From positions 1-53,289 of the forward strand of contig JBFGLM010000033.1 of the NCBI GenBank assembly GCA_041576165.1: a DNA stretch of 53,289 bases. Direction: 5' to 3'. Below the pieces are notes generated by a model. The model was given only the letters and a program-made list of their open reading frames with translations. It was not told the origin of the DNA and ran no database searches. The position numbers were made by a program, and so were the translations under genes. Origin of the DNA: Acidimicrobiia bacterium (lineage in GTDB: Bacteria > Actinomycetota > Acidimicrobiia > Spongiisociales > Spongiisociaceae). Shown here one piece after another: positions 1 through 53,289 of the stretch (position 1 is the first letter of the stretch; each line of letters begins with the position of its first letter).

Positions 1-122
1 CCAACACGCTCCGACAACGTCTTCGTAATCGCCGCCGTCAACGTCGTCTTCCCATGATCAATATGACCCATCGTCCCCACATTCACATGCGGCTTCGAAC
101 GCTCAAACTTCGCCTTCGCCAT
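1..122 (-). CDS. tuf: Elongation factor Tu, N-terminal 40 codons (runs off the window edge)
   Basis: Manual translation [40 protein letters not shown] with the GHIDHGKT P-loop; AAGGAG SD upstream; lies downstream of a tRNA cluster. Confidence 0.97.
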
Positions 123-242
123 GGGATAAAACTCCTTGCTTTTTGGCCCAATTTGCTCCGAGCCGGCGACCGTTCATCAGCAATCAGCCCTCGGCACACC
201 TCGGTGCCGACGGCTGACGGCTGAGCCCGCTCGCGGGCTTCG

Positions 243-316
243 TAGCGGCGGGCAGACTCGAACTGCCGACCTCTCGATTATGAGTCGAGCGCTCTTACCT
301 ACTGAGCTACGCCGCC
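243..316 (-). tRNA. tRNA-Met (CAT), probably elongator
   Basis: Reverse complement GGCGGCGTAGCTCAG...CTCATAA...GTTCGAGTC...CGCCGCTA folds as a cloverleaf; no encoded CCA; Ile2 not formally excluded. Confidence 0.9.
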
Positions 317-481
317 ATCGCTCGGCGGCCTCTCGGCCGCCGTCGCTCATCGAGATGCTCGCCCGCCCTCACGGGCCGGCCGAGCAAACTCGCCGCGGAA
401 GGACAACACGCCAAACCGCTCGTGGCAGACGGACACATTGCGTCCATCGCTCCCCGCAGGAGCATCAGCGACCTGCGGTCG

Positions 482-554
482 AGCCCCCTTCCGGATTCGA
501 ACCGGAGACCTCTTCCTTACCATGGAAGCGCTCTACCGACTGAGCTAAGGGGGC
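482..554 (-). tRNA. tRNA-Thr (GGT)
   Basis: GCCCCCTTAGCTCAGTCGGTAGAGCG...ATGGTAA...GGTTCGAATCC...AGGGGGCT cloverleaf. Confidence 0.95.
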
Positions 555-596
555 CGGTAGCTCTGCAATTGTCTCTTGCGCTGCGCCCGGCCGCTG

Positions 597-679
597 TGCC
601 GGGAGAAGGATTTGAACCTCCGAAGGCTTACGCCGGCAGATTTACAGTCTGCTCCCTTTGGCCGCTCGGGCATCCCGGC
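597..679 (-). tRNA. tRNA-Tyr (GTA)
   Basis: GCCGGGATGCCCGAGCGGCCAAAGGGAGCAGACTGTAAATCTGC, long variable arm, GGTTCAAATCC T-arm. Confidence 0.95.
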
Positions 680-715
680 AATGCGCCCGGACACATGAGG
701 CCCGGGCAGCGGCAC

Positions 716-721
716 ATTCTA
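716..721 (-). promoter_or_regulatory. Candidate -10 box (TAGAAT) of the tRNA-tuf transcript
   Basis: TAGAAT about 36 nt upstream of tRNA-Tyr in a GC-rich background; -35 weak. Confidence 0.4.
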
Positions 722-784
722 GCCGGTCGGATTGCCGGAGAAAATCCGAATGCACCAGCCACTTCGTTCCATGCGGCTGCTCGC

Positions 785-1285
785 TCAACGTGCTTCAGAC
801 GCACTCCGACGGGCCATCCACCCCGGCACGGCCAGCGCTGCCACCAAAACGAAATCGGCCAGCGCAATCCAGCGCCGGACGGCGAGATCGACCAGGGCGA
901 GCGCGGCCACGGTGGCGGCCGCCGCCAGCAGGGCCCGACCGGATCTGGCCAACACGACCTGACGGCGCTGGGCCGGGAGCGGCTCGTCCAATCCCATCTC
1001 GGCTGCCCGCAGCAAGCTCCGCCGGACGGTGAAGGCAAGCCAGGACACGACCAGCGCCACATAGGTGATCCCCCATCCAAGCCAAGCCGGATCGACCAGG
1101 GCGGCGCCGATCAGGCCCGCCAGAGCGGCACCGACACCCACCCGCGCTGCCAGCAACAGGTGGTGTTGGGCCCAGCGCGGTCCGCGTTGCGCCGATCGAA
1201 CGCTCAGGAACGCACCCCATGCCGCCGCCACACTGATGGCAATGATCAGCGTTCCGCTGGCAAAGGCATTCGAAACGGACATCAA
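785..1285 (-). CDS. Hypothetical membrane protein
   Basis: 166-aa ORF with about 5 hydrophobic segments, co-oriented with htpX; no family recognised. Confidence 0.6.
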   Translation of the reverse strand: MMSVSNAFASGTLIIAISVAAAWGAFLSVRSAQRGPRWAQHHLLLAARVGVGAALAGLIGAALVDPAWLGWGITYVALVVSWLAFTVRRSLLRAAEMGLDEPLPAQRRQVVLARSGRALLAAAATVAALALVDLAVRRWIALADFVLVAALAVPGWMARRSASEAR

Positions 1286-1373
1286 CGGACGCCGGCGAGC
1301 GGGGCGTGTTCACTTCGCATCGGCCCCTCCTGGCAGGACTTGCAGCGGCCGGCGTCGACCGCCTTCTTTGTCG

Positions 1374-2246
1374 TCACACCCGGCGGTAGTGCATCTCTTC
1401 CAGGCGCTGAACACGCTCTTCCATGGGCGGATGCGTGGCGAAGAGTCGGGCGAGGGTGCCGCCGCCTCGCCGGTCACGACGACCGAACGCCTTCAGCGGA
1501 TCCTCGATGAAGAGCTGGCTGACCGCCGGATCGACCTGCATCGGAACCCGGGCCGTCGCCTGGCCGATCTTGGCCAGCGCCGAGGCCAGGTGCAGCGGCT
1601 GTCCGGTCAATTGGGCTCCCGAGGCGTCCGCCTCGTATTCCCGGGACCGGGAGATCGCCATCCGAATGATCATTGCCGCCACCGGGGCAATGAACAGCGA
1701 GACGAGCGCCAGAATGCCGCCGAGCGGATTGTCACGGTCGCGTCCGCCGCCGGTGAACAAGGCCAAGCGAGCGAAGATTGACAGCGCAGCAGCGAGCATC
1801 GCGGCCACCGAAGAAATCAGGATGTCGCGATTGCGTACGTGAGCCAGCTCATGGGCGAGCACACCCTCGAGCTCCTGCTCATTCATGATCTGCAGGATCC
1901 CACCCGTGACCGCCACCGCCGCGTGCTGGGGATTGCGGCCGGTGGCGAAGGCGTTGGGCTGGGGGCTGTCGATGTAGTAGATGCGCGGCATCGGCATATC
2001 GGCCATCTGGGCCAACCGCCGCACGATCGCATATATCTGGGGGAGTTCGTGTTCCTCTACCGGCCGGGCCCGGCTGGCCCGCAAAGCCATCTTGTCACTG
2101 AAGAAGTAGGCAAAGAAGTTGAGACCGGCTGCAAACAGCAAACCGATCCAGAAGCCGTTGCCATCGCCGAACAGCGCGATGCCGAGCAACCATACGAGGG
2201 CGCTCAGGAAGGCCAGCAGACCAACCGTCTTGAGATTGTTCCACAT
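1374..2246 (-). CDS. htpX: Membrane zinc metalloprotease HtpX (M48)
   Basis: PNAFATG, HELAH zinc motif, SRSREYEAD, FATHPP motifs; N-terminal TM helices. Confidence 0.95.
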   Translation of the reverse strand: MWNNLKTVGLLAFLSALVWLLGIALFGDGNGFWIGLLFAAGLNFFAYFFSDKMALRASRARPVEEHELPQIYAIVRRLAQMADMPMPRIYYIDSPQPNAFATGRNPQHAAVAVTGGILQIMNEQELEGVLAHELAHVRNRDILISSVAAMLAAALSIFARLALFTGGGRDRDNPLGGILALVSLFIAPVAAMIIRMAISRSREYEADASGAQLTGQPLHLASALAKIGQATARVPMQVDPAVSQLFIEDPLKAFGRRDRRGGGTLARLFATHPPMEERVQRLEEMHYRRV

Positions 2247-2629
2247 AATGACTCCATACTACCTGGCTATCCCAGCTAGCGAATCGCAGCGGGGCCGGTT
2301 GTCTTCTATACGCCGCAGTATGCGGCCGGATCGGATCTACCCGCGCTCAAGGTAGATGAAACCCACCCCGTCGTCGAGGCGTCTTGCGCCGGACGTGTCT
2401 CGGTCGGTAACAGACATACGTGTTGATACACCTTACGAAAAGCGGAGGGTATCGGAAATGAAGGGACCGAACGGAGGCCGGTGATCCTGTCCAATCCCCA
2501 CCAAACCACCGCCGCTACCCAGGATTCTCCAGGGCGGCAGTTCTCTAGCCACAGGCTCCAGCACCCGCTACGCTTCTGCGAGTCGAAGTCCGAGGCTGCC
2601 AGGGAGCCTTTGAGGATGGGGAGAACCAG

Positions 2630-5600
2630 TTGAGACGCACCGCTCTGCTGCTCTGCGCGGTTGGCGCGCTATTGGTCTCGACGGTAGTGCCGGCCGCCGG
2701 GCAGGAGCCCCCTCCGCGCGACACCACCGATGCCGTGCTCGACCTGAAGCTGCCGGCTCCCATCACCCGGACGGGCGTGGAGCCGCCGGCCGCGTCGCTA
2801 TCCCGGGTCGATTCGTCGTTGCTGGTCGCCACCGGCACCCGTCAGGTCATGGTGCGGCTCACGTCGAAGGCCCCAGCCGCAGTGGCCGGTCAAGGCGGCG
2901 ACCCGGCTGCGCAGCGCTCCGCTCTGGCCGAGGTACGCGCACAGCAGGCGGCCGTGGTCGAGCGGGCGGCCCGGCTGAATGCCCGGCTGGTCGGACAAGC
3001 CCAGCACGCCACCAACGTTGTCGTGCTCGAGCTCGACGCCGACCGCTTGTCGGATCTCGCCGCCGATCCCGCCATCGAGTCGATCCGCCCGGTGATCGAT
3101 TATCAGCTCGACACCGGGCTGGCGGCACCGTTCGTCAGCGCGGCCGCGCTACAGGACCTCGGCTTCGATGGGACCGGCGTACGGGTGGCGGTGCTCGACA
3201 CAGGGATCGACTACACCCACGCCGCATTGGGCGGCCCGGGTACCACGACCGCGTACGAGAGCGCGTACGGTACCGATCCGTCCGACCCCCGCAACCGCAC
3301 CACCGACGGCTTGTTCCCGACGGCCAAAGTAGTCGATGGGTTCGATTTCGTCGGTGAAAGCTGGCCCCGGCGAGATCTGGAGCCCGACCCGGACCCCATC
3401 GACTTCAACGGTCATGGCACCCAGGTGGCCGACGCGATCGGCGGGCAGAACGGGGTGGCGCCCGGCGTCGCGCTGTATGCGTACAAGGTATGCTCCTCGA
3501 TCTCGACGTCGTGCTCGGGCGTCGGTCTCATCCAGGCGATGGATGCTGTGGTGGACCCGAACGGGGATGGCGACACCAGCGATCATCTCGATCTCGTCAA
3601 CATGTCGCTGGGCGCGTTTTACGGCCAGGCATTCGACGACGACCTCAGCCAGGCGGTCGAAAACGCCAACGCGCTGGGAGTGCTGACCGTGGCATCTGCC
3701 GGCAACACCGGCGACAAGCCCTATATCGTCGGCTCGCCGTCGGTCGCGCCATCGGCCATCTCTGTCACGGAGACCCAGGTGCCATCGGCAGTGTTGCCCC
3801 TCCTCACCATCCAGGGGGGCGATGACATTCCCGCCGTTTTCCAGACGTGGTCGGCAGTCCCGAGCGGCGTGATCACCGCACCTCTGGTCTACGGCGACGG
3901 TGCCGGCGGCAACCTGGACGGGTGCGCACCGTTCGACCTGGCCCAGCCGGGTCGCATCGTCCTGGTCGATCGCGGCACGTGCGACTTCACGCTCAAAGTG
4001 CTGAACATTCAGAATGCAGGCGGCATCGCCGCCCTCATCGGCCTGGTCGACACCGGCGCTCCGTTCGTGGGCGGCAACGCCGGCGACGGCCCGATCACAA
4101 TCCCGGCGTACATGGTCTCACTCTCCGACGCCGATGTTCTGCGAACCGGGGCGGTGCTGACCATCGACCCCGCCAACAGCTTGCCGCTGGCCGGGCAAAT
4201 GGTGCCGTCTTCCTCACGCGGGCCCAGTATGACGTTCAACGCCATCAAGCCGGAGGTTGGCGCTCCTGGGGCGTCGGTCACAGCCGACGCCGGCACCGGG
4301 GCCGACACGCTGAGCTTCGGGAGCACGTCTGCCGCGGCTGCCCGCGTCGCCGGCTCGGCGGCGCTCCTCATGGAGGCTTTCCCAAATCGGACTCCGGCCG
4401 AGATCAAGGCAGTGCTGATGAACACGGCCGCGACCGACATACTCACTGAGCCCCCCGAGCTGGGAGGGGTTCTTGCGCCGATCACCCGGATTGGAGGCGG
4501 TGAGCTGCGACTCGACCGTGCTCTCGCCTCCCCGGCGGCCGCATGGGACGGCGAGTCATCGGTCGGTGCGCTGTCGTTTGGATTCCTGGACGTTTTCCGC
4601 GAGGCAATGCAGGTGGCAAGACCGGTCACCGTCCGCAACTACACCGATTCGCCCATCACCTACCGGATCATTCCCGAGTTCCGCTTCCCAGACGATGGCG
4701 CAAACCGGGCGGTGCAGATGTCGGCGCCGCGCCGGGTTCGGGTGCCCGCCAACGGCACCACCACATTCCGCGTCACCCTCACGATCCGAGGGAATGCGCT
4801 ACGCGAATGGGGCCTCAACTCCGGCCGGCTCGGCAACGACGGCGACGCCCTGACCACGCTCGAGTACGACGGCTACCTGAGATTCGAGAATCAGAATCGG
4901 GACGGAGGGGATCTGCACTTGGCGTGGCACGTGCTCCCCCGCAAGGCCGACCTGGTCCGAGCCCGCCGCACGGTCGGCGTGCGGCCCGTCCCGCGCCAGG
5001 GCTTTGCGGCCGGGACCGGCGAGCTGCGGAACCTGGGGATCGGGACTGCCCGGATCGACGCGTTCTCTTTGATCGGCCGCAGCCCCGATTTGCCGGAAGC
5101 CGCCGCCGGGACGCAGGCTCCCGTCATCGATCTGCGATACGTCGGCGTGTCCACCACCCTGGCCGAGCCCGGACTGTGCAGCGACCAGGAGTCGTTCATC
5201 ATGCGGTTCGCAGTCAACACCTGGGAGCGTCAAACTCACGCAAACGCGCCGGCTGCGTTCCAATTCGACCTGGACACCAACCAGGACGGGGTGACCGACT
5301 ACGCAGTGTTCAATGAGGATCTCGACATGGCCACCGACGGCCGCAACGCCACATACGTGCTCGATCTGGCGACCGGAGCATCGACCATCTTCTTCCTGAC
5401 CGGCCACACGACGAACAGCGCGAACACGGTGCTATCGCTGTGCGGGGAGCAGATCGGGATGAACGCCGAGGACCTCTTCCAGCCGATCACCGCCAACGTG
5501 CTGGCCGTCGACAACTACTTTCGGAGCGCCGTCACCGACATGGTCGAAGGTCTGCAGTTTGCCCCACTCGGCGAGCGATTCGTCGCGACGGTCGATGACA

Positions 5601-5797
5601 TTCGACCTGAGTCAATCGGCAGGTTCCGAGTAACCGATTTCGGCCGGGCCGGAACCAACCCCGCTGAGAGCGGGCTGTTGCTGTTCGTCACCGGGGACCG
5701 GGAGGAAGGGATCAGCGGTGCTCCCGAAGGACGCGAGGCGCTGGTCATTCGAATCCGGCCGGACAAGCGTCCGCACGGCGGCAAGTACGTCAAATAG
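2630..5797 (+). CDS. Secreted S8 subtilisin-like serine peptidase with propeptide, PA domain and C-terminal beta domains
   Basis: Signal peptide; VAVLDTGID (Asp), NGHGT (His), SAGN (oxyanion Asn), STSAAA (Ser); PA motif VLVDRGTCDF. Confidence 0.9.
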   Translation: MRRTALLLCAVGALLVSTVVPAAGQEPPPRDTTDAVLDLKLPAPITRTGVEPPAASLSRVDSSLLVATGTRQVMVRLTSKAPAAVAGQGGDPAAQRSALAEVRAQQAAVVERAARLNARLVGQAQHATNVVVLELDADRLSDLAADPAIESIRPVIDYQLDTGLAAPFVSAAALQDLGFDGTGVRVAVLDTGIDYTHAALGGPGTTTAYESAYGTDPSDPRNRTTDGLFPTAKVVDGFDFVGESWPRRDLEPDPDPIDFNGHGTQVADAIGGQNGVAPGVALYAYKVCSSISTSCSGVGLIQAMDAVVDPNGDGDTSDHLDLVNMSLGAFYGQAFDDDLSQAVENANALGVLTVASAGNTGDKPYIVGSPSVAPSAISVTETQVPSAVLPLLTIQGGDDIPAVFQTWSAVPSGVITAPLVYGDGAGGNLDGCAPFDLAQPGRIVLVDRGTCDFTLKVLNIQNAGGIAALIGLVDTGAPFVGGNAGDGPITIPAYMVSLSDADVLRTGAVLTIDPANSLPLAGQMVPSSSRGPSMTFNAIKPEVGAPGASVTADAGTGADTLSFGSTSAAAARVAGSAALLMEAFPNRTPAEIKAVLMNTAATDILTEPPELGGVLAPITRIGGGELRLDRALASPAAAWDGESSVGALSFGFLDVFREAMQVARPVTVRNYTDSPITYRIIPEFRFPDDGANRAVQMSAPRRVRVPANGTTTFRVTLTIRGNALREWGLNSGRLGNDGDALTTLEYDGYLRFENQNRDGGDLHLAWHVLPRKADLVRARRTVGVRPVPRQGFAAGTGELRNLGIGTARIDAFSLIGRSPDLPEAAAGTQAPVIDLRYVGVSTTLAEPGLCSDQESFIMRFAVNTWERQTHANAPAAFQFDLDTNQDGVTDYAVFNEDLDMATDGRNATYVLDLATGASTIFFLTGHTTNSANTVLSLCGEQIGMNAEDLFQPITANVLAVDNYFRSAVTDMVEGLQFAPLGERFVATVDDIRPESIGRFRVTDFGRAGTNPAESGLLLFVTGDREEGISGAPEGREALVIRIRPDKRPHGGKYVK

Positions 5798-5841
5798 CCG
5801 GCAGCGGTGTTCCGGCAGCGGTGCGGCGCCTCGTTGTTCCG

Positions 5842-6288
5842 TCACTGCTCGCAAACGGTGATTGAACCGGTCTGGCTGGCCCGATAGTCGAGCAGCTCGC
5901 CGTCCGCCTCGAGTACCACCCGATACCCTTCAACGAGGGCCTGGGTGTATGCCATCCCGGGTTGCGGGCATCCCAGGGAGCCGTCACTCCACAACACCGC
6001 CTCGGACAGCGCAACTTCGATCGTTTCCGGAGCAGCCGGGGTGCGACTGGATGCATCGGCGCGGATTTCGTCGATGATTTCTTGCGGGACGGCGCCCGGT
6101 CGCACCACCCCTCCCTCGGTGGGCGGGATGGGAACAGGGTCGGGGATGGTGGTTGGCTCCTGTGGCACAGTGGTCGGCCGCTCGGCTACAGGTGGTGAGG
6201 TGTCGCTCACCTCACCCGCTAGGTCGGCACCGCCGCATGCGACCAGCACCAGGCCGGTCAGCGTCGCGATGATCTGGAACGTTTTCAT
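5842..6288 (-). CDS. Conserved hypothetical lipoprotein
   Basis: MKTF start after GGAG; lipobox LVAC; Pro/Thr linker; WSDGSLGCPQPGMAYTQALVEGY domain. Confidence 0.75.
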   Translation of the reverse strand: MKTFQIIATLTGLVLVACGGADLAGEVSDTSPPVAERPTTVPQEPTTIPDPVPIPPTEGGVVRPGAVPQEIIDEIRADASSRTPAAPETIEVALSEAVLWSDGSLGCPQPGMAYTQALVEGYRVVLEADGELLDYRASQTGSITVCEQ

Positions 6289-6342
6289 TTTGCTCCACAA
6301 ACGTACACATCGGTGTGACGAATCCGGCGTCGTGCCGGTTCC

Positions 6343-7413
6343 CTATTTCTCTGCCAGCAACACCCGGAAATCGCCCAATCCGCGAGGGTGGAGGAGAGTA
6401 TCGACCTCAGTGAGTCGGGTGCGCGTCTGGAGGCGCGGAAAAGTGTTCCCCGCCCGTGCGTGTGTGAGCTCCTCAGCCCGAAGGGCGTCGCGCAAGTCCC
6501 CCATACCCCAAGCCCGCAGGACATCCGCCTGGCGACCTATCTGTGCCCTGGCACCCGCCGCCTCCGCTGTGTCGCACAAGGCCGAGAAGTTCACGTCGGC
6601 CGTCAGGTCGGTGGCCCCCGGCTGCGCCAGCGGCTCCGGGCCGAGGTGATGCCCTTGATAGGTTCGCAGCGTTCCGTGCCGGCGGCGGGCCGCCAGGCCC
6701 TCGGCGGTATCCCCGTAGTCGAACACCACGAGTCCCCCGACCGAGAGTTTTCCCAGGGCTCGTGCGACCCATGTCGTGGCCGCCATTTGCACCTCGACGA
6801 AACCGCCCTCCCCAACCAGGCCCGCCCAACGTTCCAGCCAGGCTTCCACCTCGGGCCGGGGGGGTACCCCAACGAATTCCAGCTCGGTCTCGGCCGCCGT
6901 GACCCATCGCTCTTCCCACCCGTCGACAGTACGGACCGCCAGTGCCATGGGAAGATTGTCAAGCAACTCGTTGGCGACGATGACAGCGTGCAGCTGTTCG
7001 CTGAGATCATCGATCGATTCGAGCAGCTGAACGTCCGGCAACCGGCAGGACAAGGTGTCCCGGGCGGCTGGCGACACCTCGACGGCATATGCGTCCACTG
7101 CCATCGGTAACTCAGCCAGCAGGGAAGCCAACAGCGAGCCGGAGCCGGCCCCGGCATCACAGACCGCCAACCGGTCGGGCCGACCGAGCCGTTCCCAGGT
7201 CGATTCCACGTAGTGAGCGATCTGGGCGCCGAACAGCGGGCTCACTTCGGGACTGGTCAGGAAATCACCGTCTCGCGCCGAGCGAAGCCGGCCGGAACCG
7301 AAGAAGCCGTCCTCCGGATCGTAGAGCGCGATCTGCATGTACCGATCAAACGGCATCGGCCCATTGTCTGCTATCTCCCCGCGGATACGCGCCGCGAGCG
7401 CGTTCACGGTCAC
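6343..7413 (-). CDS. SAM-dependent methyltransferase, NDUFAF7/MidA family
   Basis: [53 protein letters not shown] motifs; GTG start overlaps the glgB stop (GTGA). Confidence 0.88.
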
Positions 7414-9305
7414 TCCGCCCCCAGGAACACTGCTGCCAGAGGCGGCAGTGTCAGCTGGAGCGAGTCGGGGAACCGACCATGCGGTATCCCGGTGGTTGTT
7501 ACCGCGCCCTGGTTCCCGACTCCCGATCCCCAATAATGCTCTGCGTCGCTATTGAGGATCTCCCGCCATACGCCACCGGACGGAACCCCCAGCACGAAGT
7601 CGTCGCGCGGAACCGGGGTGAAGTTGAAGACGGCCAGCACCCGGTCGTCGTTGCCGGGGTTCACACGCAGGAAGGCCAGGACGCTGGCGTCGGCCTCATC
7701 AGCCGACACCCAGTCCAACCCGGCGGGTTCGTGATCGGCGGCATGAAGCGCCGGCCTCCCCCGGTACAGGCCGGCCAGATCCCGCACCCAGTTGCGCACT
7801 CCCTGATGCGGCAGATGCTCCAGGAGGTGCCAGTCGAGGCTGACATCGTGGTCCCACTCAGCCCGCTGACCGAACTCACCACCCATGAAGATGAGCTTCT
7901 TGCCGGGCTGGGCGAACTGATAGCCGAAGAGCAGCCTCAGGTTGGCGAACTTCTGCCAGTCGTCGCCTGCCATCTTGTTGACCAGCGAACCTTTGCCGTG
8001 CACGACCTCGTCGTGGGACAAGGGCAGACAGAAGTTCTCCGTGTAGGCGTACAGGCCGCGGAAGGTGAGCTGGCGATGGTGATGGCGTCGGTGTACGGGA
8101 TCGCGTGACAAGTAGGCGAGGGTGTCGTGCATCCAGCCCATGTCCCATTTGAAGCCGAACCCGAGTCCGCCGGCCTCGAGCGGGCGGGAAACATTCGGCC
8201 AGGCAGTCGACTCTTCTGCGTAGGTCTGTACGCCGGGGAAGTCGCGATAGACGTAGCGGTTGAAGTCGCGCAGAAAACCGATCGCCCCCAGATTCTCCCG
8301 GCCGCCGAACCGGTTGGGGATCCAACCACCGGGATCGCGCGAATAGTCGAGGTAGAGCATCGAAGCGACAGCATCCACCCGGATGCCGTCGGCGTGGTAC
8401 CGGTCGAGCCACGCCACTGCGCTGGAGAGAAGGAAGCTGCGCACTTCGTTGCGGTCGTAGTTGAAGATGAAGCTGCCCCAGTCCGGATGGAACCCCTGCC
8501 GCTGATCGGCATGTTCGTACAAGTGGGTGCCGTCGAAATAGCCGAGCCCGTGCTCATCGGTGGCGAAATGAGATGGCACCCAGTCGAGAATCACGCCGAT
8601 GCCGTGCTGATGGAGCACGTCGATCAGGTACATGAGGTCCTGCGGAGTTCCGTAGCGCGCAGTCGGTGCGAAGTACCCCGTCGTCTGATATCCCCACGAC
8701 CCCCCGAATGGATGCTCCATGAGCGGCAGGAACTCGACGTGCGTGAAGCCCAGATCCGCCACGTAGCCGGCAAGCTCGTGGGCCATCTCGCGATAGGTGA
8801 GGGGCCAGTGGCCTTCGCCGGGATTCCGGCGCCAGCTCCCGGCGTGGACCTCGTAGATCGAGATCGGAGCTGTGTGCGCTTCGTCGCCGGCCCGCCGTTC
8901 CATCCATTCGGCGTCGCCCCATTCGTAGGACAGGTCCCACACCCGGCTCCCGGTTTCCGGCGGGGTCTCCGAATAGGCGGCGAACGGATCCGCCTTGTCG
9001 ACGCTATACCTCCGTTGTCGGGCTTCGACGTGATATTTGTAGGACGCTCCTGCAGGTACCCCGGGCACGAAGCCTTCCCAGATCCCCGAGGAGGCGACCG
9101 GAGTCAGGTCGTGTTGCTCTTTGGTCCACTCGTTGAACGAACCGAACACCGAAACGGCGCGAGCATTGGGGGCCCACACCGCGAAGTACACCCCATCGAC
9201 GCCGTCGTGGTTCACCAGATGGGAACCCAGCTTGTCGTGCAGTCGGATGTGGGTGCCCTCGTTGAACAGATAGAGGTCGTCTGCGGTCAACAACGAGAAC
9301 GACAA
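7410..9305 (-). CDS. glgB: 1,4-alpha-glucan branching enzyme (GH13)
   Basis: [52 protein letters not shown] motifs; TTG start after AGGAGAGG. Confidence 0.96.
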
Positions 9306-9351
9306 AGGTCACCTCTCCTACGCATGTGGGTTCCAGGATACGACGAGGCGC

Positions 9352-10845
9352 TCAGAGACCTGCGACGACCAGTTTGGAGGCTTCGCCGAAAAAGGCCGCG
9401 ATTTGGGGCAAGAATCCTGCGGCAATGACGAACAACGCTGCCAGTCCCATGGACAGGGCGAGCGATCCCGCCACTGGGGCCTCGCGGACTTCTTGGGGGG
9501 GCGCGGTGGCAGGGACCGGGTCCATCCACATCACCTTGGCTACGCGGGCGTAGTAGTACAAGGCGACGACCGCGTTGACGGCCGCAATCACTGCCAGCAC
9601 AGTGGTCCATGCATTGTCCGGCGACAGAATCGCCCGGAACATGACGAACTTCGCAAACCAGCCGGCCAGCGGCGGCACGCCGGCCAGGGAGAAGAAGAAC
9701 ACGGCCCCCAATGCCGCCAGCCCCGGCGCGTAACTGCCTAGCCCCGCCCAATCATCGATGTTCCCCGACCCGGTCTTGCGTGCGGCTGCGATGACCAAAC
9801 CGAACGCTCCGAGGTTCATGAACGCATATATGACGATGTACACCACCGTCGCAGCGAATGCATCGGCGAAGACCTCGGTGTCATTCACGGCGGCCGCGGC
9901 GAACGGCACCATGATGAACCCGGCTTGAGCGACGGACGAATAGGCCAGCAGCCGCACCACGTTGTCCTGCCGCAGCGCCGTCAGGTTGCCGAGCGTCATC
10001 GACAGCGCCGCCAGTATCCACAATGCGGGGCCCCAGATGTCGCTCACGACCGGGAAGGCCAGATAGCTGATCAGCAGCAGCCCGACGAAGCCGGCCGCCT
10101 TGGAGCTCACCGACAGATATGCCGTGACCGGCGTGGGCGCGCCCTCGTAGGTGTCAGGAGCCCAGAAGTGGAACGGCACCGCGGACACCTTGAATCCGAA
10201 GCCGACCATCGTGAAGAGGACGGCCAGCTGGAACGCCGGCTCATCGCCGACCGCAGAGGCTGCCTCGCGGATCCCTTCGAAGCGGATGGAACCGGTCAGA
10301 CCGTACAGGAACGACATGCCGTACAGCAGGATGGCCGTGGAGAGGACGCCGAGGATGAAGAACTTGAGCGACGCTTCGTTCGATTTCACATCGCCCTTGC
10401 GCCATCCGGCCAGGAGGAACAGCGGGCCGGTCACCATCTCGAGACCGATGAACAGGGTCAAGAGGTCCCGCGATGACGCCATGATCACCGACCCGAGGAT
10501 GGAGATCACGACCAGCAGGTAGTACTCGCCCTGGTAGTAACGGTCCGATTCGATGTAGCTGACCGACATCAACAGCACCAGATACCCGGCCGCAATGAAT
10601 AGTCCCTTGACCACGAGCGCAAACTCATCGACCACGTAGCCGCCGTCGAGCATCGTGCGCGAGCCGGCGCCGTCGGCGCCAAACGCCAGGGTGATCAGGG
10701 GAACTGCCGCCACCGCCAGCCCGAGCAGTGCCGCGATCGCGGTCCAGTACTTCTGGGACCGCGGGAGCGCCACATCAAGCGTGAGCACCGCAATGATCGT
10801 CACCGCCAGGGCGATCTCGGGCGCAAGCGCGTGGTAGTCGATCAT
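9352..10845 (-). CDS. nuoN: Complex I subunit N (11-subunit cluster)
   Basis: Antiporter-like; SNEASLKFF, FKVSAVPFHFWAPDTYEGAPTP, RLLAYSS. Confidence 0.93.
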   Translation of the reverse strand: MIDYHALAPEIALAVTIIAVLTLDVALPRSQKYWTAIAALLGLAVAAVPLITLAFGADGAGSRTMLDGGYVVDEFALVVKGLFIAAGYLVLLMSVSYIESDRYYQGEYYLLVVISILGSVIMASSRDLLTLFIGLEMVTGPLFLLAGWRKGDVKSNEASLKFFILGVLSTAILLYGMSFLYGLTGSIRFEGIREAASAVGDEPAFQLAVLFTMVGFGFKVSAVPFHFWAPDTYEGAPTPVTAYLSVSSKAAGFVGLLLISYLAFPVVSDIWGPALWILAALSMTLGNLTALRQDNVVRLLAYSSVAQAGFIMVPFAAAAVNDTEVFADAFAATVVYIVIYAFMNLGAFGLVIAAARKTGSGNIDDWAGLGSYAPGLAALGAVFFFSLAGVPPLAGWFAKFVMFRAILSPDNAWTTVLAVIAAVNAVVALYYYARVAKVMWMDPVPATAPPQEVREAPVAGSLALSMGLAALFVIAAGFLPQIAAFFGEASKLVVAGL

Positions 10846-10849
10846 CTAC

Positions 10850-12433
10850 TCAGCCCCCGAACGCCGTCTGGACGAGCGACACGACTGCGTCGGTGGTGGC
10901 GCCGAACACGACCTTGGGATAGATGCCGATGACGACGGTGGCGATGATCAGCGGAACCCAAGCGGCCAGCTCGAAGCCATCCACGTCATGGAAGTGGTGG
11001 CCCGTCCATTCTTCCTTGGGCTCACCGAGATTGACCCGCTGCAACATCCACAGCATGTAGCCCGCGGTCAGCACGGTGCCGACCGCCCCCACCACCATGA
11101 GCGTGCGGAACAGACCCAGGCTGAGACCGCTGAGCGGGCTGTACGCCCCGAGGAGCGACATGAACTCACCCCAGAATCCGGCCAGGCCCGGCAGGCCCAG
11201 CGAGGCCATGGCCGTGAACGCCAGGATGGCTCCCAGCACCGGCATGAGCTTCTGGTTGCCGCCCAGCCGGGCGATTTCCCGCGTGTGATACCGGTGATGC
11301 ATCGAACCCGCCAGGAAGAACAACAGGCCGGTGATGATGCCGTGCGCAACCATGCCGATGATCGCGGCGTTGATGCCCACGTCGGTCATGGTGGCGATCC
11401 CCAGCATCACAAAGCCCATGTGCCCGACCGATGAGAACGCGATCAGACGTTTGACATCGGTCTGGGCCAGGCACGCCAGTGACCCGTAGATGATTCCGAT
11501 TGCGGCGAGGATGCCGATGGCCGGCGCCCACTCGCGGGCCATGTCGGGCAAGATGGGAATCGAGATCCGGATGATGCCGTAGGAACCCAGCTTCAGCAGG
11601 ATGGCGGCCAGCAGCACCGAACCCACCGTCGGCGCGGCGGTGTGCGCGTCGGGCAGCCAGGTGTGGAGGGGCCACATGGGCACCTTCACCGCGAAGCCCA
11701 GGAACATCGCACCAAACACCCAGAAGGCGAACGTGCCGCTCCCGAACGTGCCCTGAGAACCCAGCTCGATCAATGCCGGAATGTCGAAGGTACGCGTGTC
11801 GAGGAAGTCGCCGGACCGGAAGTAGAGCGCCAGGAAGCCCAGCAGCATGAACGCCGACCCGAACAGGGTGAACACGAAGAACTTGATGGCCGCATAGAGG
11901 CGCGTCTCGACTTCGCGGTTGAACACCGCGAGCACCATCTTCGTCTTGTCGCCCCAGATCCCAATCATGAAATACATCGGCAACAGCACCAACTCGAAGA
12001 AGATGAAGAAAAGCACGAGGTCGAGGGCCACAAACGTCCCGTTCATCCCGGTGGCGAGGATCATCATCAACGCCAGGAACGCCTTGGGGTTGTGGGGCTC
12101 CTCCCAGTGGTTCCAGGAGTAGATCACCGAGAGGACCACCACGACAGTGGACAGCACCAGCAGCGGGAGGCTGATGCCGTCGATTCCGATGTGGTAGCGG
12201 GCGCCGATGGCCGGGATCCACTCCAGGTCGGTCCCGAACTGGAACATCTGAGATTGGCCATAATCGAAGCGGAAAGCGACGACGATCGACAGCACCGCAC
12301 TCAGCAGAGTGGTGATGAGCGCAGTCCACTTGAGGGCTTCTTCGCGGCCGCGGGGGATTGCAAAGATGAACAGTGCACCCACCAGCGGCAGGAACACAAC
12401 CAGGCTCACACCCCACCCGGTATCGAACCACAT
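10850..12433 (-). CDS. nuoM: Complex I subunit M (11-subunit cluster)
   Basis: GIDGIS, FFELVLLPMYF, VKVPMWPLHTWLPDAHTAAP, GLPGLAGFWGEF. Confidence 0.94.
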   Translation of the reverse strand: MWFDTGWGVSLVVFLPLVGALFIFAIPRGREEALKWTALITTLLSAVLSIVVAFRFDYGQSQMFQFGTDLEWIPAIGARYHIGIDGISLPLLVLSTVVVVLSVIYSWNHWEEPHNPKAFLALMMILATGMNGTFVALDLVLFFIFFELVLLPMYFMIGIWGDKTKMVLAVFNREVETRLYAAIKFFVFTLFGSAFMLLGFLALYFRSGDFLDTRTFDIPALIELGSQGTFGSGTFAFWVFGAMFLGFAVKVPMWPLHTWLPDAHTAAPTVGSVLLAAILLKLGSYGIIRISIPILPDMAREWAPAIGILAAIGIIYGSLACLAQTDVKRLIAFSSVGHMGFVMLGIATMTDVGINAAIIGMVAHGIITGLLFFLAGSMHHRYHTREIARLGGNQKLMPVLGAILAFTAMASLGLPGLAGFWGEFMSLLGAYSPLSGLSLGLFRTLMVVGAVGTVLTAGYMLWMLQRVNLGEPKEEWTGHHFHDVDGFELAAWVPLIIATVVIGIYPKVVFGATTDAVVSLVQTAFGG

Positions 12434-12448
12434 AGTTGTCTTCTCCCT

Positions 12449-14503
12449 CTACGTAAAGATCACAAATCCGGCGACCAGCAGTACGGCGCCGATCACGAAC
12501 GCACCGGCGTACTGCTGGACCTTGCCCGTCTGCAACAGCCGCAACGCGCCCCCGGCCTCGCCGGTAGAGCCGGCCAGCGCATTGAGGCCCGCATCGATGC
12601 CACGCTGGTCGAAGCCGTCATACACGATGCGAGCCAGCACCCCGGTCACGATTCCGAATGCATTGATGAACCCATCGATCACGAACTGGTTGATCCAATC
12701 GATGGCACGGGCGATCGGCCCTCGGATCGGGTCGACGATGCCGTCCACCGCGACGTGATCGATGTAGTACTTCTGGCGAAGCAGCGGGTAGAGGACCGGG
12801 ATCTCGAACTTGTCCCGCTCCCGCTGCGTTTCTGCATCGCGGGCGAAGATCCACCAACCGAGCCCGATGCCCAGCAGCGCGGCGAAGAGGCCGGAGCCGG
12901 CCAGAACCAGGTCGATGCTCTCCGGATGGTGGTCGCCCAGCGCCACGATCCGGGCACCGAGCCACTCGGTGAAATTCCCCAGCCGGCCAAAGGTGAGCCC
13001 GGGAATGTTGAGAAAGCCGGCGATAGCGCTCGGTACCGCCAGCACGACCAGCGGCACGTACATGATCTTGGGCGACTCATGCGGGTGGCCATGGCCCTTG
13101 TATGACCCGTGGAAGGTGAGCGCCACCGCCCGGGCCATGTAGAACGCAGTGACGAAAGCGCCGGCGATGGCAATCCACATGAAGGCCACATATCCCTCGA
13201 AGTTGAGCGTTACGAGGATCTCATCCTTCGACCAGAACCCGGCCAGCGGGATGATTCCGGCCAGCGATAGCGAGCCGATGACGAACGTCCAGTAGGTGTA
13301 GGGCATGTCCTTGCGGAGCCCGCCCATGTCGCTCATGTTGTTGGAGTGAACGGCGTGGATCACCGAGCCTGCGCCGAGGAACAAGAGCGCCTTGAAGAAC
13401 GCATGCGTGAACAGGTGGAACAACCCGGCCGTATAACCACCGGCCGCAACGGCCGTCATCATGTATCCGAGCTGGGAGACCGTCGAATAGGCCAGCACCC
13501 GCTTGATGTCGTCGGCCACGAGAGCCAGCAGGCCCATTGCGAAGAGCGTGATCACGCCGATCGGGACCATCCAGGCCCGTGCGTCGGTAGCGAGATTCTG
13601 GTAAAGCGGGAACGTCCGGGCCATGAGGTACACACCCGCCGTCACCATGGTGGCCGCGTGCATCAGCGACGAGACCGGAGTCGGGCCGGCCATCGCGTCG
13701 GGGAGCCATATGTGCAGCGGGAACTGGGCCGACTTGCCCATGGCGCCGAAGAACAGGAGCAATCCGACCGCAAAAGCGACTGCAGCCAGCGCCTCGGAGT
13801 GTTCCACCGCCGCCTCGTTGAGCGCGGAGAATCGGAAATCGCCCAGCGTGACGCCGATGATGACGGCGCCGATGATCAGACCTACATCTGCCACTTTGTT
13901 GGTCAGGAACGCCTTGTTGCCTGCTTCGACGTTCTCCTGTTCCTCCCAGTAGTGGCCGATCAGGAGGTAGCTCGCCAGGCCGACCCCTTCCCAACCGATG
14001 ATGAGCTGGATCAGGTTCGGGGCACCGACGAGCACCAGCATGGAACCGGCGAACAGGGTGAAGGCGGCAAAGAACCAGGTGAACCGAACGTCGCCTTCCA
14101 TGTAGCCGACCGCGTAGATGAACACCAGCAGACCGACGAACGACACCAGGAAATACATCATGATCGAGAGGCCGTCTACGACGAATCCAAGCTCGAAGAT
14201 GAGGTCGTGGCCGTGGGATATGCCGATGCGAGCGATCTCGACCGCCCGCTCGTGGAAGATGCCGTCGACCATGTTGGAGACGAACAGGACGGTCGACCAG
14301 ACGAGGTTGATGGCCAGCATGCCGATGGCGAACTCCGCCCCACCGTATTTGGTCCGCTTGCCGAAGAAGACGATGGCGAGAAAGGCGACGAACGGCAGCA
14401 CCAATATGATCCCGGCCCAGTCGGCGAAGAATCCCCCGCTGACCAGCTCGGCGTGCCCGCCCTCGCCCTCGGCGGTCGCCAGGATCGGCACCCAGCTCAC
14501 CAT
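12449..14503 (-). CDS. nuoL: Complex I subunit L (11-subunit cluster)
   Basis: [48 protein letters not shown]-terminal QTGKVQQY. Confidence 0.95.
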   Translation of the reverse strand: MVSWVPILATAEGEGGHAELVSGGFFADWAGIILVLPFVAFLAIVFFGKRTKYGGAEFAIGMLAINLVWSTVLFVSNMVDGIFHERAVEIARIGISHGHDLIFELGFVVDGLSIMMYFLVSFVGLLVFIYAVGYMEGDVRFTWFFAAFTLFAGSMLVLVGAPNLIQLIIGWEGVGLASYLLIGHYWEEQENVEAGNKAFLTNKVADVGLIIGAVIIGVTLGDFRFSALNEAAVEHSEALAAVAFAVGLLLFFGAMGKSAQFPLHIWLPDAMAGPTPVSSLMHAATMVTAGVYLMARTFPLYQNLATDARAWMVPIGVITLFAMGLLALVADDIKRVLAYSTVSQLGYMMTAVAAGGYTAGLFHLFTHAFFKALLFLGAGSVIHAVHSNNMSDMGGLRKDMPYTYWTFVIGSLSLAGIIPLAGFWSKDEILVTLNFEGYVAFMWIAIAGAFVTAFYMARAVALTFHGSYKGHGHPHESPKIMYVPLVVLAVPSAIAGFLNIPGLTFGRLGNFTEWLGARIVALGDHHPESIDLVLAGSGLFAALLGIGLGWWIFARDAETQRERDKFEIPVLYPLLRQKYYIDHVAVDGIVDPIRGPIARAIDWINQFVIDGFINAFGIVTGVLARIVYDGFDQRGIDAGLNALAGSTGEAGGALRLLQTGKVQQYAGAFVIGAVLLVAGFVIFT

Positions 14504-14802
14504 TTCATCACGTCCAGCTCGTCGACATTGCCCGATGTCCGGTTGCGGAAGATCATCAGGACGATCCCCAGCCCGATGCCAACCTCGGCCGCGGCCACCG
14601 TGATTACGAAGATCGAGAAGATCTGCCCGGTGGCAAAGGTCGTGCGCAGCGCGGCCTCGAACGCGATGAAGTTGATGTTGACTGCCGCCAGCATCAATTC
14701 GACCGAGAGCAGGACGGTAACTGCGTTGCGGCGGGCCAGCAGCCCGTACACACCCAAGGCGAACAGCAGGGCAGCGAGGATGAGAAACTGGTTGAGGATC
14801 AA
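14497..14802 (-). CDS. nuoK: Complex I subunit K (11-subunit cluster)
   Basis: SVELML, GQIF, VAAAEVGIGL; 3 TM helices. Confidence 0.93.
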   Translation of the reverse strand: MILNQFLILAALLFALGVYGLLARRNAVTVLLSVELMLAAVNINFIAFEAALRTTFATGQIFSIFVITVAAAEVGIGLGIVLMIFRNRTSGNVDELDVMKW

Positions 14803-15350
14803 ACTGAGCTCTCCTCTTCTTCCTCGGCCGGAGTGCGGTCCCTACGGGCCAGCGTCACGCCGCCGACCAGCGCGGCGAGGAGTATGAAGCCGACCGCTTC
14901 GAACGGGATCACGAAGCGTTCGATGATGCCCACCCCGATGATCTCGGTGGCGGTGGGAGAACCCACCTGCTCGATCGGCTGGTCGCCAAACGCTTCGACG
15001 GACAGCCAGGCGGTGAGGATGAACGTGGACACACCCCCGAGCACAGCCGGGATCCGGTTTTCGTGATCGAGGCTGGTCTCATATCCGATCGGCGCCCGGG
15101 TGATCATGATGCCGAAGAGGAACAGAACCACTACCGCGCCGATATACACCAGCACGAGCACCCACGCCACGAACTCCGCCGACAGCAGGATGAACAATGC
15201 GGCGGAGGCGGCCAGAGCCAGCACCAGAAAGAGCGTGGCGTGGACCACGTTGCGGGTGGTCACGACCCTGAATGCCGCGATCACCATCGGAACCGCGATT
15301 GCCAGGAAGGCCCAGTTGGCGGGGTCAGAGATCCAGTCCCCGAAGGTCAT
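14799..15350 (-). CDS. nuoJ: Complex I subunit J (11-subunit cluster)
   Basis: [23 protein letters not shown]; ATG overlaps the nuoI stop. Confidence 0.92.
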
Positions 15351-15841
15351 TGCTCGACCGCCGGGGCTTCCGGAACCGTCACCAGCCAATCCTGGAGACG
15401 GTCCATGTCATGCATCATGGCGCCCATGCTGTATTCGGAGTATTCGTACTCCGGGCTCCAGAACAATGCGTCGAAAGGACACACCTCCACGCAGATCCCG
15501 CAATACATGCACAGCGCATAGTCGATGTCGAAGCGGTCGAGCGTGGCACGCACCCGGACCCGTCCGCCCTCCTTGGCCGGGGGCTTTTCTTCTTTGTGCC
15601 CCTCGATGTAGATGCACCAGTCAGGGCAGGAACGGGCGCACAGCATGCAGACTGTGCAGTTCTCCTGGTCGAGGGCGATGACCCCGCGAGCGCGCGGCAC
15701 CGGCTGCTCTTTGACCTTGGGATAGTTGACCGTGGCCTGAAGGCCGTAGCGGCCACCAGTGAAGATGGACGCCCACGTCTTGAACATCGTGGTGAGCGTC
15801 ACCTTCATACCTTTGAGCAATCCAGATCCTGGTATCGGCAT
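15347..15841 (-). CDS. nuoI: Complex I subunit I (11-subunit cluster)
   Basis: Two CxxCxxCxxxCP motifs ([24 protein letters not shown]); ATG overlaps the nuoH stop. Confidence 0.93.
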
Positions 15842-16833
15842 CAGAGCAGCACCTTGAGAATCCCGGTGACGATGATGTTGAGAATCGAGATCGGAATGAG
15901 CCATTTCCACGCGAGACTCTGCAATTGGTCTTCCCGGAAGCGGGGGAACGTCCACCGGAACCAGATCATCAGGAACACGAGGAAGAACGCCTTCGCCAGG
16001 ACGATGAGAAGACCGAGCAGCGGCACGTCGGTCGGCAGGCCCCAGAATCCGTATCCGCCGAGGAACAGGGTGACGGCAATCGCCGACATCGTGAACATGT
16101 TGGCGTACTCGGCCAGGAAGAAGAAGAGGAACCGGAACCCCGAATACTCGGTGACATAACCCATGACCAGCTCGGACTCGGCGATCGGCATGTCGAAGGG
16201 CAGACGCGTGAGCTCAGCCAGTGCGGCAATCATGAAGATCACGAAGCCCACTACTTGGGTGGCGATGAACGGCCACCCCTGGACGACCTGGGCGTCGACA
16301 ATGCCCTGCATGGACATGGTCCCGGCCTGAACCACGACGCCGACGGTGGCCAGAACGAGCGGCAGTTCGTAGGCGATCAGCTGTCCGGCGGCCCGCAGAC
16401 CTCCGATGAGGGAGTACTTGTTGGCCGACGACCAACCGGCCATCAGCACGCCGATGGTGCTGACCGAGGAGATGGCCAGAGCGTAGAAGACCCCGACATC
16501 TAAGTCGCGAATGATGCCGTTGTTGATCGAGCTGATCGGGATGATGACCAACAGCGCCATGGTGCCGAGCATCACCAGGGCGGGCGCCCATCTGAACACG
16601 GGCTGGTCGGCGTCGGTGGGGACGATGTCCTCTTTCTGGATGAACTTGACGCCGTCGGCGATCAGCTGGGCCCATCCCCAGCGGCCGCCCGCGAAGTACG
16701 GGCCCACCCGGCTCTGCATGTGGGCCGAGAGCTTCATCTCGGCGTAGCCGATGACCATGCCCAGCAGCGGGACCGCCGCCGCCACGATCCCGAGCTTGAT
16801 CCCCAGCTCCAACCAGAAGTTGATCGCGATCAC
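15841..16833 (-). CDS. nuoH: Complex I subunit H (11-subunit cluster)
   Basis: [48 protein letters not shown]. Confidence 0.95.
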
Positions 16834-16961
16834 GCGACCCCTCCCCGGCCGCGCCCAGCAGCCGACGGACGGGCGGGCACGCCACGGCCATCGCCCGCGA
16901 GTTTGTCGCCGGTAGGCGAGAGATCTCGGTAAGTGAGGCCCGAAGGGCCGAACGGCATCAT
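16830..16961 (-). other. Palindromic spacer containing a 43-aa micro-ORF coupled to nuoD and nuoH
   Basis: ATG overlaps the nuoD TGA and its TGA overlaps the nuoH GTG; internal hairpins GGCCC-TTC-GGGCC and TCGCC-TACC-GGCGA. Confidence 0.45.
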
Positions 16962-18151
16962 CGATCGACGTCTCCCAGCACGAAATCGAGGCTGCCCATG
17001 ATGGCGATGATGTCCGGAACCAGCACCCCTTCCAGGATCCACGGCAGAATCGAGATGTTGGAGAACGAGGCCGAGCGGATCTTGAGGCGGTAGGGGCCCA
17101 GGCCGCCGAGGGATATCAGGTGATAGCCCATCTCACCCTTCGGATTCTCGGCCCGGACATAGGTCTCGCCCTCCGGGACCTTGATGATCCGGGGAACCTT
17201 GGCCTGCAACGGGCCTGACGGCATTCCATCGATCGCTTGCTGAATGATCCCGGCGGACTGACGAATCTCGACCAGCCGAACCCACCAGCGGTCCCACGAG
17301 TCGCCGGTCTCGCCGGACGGGATCTCAAAGTCGAACCGGTCGTACGGCAGATAATCCGACACTTTGCGGAGGTCGAATGGCGTCCGCGAGGCTCGGAGAT
17401 TCGGACCCGACACTCCGTACGCTGCGGCCACCTCGGGCGGCAGCACGCCGATACCTTTCGTTCGCCCGAGGAAAATCTCGTTGCCCGCGACCAGATCTTC
17501 CAGCTCGTCGCAGGTGCTCAACACCTTGTCCATGGCGGCGCGGGTCTCCGAAAAGAACCCGACCGGGATGTCTTGCGAGGTCTTTTTGGTGATCGGCCCG
17601 GCGGCATATGCCGGTTTCACCCCGCCGATCCGGTTGAAGTTGGGGTGGAAGCGCCCGCCAGTGACCGATTCCAGCAGGTCGAGCACCCGTTCCCGGTCTC
17701 GTAGTGCGAAGAACAGTGGGGTGGCGGCCCCGATCTCGAGCGGATAAGAGGCCATGAAGACCAAGTGGGAGGAGATCCGCGCCATCTCGGTGAGGACCAG
17801 TCGGATCCACAGCGCCCGTTCCGGCGTCTCGAGTTCCATGAGGCGTTCGGCCGCAGTGATGAACGGTATCTCGTTGGCGAACCCCGATACCCAGTCGATG
17901 CGATTGACGATGGTCGTGATCTGCGGGTAGGTGCGGACCTCGGCCAGCTTCTCGTAGCCTCGGTGCATGTAACCGATCACGGGCTTCACGTCGGTGGCCC
18001 GTTCCCCGTCGACCTGCGCGACCAAGCGCAGCACCCCGTGCGTAGAAGGGTGCTGGGGCCCGATGTTGAGCGTCATGTCGGGCGTCTCCAGCTCCACCGA
18101 AACGGCAACATCCGACAGATGTGTCAGCTGGTTGTGGTCGAGCGGGGTCAC
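16958..18151 (-). CDS. nuoD: Complex I subunit D (11-subunit cluster)
   Basis: NIGPQHPSTHGVL, GYMHRGYEK, ENPKGE, C-terminal DFVLGDVDR; no NiFe CxxC motifs; start placed at the GTG just after nuoC. Confidence 0.94.
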   Translation of the reverse strand: MTPLDHNQLTHLSDVAVSVELETPDMTLNIGPQHPSTHGVLRLVAQVDGERATDVKPVIGYMHRGYEKLAEVRTYPQITTIVNRIDWVSGFANEIPFITAAERLMELETPERALWIRLVLTEMARISSHLVFMASYPLEIGAATPLFFALRDRERVLDLLESVTGGRFHPNFNRIGGVKPAYAAGPITKKTSQDIPVGFFSETRAAMDKVLSTCDELEDLVAGNEIFLGRTKGIGVLPPEVAAAYGVSGPNLRASRTPFDLRKVSDYLPYDRFDFEIPSGETGDSWDRWWVRLVEIRQSAGIIQQAIDGMPSGPLQAKVPRIIKVPEGETYVRAENPKGEMGYHLISLGGLGPYRLKIRSASFSNISILPWILEGVLVPDIIAIMGSLDFVLGDVDR

Positions 18152-18152
18152 G

Positions 18153-18764
18153 TCACGCCTCCGGGTTTTCGGTTGTCGGCATGTCCTCGACGTCCACTTT
18201 GCCCGGCCATGGTTTGACCTCGCGGCTGAGGAGCGGATACGACTTCTGCAGCGGATGACCCTCGAATGCGTCGGGGAGGTAGAGCTTCTCGAGGTCGGGG
18301 TGCCCGGCGAACGCGATGCCGAACATCTCGGCGGCTTCTCGCTCGTGCCAGTTGGCACCGGCGTACACGCCGACCAACGACTCGATTGAAGGGTCGGCCT
18401 TGTCGACGTCGGTGGAGAACACGACCAGGTCCCCGGCTGTGAGATCGCCCACGGCGCACAACAGCTCGTACCGCTCTGCCACCGGCTCCTCGGGCGCATC
18501 GCCCACCGCGACATCGTTGGCCCAATCCACGGCGGACAGCCAGGAGAAGAACACGAGTCCGAGTTCGTCTCGGGCTTTGGTGAGCGCGTCAACCCAGCCG
18601 GCCCGCTCGACTTGGACTTTCACGGTGCCGTGGGCGGCGGATGCTTCGATCCCTCCGACCACGTCGAGCACCCGGCGGGAATAATCCGCCAGCGGGTTGT
18701 GTGCCTCGGCTTCGGCAGCCTCGGCGTCTGGGGATTCGCTCGTCTCAGACGGGCTCGTGGTCAC
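18153..18764 (-). CDS. nuoC: Complex I subunit C (11-subunit cluster)
   Basis: [34 protein letters not shown]. Confidence 0.92.
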
Positions 18765-19245
18765 GCTGCTTCCACTTTTCGCGAATGTCTTCGTTGGTGA
18801 TCTTCTGCTGCAGCAGAACGATTCCTTCCATCAATGCCTCCGGCCGCGGGGGGCACCCTGGCACGTAGACATCAACCGGAATGATCTGATCGACCCCCTT
18901 TGTAACGGAGTACGAGTCCCAGTAGGGGCCGCCGCAGTTCGAACACGAACCCATGGAGATGACGTACTTCGGCTCGGGCATCTGGTCGTACAAGCGCTTG
19001 ATGGCCGGAGCCATCTTGTCGGTGACCGTGCCGGCAACGATCATGAGGTCGGCCTGGCGAGGTGAAGCCGGCAGCGGAATGATGCCGAAACGCATGAAGT
19101 CGTAGCGCGGTCCCGACGCGGCCATCATCTCGATGGCACAGCAAGCCAGGCCGAATTGGAACATCCACAACGAGTACTTCCTGCTCCAGTTGAGGAGCCA
19201 GGAAACGGGCTTGATCCCGCCGAACTTCTCGACGACTACTCCCAT
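18745..19245 (-). CDS. nuoB: Complex I subunit B (11-subunit cluster)
   Basis: GLACCAIEM (N2 tandem Cys), [23 protein letters not shown]. Confidence 0.95.
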
Positions 19246-19601
19246 TGCAGCACTCCCTTGCGGATGGCGTAGAGCAAGCCCTCGAGGAGCGTGATGATGA
19301 AGATCACGATGGCCACCAGGCCGAAGGTGCCCAGACTCTCCGCCACGATCGCCCATGGGAATAGGAAGACTGCCTCGACGTCGAAAACGACAAACAAAAG
19401 ACCAAACACGTAGTAACGAACGAAGGTCTGATTCCAGCCCTGGCCGACCGGGTCGACGCCGCACTCGTAGGTGAGCAGTTTCTCCTTCGTGGGGTTGGAG
19501 GGTCGGACCAGGTAGGTGATACCGAGCGTGGCGGCCACCAAGGCGACACCAAAAGCGGCGAAAGCGGCGACGGTGATGTAGTCCTGGAAGTACACGCTCA
19601 C
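19236..19601 (-). CDS. nuoA: Complex I subunit A (11-subunit cluster)
   Basis: [19 protein letters not shown]; GTG start after GGAGG. Confidence 0.93.
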
Positions 19602-19809
19602 TCTGTCGGCTTCCTCCGGTTTGCTTCCGAAAAAACTCCGCCTACCCGCGGCGAAGCGCTCGGGAGTATAGAGACAAGGCACGCGCCCGCCTAAACAACC
19701 GATCAGGGGTTCATCCGGCCCCGGCTGCGGCCGGCTGCTGCCGCTGGCTACAGCCCGGCGGCGGGCCGATCCAAGCGTGCGAGCTGATGGACGGTACGCT
19801 CTCGGGCGC

Positions 19810-20904
19810 ATGCCACCCTCGCTGACGCCGCCGGACTATGCCGGTGGTTCCCTGGTCAACCTGATGGCGGAACTCGAGCACCGTCTGACCGGTAGCTCGA
19901 GTTCGCCTCGCCTGCGCGAATCCGAGCGGTCGTCGGTACCCGCCGCCGCGACCTACATCCTGATGGTGATGGACGGTCTGGGTGCCCACCAACTCGACCA
20001 TCCGGCGGCAGGCTCCCTCCCCGAGCATCTCGTTGCCACCATCGACGCTCCGTTTCCTTCGACCACCACCGTCAGCCTGGCCACCATCGCCAGCGGCCAG
20101 CCGCCGCGCGCTCATGGCCTCATCGGGCACATGATGTACATGCCGCAGCACGGGGTGTTCAATGCGCTGAAGTGGATTGGTAGGGACGGCCGACCGATCG
20201 ATCATCCCACGGGCGGGTTCTTGCCTACACCCAACCTCTGGGAGCGCCTGGCGGCGGCCGGCATCGAGCCCATCACCGTTCAGCCTGGCCAGTTCGTCAA
20301 CACGCCGCTGAGCGCAGCCCTGTATCGGGGCTGTAGGTTCGAGCCAGCTTGGTCATACGACGAGATTGTTGCGGCCGCGCTGGACCTGGCCGCAGTGCCG
20401 GGGCGACTGATCCTCGTGTACCTGGGTGACGTTGATTTCGCCGCCCACTTGTTTGGTCAGCACTCCGGGCCCTATGCCGACGCCCTCGGCCGGGTGAACT
20501 CGGTGTGGGAGGCGATCGCGCTGCGCCTCCCTCCTCACGCGGCGCTGATAGGAACCGCCGACCACGGCCACATTGATTACACGCCTGATCAGAAGCATCC
20601 GATCGCCAGTGCTGATCTTCGCGGCATGCACGTGTACGGCGACCCGCGGGCACTGATGCTGCGCGGTGATCGAGCCGAGGAGACCGCGGCCGCTCTCCCC
20701 GGGGCGTGGGTTCCGCTATCTCGAGCGCGTGAGTGGTGGGGGCCTGATCAGGAACACCCCGAGTTCGGGGAGCGGGCGCCAACCGGTCTCATCATGGCCG
20801 ACCCGGGAGTCGTGCTGCTGCCGGGACACATGGACCGCCGCTTGATCGGGTACCACGGCGGGCTCGACCCGGCCGAGCTGCGCATCCCGGTGCTGGTCGC
20901 ATGA
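19810..20904 (+). CDS. Alkaline phosphatase superfamily protein (nucleotide pyrophosphatase/phosphodiesterase type)
   Basis: DGLG, FPSTT nucleophile, DFAAH, TADHG, GYHGG metal-binding motifs. Confidence 0.85.
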   Translation: MPPSLTPPDYAGGSLVNLMAELEHRLTGSSSSPRLRESERSSVPAAATYILMVMDGLGAHQLDHPAAGSLPEHLVATIDAPFPSTTTVSLATIASGQPPRAHGLIGHMMYMPQHGVFNALKWIGRDGRPIDHPTGGFLPTPNLWERLAAAGIEPITVQPGQFVNTPLSAALYRGCRFEPAWSYDEIVAAALDLAAVPGRLILVYLGDVDFAAHLFGQHSGPYADALGRVNSVWEAIALRLPPHAALIGTADHGHIDYTPDQKHPIASADLRGMHVYGDPRALMLRGDRAEETAAALPGAWVPLSRAREWWGPDQEHPEFGERAPTGLIMADPGVVLLPGHMDRRLIGYHGGLDPAELRIPVLVA

Positions 20905-21665
20905 CTCACGACCTGCCCGCGGGCGTATCGGCAGACAAACCGGATCTCGACGTCGCCGAATTGGCTACACGTTTCCGTGCATTCGAGGCGCTGCACGACG
21001 GCGTCGACATCTGCACGCCGTTGTCGGCGGGTGATCTGGACCGGGTGGCGGAGCTGCTGGGCGTCGAGCCGGGCCACCGGGTGCTCGACGTGGCGTGCGG
21101 GCACGGGGCGATGCTGCGCAAGCTGGCGTACAAGTCAGAGTTCGTGACCGGCATCGACCTGTCGCCGTGGGCGGCCCGGCGGGCGGCCGAGGAGCTCGAA
21201 CGCCAGGGAGTGCGCGCATCCGTGATATTGGGTGACGCGGCCCATCTCGCCGAGGATCCGATCTGGGACCGGGTTGTCTGTCTCGGGGCCGGCTGGATCT
21301 TCCACGGGTTCACCGGCACGTGCCGTGCCCTGTCGCGCCGGCTCCGCCCTGGGGGGCGGTTGGCGATCGGTGACCTGCGCCTGCGACCCGGCGCGAACGC
21401 CCCCGGCGGACGAGTACCGGACGCAGCAGAGCAGCGGTTGATCATCGAGTCCCTGGGCGGAAGGGTTCTGGGGGACGTGGTGTCCGGGGACGACGCGTGG
21501 TCGGACTACGGGGCGGCAGTGCTGACGGCGGCCGACCATCACCGCCGCCGCCATCCGGCCGACGCTGCCGCCGATCAGCGGGCGCTCGCCCGCCAATGGG
21601 TGGCGGACGCGGAACGCGACCGAGCCTGGCTCGATTTCGCCGTGGTAGTGGCCGAGTTCGAATGA
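20901..21665 (+). CDS. Class I SAM-dependent methyltransferase
   Basis: VLDVACGHG motif I, GIDLS, LRPGG; ATGA overlap with the upstream gene. Confidence 0.85.
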   Translation: MTHDLPAGVSADKPDLDVAELATRFRAFEALHDGVDICTPLSAGDLDRVAELLGVEPGHRVLDVACGHGAMLRKLAYKSEFVTGIDLSPWAARRAAEELERQGVRASVILGDAAHLAEDPIWDRVVCLGAGWIFHGFTGTCRALSRRLRPGGRLAIGDLRLRPGANAPGGRVPDAAEQRLIIESLGGRVLGDVVSGDDAWSDYGAAVLTAADHHRRRHPADAAADQRALARQWVADAERDRAWLDFAVVVAEFE

Positions 21666-21806
21666 GGCCGGTACGACCGGCCGGAACGTCGGCTTGCCGA
21701 CTATGCGGAGCGGATCAGAGCGGAGTTACTTTCGCGATCTGGGCGCTGCGGGAATAGCGCGAGCACGGGTGGCGATGAAACAGATGTTGGCCGGAAAGGA
21801 GATCAG

Positions 21807-22310
21807 ATGGAACCGCTCGATATTGCGATGCTCGTCCTCCGGGTGAGCGTGGGAGCGGTCGCCATCGCGCACGGCGTGAACCACGGGCGCAACCTGGATG
21901 GCACTGCCGCCTGGTTCGAGAAGGTCGGCTTCAGACAAGCCCGCCTGCAGGCGTCACTGTCCGCTGCTGGAGAAGTCGCAGTGGGATCCCTGCTCGTTCT
22001 CGGGCTGCTCACTCCGATCGGTGCCGCCGGATTTGCCGCGGTGATGGTGGTCGCGTTCTGGTCGATCCACCGCAAGAACGGGTTCTTCATCTTCCGGCCG
22101 GGCGAGGGCTGGGAGTACGTGGCGACCCTGGCCGTCGCGTCGACTGTCGTCGGCATCGCCGGACCCGGCCGCATCTCGGTGGACAACGCGCTCGGCCTGC
22201 TCGATCTGGTCGACGGGTGGACCGGGTTCGTGGTCGTTCTGCTGGGAGTTGCAGCCGCGGCTGGACAGCTCGCCACGTTCTGGCGGGAGCCGAAGAAGAT
22301 CACCTCCTAA
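21807..22310 (+). CDS. DoxX family membrane protein
   Basis: LRV..G...AHG, E...G.LLVLGLLTP, H..NGFF, GWEY, GPGRISVD; AAGGAG SD. Confidence 0.88.
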   Translation: MEPLDIAMLVLRVSVGAVAIAHGVNHGRNLDGTAAWFEKVGFRQARLQASLSAAGEVAVGSLLVLGLLTPIGAAGFAAVMVVAFWSIHRKNGFFIFRPGEGWEYVATLAVASTVVGIAGPGRISVDNALGLLDLVDGWTGFVVVLLGVAAAAGQLATFWREPKKITS

Positions 22311-22505
22311 ATCCGGCTCTGCTCGACGACGCAACGCGTCAAGCATCCAATGCCCGTTCTTTGGCTGTGGCTTCGAAGCTGCGCGCCCCCCGCTGAAGAG
22401 TTCACAAACTCGATAACTCTGTCGCCCGGCCGACATAGTCACGGTGGGGCTTGGCATCCAACGGTTATCGCCGGTGTAGGAGCACAACGAAGGAAGGAGT
22501 CCCAC

Positions 22506-23447
22506 ATGGCGACAACTATTCAGTCGCTGACCCGGCCGGCTCATGGAGCCGACCACCGCGTACGCACCAGGCACAGGTCTGTTGGCCTCATACTCGGGGT
22601 GATCGGCGTGGCCCTGGTACTGATCGCCTTGATTGGCAACGTCAGCGCGAGCGCAACGGAGAGCGAGACGTCGGCGGCCCAAACTCTGGCATGGACGTTC
22701 GGGCTGACAACGCTGGGGTTTGGAACTATCAAGCTCGGGATCGGCGTCGTCCTCATCGGTATTCTCATCAGACTCTGGCTACGGGTGGACAGTGTTGAAG
22801 CCTCTCTGCCGGCGCTGCGTGCCGCCGGCGACGGTCGGGAGCCGTCGCCCGGAACCTCGATCAGCACGGCATTTGGACCGGCGGTGACATCGACCGGGCA
22901 GCCGAAACCACTGACGATCCACCGGATGGCCCGCACAATGTGGGCGCCCATGCTGGCGATGGGAGCAATGGCCGTTTTGATCGGCTTCATTCTCTCCCTT
23001 GTCTGGGCGGCACAGGCCGGCGATGGTGAGTCAACCGTCGCCATCGCTGCGTGGACCCAAGGGCTGCAATTCCTGGGCGAGGGCATGTTGCTTTCGGGCA
23101 TCGCGTTCTTGCTCGGTTCGATCCTCGCCTCGCTGCGAGAAGGTGGAGCTCGCGTGCAGGAATCGCTCGGCATTGTCGTTCAGACGCTGAAGATGTCGCG
23201 CTCGGCAAAGGTCTTCGTCGTGTTGATGATGACCGGCCTCATGGTCTCGGTTGCCCAATTCGTGCTCTATCTGGTCGTCGCGGCGGGAGTTGACAACCCT
23301 GCAGCATGGTTTGCCTGGTTGGGTCCGTTCCGTGAGCTCGGGCTGGGATTGATCCTCGCCGGGATCGTGATGGCGCTGGCGACCATCGGCAACGTGCTGG
23401 GCTTCCAGTTCCATCGCATTCGCGAGATCTGCACAGTCGGCCGTTGA
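22506..23447 (+). CDS. Unknown polytopic membrane protein (paralogue A, about 6 TM)
   Basis: Strong AAGGAG SD; about 6 hydrophobic helices; C-terminal two-thirds aligns by eye with 23475-24098. Confidence 0.75.
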   Translation: MATTIQSLTRPAHGADHRVRTRHRSVGLILGVIGVALVLIALIGNVSASATESETSAAQTLAWTFGLTTLGFGTIKLGIGVVLIGILIRLWLRVDSVEASLPALRAAGDGREPSPGTSISTAFGPAVTSTGQPKPLTIHRMARTMWAPMLAMGAMAVLIGFILSLVWAAQAGDGESTVAIAAWTQGLQFLGEGMLLSGIAFLLGSILASLREGGARVQESLGIVVQTLKMSRSAKVFVVLMMTGLMVSVAQFVLYLVVAAGVDNPAAWFAWLGPFRELGLGLILAGIVMALATIGNVLGFQFHRIREICTVGR

Positions 23448-23474
23448 CCCCACTCGAAGAGATAGGAGTTACCC

Positions 23475-24098
23475 ATGGCAACCGCAACATTTGATGAGTT
23501 CAAGGTCGAAGAGTTCGACCGAGCACCCGGCCTGAACCTCCCGCAGAAGCTCGGCACCCGCCTCTGGCTGCCCATGTGGCTCATGGCGCTCATGGGCTTC
23601 GGCGTCGGGTTCATCCTCGCCATTGTCCGGGCCGACGCCATCGCCACCGGCGCAGCCGACACCACGGTCGTATCGCTCCGGCATGTCCAGGCCGGCTTCA
23701 TGTTCATCGGATTCGCATCCGTGTTCGCAGCCATCAGCTTCGCGATCGCCCGCATCCTCGGACAGTTCCGCACCGGTGGAAGCTCGATACAGGAAGTAAC
23801 GGGCAACAGGGTGCAGGTGCTCGCCATGCCCGTGATGGCGAAGGCTTTCGTCGTTGGGATGATGATGGCAATGATGACCCTCGTGGTCGCAGTCATCGTT
23901 CACTTCGTCGTAGCTGCGAGCGTGGCATCCGGCAGCACATCGCTGACAGCCGGGACAGAGGCATTCGACGTCCTCGAAGGTGTCCGACGGCTGGCAGTGG
24001 CCGTTTACCTGTTCTCTATCGCCCTGGGATTGGGCACGATCATCACCGTGCTCCGTTTCCAAGCGGCCAAAGTTCGCAGCCTGGTGCGCAACGTCTGA
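23475..24098 (+). CDS. Unknown polytopic membrane protein (paralogue B, about 4 TM)
   Basis: AGGAG SD; 4 hydrophobic helices; paralogous to the upstream ORF. Confidence 0.75.
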   Translation: MATATFDEFKVEEFDRAPGLNLPQKLGTRLWLPMWLMALMGFGVGFILAIVRADAIATGAADTTVVSLRHVQAGFMFIGFASVFAAISFAIARILGQFRTGGSSIQEVTGNRVQVLAMPVMAKAFVVGMMMAMMTLVVAVIVHFVVAASVASGSTSLTAGTEAFDVLEGVRRLAVAVYLFSIALGLGTIITVLRFQAAKVRSLVRNV

Positions 24099-24119
24099 AG
24101 CGTCGCCGGGCCTGCACCG

Positions 24120-24144
24120 AGGGGCCGGCGGTCCGCCGGCCCCT
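24120..24144. terminator. Bidirectional terminator-like hairpin
   Basis: Perfect 11-bp stem AGGGGCCGGCG-gtc-CGCCGGCCCCT between convergent genes; no U-tract. Confidence 0.65.
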
Positions 24145-24163
24145 CACCCGCGAGCCGCTCAGC

Positions 24164-25141
24164 TCACGACGGTGGAACCAGGATCACCTTCCCGGTAGTG
24201 GCGCGGCCTTCGAGCGCATTGTGAGCGTCGGCCGCCTGATCGATTGTGAACGTAGCCCCGATCCGGACCTGTACCTCACCGCTCAGAATCCAGTCGAACA
24301 GTTCCGTTGCCCGCCACTCCAGCTCCTCCCGGGTGGCCACATAGTGCGGCAGGGAGGGGCGGGTGAGGAACAGCGATCCGTTGGCAGCGAGAATCAGCGG
24401 GCTGATCTCGGGCGGCGGCCCGGATGCGTTCCCGAACGTAACCATCATTCCCCGGGGGCGCAGCAGGTCGAGCCCGCGCTCGAAGGTGGTCCGTCCGACG
24501 CCGTCGTACACGACGCTCAGCGTGTTGGAGCCGACGAGCGACTCGACGGCCTCGGCAAAATCGGACTGGGCATAGTTGATCACGTGGTCGGCGCCCGCCG
24601 CCTTCGACAGTTCGGCCTTTTCGTCAGACCCCACCGTCGTGATCACAGTGGCGTTCTTCATTTTGGCCATCTGGGTGAGCAGTAGTCCGACCCCGCCGGC
24701 GCCGGCGTGAATGAGACAGCTGTCGCCTTCGGAAAGGGGGAACGTGCTGGTGGTCAGATAGTGAGCGGTCAGGCCCTGGAGCATGGCCGCTGCGGCGGTC
24801 TCGAGTTCAACACCGTCAGGAACTGCCACCAGCTCGGAGGCCCGGACCTTGGCCAGTTCCGCATATGAGCCCGAGAGCACCTGGGAAAAGGCGACTCGAT
24901 CGCCCGCGGCAGGCCACGCGACCTCGTCGCCAACCGCAACCACAATCCCGGCTCCTTCGCTGCCCGGAACGAGCGGCAGCTCCACCGGGTAGAGACCCGT
25001 GCGGTGGTACACGTCGATGAAGTTGAGCCCGGCTGCCGTTACGGCCACCACCGCCTCACCCGGCCCGGGACTCGGGTCGGGGTGGTCGCGGTAATCCAGG
25101 ACTTCGGGTCCACCATGCTTATCTATCACGACTGCGCGCAT
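24164..25141 (-). CDS. qor: NADPH:quinone oxidoreductase (zeta-crystallin/MDR family)
   Basis: GGPEVL, GLNFID, PGSEGAG, QGLTAHYL, HAGAGGVG, VYDGVG, GSLFLTRPSL, TTGKVIL. Confidence 0.92.
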   Translation of the reverse strand: MRAVVIDKHGGPEVLDYRDHPDPSPGPGEAVVAVTAAGLNFIDVYHRTGLYPVELPLVPGSEGAGIVVAVGDEVAWPAAGDRVAFSQVLSGSYAELAKVRASELVAVPDGVELETAAAAMLQGLTAHYLTTSTFPLSEGDSCLIHAGAGGVGLLLTQMAKMKNATVITTVGSDEKAELSKAAGADHVINYAQSDFAEAVESLVGSNTLSVVYDGVGRTTFERGLDLLRPRGMMVTFGNASGPPPEISPLILAANGSLFLTRPSLPHYVATREELEWRATELFDWILSGEVQVRIGATFTIDQAADAHNALEGRATTGKVILVPPS

Positions 25142-25308
25142 GTGCCTCCTCTGTGTCGCCGAAACCATAGAGGGCTTCGAAATGGGCGGGCTCCGTCGCC
25201 GCCGGGCCCGGCGGATTCCCGGCACCGGCGTCGCCGGCCGGACCGCAACGCCGGCGTGGAAGCACCGGCGGTGCCAACATGGCCGTGCGCAGACGATGGG
25301 AGGGAGAC

Positions 25309-25608
25309 ATGATTGTGGTCGCCGGCACGCTGACCTATGACCCGGCCGACGACGCGGGCGTCCGGGCTGCGGTGACGAGCGTCGCTGCCCAGACGAGGCA
25401 GGAAGAGGGCAACATCAGTTACGAGTTCTTTGCCGACCTCGCGGGACCTGGCCGGGTACTCGTCTTCGAAGAGTGGGAATCCGACGCGGCATTGCAGGCG
25501 CACTTCTCGATGCCCCACATGCTGGAGTTCCGCGCCACGTTGAAGGATTTCGACATGCGCAGCCGCGAGATCATCAGGTACGTCGTCACCGAGACTTCGC
25601 AGATCTGA
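25309..25608 (+). CDS. ABM-domain protein (putative quinol monooxygenase)
   Basis: TRQEEGNISYEF, FEEWES..ALQAHF..PH; GGGAG SD; 99 aa. Confidence 0.85.
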   Translation: MIVVAGTLTYDPADDAGVRAAVTSVAAQTRQEEGNISYEFFADLAGPGRVLVFEEWESDAALQAHFSMPHMLEFRATLKDFDMRSREIIRYVVTETSQI

Positions 25609-26869
25609 GCCCGTCAGCAGATCGACGCCGGGCCAGTTCGTGCCACACGAGGCCGACGCCGATGAGGGCGCTCCCCGCCAGGATCACCCCCGGATCAATC
25701 CACAAAGCCACGAACAAACATCCGGCCAGGCCGGCCCTCGCCAGGACAGGGGGGAACCGTCGCTGTTCGGCCGGGAGCCGGAGCGCGGCCAGGTTGGTGA
25801 TCGCGTAGTAGATGAGCACCGTGAATGCGCTGAAGCTCCAGGTCAGGCGGACGTCTCCGATCAGGGTGAGCGCCAGCACCGTGCCGCCCACCAGCATCGT
25901 GGCCGGCACCGGCGCCCGTCCGTCGGCCCGTACCGAAGCGAATATCGAGGGCAGATCGGCGCGCCGGCCCATCGCCAGCACGACTCTCGACAGTCCCAGA
26001 AGCAGGTTGAGGATCACACCGAGCATCGCCACCAGGGCGCCAACCGCCACGGCGGTCGGGAGCACGTCAGGCTGGACGGCGCGGGCCACCGCCTCGAGCG
26101 GGGCGGCGGTCTCCGCCGTGACGACAGCGAGGCGTTGGGCACCCAGCACCCCAACGGCCGCCCCGGCCACGACGACGTACACGATCATTGTCACGACGAG
26201 CGTGGCGATGATCGCCCTCGGGATGGTCTTGCCCGGATCGCGTACCTCTTCGCCCAGCGTCGCCACCCGGCCATATCCGGTGTAGGCCACAAACATCAAA
26301 GCGGTCGCCTCCAACAGGCTTCCACCCCCTGAATCCCACCGCAGGTTGGTCGCGCTGACCTCGGGCCACGCCACAGCCGCCAGGACCAGCAATGCGCCCA
26401 CGGCGACGACCACGATGAAGGTGTTGACCGCGCTCGATCGCCGGATCCCGCTCAGGACGATGCCGGTGAGCAGGACAACTGCGCCGACCGCCAGAGCCGT
26501 CCGGGCACCGATCCCCGCCAGGTCGCCGAGATACCCGGCGAAACCCAGCGCCGCCGTTGCCGCCGACGCCGATTTGGCCGAAACGAACATCCATCCGGCC
26601 GTGAACCCGACTCGGCGATGCACGAACCGGTACCCGTACTCGTACGTGCCTCCGCTGACCGGATGGGCGGCGGCGAGTTGTGCGCTGCTCAAACCGTTGA
26701 GCACGGCCAGCACCGCAGCTAGCATCACTGCGCCGACGACCGCCGACCCGGCGATGGCGGCGCCGATGCCGATGCTGACATACACCCCGGTCCCGACGAT
26801 GGACCCGAGGCCCAGCAGGACCGCCGAGGCAATGCCGAGCTCGCGACGGAGCTCTCCACTGTGTGCCAT
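25586..26869 (-). CDS. APC family amino-acid permease
   Basis: GSIVGTGVY, PVSGGTYEY, FVAYTGY, EEVRDP.KTIPRAI; about 12 TM. Confidence 0.9.
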   Translation of the reverse strand: MAHSGELRRELGIASAVLLGLGSIVGTGVYVSIGIGAAIAGSAVVGAVMLAAVLAVLNGLSSAQLAAAHPVSGGTYEYGYRFVHRRVGFTAGWMFVSAKSASAATAALGFAGYLGDLAGIGARTALAVGAVVLLTGIVLSGIRRSSAVNTFIVVVAVGALLVLAAVAWPEVSATNLRWDSGGGSLLEATALMFVAYTGYGRVATLGEEVRDPGKTIPRAIIATLVVTMIVYVVVAGAAVGVLGAQRLAVVTAETAAPLEAVARAVQPDVLPTAVAVGALVAMLGVILNLLLGLSRVVLAMGRRADLPSIFASVRADGRAPVPATMLVGGTVLALTLIGDVRLTWSFSAFTVLIYYAITNLAALRLPAEQRRFPPVLARAGLAGCLFVALWIDPGVILAGSALIGVGLVWHELARRRSADGLRSAKSR

Positions 26870-26875
26870 GGCCCC

Positions 26876-26881
26876 ACGATA
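26876..26881 (-). promoter_or_regulatory. Candidate -10 box of a leaderless transcript for the APC permease
   Basis: TATCGT 6 nt before the ATG, with no SD. Confidence 0.4.
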
Positions 26882-26962
26882 TCGGTCGGAGCCGGACTGC
26901 CGTCAATGGTCGGATACCCGGTGCTCCCGGAGCGTTGGGGCGGGCAGTAGGTTGGGCAGAAG

Positions 26963-28183
26963 GTGAATGAGCGGCGGTCAACAGTGGATGTACGTCGCCG
27001 TGTCCTAGTTGCGATTGCCGCCAGCCAGCTCCTGGTGCTCACGCTCTGGTTCTCGGCGTCGGCGGTGGCGCCCCAGCTGGAGCAACTGTGGAATCTCTCC
27101 GGGGACGAAACTGCCGGACTCACCCTCGCCGTGCAAATCGGCTTTGTGGTGGGTGCGCTGCTGTCGTCTATCACCGGGCTGGCCGACGCGATCCCCAGTC
27201 GCCGCCTCTTTGCGCTCGGGACGGCGCTGGGAGTCACCGCCAACACGGCTTTGGTGGGGCTGGATGGGGATGACGTAGGGCTGGCTTTGCTCTTGCGATT
27301 CTCGACGGGGGTGGCATTGGCTGCCGTCTATCCGGCGGGGCTCAAGGTCATGAGCGGCTGGTTCACTGCGGGCCGGGGGATGGCGCTGGGCGTTCTGGTG
27401 GGTGCCCTCACCGTTGGTTCGGCGGCTCCCCATCTCGTGCGTGGATTCGGATTCGAATGGCAGGGGGTCGTCCTGGCCGCTTCGGCGCTAGCCGTGCTCG
27501 GCGGCCTCGTCATGGGCCTGATGGTCGAAGATGGGCCGCACGAGGTCAGCTCGGGGCGCTTCTCGTTCCGCCAGGTTGGGCAGGTCGTCCGCAATCGCGG
27601 TGTGCGCCTCGCCACCTACGGATACCTCGGCCATATGTGGGAGCTGTACGCGATGTGGACATGGACTGCATCCTTCTTCGCCGCATCTGCTCTGGCGGGA
27701 GAGCAGGACGGATCGTGGGTGCCGACCGCAACGTTCCTCGTGATCGCTTCTGGTGGTATCGGATCGTGGGTGGCCGGCCGCTGGTCCGACGCCTACGGCC
27801 GAACCCTCGTTGCCGGCGCATCGATGGTTGTGTCGGGATCGGTTGCCGTGCTCAGTCCGGCCCTGTTCGGCGCCAGCCCGTGGTTGCTGGTGCCCGTGTT
27901 CGTGATCTGGGGTGTTGCAGTGGTGGCCGACTCGGCCCAGTTCTCCACCATGGTGACGGAAACGGCATTGTCGGAGGTCCGCGGCACGGCCCTGACCCTG
28001 CAGACAGCGGCGGGTTTTCTGCTCACCTTGGTGACGATCCGCGCCGTGCCGTTGATTGCGGAAGCGGCCACGTGGCGGTGGGCCTTTCCGATCCTCGCCA
28101 TCGGCCCGGCGCTGGGCGTGGTGGCGATGGTCCGCCTCCGACGTTCGCCCGAAGCCCGGCTGCTGGCGGGAGGTCGGGGCTGA
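26963..28183 (+). CDS. MFS transporter
   Basis: About 12 TM; GRWSDAYGR motif-A-like loop; GYLGHMWELYAMW, ADSAQFS. Confidence 0.9.
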   Translation: MNERRSTVDVRRRVLVAIAASQLLVLTLWFSASAVAPQLEQLWNLSGDETAGLTLAVQIGFVVGALLSSITGLADAIPSRRLFALGTALGVTANTALVGLDGDDVGLALLLRFSTGVALAAVYPAGLKVMSGWFTAGRGMALGVLVGALTVGSAAPHLVRGFGFEWQGVVLAASALAVLGGLVMGLMVEDGPHEVSSGRFSFRQVGQVVRNRGVRLATYGYLGHMWELYAMWTWTASFFAASALAGEQDGSWVPTATFLVIASGGIGSWVAGRWSDAYGRTLVAGASMVVSGSVAVLSPALFGASPWLLVPVFVIWGVAVVADSAQFSTMVTETALSEVRGTALTLQTAAGFLLTLVTIRAVPLIAEAATWRWAFPILAIGPALGVVAMVRLRRSPEARLLAGGRG

Positions 28184-29692
28184 TCAATCCGGCGGGCGGC
28201 GCCGTCGATGGTCGGCAGATGCACGATCATTGCGTTCAGCCGTGCGCTCCTCCTCAGCCGGGTCGGAGCCGGGCGTGCCGGCGTCGTCGGCGGTCTCGAC
28301 GTCGGGGGCGGAGCCGGTGGTCGATGCATCTTGGTCATTGCGATCGTCGGCGACCAGGCGCGGGAACAGGGCACCATCGCCGTCTTCGGTCCCGAGAGGG
28401 CCGTCTTCGCCATCGAGCCCGTCGGCGCTCAGTCCCATGGGCCGATCGGCGATCGGCTGCCCCGTCGTCCACCGCAAGCTCCCGCGCGCGCGAACTGCGC
28501 CCCGAGCCAGCGCCCCGAGGCCGAGGATCGTCACGAGGGCGGCGACGGGTATACCGATGTACGGGATCAGAAGCAGCGCCAGGTACAACACGATGCCGAA
28601 CAGGTAGCCGGCGAAGGCGCTGCGGTGGCTGCCGAGGATGCGGCGGCCAACGGCGATCGCAATCGGGACGGGGGCCAGGACCAAGCCCATGAAGAGCAAG
28701 AGGAGCAGCCCGAGGCAGACCGGAGCTCCAATGGCCAAGATGGATAGGGTGAGGTCGGGCGGCGACAGCATCGCCAGCGCGATGATTGCGGTGGTCAGGA
28801 AAAGGGGAAGGAACAACGAGGCGAATCCGACGACGAGCGATCGGGCCCACCGACGGACCACCGCTTCGGATGCTTCGCGGATCGTCCCCGGCATCAGCCA
28901 GATCATCAACATGCCGATCCACACAAAGGCCAGGACCGCCAGCAGCAGACCGACGAAGCGGGCTGCGCTGATCCTGACGTTGGGCACTGTCACCGCCCGG
29001 CGGGTGACGGTCCCGCCGATGGACGCATCGGAGTCGATTGATGCTTCCCGGCGAGATTGATAGATCACGTCCTGTCCGATGGACGCGCCGGCGCCGATCT
29101 CGAGAGCGCCGACCGTCATCTGCATGTCCCGGCCGACACTCCCGTCCACCCTGGTCCGATTGAGGGTTTGGCCTTCGATGTCACGCTCGACCTGGCCGTT
29201 CAGGGTGAGGCTGCCGGCCCAGGCCAGCACGTCGCGACCGACGGTCCCGGAGGCGGACACATCCCACGCGATTGCGAACAGATCACGGGCGGCCGCGCCG
29301 GTCATCTCCAGGTTGAACCCCACCAGCCGGATCGATCCTTCCACCGAACCGCTGATCGACGCCGATGACGCGAACCCGATCACGTCTCCTTCAACGGTGC
29401 CCGACACGTCCAATCGGTCAAACGCCCAAACGATGAGATCACCTTCGATGGTCCCTTCGATGGTGATCGTGTTGGCACCGGCGTAGAGATCCTCGTCCAC
29501 GACCTCGTTCTCGCGGACCAGAACCACGTCGGCCGCCGCCCGTGCCGCCAGGTCCTCCTGGGCTGTCGCCGGAACGGCCGGGCCCATCATCAGAAGGAAG
29601 AGCCAGGTCCCCACCAGGAGACCCGAGCGGCCCGGTACCAAGCGCCATGCGGGCCGGGTACCCGATCGCCCGGGCAGCCGTCCGGTCAACAC
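28184..29692 (-). CDS. Exported beta-helical (bactofilin-like repeat) protein with C-terminal multi-TM domain
   Basis: Signal-like segment ending PATA|QED; 7 G(T/S)(I/V)xxD(L/V/I)-like repeats; about 5 TM; acidic tail; start uncertain. Confidence 0.7.
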   Translation of the reverse strand: MLTGRLPGRSGTRPAWRLVPGRSGLLVGTWLFLLMMGPAVPATAQEDLAARAAADVVLVRENEVVDEDLYAGANTITIEGTIEGDLIVWAFDRLDVSGTVEGDVIGFASSASISGSVEGSIRLVGFNLEMTGAAARDLFAIAWDVSASGTVGRDVLAWAGSLTLNGQVERDIEGQTLNRTRVDGSVGRDMQMTVGALEIGAGASIGQDVIYQSRREASIDSDASIGGTVTRRAVTVPNVRISAARFVGLLLAVLAFVWIGMLMIWLMPGTIREASEAVVRRWARSLVVGFASLFLPLFLTTAIIALAMLSPPDLTLSILAIGAPVCLGLLLLLFMGLVLAPVPIAIAVGRRILGSHRSAFAGYLFGIVLYLALLLIPYIGIPVAALVTILGLGALARGAVRARGSLRWTTGQPIADRPMGLSADGLDGEDGPLGTEDGDGALFPRLVADDRNDQDASTTGSAPDVETADDAGTPGSDPAEEERTAERNDRASADHRRRRPPD

Positions 29693-29699
29693 TCGGCGA

Positions 29700-31163
29700 T
29701 CAGAACGGGAGCGCATCGGCGAGAGTGTCCAGCAGAGGTCCCGGGAAAAACCCGAAAAAGATCGTGATTGCCGTCGCCAGCAGCAGCATCACGCGTGTCG
29801 GACCGTTGACGGCCGGACGAGCCGGGGGGGTGCCCGGTGCTTCCACTAACACGCCTTCCTCGAAATACATCAATACGATCGTCCGTAGATAGAAGTAGAA
29901 GCCTGCGACAGAAGTTACCAAGCCGATGATGACCAGCCACTCGAGGCCGGCCGACCAGGCCTCGGTGAATACGCCGAACTTGGCGACGAACCCGGCCGTC
30001 AGCGGCAAACCGGACATTGCCAGCATCATCAATGCCAGGACTGAGGCCAGCAGCGGGTCGCGCCGTCCGAGACCGGCCAGCTCGTCGAGCAGCAAGGCGG
30101 ACGAGGTGGGGCCGGCCAGGACCGATGCAACCGCGAACGCTGCGATCAGCTGGATGACGTACGTTCCGATATAGAACCACACGGCGGACAAGCCGGAGAT
30201 GCCCGCCGCCAGCCCGGTCAGTATGAAGCCGGCGTGCGCCACCCCCGAGTAGGCCAGCATGCGTCGCAGATCACTCTGCTGGATGGCGAGCAGCGTGCCG
30301 AGCACCACCGAGGCCGTTGCGAGCGCCGCCAGCGCCATCGCCCACTCGGATTCGAACGCATCGAAGCCGCTCAGCAAGACACGGATCAAGGCGGCGAAGC
30401 CGCCAACCTTGGCCACCGCCGCCATGAACCCGACGACGCCGGCCGGCACACCCTGGTAGACGTCGGGCGCCCACTGATGGAAGGGCGCAGCCGTCACCTT
30501 GAATGCCAGGCCCACGATGAGCAGGGCCATCCCGACCAGAACCACCCCGGGCCGGATGATCACAACTCCTGACAGGAACGCGGCGATGCCGGCCACGGCG
30601 GTAGAGCCGGTGCCGGCGTAGGTCAGCGCGGCGCCGTAGACGAAGATGGCCGACGCGAAAGATCCGAGCAAGAAATACTTCAGTGCGGCCTCGTCGGCCA
30701 TGACCTCTTCGCGAACGATGCCCGCCAGGATGTACAAGGAAATCGAGCCGATTTCCAGCGCAACGAAAATCATCACCAGGTCGGCAGACGATCCCATCAG
30801 CATGAATCCGGCGGCCGCTAGCAGTATCAGCGACGTTCCCTCAGCCAGGCGCGGGCCGAGCTCCTCGAGCAACGGCCAGGCGGCGACCGCCCCGAACGCC
30901 ATGACCACCAGCACGATCGCTGCGGTGGCGATCCCCGACTTGTCCATTTGCAGGAACCCGTCGAAGACGAGACGGGCCCCGTTCTGGGTCACGTCGTCCC
31001 ACTGAATCCACGTCATCACCGAGGCGGCCACCAACGTCAGGGCGACGATCACTGCGTGAACACGCGCCCGGGGCGCGGCGAACACATCGACCATCAAGAC
31101 CACCACTGCACCGAGTACGAGGATGGCCGGCGGTGCTACTGCGAGGTAGGAGATCTCGATCAT
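29700..31163 (-). CDS. nuoN: Complex I subunit N (14-subunit cluster)
   Basis: EAALKYFLLG, FKVTAAPFHQWAPDVYQG, RMLAYSG, GLPLTAGFVAK. Confidence 0.94.
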   Translation of the reverse strand: MIEISYLAVAPPAILVLGAVVVLMVDVFAAPRARVHAVIVALTLVAASVMTWIQWDDVTQNGARLVFDGFLQMDKSGIATAAIVLVVMAFGAVAAWPLLEELGPRLAEGTSLILLAAAGFMLMGSSADLVMIFVALEIGSISLYILAGIVREEVMADEAALKYFLLGSFASAIFVYGAALTYAGTGSTAVAGIAAFLSGVVIIRPGVVLVGMALLIVGLAFKVTAAPFHQWAPDVYQGVPAGVVGFMAAVAKVGGFAALIRVLLSGFDAFESEWAMALAALATASVVLGTLLAIQQSDLRRMLAYSGVAHAGFILTGLAAGISGLSAVWFYIGTYVIQLIAAFAVASVLAGPTSSALLLDELAGLGRRDPLLASVLALMMLAMSGLPLTAGFVAKFGVFTEAWSAGLEWLVIIGLVTSVAGFYFYLRTIVLMYFEEGVLVEAPGTPPARPAVNGPTRVMLLLATAITIFFGFFPGPLLDTLADALPF

Positions 31164-32698
31164 TCGCTCGCCCCGATCACATCCCCGATCCGGCCGGGCT
31201 CGGGAACCGCGTAGTCCGAGGCCGCTTCGATACGATCCAGCACTGCCTCGGTCGACGGCTCGATGACGTCGAGCGCGACTTTCGGGTAGACGCCGAGCAC
31301 GATGATCAGAACCACGAGTGGCGCCAGCAGGCCCACCTCGCGCGGACCCAGATCCAACAACGCCGTGTTGGCGTCGTTGGTCACCGGCCCGGTGAACACC
31401 CGCTCATAGGCCCACAGCAGGTAGATCGCGGCAAGAATTACTCCGGTCGCGGCGAGCACGGTGTAGGCGGGGAGCGTGGCGTAGCTCCCCATCAGCACCA
31501 AGAACTCGCCGATGAACCCGTTCAGGCCGGGCAGCCCGATCGAGGCGAACGCAGTGAACAAGAACATGCCGGCGTAGATCGGCATGATTTTGGCCAGTCC
31601 CCCGAAATCGGCGATGAGCTTGGTGTGGCTGCGTTCGTAGATCATCCCCACCAGCAGGAACAAGACGCCGGTGGAGAGCCCGTGATTGACCATCTGAATC
31701 ACCCCGCCCTGGAGGCCCTGACTGGTGAGCGCAAAGATCCCGAGAACGACGAAGCCCAGGTGGCTGACGGACGAATACGCAACGAGCTTCTTCAGGTCGG
31801 GCTGCACGATGGCCACCACCGCGCCGTAGATGACGCCGACCACCGCGAGGACGGCGAGCAGTGGGACGAAGTCCACAGATGCCTGCGGAAACAGGGGCAG
31901 GTTGAACCGCAGGAAGCCGTAGGTGCCCATCTTCAGGAGGACACCTGCCAGCAGCACCGACCCGGCGGTCGGCGCTTCCACGTGGGCGTCCGGCAGCCAG
32001 GTATGAAGCGGGAACACCGGCACCTTGATAGCGAAGGCGAGCGCGAACGCGGCGAACAGCCACCGCTGGGTGGTGACCGCCAGGTCGAGGTTCAGGAAAT
32101 CGAAGTAACTGAAACTGAGGCGTCCGGCCTGGTCGGCGTGGATGATGGCGAGAGCGATGATGCCGGCCAGCATCAGCGCCGAGCCGAGCGCGGTGTAAAT
32201 GAAGAACTTGACCGCGGCGTAGATCCGGCGCTCACTACCCCAGATCCCGATGATGAATGCCATCGGGACCAAGATCACCTCGAAGAAAACGAAGAACAGG
32301 AACATGTCGAGGGCGAGAAACACGCCGATCAGTCCGGCCTCGAGCATCAGACACATGGCGACGAACAGCTTCAACCGGTCGGTGATGGCGACCGACGCCG
32401 CCAGTGACACCGGCACCAGGACTGTCGTCAGCGCCACCAGCACCAGCGAGATGCCGTCGACTCCGAGGCGCCAGGAAATGCCCCAGGGTTCGAACCAGGA
32501 AGCCTGCTCCAGAAACTGGAACTCGGCCGTTCCGGTCTCGAAGGCGGCGTACAGCCACCCGGCCAGCCCCACCGGGATGAGACTCAGCGCGATACCAACC
32601 GGGAGGTGCAACTCCGACCGGCGGGCCGGTAACAGCAGCACGATCACGGCGGCGATTGCCGGAGTGAGGATCAGCGAGGTGAGGATCGGGAAGTTCAT
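31160..32698 (-). CDS. nuoM: Complex I subunit M (14-subunit cluster)
   Basis: GVDGIS, IKVPVFPLHTWLPDAHVEAPT, GLPGLNGFIGEF. Confidence 0.95.
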   Translation of the reverse strand: MNFPILTSLILTPAIAAVIVLLLPARRSELHLPVGIALSLIPVGLAGWLYAAFETGTAEFQFLEQASWFEPWGISWRLGVDGISLVLVALTTVLVPVSLAASVAITDRLKLFVAMCLMLEAGLIGVFLALDMFLFFVFFEVILVPMAFIIGIWGSERRIYAAVKFFIYTALGSALMLAGIIALAIIHADQAGRLSFSYFDFLNLDLAVTTQRWLFAAFALAFAIKVPVFPLHTWLPDAHVEAPTAGSVLLAGVLLKMGTYGFLRFNLPLFPQASVDFVPLLAVLAVVGVIYGAVVAIVQPDLKKLVAYSSVSHLGFVVLGIFALTSQGLQGGVIQMVNHGLSTGVLFLLVGMIYERSHTKLIADFGGLAKIMPIYAGMFLFTAFASIGLPGLNGFIGEFLVLMGSYATLPAYTVLAATGVILAAIYLLWAYERVFTGPVTNDANTALLDLGPREVGLLAPLVVLIIVLGVYPKVALDVIEPSTEAVLDRIEAASDYAVPEPGRIGDVIGASE

Positions 32699-34605
32699 CA
32701 CAACCCCCTCGCAACAACCCACGCCACCAGCGCCGCCGCGCCGACTGCCAGCAGCGCTCCGTAGGACCGAACGAATCCGGTCTGAATCGGGCGCAGCCAG
32801 GCCCCGACCTGTTTGGTGACGACACCCACGCCGTTGACGAGTCCGTCGACGAGGCTCTGATCGATCGAAGTGGCCAGCCACTCCGAAGCCCGCCGGCCAG
32901 GTGTGACGATCAAGGCCCCGTACACCCGATCAACCCAGTATCCGTTCTCCCAGGCGAACCACGGGCGGCGGAACAGACCCAGGAAGCGGCCGCGCGCCTC
33001 TTCGCTGGCGCGGGCGTACACCAATAGGCCTATCGCAATGCCGACTACCGCCGCCAGGACCGAAATCGCCGCCAGCGACAGCTGCGCGCCGAGGGCCTCG
33101 GGTGGATGAGCCAAAGGGACTCCCTCGAAGGACGGCTCGAGGAAATGCTCCAGTGCGAGGATCCCGGCGGCCGGGGCGTTGAGGAACCCGCCGCCCAGCG
33201 ACAGGATCGCGAGCACCAGCAGCGGCACCGTCATTACATTCGGGGATTCGTGGGGTGTTACCCCTTCGTCCCAGCGGGGTCGACCCAGGAACACCATGGC
33301 GAACTGCCGGGTCATGTAGAACGCGGTGAGCAGGGCCGTGAATATGCCGACCCCCCACAGGATGAACAGCCAGCCGCCCTGTTCGAAGATCGTGGCCAGA
33401 ATCTCGTCTTTCGACCAGAACCCGGCCAGCGGTGGCACTCCGGCGATCGCCAGCGTGGCGATGCCCATGGTGGTGGCGGTGATGGGCATCGACCGGGCCA
33501 GACCGCCCATCTTGGTCATGTCCTGTTCGTCCGCCAGACCATGGATGACCGAGCCGGCTCCCAGGAACAAGAGCGCCTTGAAGAAGGCGTGCGTCATCAG
33601 ATGGAAGACGCCGGCCACATAACCGGCGACACCCACCGCCATGAACATGTAACCGAGCTGGCTGATCGTCGAGTAGGCCAGCACGCGTTTGATGTCGTTC
33701 TGTGCGATGGCGATGGTCGCCGCCAGCAGGGCCGTGATGGCGCCCACGACCGCCACCACCGGGCCGGCGACCTCGGACAGTGCGTAGATCGCGCCCGTGC
33801 GGGCGACCATATAAACGCCGGCCGTGACCATCGTGGCGGCGTGGATGAGAGCCGAGACGGGGGTGGGGCCCTCCATTGCGTCCGGCAGCCACACATGTAG
33901 CGGCACCTGCGCCGACTTTCCGGCCGCGCCCACCAGCAGCAGCAAACCGATGGCCGTGGCGGTGGATGCGCCGAGCACCTCTCCTGGGGCGTGGAGGACC
34001 TCGGTGTAGGAGAAGGTGCCGAACGAAACGAAGATGAGCATCAAGCCCACCATGAAACCGAAGTCGCCGATCCGGTTGACGACGAAGGCCTTCTTCCCAG
34101 CTGAGGCAGCTGCAGGCCGGGTGAACCAGAACGAGATCAGCAGGTACGAGCAAAGGCCCACCAACTCCCATCCGACGAACAGCACGGCAAAGTTGTTCGC
34201 CAAAACCAGCACCAGCATCGAGGCGGCGAACAGGTTGAGATAAGAAAAGAATCTGCCGTAGCGCTCATCCCCGTGCATGTACCCGATGGCGTAGAGATGG
34301 ATGAGGGTGCCCACCCCGGTGACGATCAGCGTCATGAGGGCGGCGAGCGGGTCCCACAGCAATTCGGCTCGCGCCCCCAACGCCGGAATCCAATCGAACA
34401 GATGAACCACCTCGATGGCCTCTTCCGCGTGTTCACCACCCTGGAAGAAGGGAACCGCTGCCGCGAGGGCATAGACAAAGCTGGCGCCGACTGCACCCGA
34501 CGCCAGAAGGCCGGGTAGCGGTTCGGGCAAGCGGTGGCCGACAAAGTGAATGACCACGGCTCCTGCGAGCGGCAACGCAATGATCAGCCACAAATAGTCA
34601 ATCAT
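32698..34605 (-). CDS. nuoL: Complex I subunit L (14-subunit cluster)
   Basis: [49 protein letters not shown]. Confidence 0.95.
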
Positions 34606-34904
34606 CCGCGCAGCTCCGACAGGTCATCAACCGAGGCGGTGCCGCTGGTACGGAAGATCGTGACGATGATGGCCAGGCCAACGGCCACCTCGGCTGCCGC
34701 CACGACCAACACGAAGAAAACGGCCATCTGCCCGTCGAGGCTGCCCAGCTCACGTCCGGCGGCGACAAAGGTGAGGTTGACCGCATTCAGCATAAGCTCG
34801 ACCGACATGAACATGATCAGGGCGTTGTTCCGGAGGAGCAGCCCACCCGCCCCGATCAGGAACAGGATTGCAGCGAGCGACATGTAGAGCTCGACCGCGA
34901 CCAT
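34602..34904 (-). CDS. nuoK: Complex I subunit K (14-subunit cluster)
   Basis: [24 protein letters not shown]. Confidence 0.94.
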
Positions 34905-35491
34905 CAGCCGGTCTCCTCCTCCACGGGTGTGATACGCCGCCGGCGCGGCCGGTAAAAGGCGAGCGAGATAGCACCGACCGATGCAATGATGAGCAACACC
35001 GCGGTGGCTTCGAAGGGGAGGAGCCAACCCCGCGCATCGATTCCGACCGCGATCTCGCTTTCAGTCTCGCCCGAGATCAGGCGGCTGCCGATAGTCTCGA
35101 TCGTGCCGTTGGCCTGCTGGCCGCTTCCCTCGGGAATGACCCAGCTCCACTGATCAGATGCGACGATCACGGCACCGAGCACGAGCACGACCACTGCCGC
35201 AATGGCGGCGGTCTGGCGCTGGAAGGGAAGCCGCTCTCGCATCTGTTCGACCCGGTCGACCCCGATGAACATGATGACGAAGAGGAACAGCGTCATCACG
35301 GCGCCTGCGTACACGATGACCTGAACGGCCGCGACGAAATGGGCAAGGTGGATCACGTAGATCACAGCCAGCGCGAACAGCGTCATCATCAGACCCATCG
35401 CGGCATAGACCGGGTTCTTCGCCAGCACCACGGCCAGCGCCCCGGTGATGGCGGCCGCGGCCATCAGCGCGAAGATGATCGCCTCTACCAT
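34904..35491 (-). CDS. nuoJ: Complex I subunit J (14-subunit cluster)
   Basis: [28 protein letters not shown]. Confidence 0.93.
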
Positions 35492-36159
35492 CAGGCGTCC
35501 TCCCCCGAATCCGGCGTTTCGGGCTCTCCAGGCTCGGCACCCGGCGACTGGCCGCGTTCCGGCGGGCGCACACCAACTCCGGCTGAAGGCGTCCAGGCGA
35601 CAACGCCCTCATACGCGGCGCGGCCTTGGGGGGACGTTGCCCGCATCCACCCGTCCGCCGCCCTGAGCTCCTCGAAGTCGGCGAACTTGTCCTCTGCGAA
35701 CATGTGGTTGGGTGTTCCGTCCGGTTTGACCAGCAGCTCTTCCTTTGTGTAGATCGCGTCCTCACGGTTGGTCGTCGACATCTCGAAGAGATGTGTCATT
35801 GTGATCGCCTCGGTCGGGCAGGCCTCCACGCACAGCCCGCAGAAGATGCAGCGGAGCATGTTGATCTCGTACACGAACCCGTACCGCTCCCCCGGGCTGA
35901 TCGGAGCCTCGGGCGGGTTGTCCTCACCGCGCACGTATATGCAGCGGGCCGGGCAGGCGCCGGCACAGAGCTCACAGCCGATGCATTTTTCCATTCCATC
36001 CGGATAGCGGTTGAGCACATGGCGTCCGTGGAACCGCTGCGGCTTGACGCGCATCTCCTTGGGATAGCGGGTCGTCACCTCGCCTTTACCGAAGAACGTT
36101 CGGAGGAATTGGCGACCGGTGACCTTGGCGCCCTTCAGAAAATCGCCGACAACTCCCAT
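35491..36159 (-). CDS. nuoI: Complex I subunit I (14-subunit cluster)
   Basis: [12 protein letters not shown] and [12 protein letters not shown]; RFHGRH. Confidence 0.95.
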
Positions 36160-37263
36160 CTACACCCCACCTTCCCACGGCAGCCCGAACTGGCGGATCG
36201 CAACCACCAGACCCGAGAGGACCAGCCAGGCGAGGGCGGCCGGGATCATTCGTTTCCAGCCGAGCGTCATCAGCTGGTCGTAGCGCAGCCGCGGCAATGT
36301 GCCCCGCAGCCACACGTAGAAGAACAGCAGCACGATGACCTTGAGGAAGAACCACACAGTGGGCAACAGGCCTGAGATGAACGCCGGGAGCACGCCGTCC
36401 CAGGTGGGTCCGTTCCAGCCGCCGAGGAACAGCGTGACGGCCAGGGCAGACATCGTGAAGATGTTGATGTATTCGGCCAGGAAGAAGAGGGCGAAGCGCA
36501 GACCCGAGTACTCCGTGTGGAATCCGCCGACGATCTCCTGCTCGGCCTCCACCAGGTCGAAAGGCGCCCGATTGGTCTCTGCGACCGCGGCGATGAAGAA
36601 CAGCACGAACGAGGGCAGGATCGCCACGGCGTTCCAGCGCGGGAACGCGAAGACGGTCGTGTCCCCCAGTTGGAGGACCCAGTTGCCTGCCTGGGCCGCC
36701 ACGATCTCCGACAGCCGGGCGGAACCGCTGTAGAAGACCACCGGCACCAGCGCCAAGCCCATCGCCGCCTCATACGAGATGGCCTGCGCGGTGGCGCGCA
36801 CCCCGCCCAGAAGCGGATATTTCGACCCCGACGACCAGCCGGCCAGGACCACGGCATAGACCGCAACGGATGACATGGCGAGTACGTACAGGAGACCTAC
36901 GTTCAGGTCCGTCCCCTGCAGCGGGAAGGTGCGTTCTTGCCCTCCCAGAGTGATCGTGAACGGTCGACCGAATGGCACCACCATGAACATTAGGAACGCC
37001 GGGACGGCGGCCAGTATGGGAGCCAGCAGGTACAGCCCGAACTCGACTTTGCGTGGAGTGATCTGTTCCTTGAAGAACAGCTTGAGCCCGTCTGCGAGCG
37101 TTTGCAGGATCCCCCAGGGCCCGGCCCGGTCGGGGCCCACCCGATTCTGCATGTCGGCTACGACCTTGCGCTCGAACCAGATGAGCAGGATGGTGACGAC
37201 CATCAAGAGCACGAACACAACCAGGACCCGGGCCACCACGAGGAGGATGTCCCAACCGTCCAT
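36160..37263 (-). CDS. nuoH: Complex I subunit H (14-subunit cluster)
   Basis: ERKVVADMQNRVGP, AETNRAPFDLVEAEQE, TLPRLRYDQLM. Confidence 0.96.
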   Translation of the reverse strand: MDGWDILLVVARVLVVFVLLMVVTILLIWFERKVVADMQNRVGPDRAGPWGILQTLADGLKLFFKEQITPRKVEFGLYLLAPILAAVPAFLMFMVVPFGRPFTITLGGQERTFPLQGTDLNVGLLYVLAMSSVAVYAVVLAGWSSGSKYPLLGGVRATAQAISYEAAMGLALVPVVFYSGSARLSEIVAAQAGNWVLQLGDTTVFAFPRWNAVAILPSFVLFFIAAVAETNRAPFDLVEAEQEIVGGFHTEYSGLRFALFFLAEYINIFTMSALAVTLFLGGWNGPTWDGVLPAFISGLLPTVWFFLKVIVLLFFYVWLRGTLPRLRYDQLMTLGWKRMIPAALAWLVLSGLVVAIRQFGLPWEGGV

Positions 37264-39698
37264 CAGCCGGTCCCTTCTGCCGGGGCGACCTCACACGCCA
37301 GCGTTGCAGCGACCAACCCGACTCCGGGCTGGTTGAAGGGGACGTACACCGTCCCGTTTACAAGGGTGGCGTCCAAGACCACCGGCAGGCGCACGCCGTT
37401 CACCAACACCGAGGACCCTTCTGTGATGCCAAGGTCGGCCGCGTGTGTCGGATGCAGGTAGGCAGCGGGGCCGGGAGCCAGGTCGTGCAGCGACTGACTG
37501 TTGCGCATCAGCACGCCGTCGTCGTAGAGCGTCCGCGCCAGATGCAACGACACGTCGAGCGAGGCGGCGTCCATCTCCGTTCTGACCGGCACGTACTGCA
37601 GCGGCTGTGACCCAGCGGGGATCGGCACCACCACACCTTCGCGGGCGTCCCAATCAAGCAGCTCCCAGGAGACGCCCCGATACGCGGGGGCCAGGTCGGC
37701 GATCTCCTTGGCTATGCCTTCGGCCGAGTCGAGCCCGACCGGTCGCCCCAGTCGGGTGGCGAGCTCATCGAGCACCGACCAGTCCGCTCGGGCCTGGCCC
37801 GGGCCGGCCACGAGGCGGTTGACCTTCTGCACCCGTCCCTCCACGTTGGTGACGGTGCCCTCCTTTTCGGCAAACCCTTCTGCCGGCAGGATCACGTCGG
37901 CCAGCTCATTCGAGTCGTGGCGGAAAAGATCGAGCGATACGACGAAGTCGGCAGCGCCGAGCCCATCCCGGCCGCAACCGTTGGGGACGTCCCGGACCGG
38001 GTCCGCCCCCACCAGGATCAGTGCCCGGATCTCGCCGGCGACGGCCTTGGTCAGCATCCCCGCGGTGTCGGAGCCGATCCCGGACGGCAGCTCGCCCCAG
38101 GCTTCGGCGATTGCACGGGCACCCTCGGTGTCGGTGATCGATACCCGCCCGGGCAGCAGCGTTGGAGCGACGCCCATGTCGAGCGCTCCATACGTGTTAG
38201 ACCGGTGCACGAGGGGCAGGATGGTCGCCTCGGGCAGCTCCCGGGCGAATGCGGCGACCGACTCGGCGAGCCGTGGATCCTCCGCCAGCCCGGTGCGGCC
38301 GACGATGGCGACGGTCGGCCCCTCATCCAGCGCAGCCCGGGCAGCTGCGTACTCCCCGGTACCGGCTGCAAGGCCGGCCAGGACCGCCGGTCCATCGCCC
38401 GGCTGGTAGAGGATCTTGTGGGCCGCGCGGTCGTCGAGTCCGGTGCGGCGGGGATGGACGACGACCAGCTTGGCTCCCAGCTCCTGGGCTGCGCGCCGCA
38501 CCCGCAGGTACAAGATGGGCGCCTCCTCCTTCAAATCTGCTGCCCAGAGCAGGATCGACTTCGCCGCTTCCAGGTCGTCGATCCTGGCCCGGGGAACGAT
38601 GCCGGCCAGCAGCTGAGGATCTAGCCCATCGTCGAGCTGAGCGTCGAGGTTGTTGCTGCCGATGGCGACCCGCATGAACTTCGACAGTGCGTACGCGTCT
38701 TCGTTGGTGCCGCGAGCCCCGCCGATCGCGCCCACCGCGGCTCCACCGTCCGCCTCGACGATGGCCCCCACGCGGTCGGCCACCAGCTTCATCGCTTCGC
38801 CCCACGAAGCTTCCCGCCAATCCTCACCCTCTCTGATCAGCGGTGTGGTGAGCCGGTTCTCAGAATTGATGAACTCGAACCCGAACCGCTCCTTGTCGGA
38901 TAGCCATCCCTGGTTGGTCGGACCGTTGTCCACGCCCAAGAAGCGCACAACTTCGTTTTGGCTGCTGTGCACGGCGATCCGGCTCCCCTCAGTGTGGTGC
39001 GGACTCGTGCTCTCCACGATCTGTAGATCCCAGGGTCGGGCCCGGAATCGGTAGGGCCTTGCGGTCAGCGCACCGACGGGGCATATCTGGACGGTGTTGC
39101 CGGAGAAGTACGAGTTGAACGGCTCATCCGGAAAGGTCAGCACCTGGGTGTCGTTCCCGCGTTCTTTGAACTCGATCAGCGGGTCGCCGGATATCTCATC
39201 GGAGAACCGGGTGCAGCGGGCGCAGAGGATGCAACGCTCCCGGTCGAGTAGCACGAGTTCGCTGATCGGGATCGGCTTTTCGTAATGGCGCTTTTCTTCC
39301 ACGAAGCGGCTTTCGCCCGGGCCGTATGTCATTGTTTGGTCCTGCAGCGGACACTCCCCACCGCGATCACACACCGGGCAGTCCAGCGGATGGTTGATCA
39401 GCAGGAATTCGAGAACGCCCTCCTGCGCCTTCTTGGCGACCGAGCTCTCAGTGTGCACCACCATCCCATCGCTGACCGGCTGCATGCACGCAGGGATGAG
39501 GGCAGCTCCCCGCGGCCCCTCCACCTCGACCAGGCACATGCGGCACATACCGACCGGGTTCATCCGGGGATGCCAGCAGAACCGAGGGATGTAGGTGCCA
39601 TGGTCTTGAGCGGCTTTGATCAAGAGTTCGCCCGCCGGCACCTCGACGTCGTGCCCATCGATCGTCACTGTGACCAGCTCGGGGGTGGGCTCGCTCAT
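37263..39698 (-). CDS. nuoG: Complex I subunit G
   Basis: N1b (IPRFC, CRMC, PAC), N5 (HPLDCPVC...EC) and N4 (CILCARC...ICP) motifs; molybdopterin-fold C-terminus. Confidence 0.95.
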   Translation of the reverse strand: MSEPTPELVTVTIDGHDVEVPAGELLIKAAQDHGTYIPRFCWHPRMNPVGMCRMCLVEVEGPRGAALIPACMQPVSDGMVVHTESSVAKKAQEGVLEFLLINHPLDCPVCDRGGECPLQDQTMTYGPGESRFVEEKRHYEKPIPISELVLLDRERCILCARCTRFSDEISGDPLIEFKERGNDTQVLTFPDEPFNSYFSGNTVQICPVGALTARPYRFRARPWDLQIVESTSPHHTEGSRIAVHSSQNEVVRFLGVDNGPTNQGWLSDKERFGFEFINSENRLTTPLIREGEDWREASWGEAMKLVADRVGAIVEADGGAAVGAIGGARGTNEDAYALSKFMRVAIGSNNLDAQLDDGLDPQLLAGIVPRARIDDLEAAKSILLWAADLKEEAPILYLRVRRAAQELGAKLVVVHPRRTGLDDRAAHKILYQPGDGPAVLAGLAAGTGEYAAARAALDEGPTVAIVGRTGLAEDPRLAESVAAFARELPEATILPLVHRSNTYGALDMGVAPTLLPGRVSITDTEGARAIAEAWGELPSGIGSDTAGMLTKAVAGEIRALILVGADPVRDVPNGCGRDGLGAADFVVSLDLFRHDSNELADVILPAEGFAEKEGTVTNVEGRVQKVNRLVAGPGQARADWSVLDELATRLGRPVGLDSAEGIAKEIADLAPAYRGVSWELLDWDAREGVVVPIPAGSQPLQYVPVRTEMDAASLDVSLHLARTLYDDGVLMRNSQSLHDLAPGPAAYLHPTHAADLGITEGSSVLVNGVRLPVVLDATLVNGTVYVPFNQPGVGLVAATLACEVAPAEGTG

Positions 39699-41017
39699 GC
39701 CCGACCTCCAATGGTCACCGGGACCGCGTTGGCCTGCGCCACATACGCATCGACCTCGTCCCGGAAATGGGTCAGGAGCGAGGCTACTGCCGACACCGCG
39801 GACGGCCCCAACGGGCAGATAGTCGTCATCTTCGGCGGCCAGGTAACGCCGGGCGATATGTTGTCGGAGATGTCCCACAACACGTCGGCATCGATCGCAC
39901 GCCCGTCGCCGTCCATGATCCGGCGCAATATCTGGTCGAGCCAGGTGGTGCCCTCTCGACAAGGCGTGCATTGCCCGCACGACTCGTGGGCGAAGAAACG
40001 CACCAGGCGCTCGGCGGCGGCCACCATGTCGGTCGTGTGGTCCATCACGATCACCGCACCTGATCCCACCATGGAGCCGAGCGAATCAATGACAGCTTTG
40101 GTGCATTCTGTGTCGAGGTGCTGATCCGGCACGAACCACGGGGCCGAGGCCCCGCCCGGGACCCACGCCTTCAGCTCGTTGTCATCCCTGATACCACCCG
40201 CAACGCCGTAGATGAGCTCCCGCCAGGTGATCCCTTCGACTATCTCGTAGTTGCCCGGGTTCTTGACGTGTCCCGAGATAGAGCACATCCTGCGCCCCGG
40301 CGAATCTTCCGGCCCGATGGCGGCGTAGGCCGGTCCGCCGTGTTCGATGATCCAGGGCAGGTTGGCCAGCGTCTCGACGTTGTTGACGATCGTCGGCAGC
40401 ATGTACAGACCCTTGGCGGCCGGAAAGAACGGAGGCTTGAGTCTGGGTTCGCCCCGCTTTCCCTCGAGACTGTTCAGTAGGGCGGTTTCCTCACCGCAGA
40501 TGTATGCCCCCGCACCGAGATGCACCGTCACGTCCAGGTCGTAGTCGGTGCCGAAGATGCCCCGGCCGAGATAGCCGGCCGCGTACGCCTCGTCGATTGC
40601 CGCCTGCATGCGGCGGGCCGGCTTGGGGTATTCGCCCCGGATGTAGACGAAGGCGTGATGCACATCACCGGCCTTGGAAGCGATGATCATGCCTTCCAGC
40701 AGCTGATGCGGGTCGCGTTCCAGGAGCTGGCGGTCCTTGAACGTGCCCGGCTCGGACTCATCACCGTTCACAACCAGATAGGCGGGCTTGGCTGGTGCGA
40801 GAAACCCCCACTTGACCCCGGTAGGGAATCCTGCGCCACCGCGGCCACGCAGGTTGGAGGCCTTGACCTCCTCGGTGATCGCCTCGGGTTCCATCTCGAC
40901 AATGGCCCTGCGGGCAGACACGTATCCGCCCGTCTCCTCATAGGTAGCGAGTGTGTGCGAGGTCTGGGGATGGGCGTCCATCCGCGCAGTGAGGATGACC
41001 GGAGGGGCGTCGCTCAT
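39695..41017 (-). CDS. nuoF: Complex I subunit F (NADH/FMN binding)
   Basis: GRGGAGFPTG, DESEPGTFKD, GAGAYICGEETAL, ESCGQCTPCREG. Confidence 0.96.
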   Translation of the reverse strand: MSDAPPVILTARMDAHPQTSHTLATYEETGGYVSARRAIVEMEPEAITEEVKASNLRGRGGAGFPTGVKWGFLAPAKPAYLVVNGDESEPGTFKDRQLLERDPHQLLEGMIIASKAGDVHHAFVYIRGEYPKPARRMQAAIDEAYAAGYLGRGIFGTDYDLDVTVHLGAGAYICGEETALLNSLEGKRGEPRLKPPFFPAAKGLYMLPTIVNNVETLANLPWIIEHGGPAYAAIGPEDSPGRRMCSISGHVKNPGNYEIVEGITWRELIYGVAGGIRDDNELKAWVPGGASAPWFVPDQHLDTECTKAVIDSLGSMVGSGAVIVMDHTTDMVAAAERLVRFFAHESCGQCTPCREGTTWLDQILRRIMDGDGRAIDADVLWDISDNISPGVTWPPKMTTICPLGPSAVSAVASLLTHFRDEVDAYVAQANAVPVTIGGRA

Positions 41018-41640
41018 TCCGCAACAGCTCCTACTCCACCCACGTTGCCATACGGCGGAAAAGCGGGGTGAGGCCCGATAGCACCCTCAGCCTCTGGAAT
41101 AGCCCAGTCGAAGGATTTGGCACCCCCGAACAGGGCCTGGAGCTCGTCTGTGTTCACGACGTCCGGTCGAGCCGTGCGCAGCCAGGCGATGAGTTCGCGG
41201 GCTTGATCCGGGGTGAGCCCCTCGAGCATCTCGTAGTTGACCTGCGCGGCGGGGGCGCCGCCACACGCGCCGATGCATTCCACGTGTTCGACGGTTATCA
41301 GCCCGTCGTCGTCCGTGACACCGGCGGGCGCTCCGACCGCTTCCTCGGCCGCATGCAGCACGTCATCGGCGCCGAGCAACCAGCAAGAGATGGACGTGCA
41401 TACCGACACGAGGTACCGGCCAACCGGCCGCCGTTTGTACATGGTGTAGAAGCTGGCGACGGCCTGGACCTGGGCGGCGGTGGTGCCGGTCAGCTCCGCC
41501 ACCCGCTTCATACCGGCATCGCTGAGGTGGCCCTCTTCGCTCATCGCGATGTAGAGGAGCGGCATCATCGCCGAACGCTTGTCCGGATAGCGGGAGATGA
41601 GCGCACCCGCTCGTTGCTCTGCGTCAGCCGACCACGTCAC
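41014..41640 (-). CDS. nuoE: Complex I subunit E
   Basis: VASFYTMY, CTSISC, CIGACGGAP (N1a); GTG start placed after GGAG. Confidence 0.93.
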   Translation of the reverse strand: MTWSADAEQRAGALISRYPDKRSAMMPLLYIAMSEEGHLSDAGMKRVAELTGTTAAQVQAVASFYTMYKRRPVGRYLVSVCTSISCWLLGADDVLHAAEEAVGAPAGVTDDDGLITVEHVECIGACGGAPAAQVNYEMLEGLTPDQARELIAWLRTARPDVVNTDELQALFGGAKSFDWAIPEAEGAIGPHPAFPPYGNVGGVGAVAE

Positions 41641-41732
41641 TCGGGGCTCCAATTCCCGGGTGGCACCGTTACTTTCGGCGAACAACGGGCGCACGCGTCA
41701 GCACTGGATGACCGAGAGTTGGGTGCTCTCAT
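41637..41732 (-). other. Palindromic spacer containing a 31-aa micro-ORF coupled to nuoD and nuoE
   Basis: ATG overlaps the nuoD TGA and its TGA overlaps the nuoE GTG; outer stem CCAACTCTCGG/CCGGGAATTGG. Confidence 0.45.
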
Positions 41733-43081
41733 CTATCTACATCTCCCATGACCGGATCGATCGACGCAATGGTGGCAATCGTGTCGGCCACGAGCGAATC
41801 GGCCATCATGATGGGCAATGCCTGCAGGTTGGCGAAGGACGGTGCCCGGATGTGCATCCGTTGGGGCCGGGCGCTGCCGTCCGAGACGATGTAGCAGCCG
41901 AGCTCCCCACGCGGCGACTCGACGGCTACATAGACCTCGCCCTCGGGCACCTTGAACCCTTCCGTGTAGATCTTGAAATGGTGGATCAGAGCTTCCATGG
42001 ACTCGTCGATCCGCTGGCGGGGGGGTGGAGTCACTTTGCGGTCGTCCGTCCGGGTGTCGCCGGCGGGCATGGAGTTGGCAACCTGCTCGACGATTCGCAG
42101 CGACTGCACGATCTCTTCGATCCGCATCCGGTACCGGTCGTATACGTCGCCGTTGGTCCCGGTCGGCACATCGAATTCGTACTGCTCGATGCCCGAATAT
42201 GGCTGGGACTTGCGCAGGTCCCAGTCGTACCCGGTCGAGCGTAGGATCGGCCCGGTGATCCCGTACGCGAGACATTCCTCCGTCGTGATGACCCCGACTC
42301 CCCGGGTACGGGCCTCCCAGATCGGGTTGTGTTCGAGAAGATCGTCGTAGTCATCCAGGGCCGCCGGCATGACCTCGAGGATCTGCGCGACGTCGTCTTC
42401 CCAGCCGTCGGGCAGGTCGGCCGCCACGCCCCCGGGCCGTATGTAGTTGTGGTTCATGCGGAGCCCGGTGGTCTTTTCGAAGAAGGCGAGAATCATCTCG
42501 CGCTCTCTGAAGCCGTAGATCATCATCGACAACGCGCCGATGTCCATGCCGTTGGTGGCTGTAGCCACGAGGTGGCTGGAGATCCGGTTCAGCTCGGTCA
42601 TGAGCACCCGGATTGCGTGGGCGCGAGGCGGCAGATCCACTCCCAGCAGCTTCTCCACGGCCAGCGAGAAGACGAGCTCGTTGTTGAACGGCGACAGGTA
42701 GTCCATCCTGGTGACATTGGTCGGGCCCTGCAGGTACGTCAGCTCCTCGCCCGTCTTTTCCATGCCGGTGTGGAGGTAACCGATGATCGGCTTCACCCGT
42801 CTGACGAGCTCACCTTCGAGTTCCAGGTTGAGGCGGAGCACACCATGCGTCGAGGGGTGCTGGGGGCCCATGTTGATGCGCATCCGCTCGTCGCTATGCG
42901 TTTCATCGTCGATGACGTAGTCGTCGGTGATGCGGGTCCCGACCTGTTCGATCGACCGCTGATCCGTTTCCTCCGGCAGCATCTCCTGGGCGCCTTCATC
43001 GGTGCCGGCGACAGCCCAGTCGGGCTCCTCCGTCCCCGTCACCCACACTTCCCGCTGCACGGTTTTGGTGTCTTCAGCCAT
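41729..43081 (-). CDS. nuoD: Complex I subunit D (14-subunit cluster)
   Basis: NMGPQHPSTHGVL, GYLHTGMEK, TRMDY, ESPRGELG, DPVMGDVDR. Confidence 0.96.
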   Translation of the reverse strand: MAEDTKTVQREVWVTGTEEPDWAVAGTDEGAQEMLPEETDQRSIEQVGTRITDDYVIDDETHSDERMRINMGPQHPSTHGVLRLNLELEGELVRRVKPIIGYLHTGMEKTGEELTYLQGPTNVTRMDYLSPFNNELVFSLAVEKLLGVDLPPRAHAIRVLMTELNRISSHLVATATNGMDIGALSMMIYGFREREMILAFFEKTTGLRMNHNYIRPGGVAADLPDGWEDDVAQILEVMPAALDDYDDLLEHNPIWEARTRGVGVITTEECLAYGITGPILRSTGYDWDLRKSQPYSGIEQYEFDVPTGTNGDVYDRYRMRIEEIVQSLRIVEQVANSMPAGDTRTDDRKVTPPPRQRIDESMEALIHHFKIYTEGFKVPEGEVYVAVESPRGELGCYIVSDGSARPQRMHIRAPSFANLQALPIMMADSLVADTIATIASIDPVMGDVDR

Positions 43082-43638
43082 CACACCACCTTGTGTGATT
43101 CTTTGAACTGCACCGGAACCTGCCCGGTGGCGAAGTCTTTCCGGAGTGGGTAGCCATCCCAGTCGTCCGGCATGAGGATCCGGGTCAGGTCGGGGTGGCC
43201 GTCAAAGGAGATCCCGAACATGTCGTACACCTCCCGTTCGAAGAAGTTCGTTCCCGGATACACGGGCACCAGGGAAGGCACCTCGGGATCCTCGGCACCG
43301 ACAGGACAGAGCAGTCGAAGGCGGAGATTGTGCGTATGCGACAGAAGGCAAGCGACCACGTCAAAGCGGATCCGGCGGCCGCGATGGTGATCGACTGCCG
43401 TCACGTCGACACATACTTCAAAGCCTGCCCGCTTGGCGGCTTCGGCGAATGTCCGAAAGTCTGCGGGCGCCACGGTGGCAGTGTCCTGGTCGCGGGACAG
43501 ATGCCATTCAACTCCGGGGAAATCTTCGAATAGCGACCTGAGCACCGGGTGGTCGGGCAGCTCCCGGGCCGGGGGTTCACCAACCTCGCTGTCGAGGCTG
43601 GTTTCGGCGACAGATTCGGGAGTTGGTTTCTCACTCAT
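43081..43638 (-). CDS. nuoC: Complex I subunit C (14-subunit cluster)
   Basis: DVTAVD, EREVYDMFGISFDGHPDLTRILMP, YPLRKDF. Confidence 0.94.
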   Translation of the reverse strand: MSEKPTPESVAETSLDSEVGEPPARELPDHPVLRSLFEDFPGVEWHLSRDQDTATVAPADFRTFAEAAKRAGFEVCVDVTAVDHHRGRRIRFDVVACLLSHTHNLRLRLLCPVGAEDPEVPSLVPVYPGTNFFEREVYDMFGISFDGHPDLTRILMPDDWDGYPLRKDFATGQVPVQFKESHKVV

Positions 43639-44108
43639 CACCGCGCCAGCTCCCCCGTCATGATCTTGTCCTGCAGGGTGAGGATTCCATGCATCAGAGA
43701 TTGCGGTCCGGGCGGGCATCCCGGAACGTAGATGTCGACGGGCACGACCTGGTCCACCCCCTGTACCAACGCATAGTTGTTGAACATCCCACCGGTCGAG
43801 GCGCACGCGCCCATCGATATCACCCATTTCGGATCGGCCATCTGGTCGTACACCTGGCGCAGGACCGGCGCCATCTTCTGACTCACCCGGCCGGCCACGA
43901 CCATCAGGTCGGCCTGGCGGGGCGAGGCTCGGAAGACCTCCATTCCGAATCGCGCCAGATCGTGATGCGCGGCGCCGGTCGCGATCATCTCGATTGCGCA
44001 ACACGCAAGCCCGAAGGTGGCAGGCCACATCGACTGGGTTTGGGCCCAGCGGACTGCGGCTCCCAACGTGCTGGTCAGCAGGTTGGGGGGCGTCGAGAGC
44101 CGCGCCAT
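43638..44108 (-). CDS. nuoB: Complex I subunit B (14-subunit cluster)
   Basis: [33 protein letters not shown]. Confidence 0.96.
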
Positions 44109-44524
44109 CAGGCAGCTTCCTCCTGCACCTCGAGTTCGCGTCGGTAGCGAGCGCGCCGAGGGACGTTCCAGTCCAAGGCGCCCCGCTTCCAGACGTACCC
44201 CAACGTCTCAATGATCAGAAGGGTGAAAATGCCAACGGATGCGACCCCGAGCCAGCCGAGCTCCTGGAACTGCGAGGCCCAGGCAAACAGGAAGATGATT
44301 TCGACGTCGAAGATCACGAAGAGGATCGCCACCAGGTAGAACTTCACCGGGAACCGGTTGATCGGTTCCTCCTCCGTAACGATCCCACATTCGTAGGGGG
44401 CCAGCTTCTCCGGCGTGGGCCGTTTGTAGGAGAGGAGGTTCGAGGCCAGGAGCGAAACGCCGGCAAAGAGTCCTGCGAGGACCAGCATCACCAGTACCGG
44501 CAGATAGTCAGCAAGCTCCAACAC
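44108..44524 (-). CDS. nuoA: Complex I subunit A (14-subunit cluster)
   Basis: [29 protein letters not shown]. Confidence 0.95.
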
Positions 44525-44779
44525 AGCTCCCTTCTGTGGCGCAGGTTAGAAAGCTCGATCCCGGAGTGACAAAACGCCCTACGTGGCTTGCGCCAAGCGG
44601 CTCGAATCGGACGCTGCCGGTTCGCACCGCAGTGGTTCCGCCACCGGTCGGAGCGGTCCCAGCTCGGTGCTCATCGCCCTGCGATCCCGAAAAGTCGATG
44701 GAATGACTGATCCCGGAGCGGCGTTCCGTGGGGCCCGGCAGATCTGGGCCCTCGCAGCACCACTATGCTCGCGTGTCCC

Positions 44780-45427
44780 GTGAAGAACCCGTCAGAAATC
44801 CCCAAGGCAACGGTCGAACGCCTGCCGCGCTATTTGCGCTCTTTGGAGGCGCTGTCGCCGAGACGCTCGACCATCTCCTCGACAGAACTCGCCAGGCTCA
44901 GCAATGTCAACGCCGCCAAGGTGCGCAAGGATCTCTCGTATATGGGAACCTACGGCGTCCGCGGCGTGGGCTACGACGCCGAACTCTTGCGCTTTCAGAT
45001 ACGTCGCGAGCTGGGGCTCACCCGCGATTGGGACGTGGCAATCGTGGGCGTCGGGAATCTCGGGTCCGCGCTCGCCAACTACGGCGGCTTCGTGAGCCGG
45101 GGATTCTCCATCGTGGGTGTCTATGACGCCGATCCCGCCAAGGTGGGCATGAAGGTCGACGGCCGGACGGTGCGTGACATCAGCACACTTGCGTCCGACA
45201 CTCGGACCAGGGATATCTCGATTGGCATCATCACCACCCCGGCTGAGGTCGCGCAGGAGGTGGCCACACTGCTCGTCGAGTGCGGCGTCCGGTCGATCCT
45301 CAACTTTGCGCCGACGGAGCTGTTGGTGCCCGAGGGCGTCCAGGTGCGCCAGGTCGATCTGGCCACCGAACTCCAGATCCTGTCGTTCTACATGAGCGGC
45401 GGAAGGCCCGAAGCCCTCGAGGCCTGA
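44780..45427 (+). CDS. rex: Redox-sensing (NADH/NAD+) transcriptional repressor Rex
   Basis: IPKATVERLPRY, VRKDLSYMG.YG.RGVGY, VGVGNLG Rossmann motif, ILNFAP. Confidence 0.96.
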   Translation: MKNPSEIPKATVERLPRYLRSLEALSPRRSTISSTELARLSNVNAAKVRKDLSYMGTYGVRGVGYDAELLRFQIRRELGLTRDWDVAIVGVGNLGSALANYGGFVSRGFSIVGVYDADPAKVGMKVDGRTVRDISTLASDTRTRDISIGIITTPAEVAQEVATLLVECGVRSILNFAPTELLVPEGVQVRQVDLATELQILSFYMSGGRPEALEA

Positions 45428-45633
45428 ACCCAGCCACGGGCGCCCGCCGTGTCATTCGAGAATGGTCCCCAACCTTGGACCAGCTAGGGCCGATGCCACG
45501 GTGGTAACCATCAAGGGGGTTGGATGCTGGCTCGTGAGGCTCGCCGTCACGCAGCGCTCATCGCCGTCATCGCCGGCGGAGGCGCAGCGACACTTTCGGT
45601 TCTCATGCGTTCGATTGGGATCTGACGCCCCGG

Positions 45634-45993
45634 CTATTCCCCGAGCTGCTCCTGCTCGGTTTCATACCGATGCAGCGCCACCATGAACATGCCCAGGAGG
45701 ATCGCCGACCCGACCATGAACGCACCGGGGATGATCCGGATCTCGAATGCATTGAGCCCTTCGATGTTGACCGGACGCGGCCCGCGCGGGGCGTAGAGCA
45801 CGAACAGCAGCGAGCCGATTGTCGTCCAGGCAAACGTGCCCGCTCCCACTACCAGGAAACCGAGCCGCCGGCCAAGATTCGTGTAGTTCAGCAAATACAC
45901 GGTCCCGTAGAACACCAACACCGCGGCCAGGGTGAGCACGATACCGGTGAAGAGCAGATTCGCCGACAGGATGTCCCTGAAGAGTTCACGCAT
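45634..45993 (-). CDS. Small 3-TM membrane protein, last gene of the Rieske/cyt b operon
   Basis: 119 aa, three hydrophobic helices; start overlaps the end of the cytochrome c gene. Confidence 0.7.
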   Translation of the reverse strand: MRELFRDILSANLLFTGIVLTLAAVLVFYGTVYLLNYTNLGRRLGFLVVGAGTFAWTTIGSLLFVLYAPRGPRPVNIEGLNAFEIRIIPGAFMVGSAILLGMFMVALHRYETEQEQLGE

Positions 45994-47449
45994 CGCCCGT
46001 CTCCCGTGCAAACTCGATACCGTCCAGTGTCGTCCCTCGCAGATAGCGCGCAATCAACTCGATGTCCTCGGCAGGCAGTACCGTGCCCCAGCCGGGCATC
46101 CGTCCCGAGCCGACACCGTTCACGCCGTAACCGATGCCGTTCTCTGATCCCTTGATCAGGAATTCCATGAGGTCTTCCTCACTCAGGAACTGGATGTTGG
46201 CCCGGCCATCGCGCAGGCTCGGGCCCACCGCGCCCGACGCTTGCTCTTGCTGGAATGCAGGACCGGCCGAGTAGCCGGCGGTGTGACACCGGGCGCAGTA
46301 GGCGTTGAACAGGCCCACCGCCCGCTGCGCTTCGGCAATGTTGCCGTCGAATGTCGCATCGGCGACGGCCGGCAATTCAATTGCCCACTTGCGTTCCTCG
46401 GCTGCGTTCTGGACAAAACGCAACCCGAACTCTGCCTGCTCCAGGAGGGTGTCCTGATTCTCGACCGTCACCGAAAGGGTGGTGGCCTCACTCTCCAGCT
46501 CTGAAACGATCTGCGCGGCGGTGCGGGCATCCCCGGTCCCGATCACCGTTTCTTCTGCCGCCGCGTCGAGCGTCACTGCCGAGTCGATGACTCCAGCTTC
46601 CGCGGCCTGCTCTGAAATGTCGGATAGCTGGCGCTCTGCACGGTCGGACACACCGTCGCCGTCGGTGTCGAGGCCGTCCTCGGCCGCCTCCAGAATCTCG
46701 GCAGCTTCTTCGGCCAGCTGGGAGGCGACCGGGGCAAGGATCTGGGCCATCCGGATGTCTTCGATCAGTTGCGCCTGGGTGGCGATCTGGGCGGCGACTG
46801 TTTCGTCCGCCGTCTCGAGACGCTGGTTGGCGGCGTCTACCTTGGGATCGATCTGCGCCAGAGTGTTCTCCTGCGGTACCTCGATCGACCGCAGGTAGGC
46901 CATGAGATCGTCGATCTGCTGGGTGTTGAGCGGGCCGCCACCTTCCAGCCCCCACGGAGGCATGGGCGAGTTGGGTCGGCCGTAGACGAGCCAGAAGCGC
47001 ACCTCATCTTCGTCGTAACGGTAGAAGACATCGTTGACCGCCGGCGCCTCCCAGGCGGAGACGCTGATTTGCGAACGCTTCTCGAGGAATGGGGCGGCTC
47101 CGCCCACTCCTTCGGGACCGTGACAGTTGGCGCAACCGAACTCTTCCCAGATCTCGAAGCCGTGGGCGACATCCTCTTCGGCGAACTCTTCGACAAAGCC
47201 TTCTTGACGATCTGTTTCACTGAGGTAGTAGATCGGCAGCGCCAAAGCCATGAAGGCCGACACGATGACGGCCGACGCCAGCGTCCGGTCGAGGCGGCGC
47301 GACTCGAGTTCGTCGTCCGTTGCGTACGCCGACAGGTTGGCTGGAACCTCGTCCCGTTTGCCGGCCCGGCCACCCGAGCTGAGCAGAAACGCGAACCACG
47401 CGACCGCGCCAAGGCCCACGAGGGTGATGATCAGACTGTTCAAACCCAC
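45986..47449 (-). CDS. Membrane-anchored dihaem cytochrome c
   Basis: Two CxxCH (CANCH, CARCH), each followed by an MP axial-Met motif (SPMPPW, GRMPGW); two N-terminal TM helices. Confidence 0.9.
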   Translation of the reverse strand: MGLNSLIITLVGLGAVAWFAFLLSSGGRAGKRDEVPANLSAYATDDELESRRLDRTLASAVIVSAFMALALPIYYLSETDRQEGFVEEFAEEDVAHGFEIWEEFGCANCHGPEGVGGAAPFLEKRSQISVSAWEAPAVNDVFYRYDEDEVRFWLVYGRPNSPMPPWGLEGGGPLNTQQIDDLMAYLRSIEVPQENTLAQIDPKVDAANQRLETADETVAAQIATQAQLIEDIRMAQILAPVASQLAEEAAEILEAAEDGLDTDGDGVSDRAERQLSDISEQAAEAGVIDSAVTLDAAAEETVIGTGDARTAAQIVSELESEATTLSVTVENQDTLLEQAEFGLRFVQNAAEERKWAIELPAVADATFDGNIAEAQRAVGLFNAYCARCHTAGYSAGPAFQQEQASGAVGPSLRDGRANIQFLSEEDLMEFLIKGSENGIGYGVNGVGSGRMPGWGTVLPAEDIELIARYLRGTTLDGIEFARETGDA

Positions 47450-47455
47450 GGCTCG

Positions 47456-48360
47456 TTACTCCTCCACTGCCGCCTCGAGCGCGATGCAGGAAGGTCCCTG
47501 CGGGTACGGTACGGTGCTGATCAGGGCACGGGCGGTTTGGATGATCGAGCCCGTCTTGATGATCAGGTTTCCTCCGCTGTCCTCAACGACGAAGCGATCC
47601 AGGTTGCGGGGTGCGGGTCCAGCTCGATACTCGCCCACGTAGTTGTATTTCGAACCGTGGCAGGGGCATTCGAATCCCTGCGATGTGTCGCACCATGGCA
47701 CCCGGCAGCCAAGATGAACGCAGCGCTGGAAGAGCGCAGTGAGCCCGGCCGTAACCACGTCTGTGCCCTCGAACTGTGAGGTGTCTACGAGGGACTCATC
47801 GAACGGCACGACGTACGCACGGGCCTCGGGCAGGAAAAGCGGCAGGATCGACCCGTCGGGACGGGTGATCTGGTTGCGTATCTCCGAAATCGGTCCGGCG
47901 TCGATGTCCGACCCAAATCCGCCGGACAGCCTGGGCCACAAGAACGCCAGTGAAGTGATGCCGAACAAGGCCATGTACCCGCCGAATGTGGCCAGCAGCG
48001 CCCGGGTGAAGAACTGGCGCCGGGTGACACCGGCCTCCTCCGACGACAGTTCCTCCACCCGCTGCACCTCCTGGACCACTGCGGTGGTTGGCGGAGGAGC
48101 TTCCACCTCGACCTCGGGAGCGGGCGGCGGGCCCTCGACGACGGAGACCTCCTCGGCGGGGGCTTCTTCGACCGCGGCCACGGTGCCCACGGCCACGGGC
48201 ACTTTCAACTCCGACTGGTCGGACCGGGCGGCCTCGCGCGGGACCCGGCTGCGCCAGGGTTCGGATCTACCGGACGAGCGCCGGTAGGCAATGGCAAAGG
48301 CCCCAGCGACGGCCAGAACGGCCAGGGCCACGAGCGAGATGACCAAGATCTGTGTAGTCG

Positions 48361-48364
<4 letters not shown>
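47456..48364 (-). CDS. petC: Rieske 2Fe-2S subunit of a quinol:cytochrome c oxidoreductase
   Basis: CVHLGC and CPCHGS boxes, GPAPRNL, internal twin-arginine motif TRRQFF followed by a TM helix. Confidence 0.92.
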
Positions 48365-49389
<1,025 letters not shown>

Positions 49390-49398
49390 GTTTCGTCC

Positions 49399-50175
49399 CT
49401 AGAGCGGCCCGGAGATGCCGCCGTCCTTTCGAACTCGCCAAAAGTGCACGGCCATGAAGATAACGATCACAAACGGCAGGAACAGCACATGGAGGACGTA
49501 GAACCGCAGGAGCGTGTTCCCGGTCACCTCCACCCCGCCCAGCAACGCGAATTTCACCTGATTGCCGAACACCGGGGTGAATCCGGCCATGTTGGTGCCG
49601 ACGGTCACGGCCCACAACGCCAGCTGGTCCCATGGCAGCAGGTAACCGGTGAAGGAGAGCAGCAAAGTCAGGAGTAGCAGAACGACGCCGATGACCCAGT
49701 TGAACTCGCGGGGCGGCTTGTACGCCCCGTGATAGAACACACGGGACATGTGCAGGAACACGGTCAACACCATCAGGTGGGCGCCCCAGCGGTGCATGTT
49801 CCTCACTAGCGATCCAAAAGCCACTGAGGTGGACAGGGCTTCTGTATCGACGTACGCCTGGGGCGCGGCCGGCGTGTAGTAGAACATCAGGAAGATGCCC
49901 GTGATGGTCAACAGGATGAACAGGAAGAAACTCAGGCCACCCAGACACAACGTGTAGGACAGCCGGACGCCGTGCCGCTTCACCTTCACCGGGTGCAGGT
50001 GATACAGCACGTTGTTCATGATCACATATGACCGGTTCCGGGGACTGTCCGAATACGCCTTCTTGAACGGCGATCCGGGTCGGAAGATGCTCTCCCAAAA
50101 CGGTGAAGCACGAAAGCGTTCGCCGAGCTCTGCTGCCCGCTCCCTCAGTTGCAGTCCGCCATTGCCGTTTGCCAC
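49399..50175 (-). CDS. petB: Cytochrome b6-type N-terminal subunit
   Basis: CLGG haem-ci motif, MHRW..FLH and LH-x14-H haem ligands, [10 protein letters not shown]; ends GISGPL as in cyt b6. Confidence 0.93.
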
Positions 50176-50187
50176 TCGAATCCTCCG

Positions 50188-50643
50188 TCAGAACCGCATG
50201 CCGTAGGCGTATCCGTTCTTGAAATCGCGAGCCCCCGTGTCGACTTCCCACGGAGCCTGTTCGAGCAGACCCAGATCCATCGCCTGCTCGGCCAAAGACC
50301 CCTCGAACTTCCCGAGGGTGATCACGTTCGTCGGACAGCGATCTACGCACAGGGCACACCGGGTGCACTCGTCTTCGTCCACCACGAAAAACCCGAAGTT
50401 GTCGGCCTGCTCGCCCGGGTTGGCGACGTTCACCGCTTCGTCGATGGCGTCAAGCGACAGATAGTGGATGCACTTCCAGGGACAGATGTCGACGCAGCCT
50501 TCGCAGAGGATGCACTCGGCCTGGTTGATGTGCAGGAACTGTTTGGGCTTGACCTGGGACTGAACGTAGTCGGTGTCAACTGCCGCCAGCTGGTAGTCGT
50601 CGCGGAACGGGGGCGTCTCGAACCAGACCTCGGAGCGGGCCAT
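50188..50643 (-). CDS. 2[4Fe-4S] dicluster ferredoxin
   Basis: CILCEGCVDICP and CTRCALCVDRCP; acidic; no signal peptide. Confidence 0.92.
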   Translation of the reverse strand: MARSEVWFETPPFRDDYQLAAVDTDYVQSQVKPKQFLHINQAECILCEGCVDICPWKCIHYLSLDAIDEAVNVANPGEQADNFGFFVVDEDECTRCALCVDRCPTNVITLGKFEGSLAEQAMDLGLLEQAPWEVDTGARDFKNGYAYGMRF

Positions 50644-51281
50644 CAGCTGGTCCCTTTCACGAGGGGTCGGCCGTACGGTGACACGGCTTCGACCTCGGCT
50701 GTCTCATCCGGGAGCGGCTTGCCCCAGTCCTGGATCTTGTAGGCGAAGATGATCATCAAGGTGAGGATGCCCATGTTGTAGTTGATGGATACGAAGTCCT
50801 TGACGAATGCGAGGCTGATGGTGATGTCGTTGTTCAGCACGAGCCACGGGGGGACGGTGAAGAGGTCGGTCTGCTCGGTCCACTCGAGCGGACCCTGCGT
50901 CAGGTTCAACCACTCTGAGGGAAGGGTGCCCAGGTACAGGACCAGCTGCAAAAACACGATGAACGCCGCGAAGGTTGCCCGGGCCCACGTCATCTTCCGA
51001 TCGAGGAGGAAGGCGATAGCGGCGCCGGCGATCATGATCTGGCTCGCCGTGAACGCGATGATTTGCCCGATCGTCACCGAGAACCATCCGCGGGGGATCC
51101 AACCGAAATAGTCGACCTCGACGGTGGACTCTACGCCATCAACGGTCTCCGTCACCGGGAAGTTCGCGTAGTGAGCGATCAGGATGCCTACCGCGAACGT
51201 CACGAGGCCGATCGCAATCATGCCGAGGCCGAGACCGGTCTTCTGGCTTTGGCTCAGTCCTCGAAGCCTGCGCTGCAGCAT
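50643..51281 (-). CDS. Unknown 4-TM membrane protein, first gene of the Rieske/cyt b operon
   Basis: GGGAG SD; four hydrophobic segments; stop overlaps the ferredoxin ATG. Confidence 0.75.
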   Translation of the reverse strand: MLQRRLRGLSQSQKTGLGLGMIAIGLVTFAVGILIAHYANFPVTETVDGVESTVEVDYFGWIPRGWFSVTIGQIIAFTASQIMIAGAAIAFLLDRKMTWARATFAAFIVFLQLVLYLGTLPSEWLNLTQGPLEWTEQTDLFTVPPWLVLNNDITISLAFVKDFVSINYNMGILTLMIIFAYKIQDWGKPLPDETAEVEAVSPYGRPLVKGTS

Positions 51282-51543
51282 GTCGGCTTGCGTTCTCCCT
51301 GTTACTGCCGTTTGATGACCCTACCCACCAAACCCGCGATACGCTTGTTTCGGTCCTGCCCGGCCGGTTCAGCGGCGAGGCGCACCGCCATTGTTAGCAG
51401 AAACAAGCCGCTTCCCCGAAACCCATCGCGATATTCTCCAGCCGGTTCCGTCGCAGGTGAATTGACCGCCGTTTGGCATCCCCACCCGCTTTGACGGCCG
51501 TATGCCGATCCGGCGAGAATGCGGCCGCCTTGATGTCGGGTTG

Positions 51544-51585
51544 AGCCCACAAAGTCCGGTAGGCTCGCCCGGACTTCGGTGGGCT
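51544..51585. repeat. Inverted repeat/hairpin in the divergent promoter region
   Basis: AGCCCAC-a-AAGTCCGG ... CCGGACTT-cg-GTGGGCT. Confidence 0.6.
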
Positions 51586-51609
51586 TTGCCGTCGCGAATG
51601 GCGGGGGCG

Positions 51610-51674
51610 CCGGATGACGAACCCGGATAACTAACCCGGATAACGAACCCGGATAACGAACCCGGATAACGAAC
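51610..51674. repeat. 13-bp tandem repeat (CGAACCCGGATAA), 4 full copies plus partial flanks
   Basis: Units at 51618, 51631 (one mismatch), 51644 and 51657; no spacers. Confidence 0.9.
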
Positions 51675-51710
51675 ACAGACCGAACACCACGGACGGAAAC
51701 AGGAGTCGGG

Positions 51711-53144
51711 TTGGCTGCAGCCACCAACAGCACTGCGGGGCTCACAGGCCTGGCCGCACGAACCCCCGATTCAGCAGCCCGGCGTCACTTGATCGCCGCA
51801 GTGGTCTTCCTAGCCGCAGGCGCGGGCTTCGTCGTGCTCGCCAGCATCAAGCTCGGCTTCCCCGGAGTCTTCGACCAGACCGCGTTCGCCGGCTACGCCC
51901 GGTTGCGCCCGATCGGGTTCAATCTGCTCGTGCACGGGTTCGGGTTCCTGTTCATCACCTCGGTTTCCTATTTCCTCCTGCCTCGTTTGACCGGGCGCCG
52001 CCTGCCCTTCGAGTGGGTCGCGAATCTGAACCTGTGGGCCGCAGTCGGCGTTGTGGCAGTGGGAGCTGGGCTGATCGCCATCGGCTGGAACTCAGGCAAT
52101 GACTTGGCCGAATTCGGCATAATCCTGGACATCCTGTTTTTTGTGGTGACCCTGGTCCCGGCCGCCATCGTGACCATTGCCGTCATCGACCGCCGCGAGA
52201 ACACCATTTATCCGTCACTCGCATTCCTGGCGGCCGCCCAACTGATCTATCCATGGCTGTACCTCATCGGAAACCTCTGGCGCTTGGAAGGGGCCGGAAC
52301 TCAGCTGCAAAACACCTTTATGGTGGGCGGGATTCTCACCGTGGCGCTGCCGGCCGCCGCAATCGCGGGCGTCTACTACGTGGTACCCAAAGCCAGCAAT
52401 CAGCCGCTCTACAGCCGCTCGCTGGCGATGGCGGGGTTCTGGACGCTCCTGTTCACCGGCCTGGCCAGCGGGCAGGCCCGATTCGTGGCCGGTCCCGCTG
52501 CCGATTGGGTGGACACGGTTGGAGCGGTGCTCTCGCTCGGGATCCTGGTGGCTGCGCTGACGGTCGCCGCCAACACGTGGTACACGCTGTCCGGTGCCTG
52601 GGATCGGGTGACGCCCTCGGCGGCATTACGACTCACGGTGACCGGCGTCGCCGCCCATGTCGTCGTGTCCGCTCTCTTTGCCGTGCAGGGCTTTCGGGCG
52701 GTGGCCGCGATCGTAGGGCTGACCGTCTGGTACGACACGCTGACCATCGCCACGTTGCTGGGAAGCATCGCGTTGCTGGCGGCCGGCTTCACCTACTACG
52801 CCTACCCCCGCATGGCCGGGCGGGCCGTCTACTCCGACTTCGTGGCCAACCGCCACCTCAAGTTGACCGTGTGGGGCATCGGTCTGGCCACCGCCATCGG
52901 AGTGATGACAAGCGTTGCCATGGGCATGACCTGGACATCGAATGTGATCAGCGGCGCAGCAGACAACTTCGGCGAGGGGTTTGTCTCGTCCATGGGCAAC
53001 ATCCGCACGCTGCTCAAGATCAACATCCTGCCGCTCCTGGCCGGAGCGCTCGGGACGGTCGTGTTCGCGATGAACTTCTACCGCACGATCACGTCGGGGC
53101 GCGTGACCACATCGGAGGTACTGACGGAGATCCCCGATGAGTGA
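51711..53144 (+). CDS. cbb3-type oxidase subunit I (CcoN) homologue lacking the metal-ligand histidines
   Basis: CcoN landmarks YARLRP, AE...DIL, YYVVPK...PLYS..L...FW, DW, TLSGAW; about 12 TM; intact ORF with AGGAG SD and TTG start. Confidence 0.82.
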   Translation: MAAATNSTAGLTGLAARTPDSAARRHLIAAVVFLAAGAGFVVLASIKLGFPGVFDQTAFAGYARLRPIGFNLLVHGFGFLFITSVSYFLLPRLTGRRLPFEWVANLNLWAAVGVVAVGAGLIAIGWNSGNDLAEFGIILDILFFVVTLVPAAIVTIAVIDRRENTIYPSLAFLAAAQLIYPWLYLIGNLWRLEGAGTQLQNTFMVGGILTVALPAAAIAGVYYVVPKASNQPLYSRSLAMAGFWTLLFTGLASGQARFVAGPAADWVDTVGAVLSLGILVAALTVAANTWYTLSGAWDRVTPSAALRLTVTGVAAHVVVSALFAVQGFRAVAAIVGLTVWYDTLTIATLLGSIALLAAGFTYYAYPRMAGRAVYSDFVANRHLKLTVWGIGLATAIGVMTSVAMGMTWTSNVISGAADNFGEGFVSSMGNIRTLLKINILPLLAGALGTVVFAMNFYRTITSGRVTTSEVLTEIPDE

Positions 53145-53289
53145 GCTCCTGGCGGCCGCCGCCCAGAAACTCGGTGCGCCCGAAGAGCTCGTCGAGCGCT
53201 CGGCCCGCGCCCGGGCTGAGGCCCAGGGGGTCGATGTCGACACCATCCTGTCCGCCTGGGCCGGCGGAGAAGCCGCCCCGGCCCCCGCA
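53137..53289 (+). CDS. Partial ORF coupled to the CcoN-like gene (runs off the window edge)
   Basis: Manual translation MSELLAAAAQKLGAPEELVERSARARAEAQGVDVDTILSAWAGGEAAPAPA; 8-bp overlap with the upstream gene. Confidence 0.7.
   Translation, partial: MSELLAAAAQKLGAPEELVERSARARAEAQGVDVDTILSAWAGGEAAPAPA

Follow-up and report, generated by a model that had tools for sequence, protein, structure and literature searches.

Six histidine ligands are treated as the signature of subunit I of the haem-copper oxidases (HCOs), to which CcoN of the C-family (cbb3) enzymes belongs. In canonical cbb3 oxidases, the partner subunit CcoP carries two haem motifs, and the actinobacterial bcc-aa3 supercomplex has a built-in dihaem QcrC. 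How far do described HCOs depart from the signature? In the accessible part of a 2024 survey, the three metal-ligating histidines are given as fully conserved in all HCO families except gNOR, which changes one (His to Asp), and other variants are given as ligating the low-spin haem with His/Met or His/Lys (PMC11214002). The same part of that source describes qNOR as a naturally fused form of subunits I and II whose haem c motif was lost, which sets a precedent in this branch for both fusion and loss of a cofactor. It also describes subunit II of the quinol oxidases bo3 and gNOR as having lost the CuA site while keeping its fold as a structural part (PMC11214002).

Here we describe a CcoN-like protein in which all six of the histidines are absent. 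It is encoded near the end of the window, by which we mean the whole stretch of 53,289 nucleotides that was analysed. We refer to this protein as pseudo-CcoN; its gene and the features around it are collected in Table 1.

Table 1. Features at and around the pseudo-CcoN gene (positions are those of the window).
Feature	Position	Strand	Remarks
Pseudo-CcoN	51711..53144	+	477 aa; predicted 12-helix HCO fold; lacks the six metal-ligand His and the cross-link Tyr
Shine-Dalgarno-like AGGAG	51701..51705	+	5 nt upstream of the pseudo-CcoN TTG; read from the sequence
CcoO-like monohaem cytochrome c gene, first 51 codons	53137..53289	+	overlaps the pseudo-CcoN stop by 8 nt (ATGAGTGA); gene cut by the contig end
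Divergent intergenic region	51282..51710		429 bp, between pseudo-CcoN and the bc operon
13-bp tandem repeat, 5 copies	51610-51674		within the intergenic region
Sigma-70-like site	51491-51520	+	one, within the intergenic region
mem212, 212-aa membrane protein	50643..51281	-	heads the bc operon; outside known families
2x[4Fe-4S] ferredoxin	50188..50643	-	151 aa; weak resemblance to NuoI; bc-operon gene
Cytochrome b6-type N-terminal half of split cytochrome b	49399..50175	-	PF00033, E 2.4e-47
Subunit-IV-like C-terminal half of cytochrome b	48361..49389	-	PF00032; long N-terminal extension
Rieske [2Fe-2S] protein	47456..48379	-	PF00355
Dihaem cytochrome c of the bc operon	45986..47449	-	487 aa; PF13442 and PF00034
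Small membrane protein	45634..45993	-	~119 aa; no known family; last gene of the bc operon

The original prediction described an intact 477-residue reading frame that was free of frameshifts, preceded by a good Shine-Dalgarno sequence and coupled to the next gene. Indeed, the frame runs from a TTG start to a TGA stop (53142–53144) with no internal stops, and an AGGAG element precedes the start. The N-terminus (M/L-A-A-A-T/N-S...) is common to the closest orthologues recovered in a genome search. Contigs from other public runs span the ORF with no indels and at most one base difference; their agreement rules out an assembly artefact. The coupling also stands, with a correction to its geometry: the next start is an ATG that lies within the 3′ end of pseudo-CcoN rather than past its stop.

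Pfam COX1 (PF00115) matched residues 23–411 with 94 bits (E = 1.2e-26; gathering cut-off, 34.8), and the top NCBIfam model was TIGR00780 (ccoN). Unlike CcoN of cbb3 oxidases, pseudo-CcoN scored 135.7 bits against the latter model, missing the equivalog cut-off of 583.15. A phmmer search of PDB chains placed residues 22–464 on CcoN from P. stutzeri (3mk7_A, E = 4.1e-22) and also aligned the protein end to end with 9g6b_A; the predicted resemblance to CcoN landmarks along the whole chain was thus recovered. The motifs RLRP, YYxVPK and FW and an invariant Trp, none of them ligands, are common to pseudo-CcoN and CcoN.

The ligand positions (numbered by the phmmer alignment to 3mk7_A) are another matter. 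The low-spin haem ligand H60 is replaced by G69 (RLRPLH reads RLRPIG), and the CuB ligand H207 faces a gap between G206 and G207 (WWYGHN reads TFMVG-G). The cross-link tyrosine of helix VII, Y251, is G250; the CuB ligands H257 and H258 are A256 and R257 (GPHH reads GQAR); H345, the proximal ligand of the high-spin haem, and H347, of the low-spin haem, are L344 and I346 (WTIGHVH reads WYDTLTI). The bis-His low-spin haem site (H60 plus H347) is therefore missing. Pseudo-CcoN holds four histidines in total, located by eye at positions 26, 75, 316 and 383, with none in a ligand column. On the same profile, all 30 canonical CcoN sequences had His at each of the six columns and 29 had the Tyr; this H-H-Y-H-H-H-H reading validates the column mapping. 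Profile alignment to COX1 and CcoN thus yielded no His at the canonical positions, and the claims that all six ligands and the cross-link Tyr had been replaced, and that the four histidines lie elsewhere, proved correct. We infer that this CcoN-derived subunit I has ceased to bind haem b, haem b3 and CuB, and that it would reduce neither O2 nor NO. NORs, in contrast, retain every haem ligand along with the three metal histidines, whereas the subunit I examined here has lost every one of them.

The loss is not confined to the query. Ligand-less orthologues were found in 40 of 41 relatives. Zero His occupied the six columns in 30 of the 31 orthologues taken from relatives, the exception being a fused-form protein with a single one, and the columns were likewise free of His in all 12 further members from the class. 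A tree of 201 sequences united a pseudo-CcoN clade of 107 members (support 0.948); the six columns are free of His in 104 of these and contain one stray His in the other three. Close orthologues therefore do not retain the His set. Ligands may have been lost more than once: candidate independent losses are this Actinomycetota clade, a lineage of Verrucomicrobiales, and intermediates in which the low-spin haem His alone persist. Non-ligand substitutions are varied: in the 71-member subclade that contains the query, the H345 column is Leu, Thr, Val, Ile or Ala, and the Y251 column across the clade is Ala, Gly or Trp.

Might pseudo-CcoN nonetheless be a redox enzyme, that is, an unrecognised catalytic HCO variant with haems or metal on non-canonical ligands? 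Haem can sit on unusual ligands, and some related lineages hold part of the ligand set (L060, for example, keeps the H60 and H347 columns). The accessible part of the 2024 survey also indicates that known HCO variants tolerate single ligand changes (PMC11214002). Against this, the six columns vary within the clade and mainly hold residues that are small, aliphatic or for other reasons not ligands; no His, Met, Cys or Lys is conserved at a level of at least 75% in the clade; and one relative's orthologue has no His anywhere in the protein. Also, FixS/CcoS and FixH/CcoH were not found when searched for in this genome (96.5% complete), another difference from cbb3 systems. We consider such an enzyme very unlikely.

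The AlphaFold (AF2) model of pseudo-CcoN (pLDDT 87, pTM 0.88) was superposed on cbb3 and other structures using VIA-align. It matched 3mk7_A with Z = 46.5 (rmsd 2.2 Å over 448/466 residues, 24% identity) and NorB (4xyd_A) with Z = 41.3; other HCOs followed at Z = 28–34, with the qNOR chains at Z = 28. In all, ten HCO chains fell between Z = 28 and 46.5, and the first non-HCO row was at Z = 8.6. The predicted structure of pseudo-CcoN is thus the twelve-helix HCO fold, like that of CcoN and the NORs. Survival of an HCO subunit fold after loss of its metal site has a parallel in the cofactor-less subunit II of bo3 and gNOR, as described in the accessible part of the survey (PMC11214002). There, however, the loss affects an accessory subunit of an enzyme that is still active; in pseudo-CcoN it is the catalytic subunit that has been emptied.

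Is the gene simply decaying? A pseudogene, or a cbb3 operon wrecked in one lineage, would fit the loss of every catalytic residue and a ccoN score far under the equivalog cut-off. But the ORF stays intact across one order and also outside it; of the 42 orthologue matches listed, 41 contain no stop. The structural model is also a confident one. Of the 151 class genomes sampled, 66 have pseudo-CcoN, and it is kept in 32 of the 35 genomes of about 1 Mb. Its dN/dS was 0.09–0.28 in the 25 closest pairs. In seven genome pairs the ratio was 0.13–0.26 for pseudo-CcoN vs. 0.01–0.08 for cytochrome b6; pseudo-CcoN evolves several-fold faster than the catalytic bc subunits. Pseudo-CcoN is maintained under purifying selection, as the original prediction had supposed from the sequence. 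Selection and conservation contradict the pseudogene reading, whose probability we regard as negligible.

What, then, occupies the former active site? In the 71-member subclade, 45 proteins have Arg at the column of the former CuB ligand H258, and 62 have Glu or Asp two positions ahead of the former haem b3 His; all 45 with the Arg also have the acidic residue (the query has R257 and D342). In canonical CcoN these two positions are occupied by His and Ile/Val, respectively. In the fused subclade, the pair is shifted (Arg in 18/36, Glu/Asp in 25/36). This Arg-acid pair at the former binuclear center may mean that the site has gained a polar function and that the protein is more than a passive scaffold. 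One could then imagine, in line with the channel suggested in the original prediction, a neo-functionalised ion or proton conduit, or a transporter, with a new buried polar site and no dependence on electron transfer. Several residues with a conservation of 90% or more among canonical CcoN sequences have lost it in the pseudo-CcoN clade, however. The equivalents of E122, T215, Y317 and H337, which mark a functional CcoN apart from the ligands, are among the positions that are not conserved. T215 and Y317 are residues that we take to be part of the cbb3 proton path, and their variability speaks against retention of the old route. The pair could equally well be a salt bridge filling an empty pocket, and the obligatory tie to c-type cytochromes described below, including outright fusion, points to electron transfer. 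We therefore view a conduit as quite improbable.

Reading downstream revealed the start of a CcoO-like gene. Its 51 codons within the window encode a cytoplasmic N-terminal motif that is common to O-like and P-like proteins, and tblastn with the CcoO-like and CcoP-like proteins of relatives matched 53137–53259. The remainder of this gene and a CcoP-like gene, which would lie beyond 53289, are absent from this assembly; contigs of other runs extend past the window end. In relatives, the gene after pseudo-CcoN is FixO/CcoO-like (E = 4.7e-13) with one CXXCH, and the next is CcoP-like, also with one CXXCH; both proteins fall below the equivalog cut-offs. The gene order N-O-P in relatives is that of cbb3 operons, but the CcoP-like partner, with its single haem motif, differs from canonical CcoP. 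By comparison with relatives, pseudo-CcoN in this genome probably heads a degenerate ccoNOP-like operon. Furthermore, in 6 of the 12 further loci pseudo-CcoN is fused to a C-terminal part that bears CXXCH (631–699 aa in all), which matched the CcoO-like query in the one case scored. Fusion of N and O, in that order, is found in several lineages. Unlike the situation in qNOR, the cytochrome c partner of pseudo-CcoN keeps its CXXCH, and the fusion runs N then O.

On the other side of pseudo-CcoN, the divergent region that it was predicted to share with a Rieske/cytochrome b operon is present (Table 1). An orthologue of the dihaem cytochrome c (L016) has two CXXCH motifs; orthologues of the small membrane protein are 117–119 aa long and begin MRELFR; and the ferredoxin is conserved in the cluster among other loci of the class. 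The extension of the subunit-IV-like protein opens with a weaker copy of the O-like/P-like motif (HMM, E = 4.9e-7), which is also seen in relatives. As for mem212, neither Pfam nor NCBIfam returned a match, and its Atlas matches were Actinomycetota hypotheticals only. Its model has four long helices (pLDDT 76, pTM 0.57), and the best fold match (Z = 7.6) is within the noise for helical proteins. Among the weak rows of that fold search were 7q21 and 9qef, presumably structures of the actinobacterial bcc-aa3 supercomplex.

In contrast to cbb3 genes, pseudo-CcoN is fixed beside this operon. Ten of the 12 further loci keep the divergent cluster, with mem212, ferredoxin, cytochrome b6, subunit IV, Rieske and dihaem c genes facing pseudo-CcoN and the O-like and P-like genes on the other strand. 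The long form of mem212 tracks pseudo-CcoN: a cross-tabulation by hand of the class genomes gave 64 with both, 83 with neither, and 2 and 2 discordant. The association has exceptions. At two of the 12 loci (L043 and L044), the 10 kb that were read contain pseudo-CcoN but no bc gene; elsewhere in the phylum, in other classes, pseudo-CcoN does not directly adjoin cytochrome b; and families of the class that lack pseudo-CcoN retain the same bc operon, with the divergent CcoP-like gene also kept in two of three loci read. The bc core thus works without pseudo-CcoN, whose contribution to the complex may be subtle.

These exceptions, together with the faster evolution noted above, are what would be expected of an assembly, stabilising or regulatory factor, or of a stand-alone membrane cytochrome c complex outside the path from bc to caa3, rather than of a relay for bc electrons. 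Such roles are harder to reconcile with the divergent arrangement, which persists even in 1-Mb genomes, with the co-occurrence of long mem212, and with the N-terminal cytoplasmic motif common to the O-like, P-like and subunit-IV-like proteins. We judge them unlikely.

The remaining respiratory genes narrow the choice of partners. A whole-genome search found one cytochrome b and two COX1-family genes: pseudo-CcoN and an A-type subunit I in a caa3-type operon. The sole canonical HCO is thus of the caa3 type, with no canonical cbb3 enzyme. The suggestion in the original prediction that pseudo-CcoN might partner an active CcoN is consequently not supported, as this 96.5%-complete genome shows no other CcoN, nor were CcoS and CcoH found. 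Its alternative suggestion, a structural role, fits the ccoNOP-like operon, the N-O fusions and the fixed position beside the Rieske/cytochrome b6 operon.

On balance, then, we lean slightly toward the view that pseudo-CcoN is not an oxidase but a scaffold, devoid of haem and copper, on which c-type cytochromes are anchored to act downstream of the bc complex. The scaffold would be retained in the membrane and would hold the CcoO-like monohaem cytochrome c, the product of the translationally coupled next gene, which in many lineages is covalently fused to it; in unfused forms, the CcoO-like subunit is presumed to be bound to pseudo-CcoN. With the CcoP-like monohaem cytochrome c, the two would constitute an accessory c-type cytochrome module that works on the periplasmic side, downstream of the sole Rieske/cytochrome b6 complex, and most likely hands electrons to the sole catalytic oxidase, of the caa3 type. 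Both the direction and the partners of this electron flow are proposals.

As proposed, this arrangement resembles bcc-aa3 in that membrane-bound c haems would be permanently wired between a Rieske/b complex and an A-type oxidase, replacing soluble cytochrome c. It differs from bcc-aa3 in its split b6/subunit IV, its extra ferredoxin subunit and an HCO-fold scaffold without counterpart in solved supercomplexes. Gene order and co-occurrence suggest that pseudo-CcoN may belong to a supercomplex. A bolder version of the scaffold proposal, which we offer tentatively and think rather doubtful as a whole, is that complex III has absorbed a whole cbb3 oxidase as a built-in, non-catalytic module. In this version, the CcoN without haem would be integral to a Rieske/b6-ferredoxin complex, docked via long mem212 and the N-terminal motifs; the haems c of the O-like and P-like proteins would hard-wire it to caa3; and the Arg-Asp/Glu pair would be functional (structural or gating), not filler. 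If so, it would be the first case of a pseudo-oxidase at the core of a respiratory supercomplex, and it would be present across much of Acidimicrobiia, including streamlined genomes of ~1 Mb.

Our literature searches found no description of such a ligand-less CcoN family; a Ferrigenium preprint considered as a prior description proved unrelated. A large, selected clade that lacks all six His and the Tyr is an unreported state of the HCO superfamily and a clear case of a respiratory enzyme turned pseudoenzyme. In public records, the name “cbb3-type cytochrome c oxidase subunit I” is given to every named member that we saw. Genomes annotated with a cbb3 oxidase on the basis of pseudo-CcoN probably lack that oxidase, and if the protein were read as a high-affinity oxidase, metabolic reconstructions would over-call microaerobic respiration in Acidimicrobiia and related Actinomycetota. 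In the accessible part of one MAG paper in which Acidimicrobiia are mentioned, several MAGs are credited with cbb3-type oxidases. For the organisms themselves, pseudo-CcoN offers a testable handle on how the unusual complex III of Acidimicrobiia, with its split b6-type cytochrome and ferredoxin subunit, is wired to the oxidase.

Does a CcoN-like protein that has lost its metal ligands still belong among the haem-copper oxidoreductases (HCOs)? Pfam COX1 matched residues 23–411 of pseudo-CcoN with 94 bits (cut-off 34.8), and the top NCBIfam model was the ccoN equivalog TIGR00780, at 135.7 bits, below its cut-off of 583. When PDB chains were searched with phmmer, cbb3 CcoN chains ranked highest (9g6b_A, E 1.6e-22; 3mk7_A, from P. 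stutzeri, E 4.1e-22), and the CcoN alignment spanned residues 22–464. Read from this alignment in 3mk7_A numbering, H60 is replaced by G69, Y251 by G250, H257 and H258 by A256 and R257, and H345 and H347 by L344 and I346, while H207 falls in a gap between G206 and G207. None of the protein's four histidines (positions 26, 75, 316 and 383, read from sequence) occupies a ligand column. The intact ORF and all of the motifs quoted in the original prediction stood up to this comparison; the start of the next gene had to be moved, to an ATG that overlaps the pseudo-CcoN stop by 8 nt. In contigs from other public runs the ORF is free of indels and differs by one base at most. X1 and X2, which may include the source sample, come from a single study; X5 and X6, from two further studies, cover the ORF partially.

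An AlphaFold2 model built from a 30-sequence family alignment (pLDDT 87.0, pTM 0.88) contains fourteen helices of at least four residues. Aligned against 48,161 PDB representatives, it superposed on 3mk7_A with Z 46.5 (rmsd 2.2 Å, 448/466 residues, 24% identity) and on NorB (4xyd_A) with Z 41.3. Z was 28–34 for subunits I of the A-type, B-type and qNOR enzymes and 8.6 for the first non-HCO structure. Pseudo-CcoN thus has an HCO fold and belongs to the C-family branch, as had been predicted. Whereas canonical cbb3 CcoN has six ligand histidines and the tyrosine, pseudo-CcoN has the same fold and none of them: it is a pseudo-enzyme derivative of a C-family HCO.

Could such a protein simply be the product of a decaying gene? 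We rejected decay, to which we give almost no credence, because 40 of 41 related genomes keep the gene, its dN/dS is low (Nei-Gojobori, 0.09–0.28 for the 25 closest orthologue pairs) and the ligand loss is common to orthologues. The tally, from a protein search, was 24/24 within the same family, and it alone uses the genomes G028 and G039, flagged as unpublished. No histidine was present at the six ligand columns in 30 of 31 distinct aligned orthologues; a fused form (L038) has a single one, at the H257 column, and the L026 orthologue is histidine-free throughout. A gene-by-gene comparison over seven genome pairs gave dN/dS of 0.13–0.26 for pseudo-CcoN, and 0.15–0.30 and 0.12–0.31 for the CcoO-like and CcoP-like cytochromes; in the divergent bc operon, the values were 0.07–0.15 for mem212, 0–0.12 for the ferredoxin and 0.01–0.08 for cytochrome b6. 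Purifying selection acts on the pseudo-CcoN module, more weakly than on the catalytic bc subunits. The family occurs in 66 of 151 genomes of a class-wide sample (E ≤ 1e-10), including 32 of 35 from one family with ~1-Mb genomes, and all 12 further loci from this sample are ligand-less.

When 1.84 billion representatives were searched with a profile, 3,073 clusters matched at E ≤ 1e-3, of which 534 reached E ≤ 1e-30. Among the best 150 of the 3,073, 75 representatives had no histidine with all six ligand columns covered, 28 had six (canonical), 26 had one to five, and 21 had gaps at a column (17 of these without histidine in the covered columns). The pseudo-CcoN clade (support 0.948) comprises 107 of the 201 sequences in a FastTree phylogeny; 104 of these lack ligand-column histidines and three have one stray histidine. 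It splits into two groups, one unfused with 71 members and one mostly fused with 36. In the remaining half, 30 canonical sequences are mixed with further degenerate lineages; as the tree is midpoint-rooted and its sample biased towards the query profile, it does not fix how often the ligands were lost independently. A nested group of 21 (support 0.973) includes a protein named from Verrucomicrobiales. A second ligand-degenerate CcoN lineage, the P0149 cluster, has 20 members, of which one is named Verrucomicrobiales; it lies outside Actinomycetota, nested among canonical cbb3, and it too bears a cbb3 subunit I annotation.

A phylum sample gave matches in 31 of 301 genomes (E ≤ 1e-20; G258, flagged as unpublished, enters tallies only). 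Nine loci from other classes comprised four without ligand histidines, one with a single histidine, L060 with H60 and H347 only, and three canonical cbb3 loci. Several relatives are intermediate, with haem ligands present, CuB histidines partly or wholly lost and the tyrosine lost (P0153, P0155, P0160, P0168 and others; L060 has the two low-spin haem columns only). Their sequences suggest that ligands were lost step by step, or that the C-family branch has further functions besides that of an oxidase.

What now occupies the old active site? Conservation of at least 90% among 30 canonical CcoN is not matched in the pseudo-CcoN clade at positions that include the equivalents of E122, which we take to be a Ca ligand, T215 and Y317, presumably proton-path residues, and H337. 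No His, Met, Cys or Lys is at least 75% conserved in the clade, and cryptic cofactor binding within the retained fold appears improbable. In the query's 71-member subclade, the H258 column is Arg in 45 and the column two residues before H345 is Glu/Asp in 62; the acidic partner is present in all 45 Arg cases. In the fused subclade the pair is shifted (Arg 18/36, Glu/Asp 25/36). This pair would form a salt bridge in place of the binuclear centre. It could also underlie a new ion-conducting function, which we consider unlikely.

The window is one complete contig; the assembly to which it belongs has 5.1 Mb, with completeness 96.5% and contamination 7.5%. Despite that contamination the contig is coherent, with two nuo operons, Rex and the bc operon; the named relatives are Acidimicrobiia MAGs, including Candidatus Spongiisocius. 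Between the pseudo-CcoN ORF and the bc operon, which holds the genome's sole cytochrome b, lie 429 bp.

Features of the pseudo-CcoN locus and of related loci (window unless a locus is named)
Feature	Position	Strand	Remarks
Pseudo-CcoN ORF	51711-53144	+	TTG start, TGA stop, 477 aa, no internal stops
AGGAG	5 nt 5' of pseudo-CcoN start	+	sequence reading
CCGGATAACGAAC array	51610-51674	+	13-bp unit, five tandem copies, 37 nt 5' of pseudo-CcoN start, divergent promoter region
CcoO-like gene start	53137-53289	+	ATG 53137; 51 codons to contig end
bc operon gene 1, mem212		-	212-aa membrane protein, no family match
bc operon gene 2	50188-50643	-	2x[4Fe-4S] ferredoxin
bc operon gene 3		-	cytochrome b6
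bc operon gene 4	48361-49389	-	subunit-IV-like protein
bc operon gene 5		-	Rieske
bc operon gene 6		-	dihaem cytochrome c
bc operon gene 7		-	small membrane protein
Rex-type redox-sensing regulator	44765-45427	+	PF06971 + CoA_binding; between nuo genes and bc operon
nuo gene set	9352-19811	-	
nuo gene set	28184-44524	-	
L040 (G000:C1)	12120-13364	-	414-aa membrane protein
L060 (G184:C5)	5779-7239	-	intermediate CcoN relative
L068	7918-8895	-	CcoP-like gene alone, divergent to bc operon
L069	7134-8276	-	CcoP-like gene alone, divergent to bc operon

The array unit CCGGATAACGAAC, with five matches observed against 0.01 expected from shuffling, may represent regulator binding sites. One nuo set is full, with NuoE/F/G-like subunits; no ORF matching these was found in the other set on the contig. 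The bc-operon ferredoxin is weakly similar to NuoI and is kept in the class members read, with or without pseudo-CcoN. Such a protein is unusual in a bc complex, and it hints that electrons may enter or exit on the cytoplasmic side.

In relatives, pseudo-CcoN is followed by genes for a FixO/CcoO-like and then a CcoP-like monohaem cytochrome c. The remainder of the former and the latter are absent from the source assembly, so this part of the operon is taken from relatives; contigs of other runs extend beyond the window end. The complete divergent cluster recurs in 10 of the 12 further class loci, ~1-Mb genomes included. In six of the 12, pseudo-CcoN (631–699 aa) has a C-terminal extension with one CXXCH, which we read as a probable fusion to the CcoO-like cytochrome; the best match of L047 among our queries was the CcoO-like protein, in direct support of an N–O fusion. 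If the extensions are such fusions, pseudo-CcoN and the CcoO-like cytochrome would act as one unit.

Four proteins have in common a ~45-aa cytoplasmic N-terminal motif (MSDLLAAAAxxLGxPExLVERSAxARAxAxG...AWAGG) with an Ala/Pro/Glu-rich linker after it: the CcoO-like and CcoP-like cytochromes, the subunit-IV-like cytochrome b protein (a weaker copy, at its N-terminus) and the L040 membrane protein, which has no family match and adjoins the caa3 operon. The motif matched three ORFs genome-wide in the source genome and two to four proteins per genome in five relatives. It may serve respiratory complexes as a shared tether or docking tag.

Is the module integral to the bc complex? An alignment of mem212 was used to search the class sample (151 genomes). 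Full-length strong matches (≥ 140 bits) were found in 66 genomes and weak ones (27–74 bits), chiefly to the C-terminal part, in 65 others; mem212 is shortened to this part in the class families without pseudo-CcoN. Cross-tabulated by hand, pseudo-CcoN and long mem212 were both present in 64 genomes, pseudo-CcoN only in two, long mem212 only in two and neither in 83, a pattern rather than a statistic, as the genomes are related. The additional N-terminal part found in long mem212 goes together with pseudo-CcoN and the CcoO-like protein. Three loci from two families without pseudo-CcoN all had the same bc operon with short mem212, two had a divergent gene for a CcoP-like monohaem cytochrome c, and none had a pseudo-CcoN or CcoO-like gene. 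Because the bc operon is kept without pseudo-CcoN, the latter and its CcoO-like partner appear accessory to a self-sufficient bc core.

Every named member carries the annotation "cbb3-type cytochrome c oxidase subunit I" or a close variant of it, and a search of main texts in a full-text library found no description of a ligand-less CcoN family. The sections available of one paper describe new HCO families without the Tyr, with gNOR as the first case of one metal His replaced (PMC11214002); those of another record a split cytochrome b in an Ilumatobacter strain and, in those sections, mention no pseudo-CcoN-type protein (PMC4122944). Cbb3-type oxidases are assigned to MAGs in the consulted part of a third (PMC8357290).

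The source genome has one further COX1 gene only, in a caa3-type operon whose subunit II carries CXXCH; this caa3 is a canonical HCO, beside which pseudo-CcoN is the sole second COX1 gene. No FixS/CcoS or FixH/CcoH was found in the genome (96.5% complete), and canonical cbb3 is absent. The CcoO-like and CcoP-like proteins keep their haem c motifs, in a fixed neighbourhood that co-occurs with the bc operon. A stand-alone or assembly role, with no tie to bc-to-caa3 transfer, is a less probable competitor. The HCO fold, the absence of ligands, selection, the ccoNOP-like operon and the N–O fusions support a different arrangement, in which pseudo-CcoN would bind neither haem nor copper, would anchor the CcoO-like cytochrome in the membrane and, with this and the CcoP-like cytochrome, would form a periplasm-facing c-haem module. 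Electrons would enter this module from the bc complex, on its Rieske/dihaem-c side. We lean, by a modest degree, towards pseudo-CcoN as a cofactor-free anchor of a c-haem module that would relay electrons from the bc complex, most likely to caa3.
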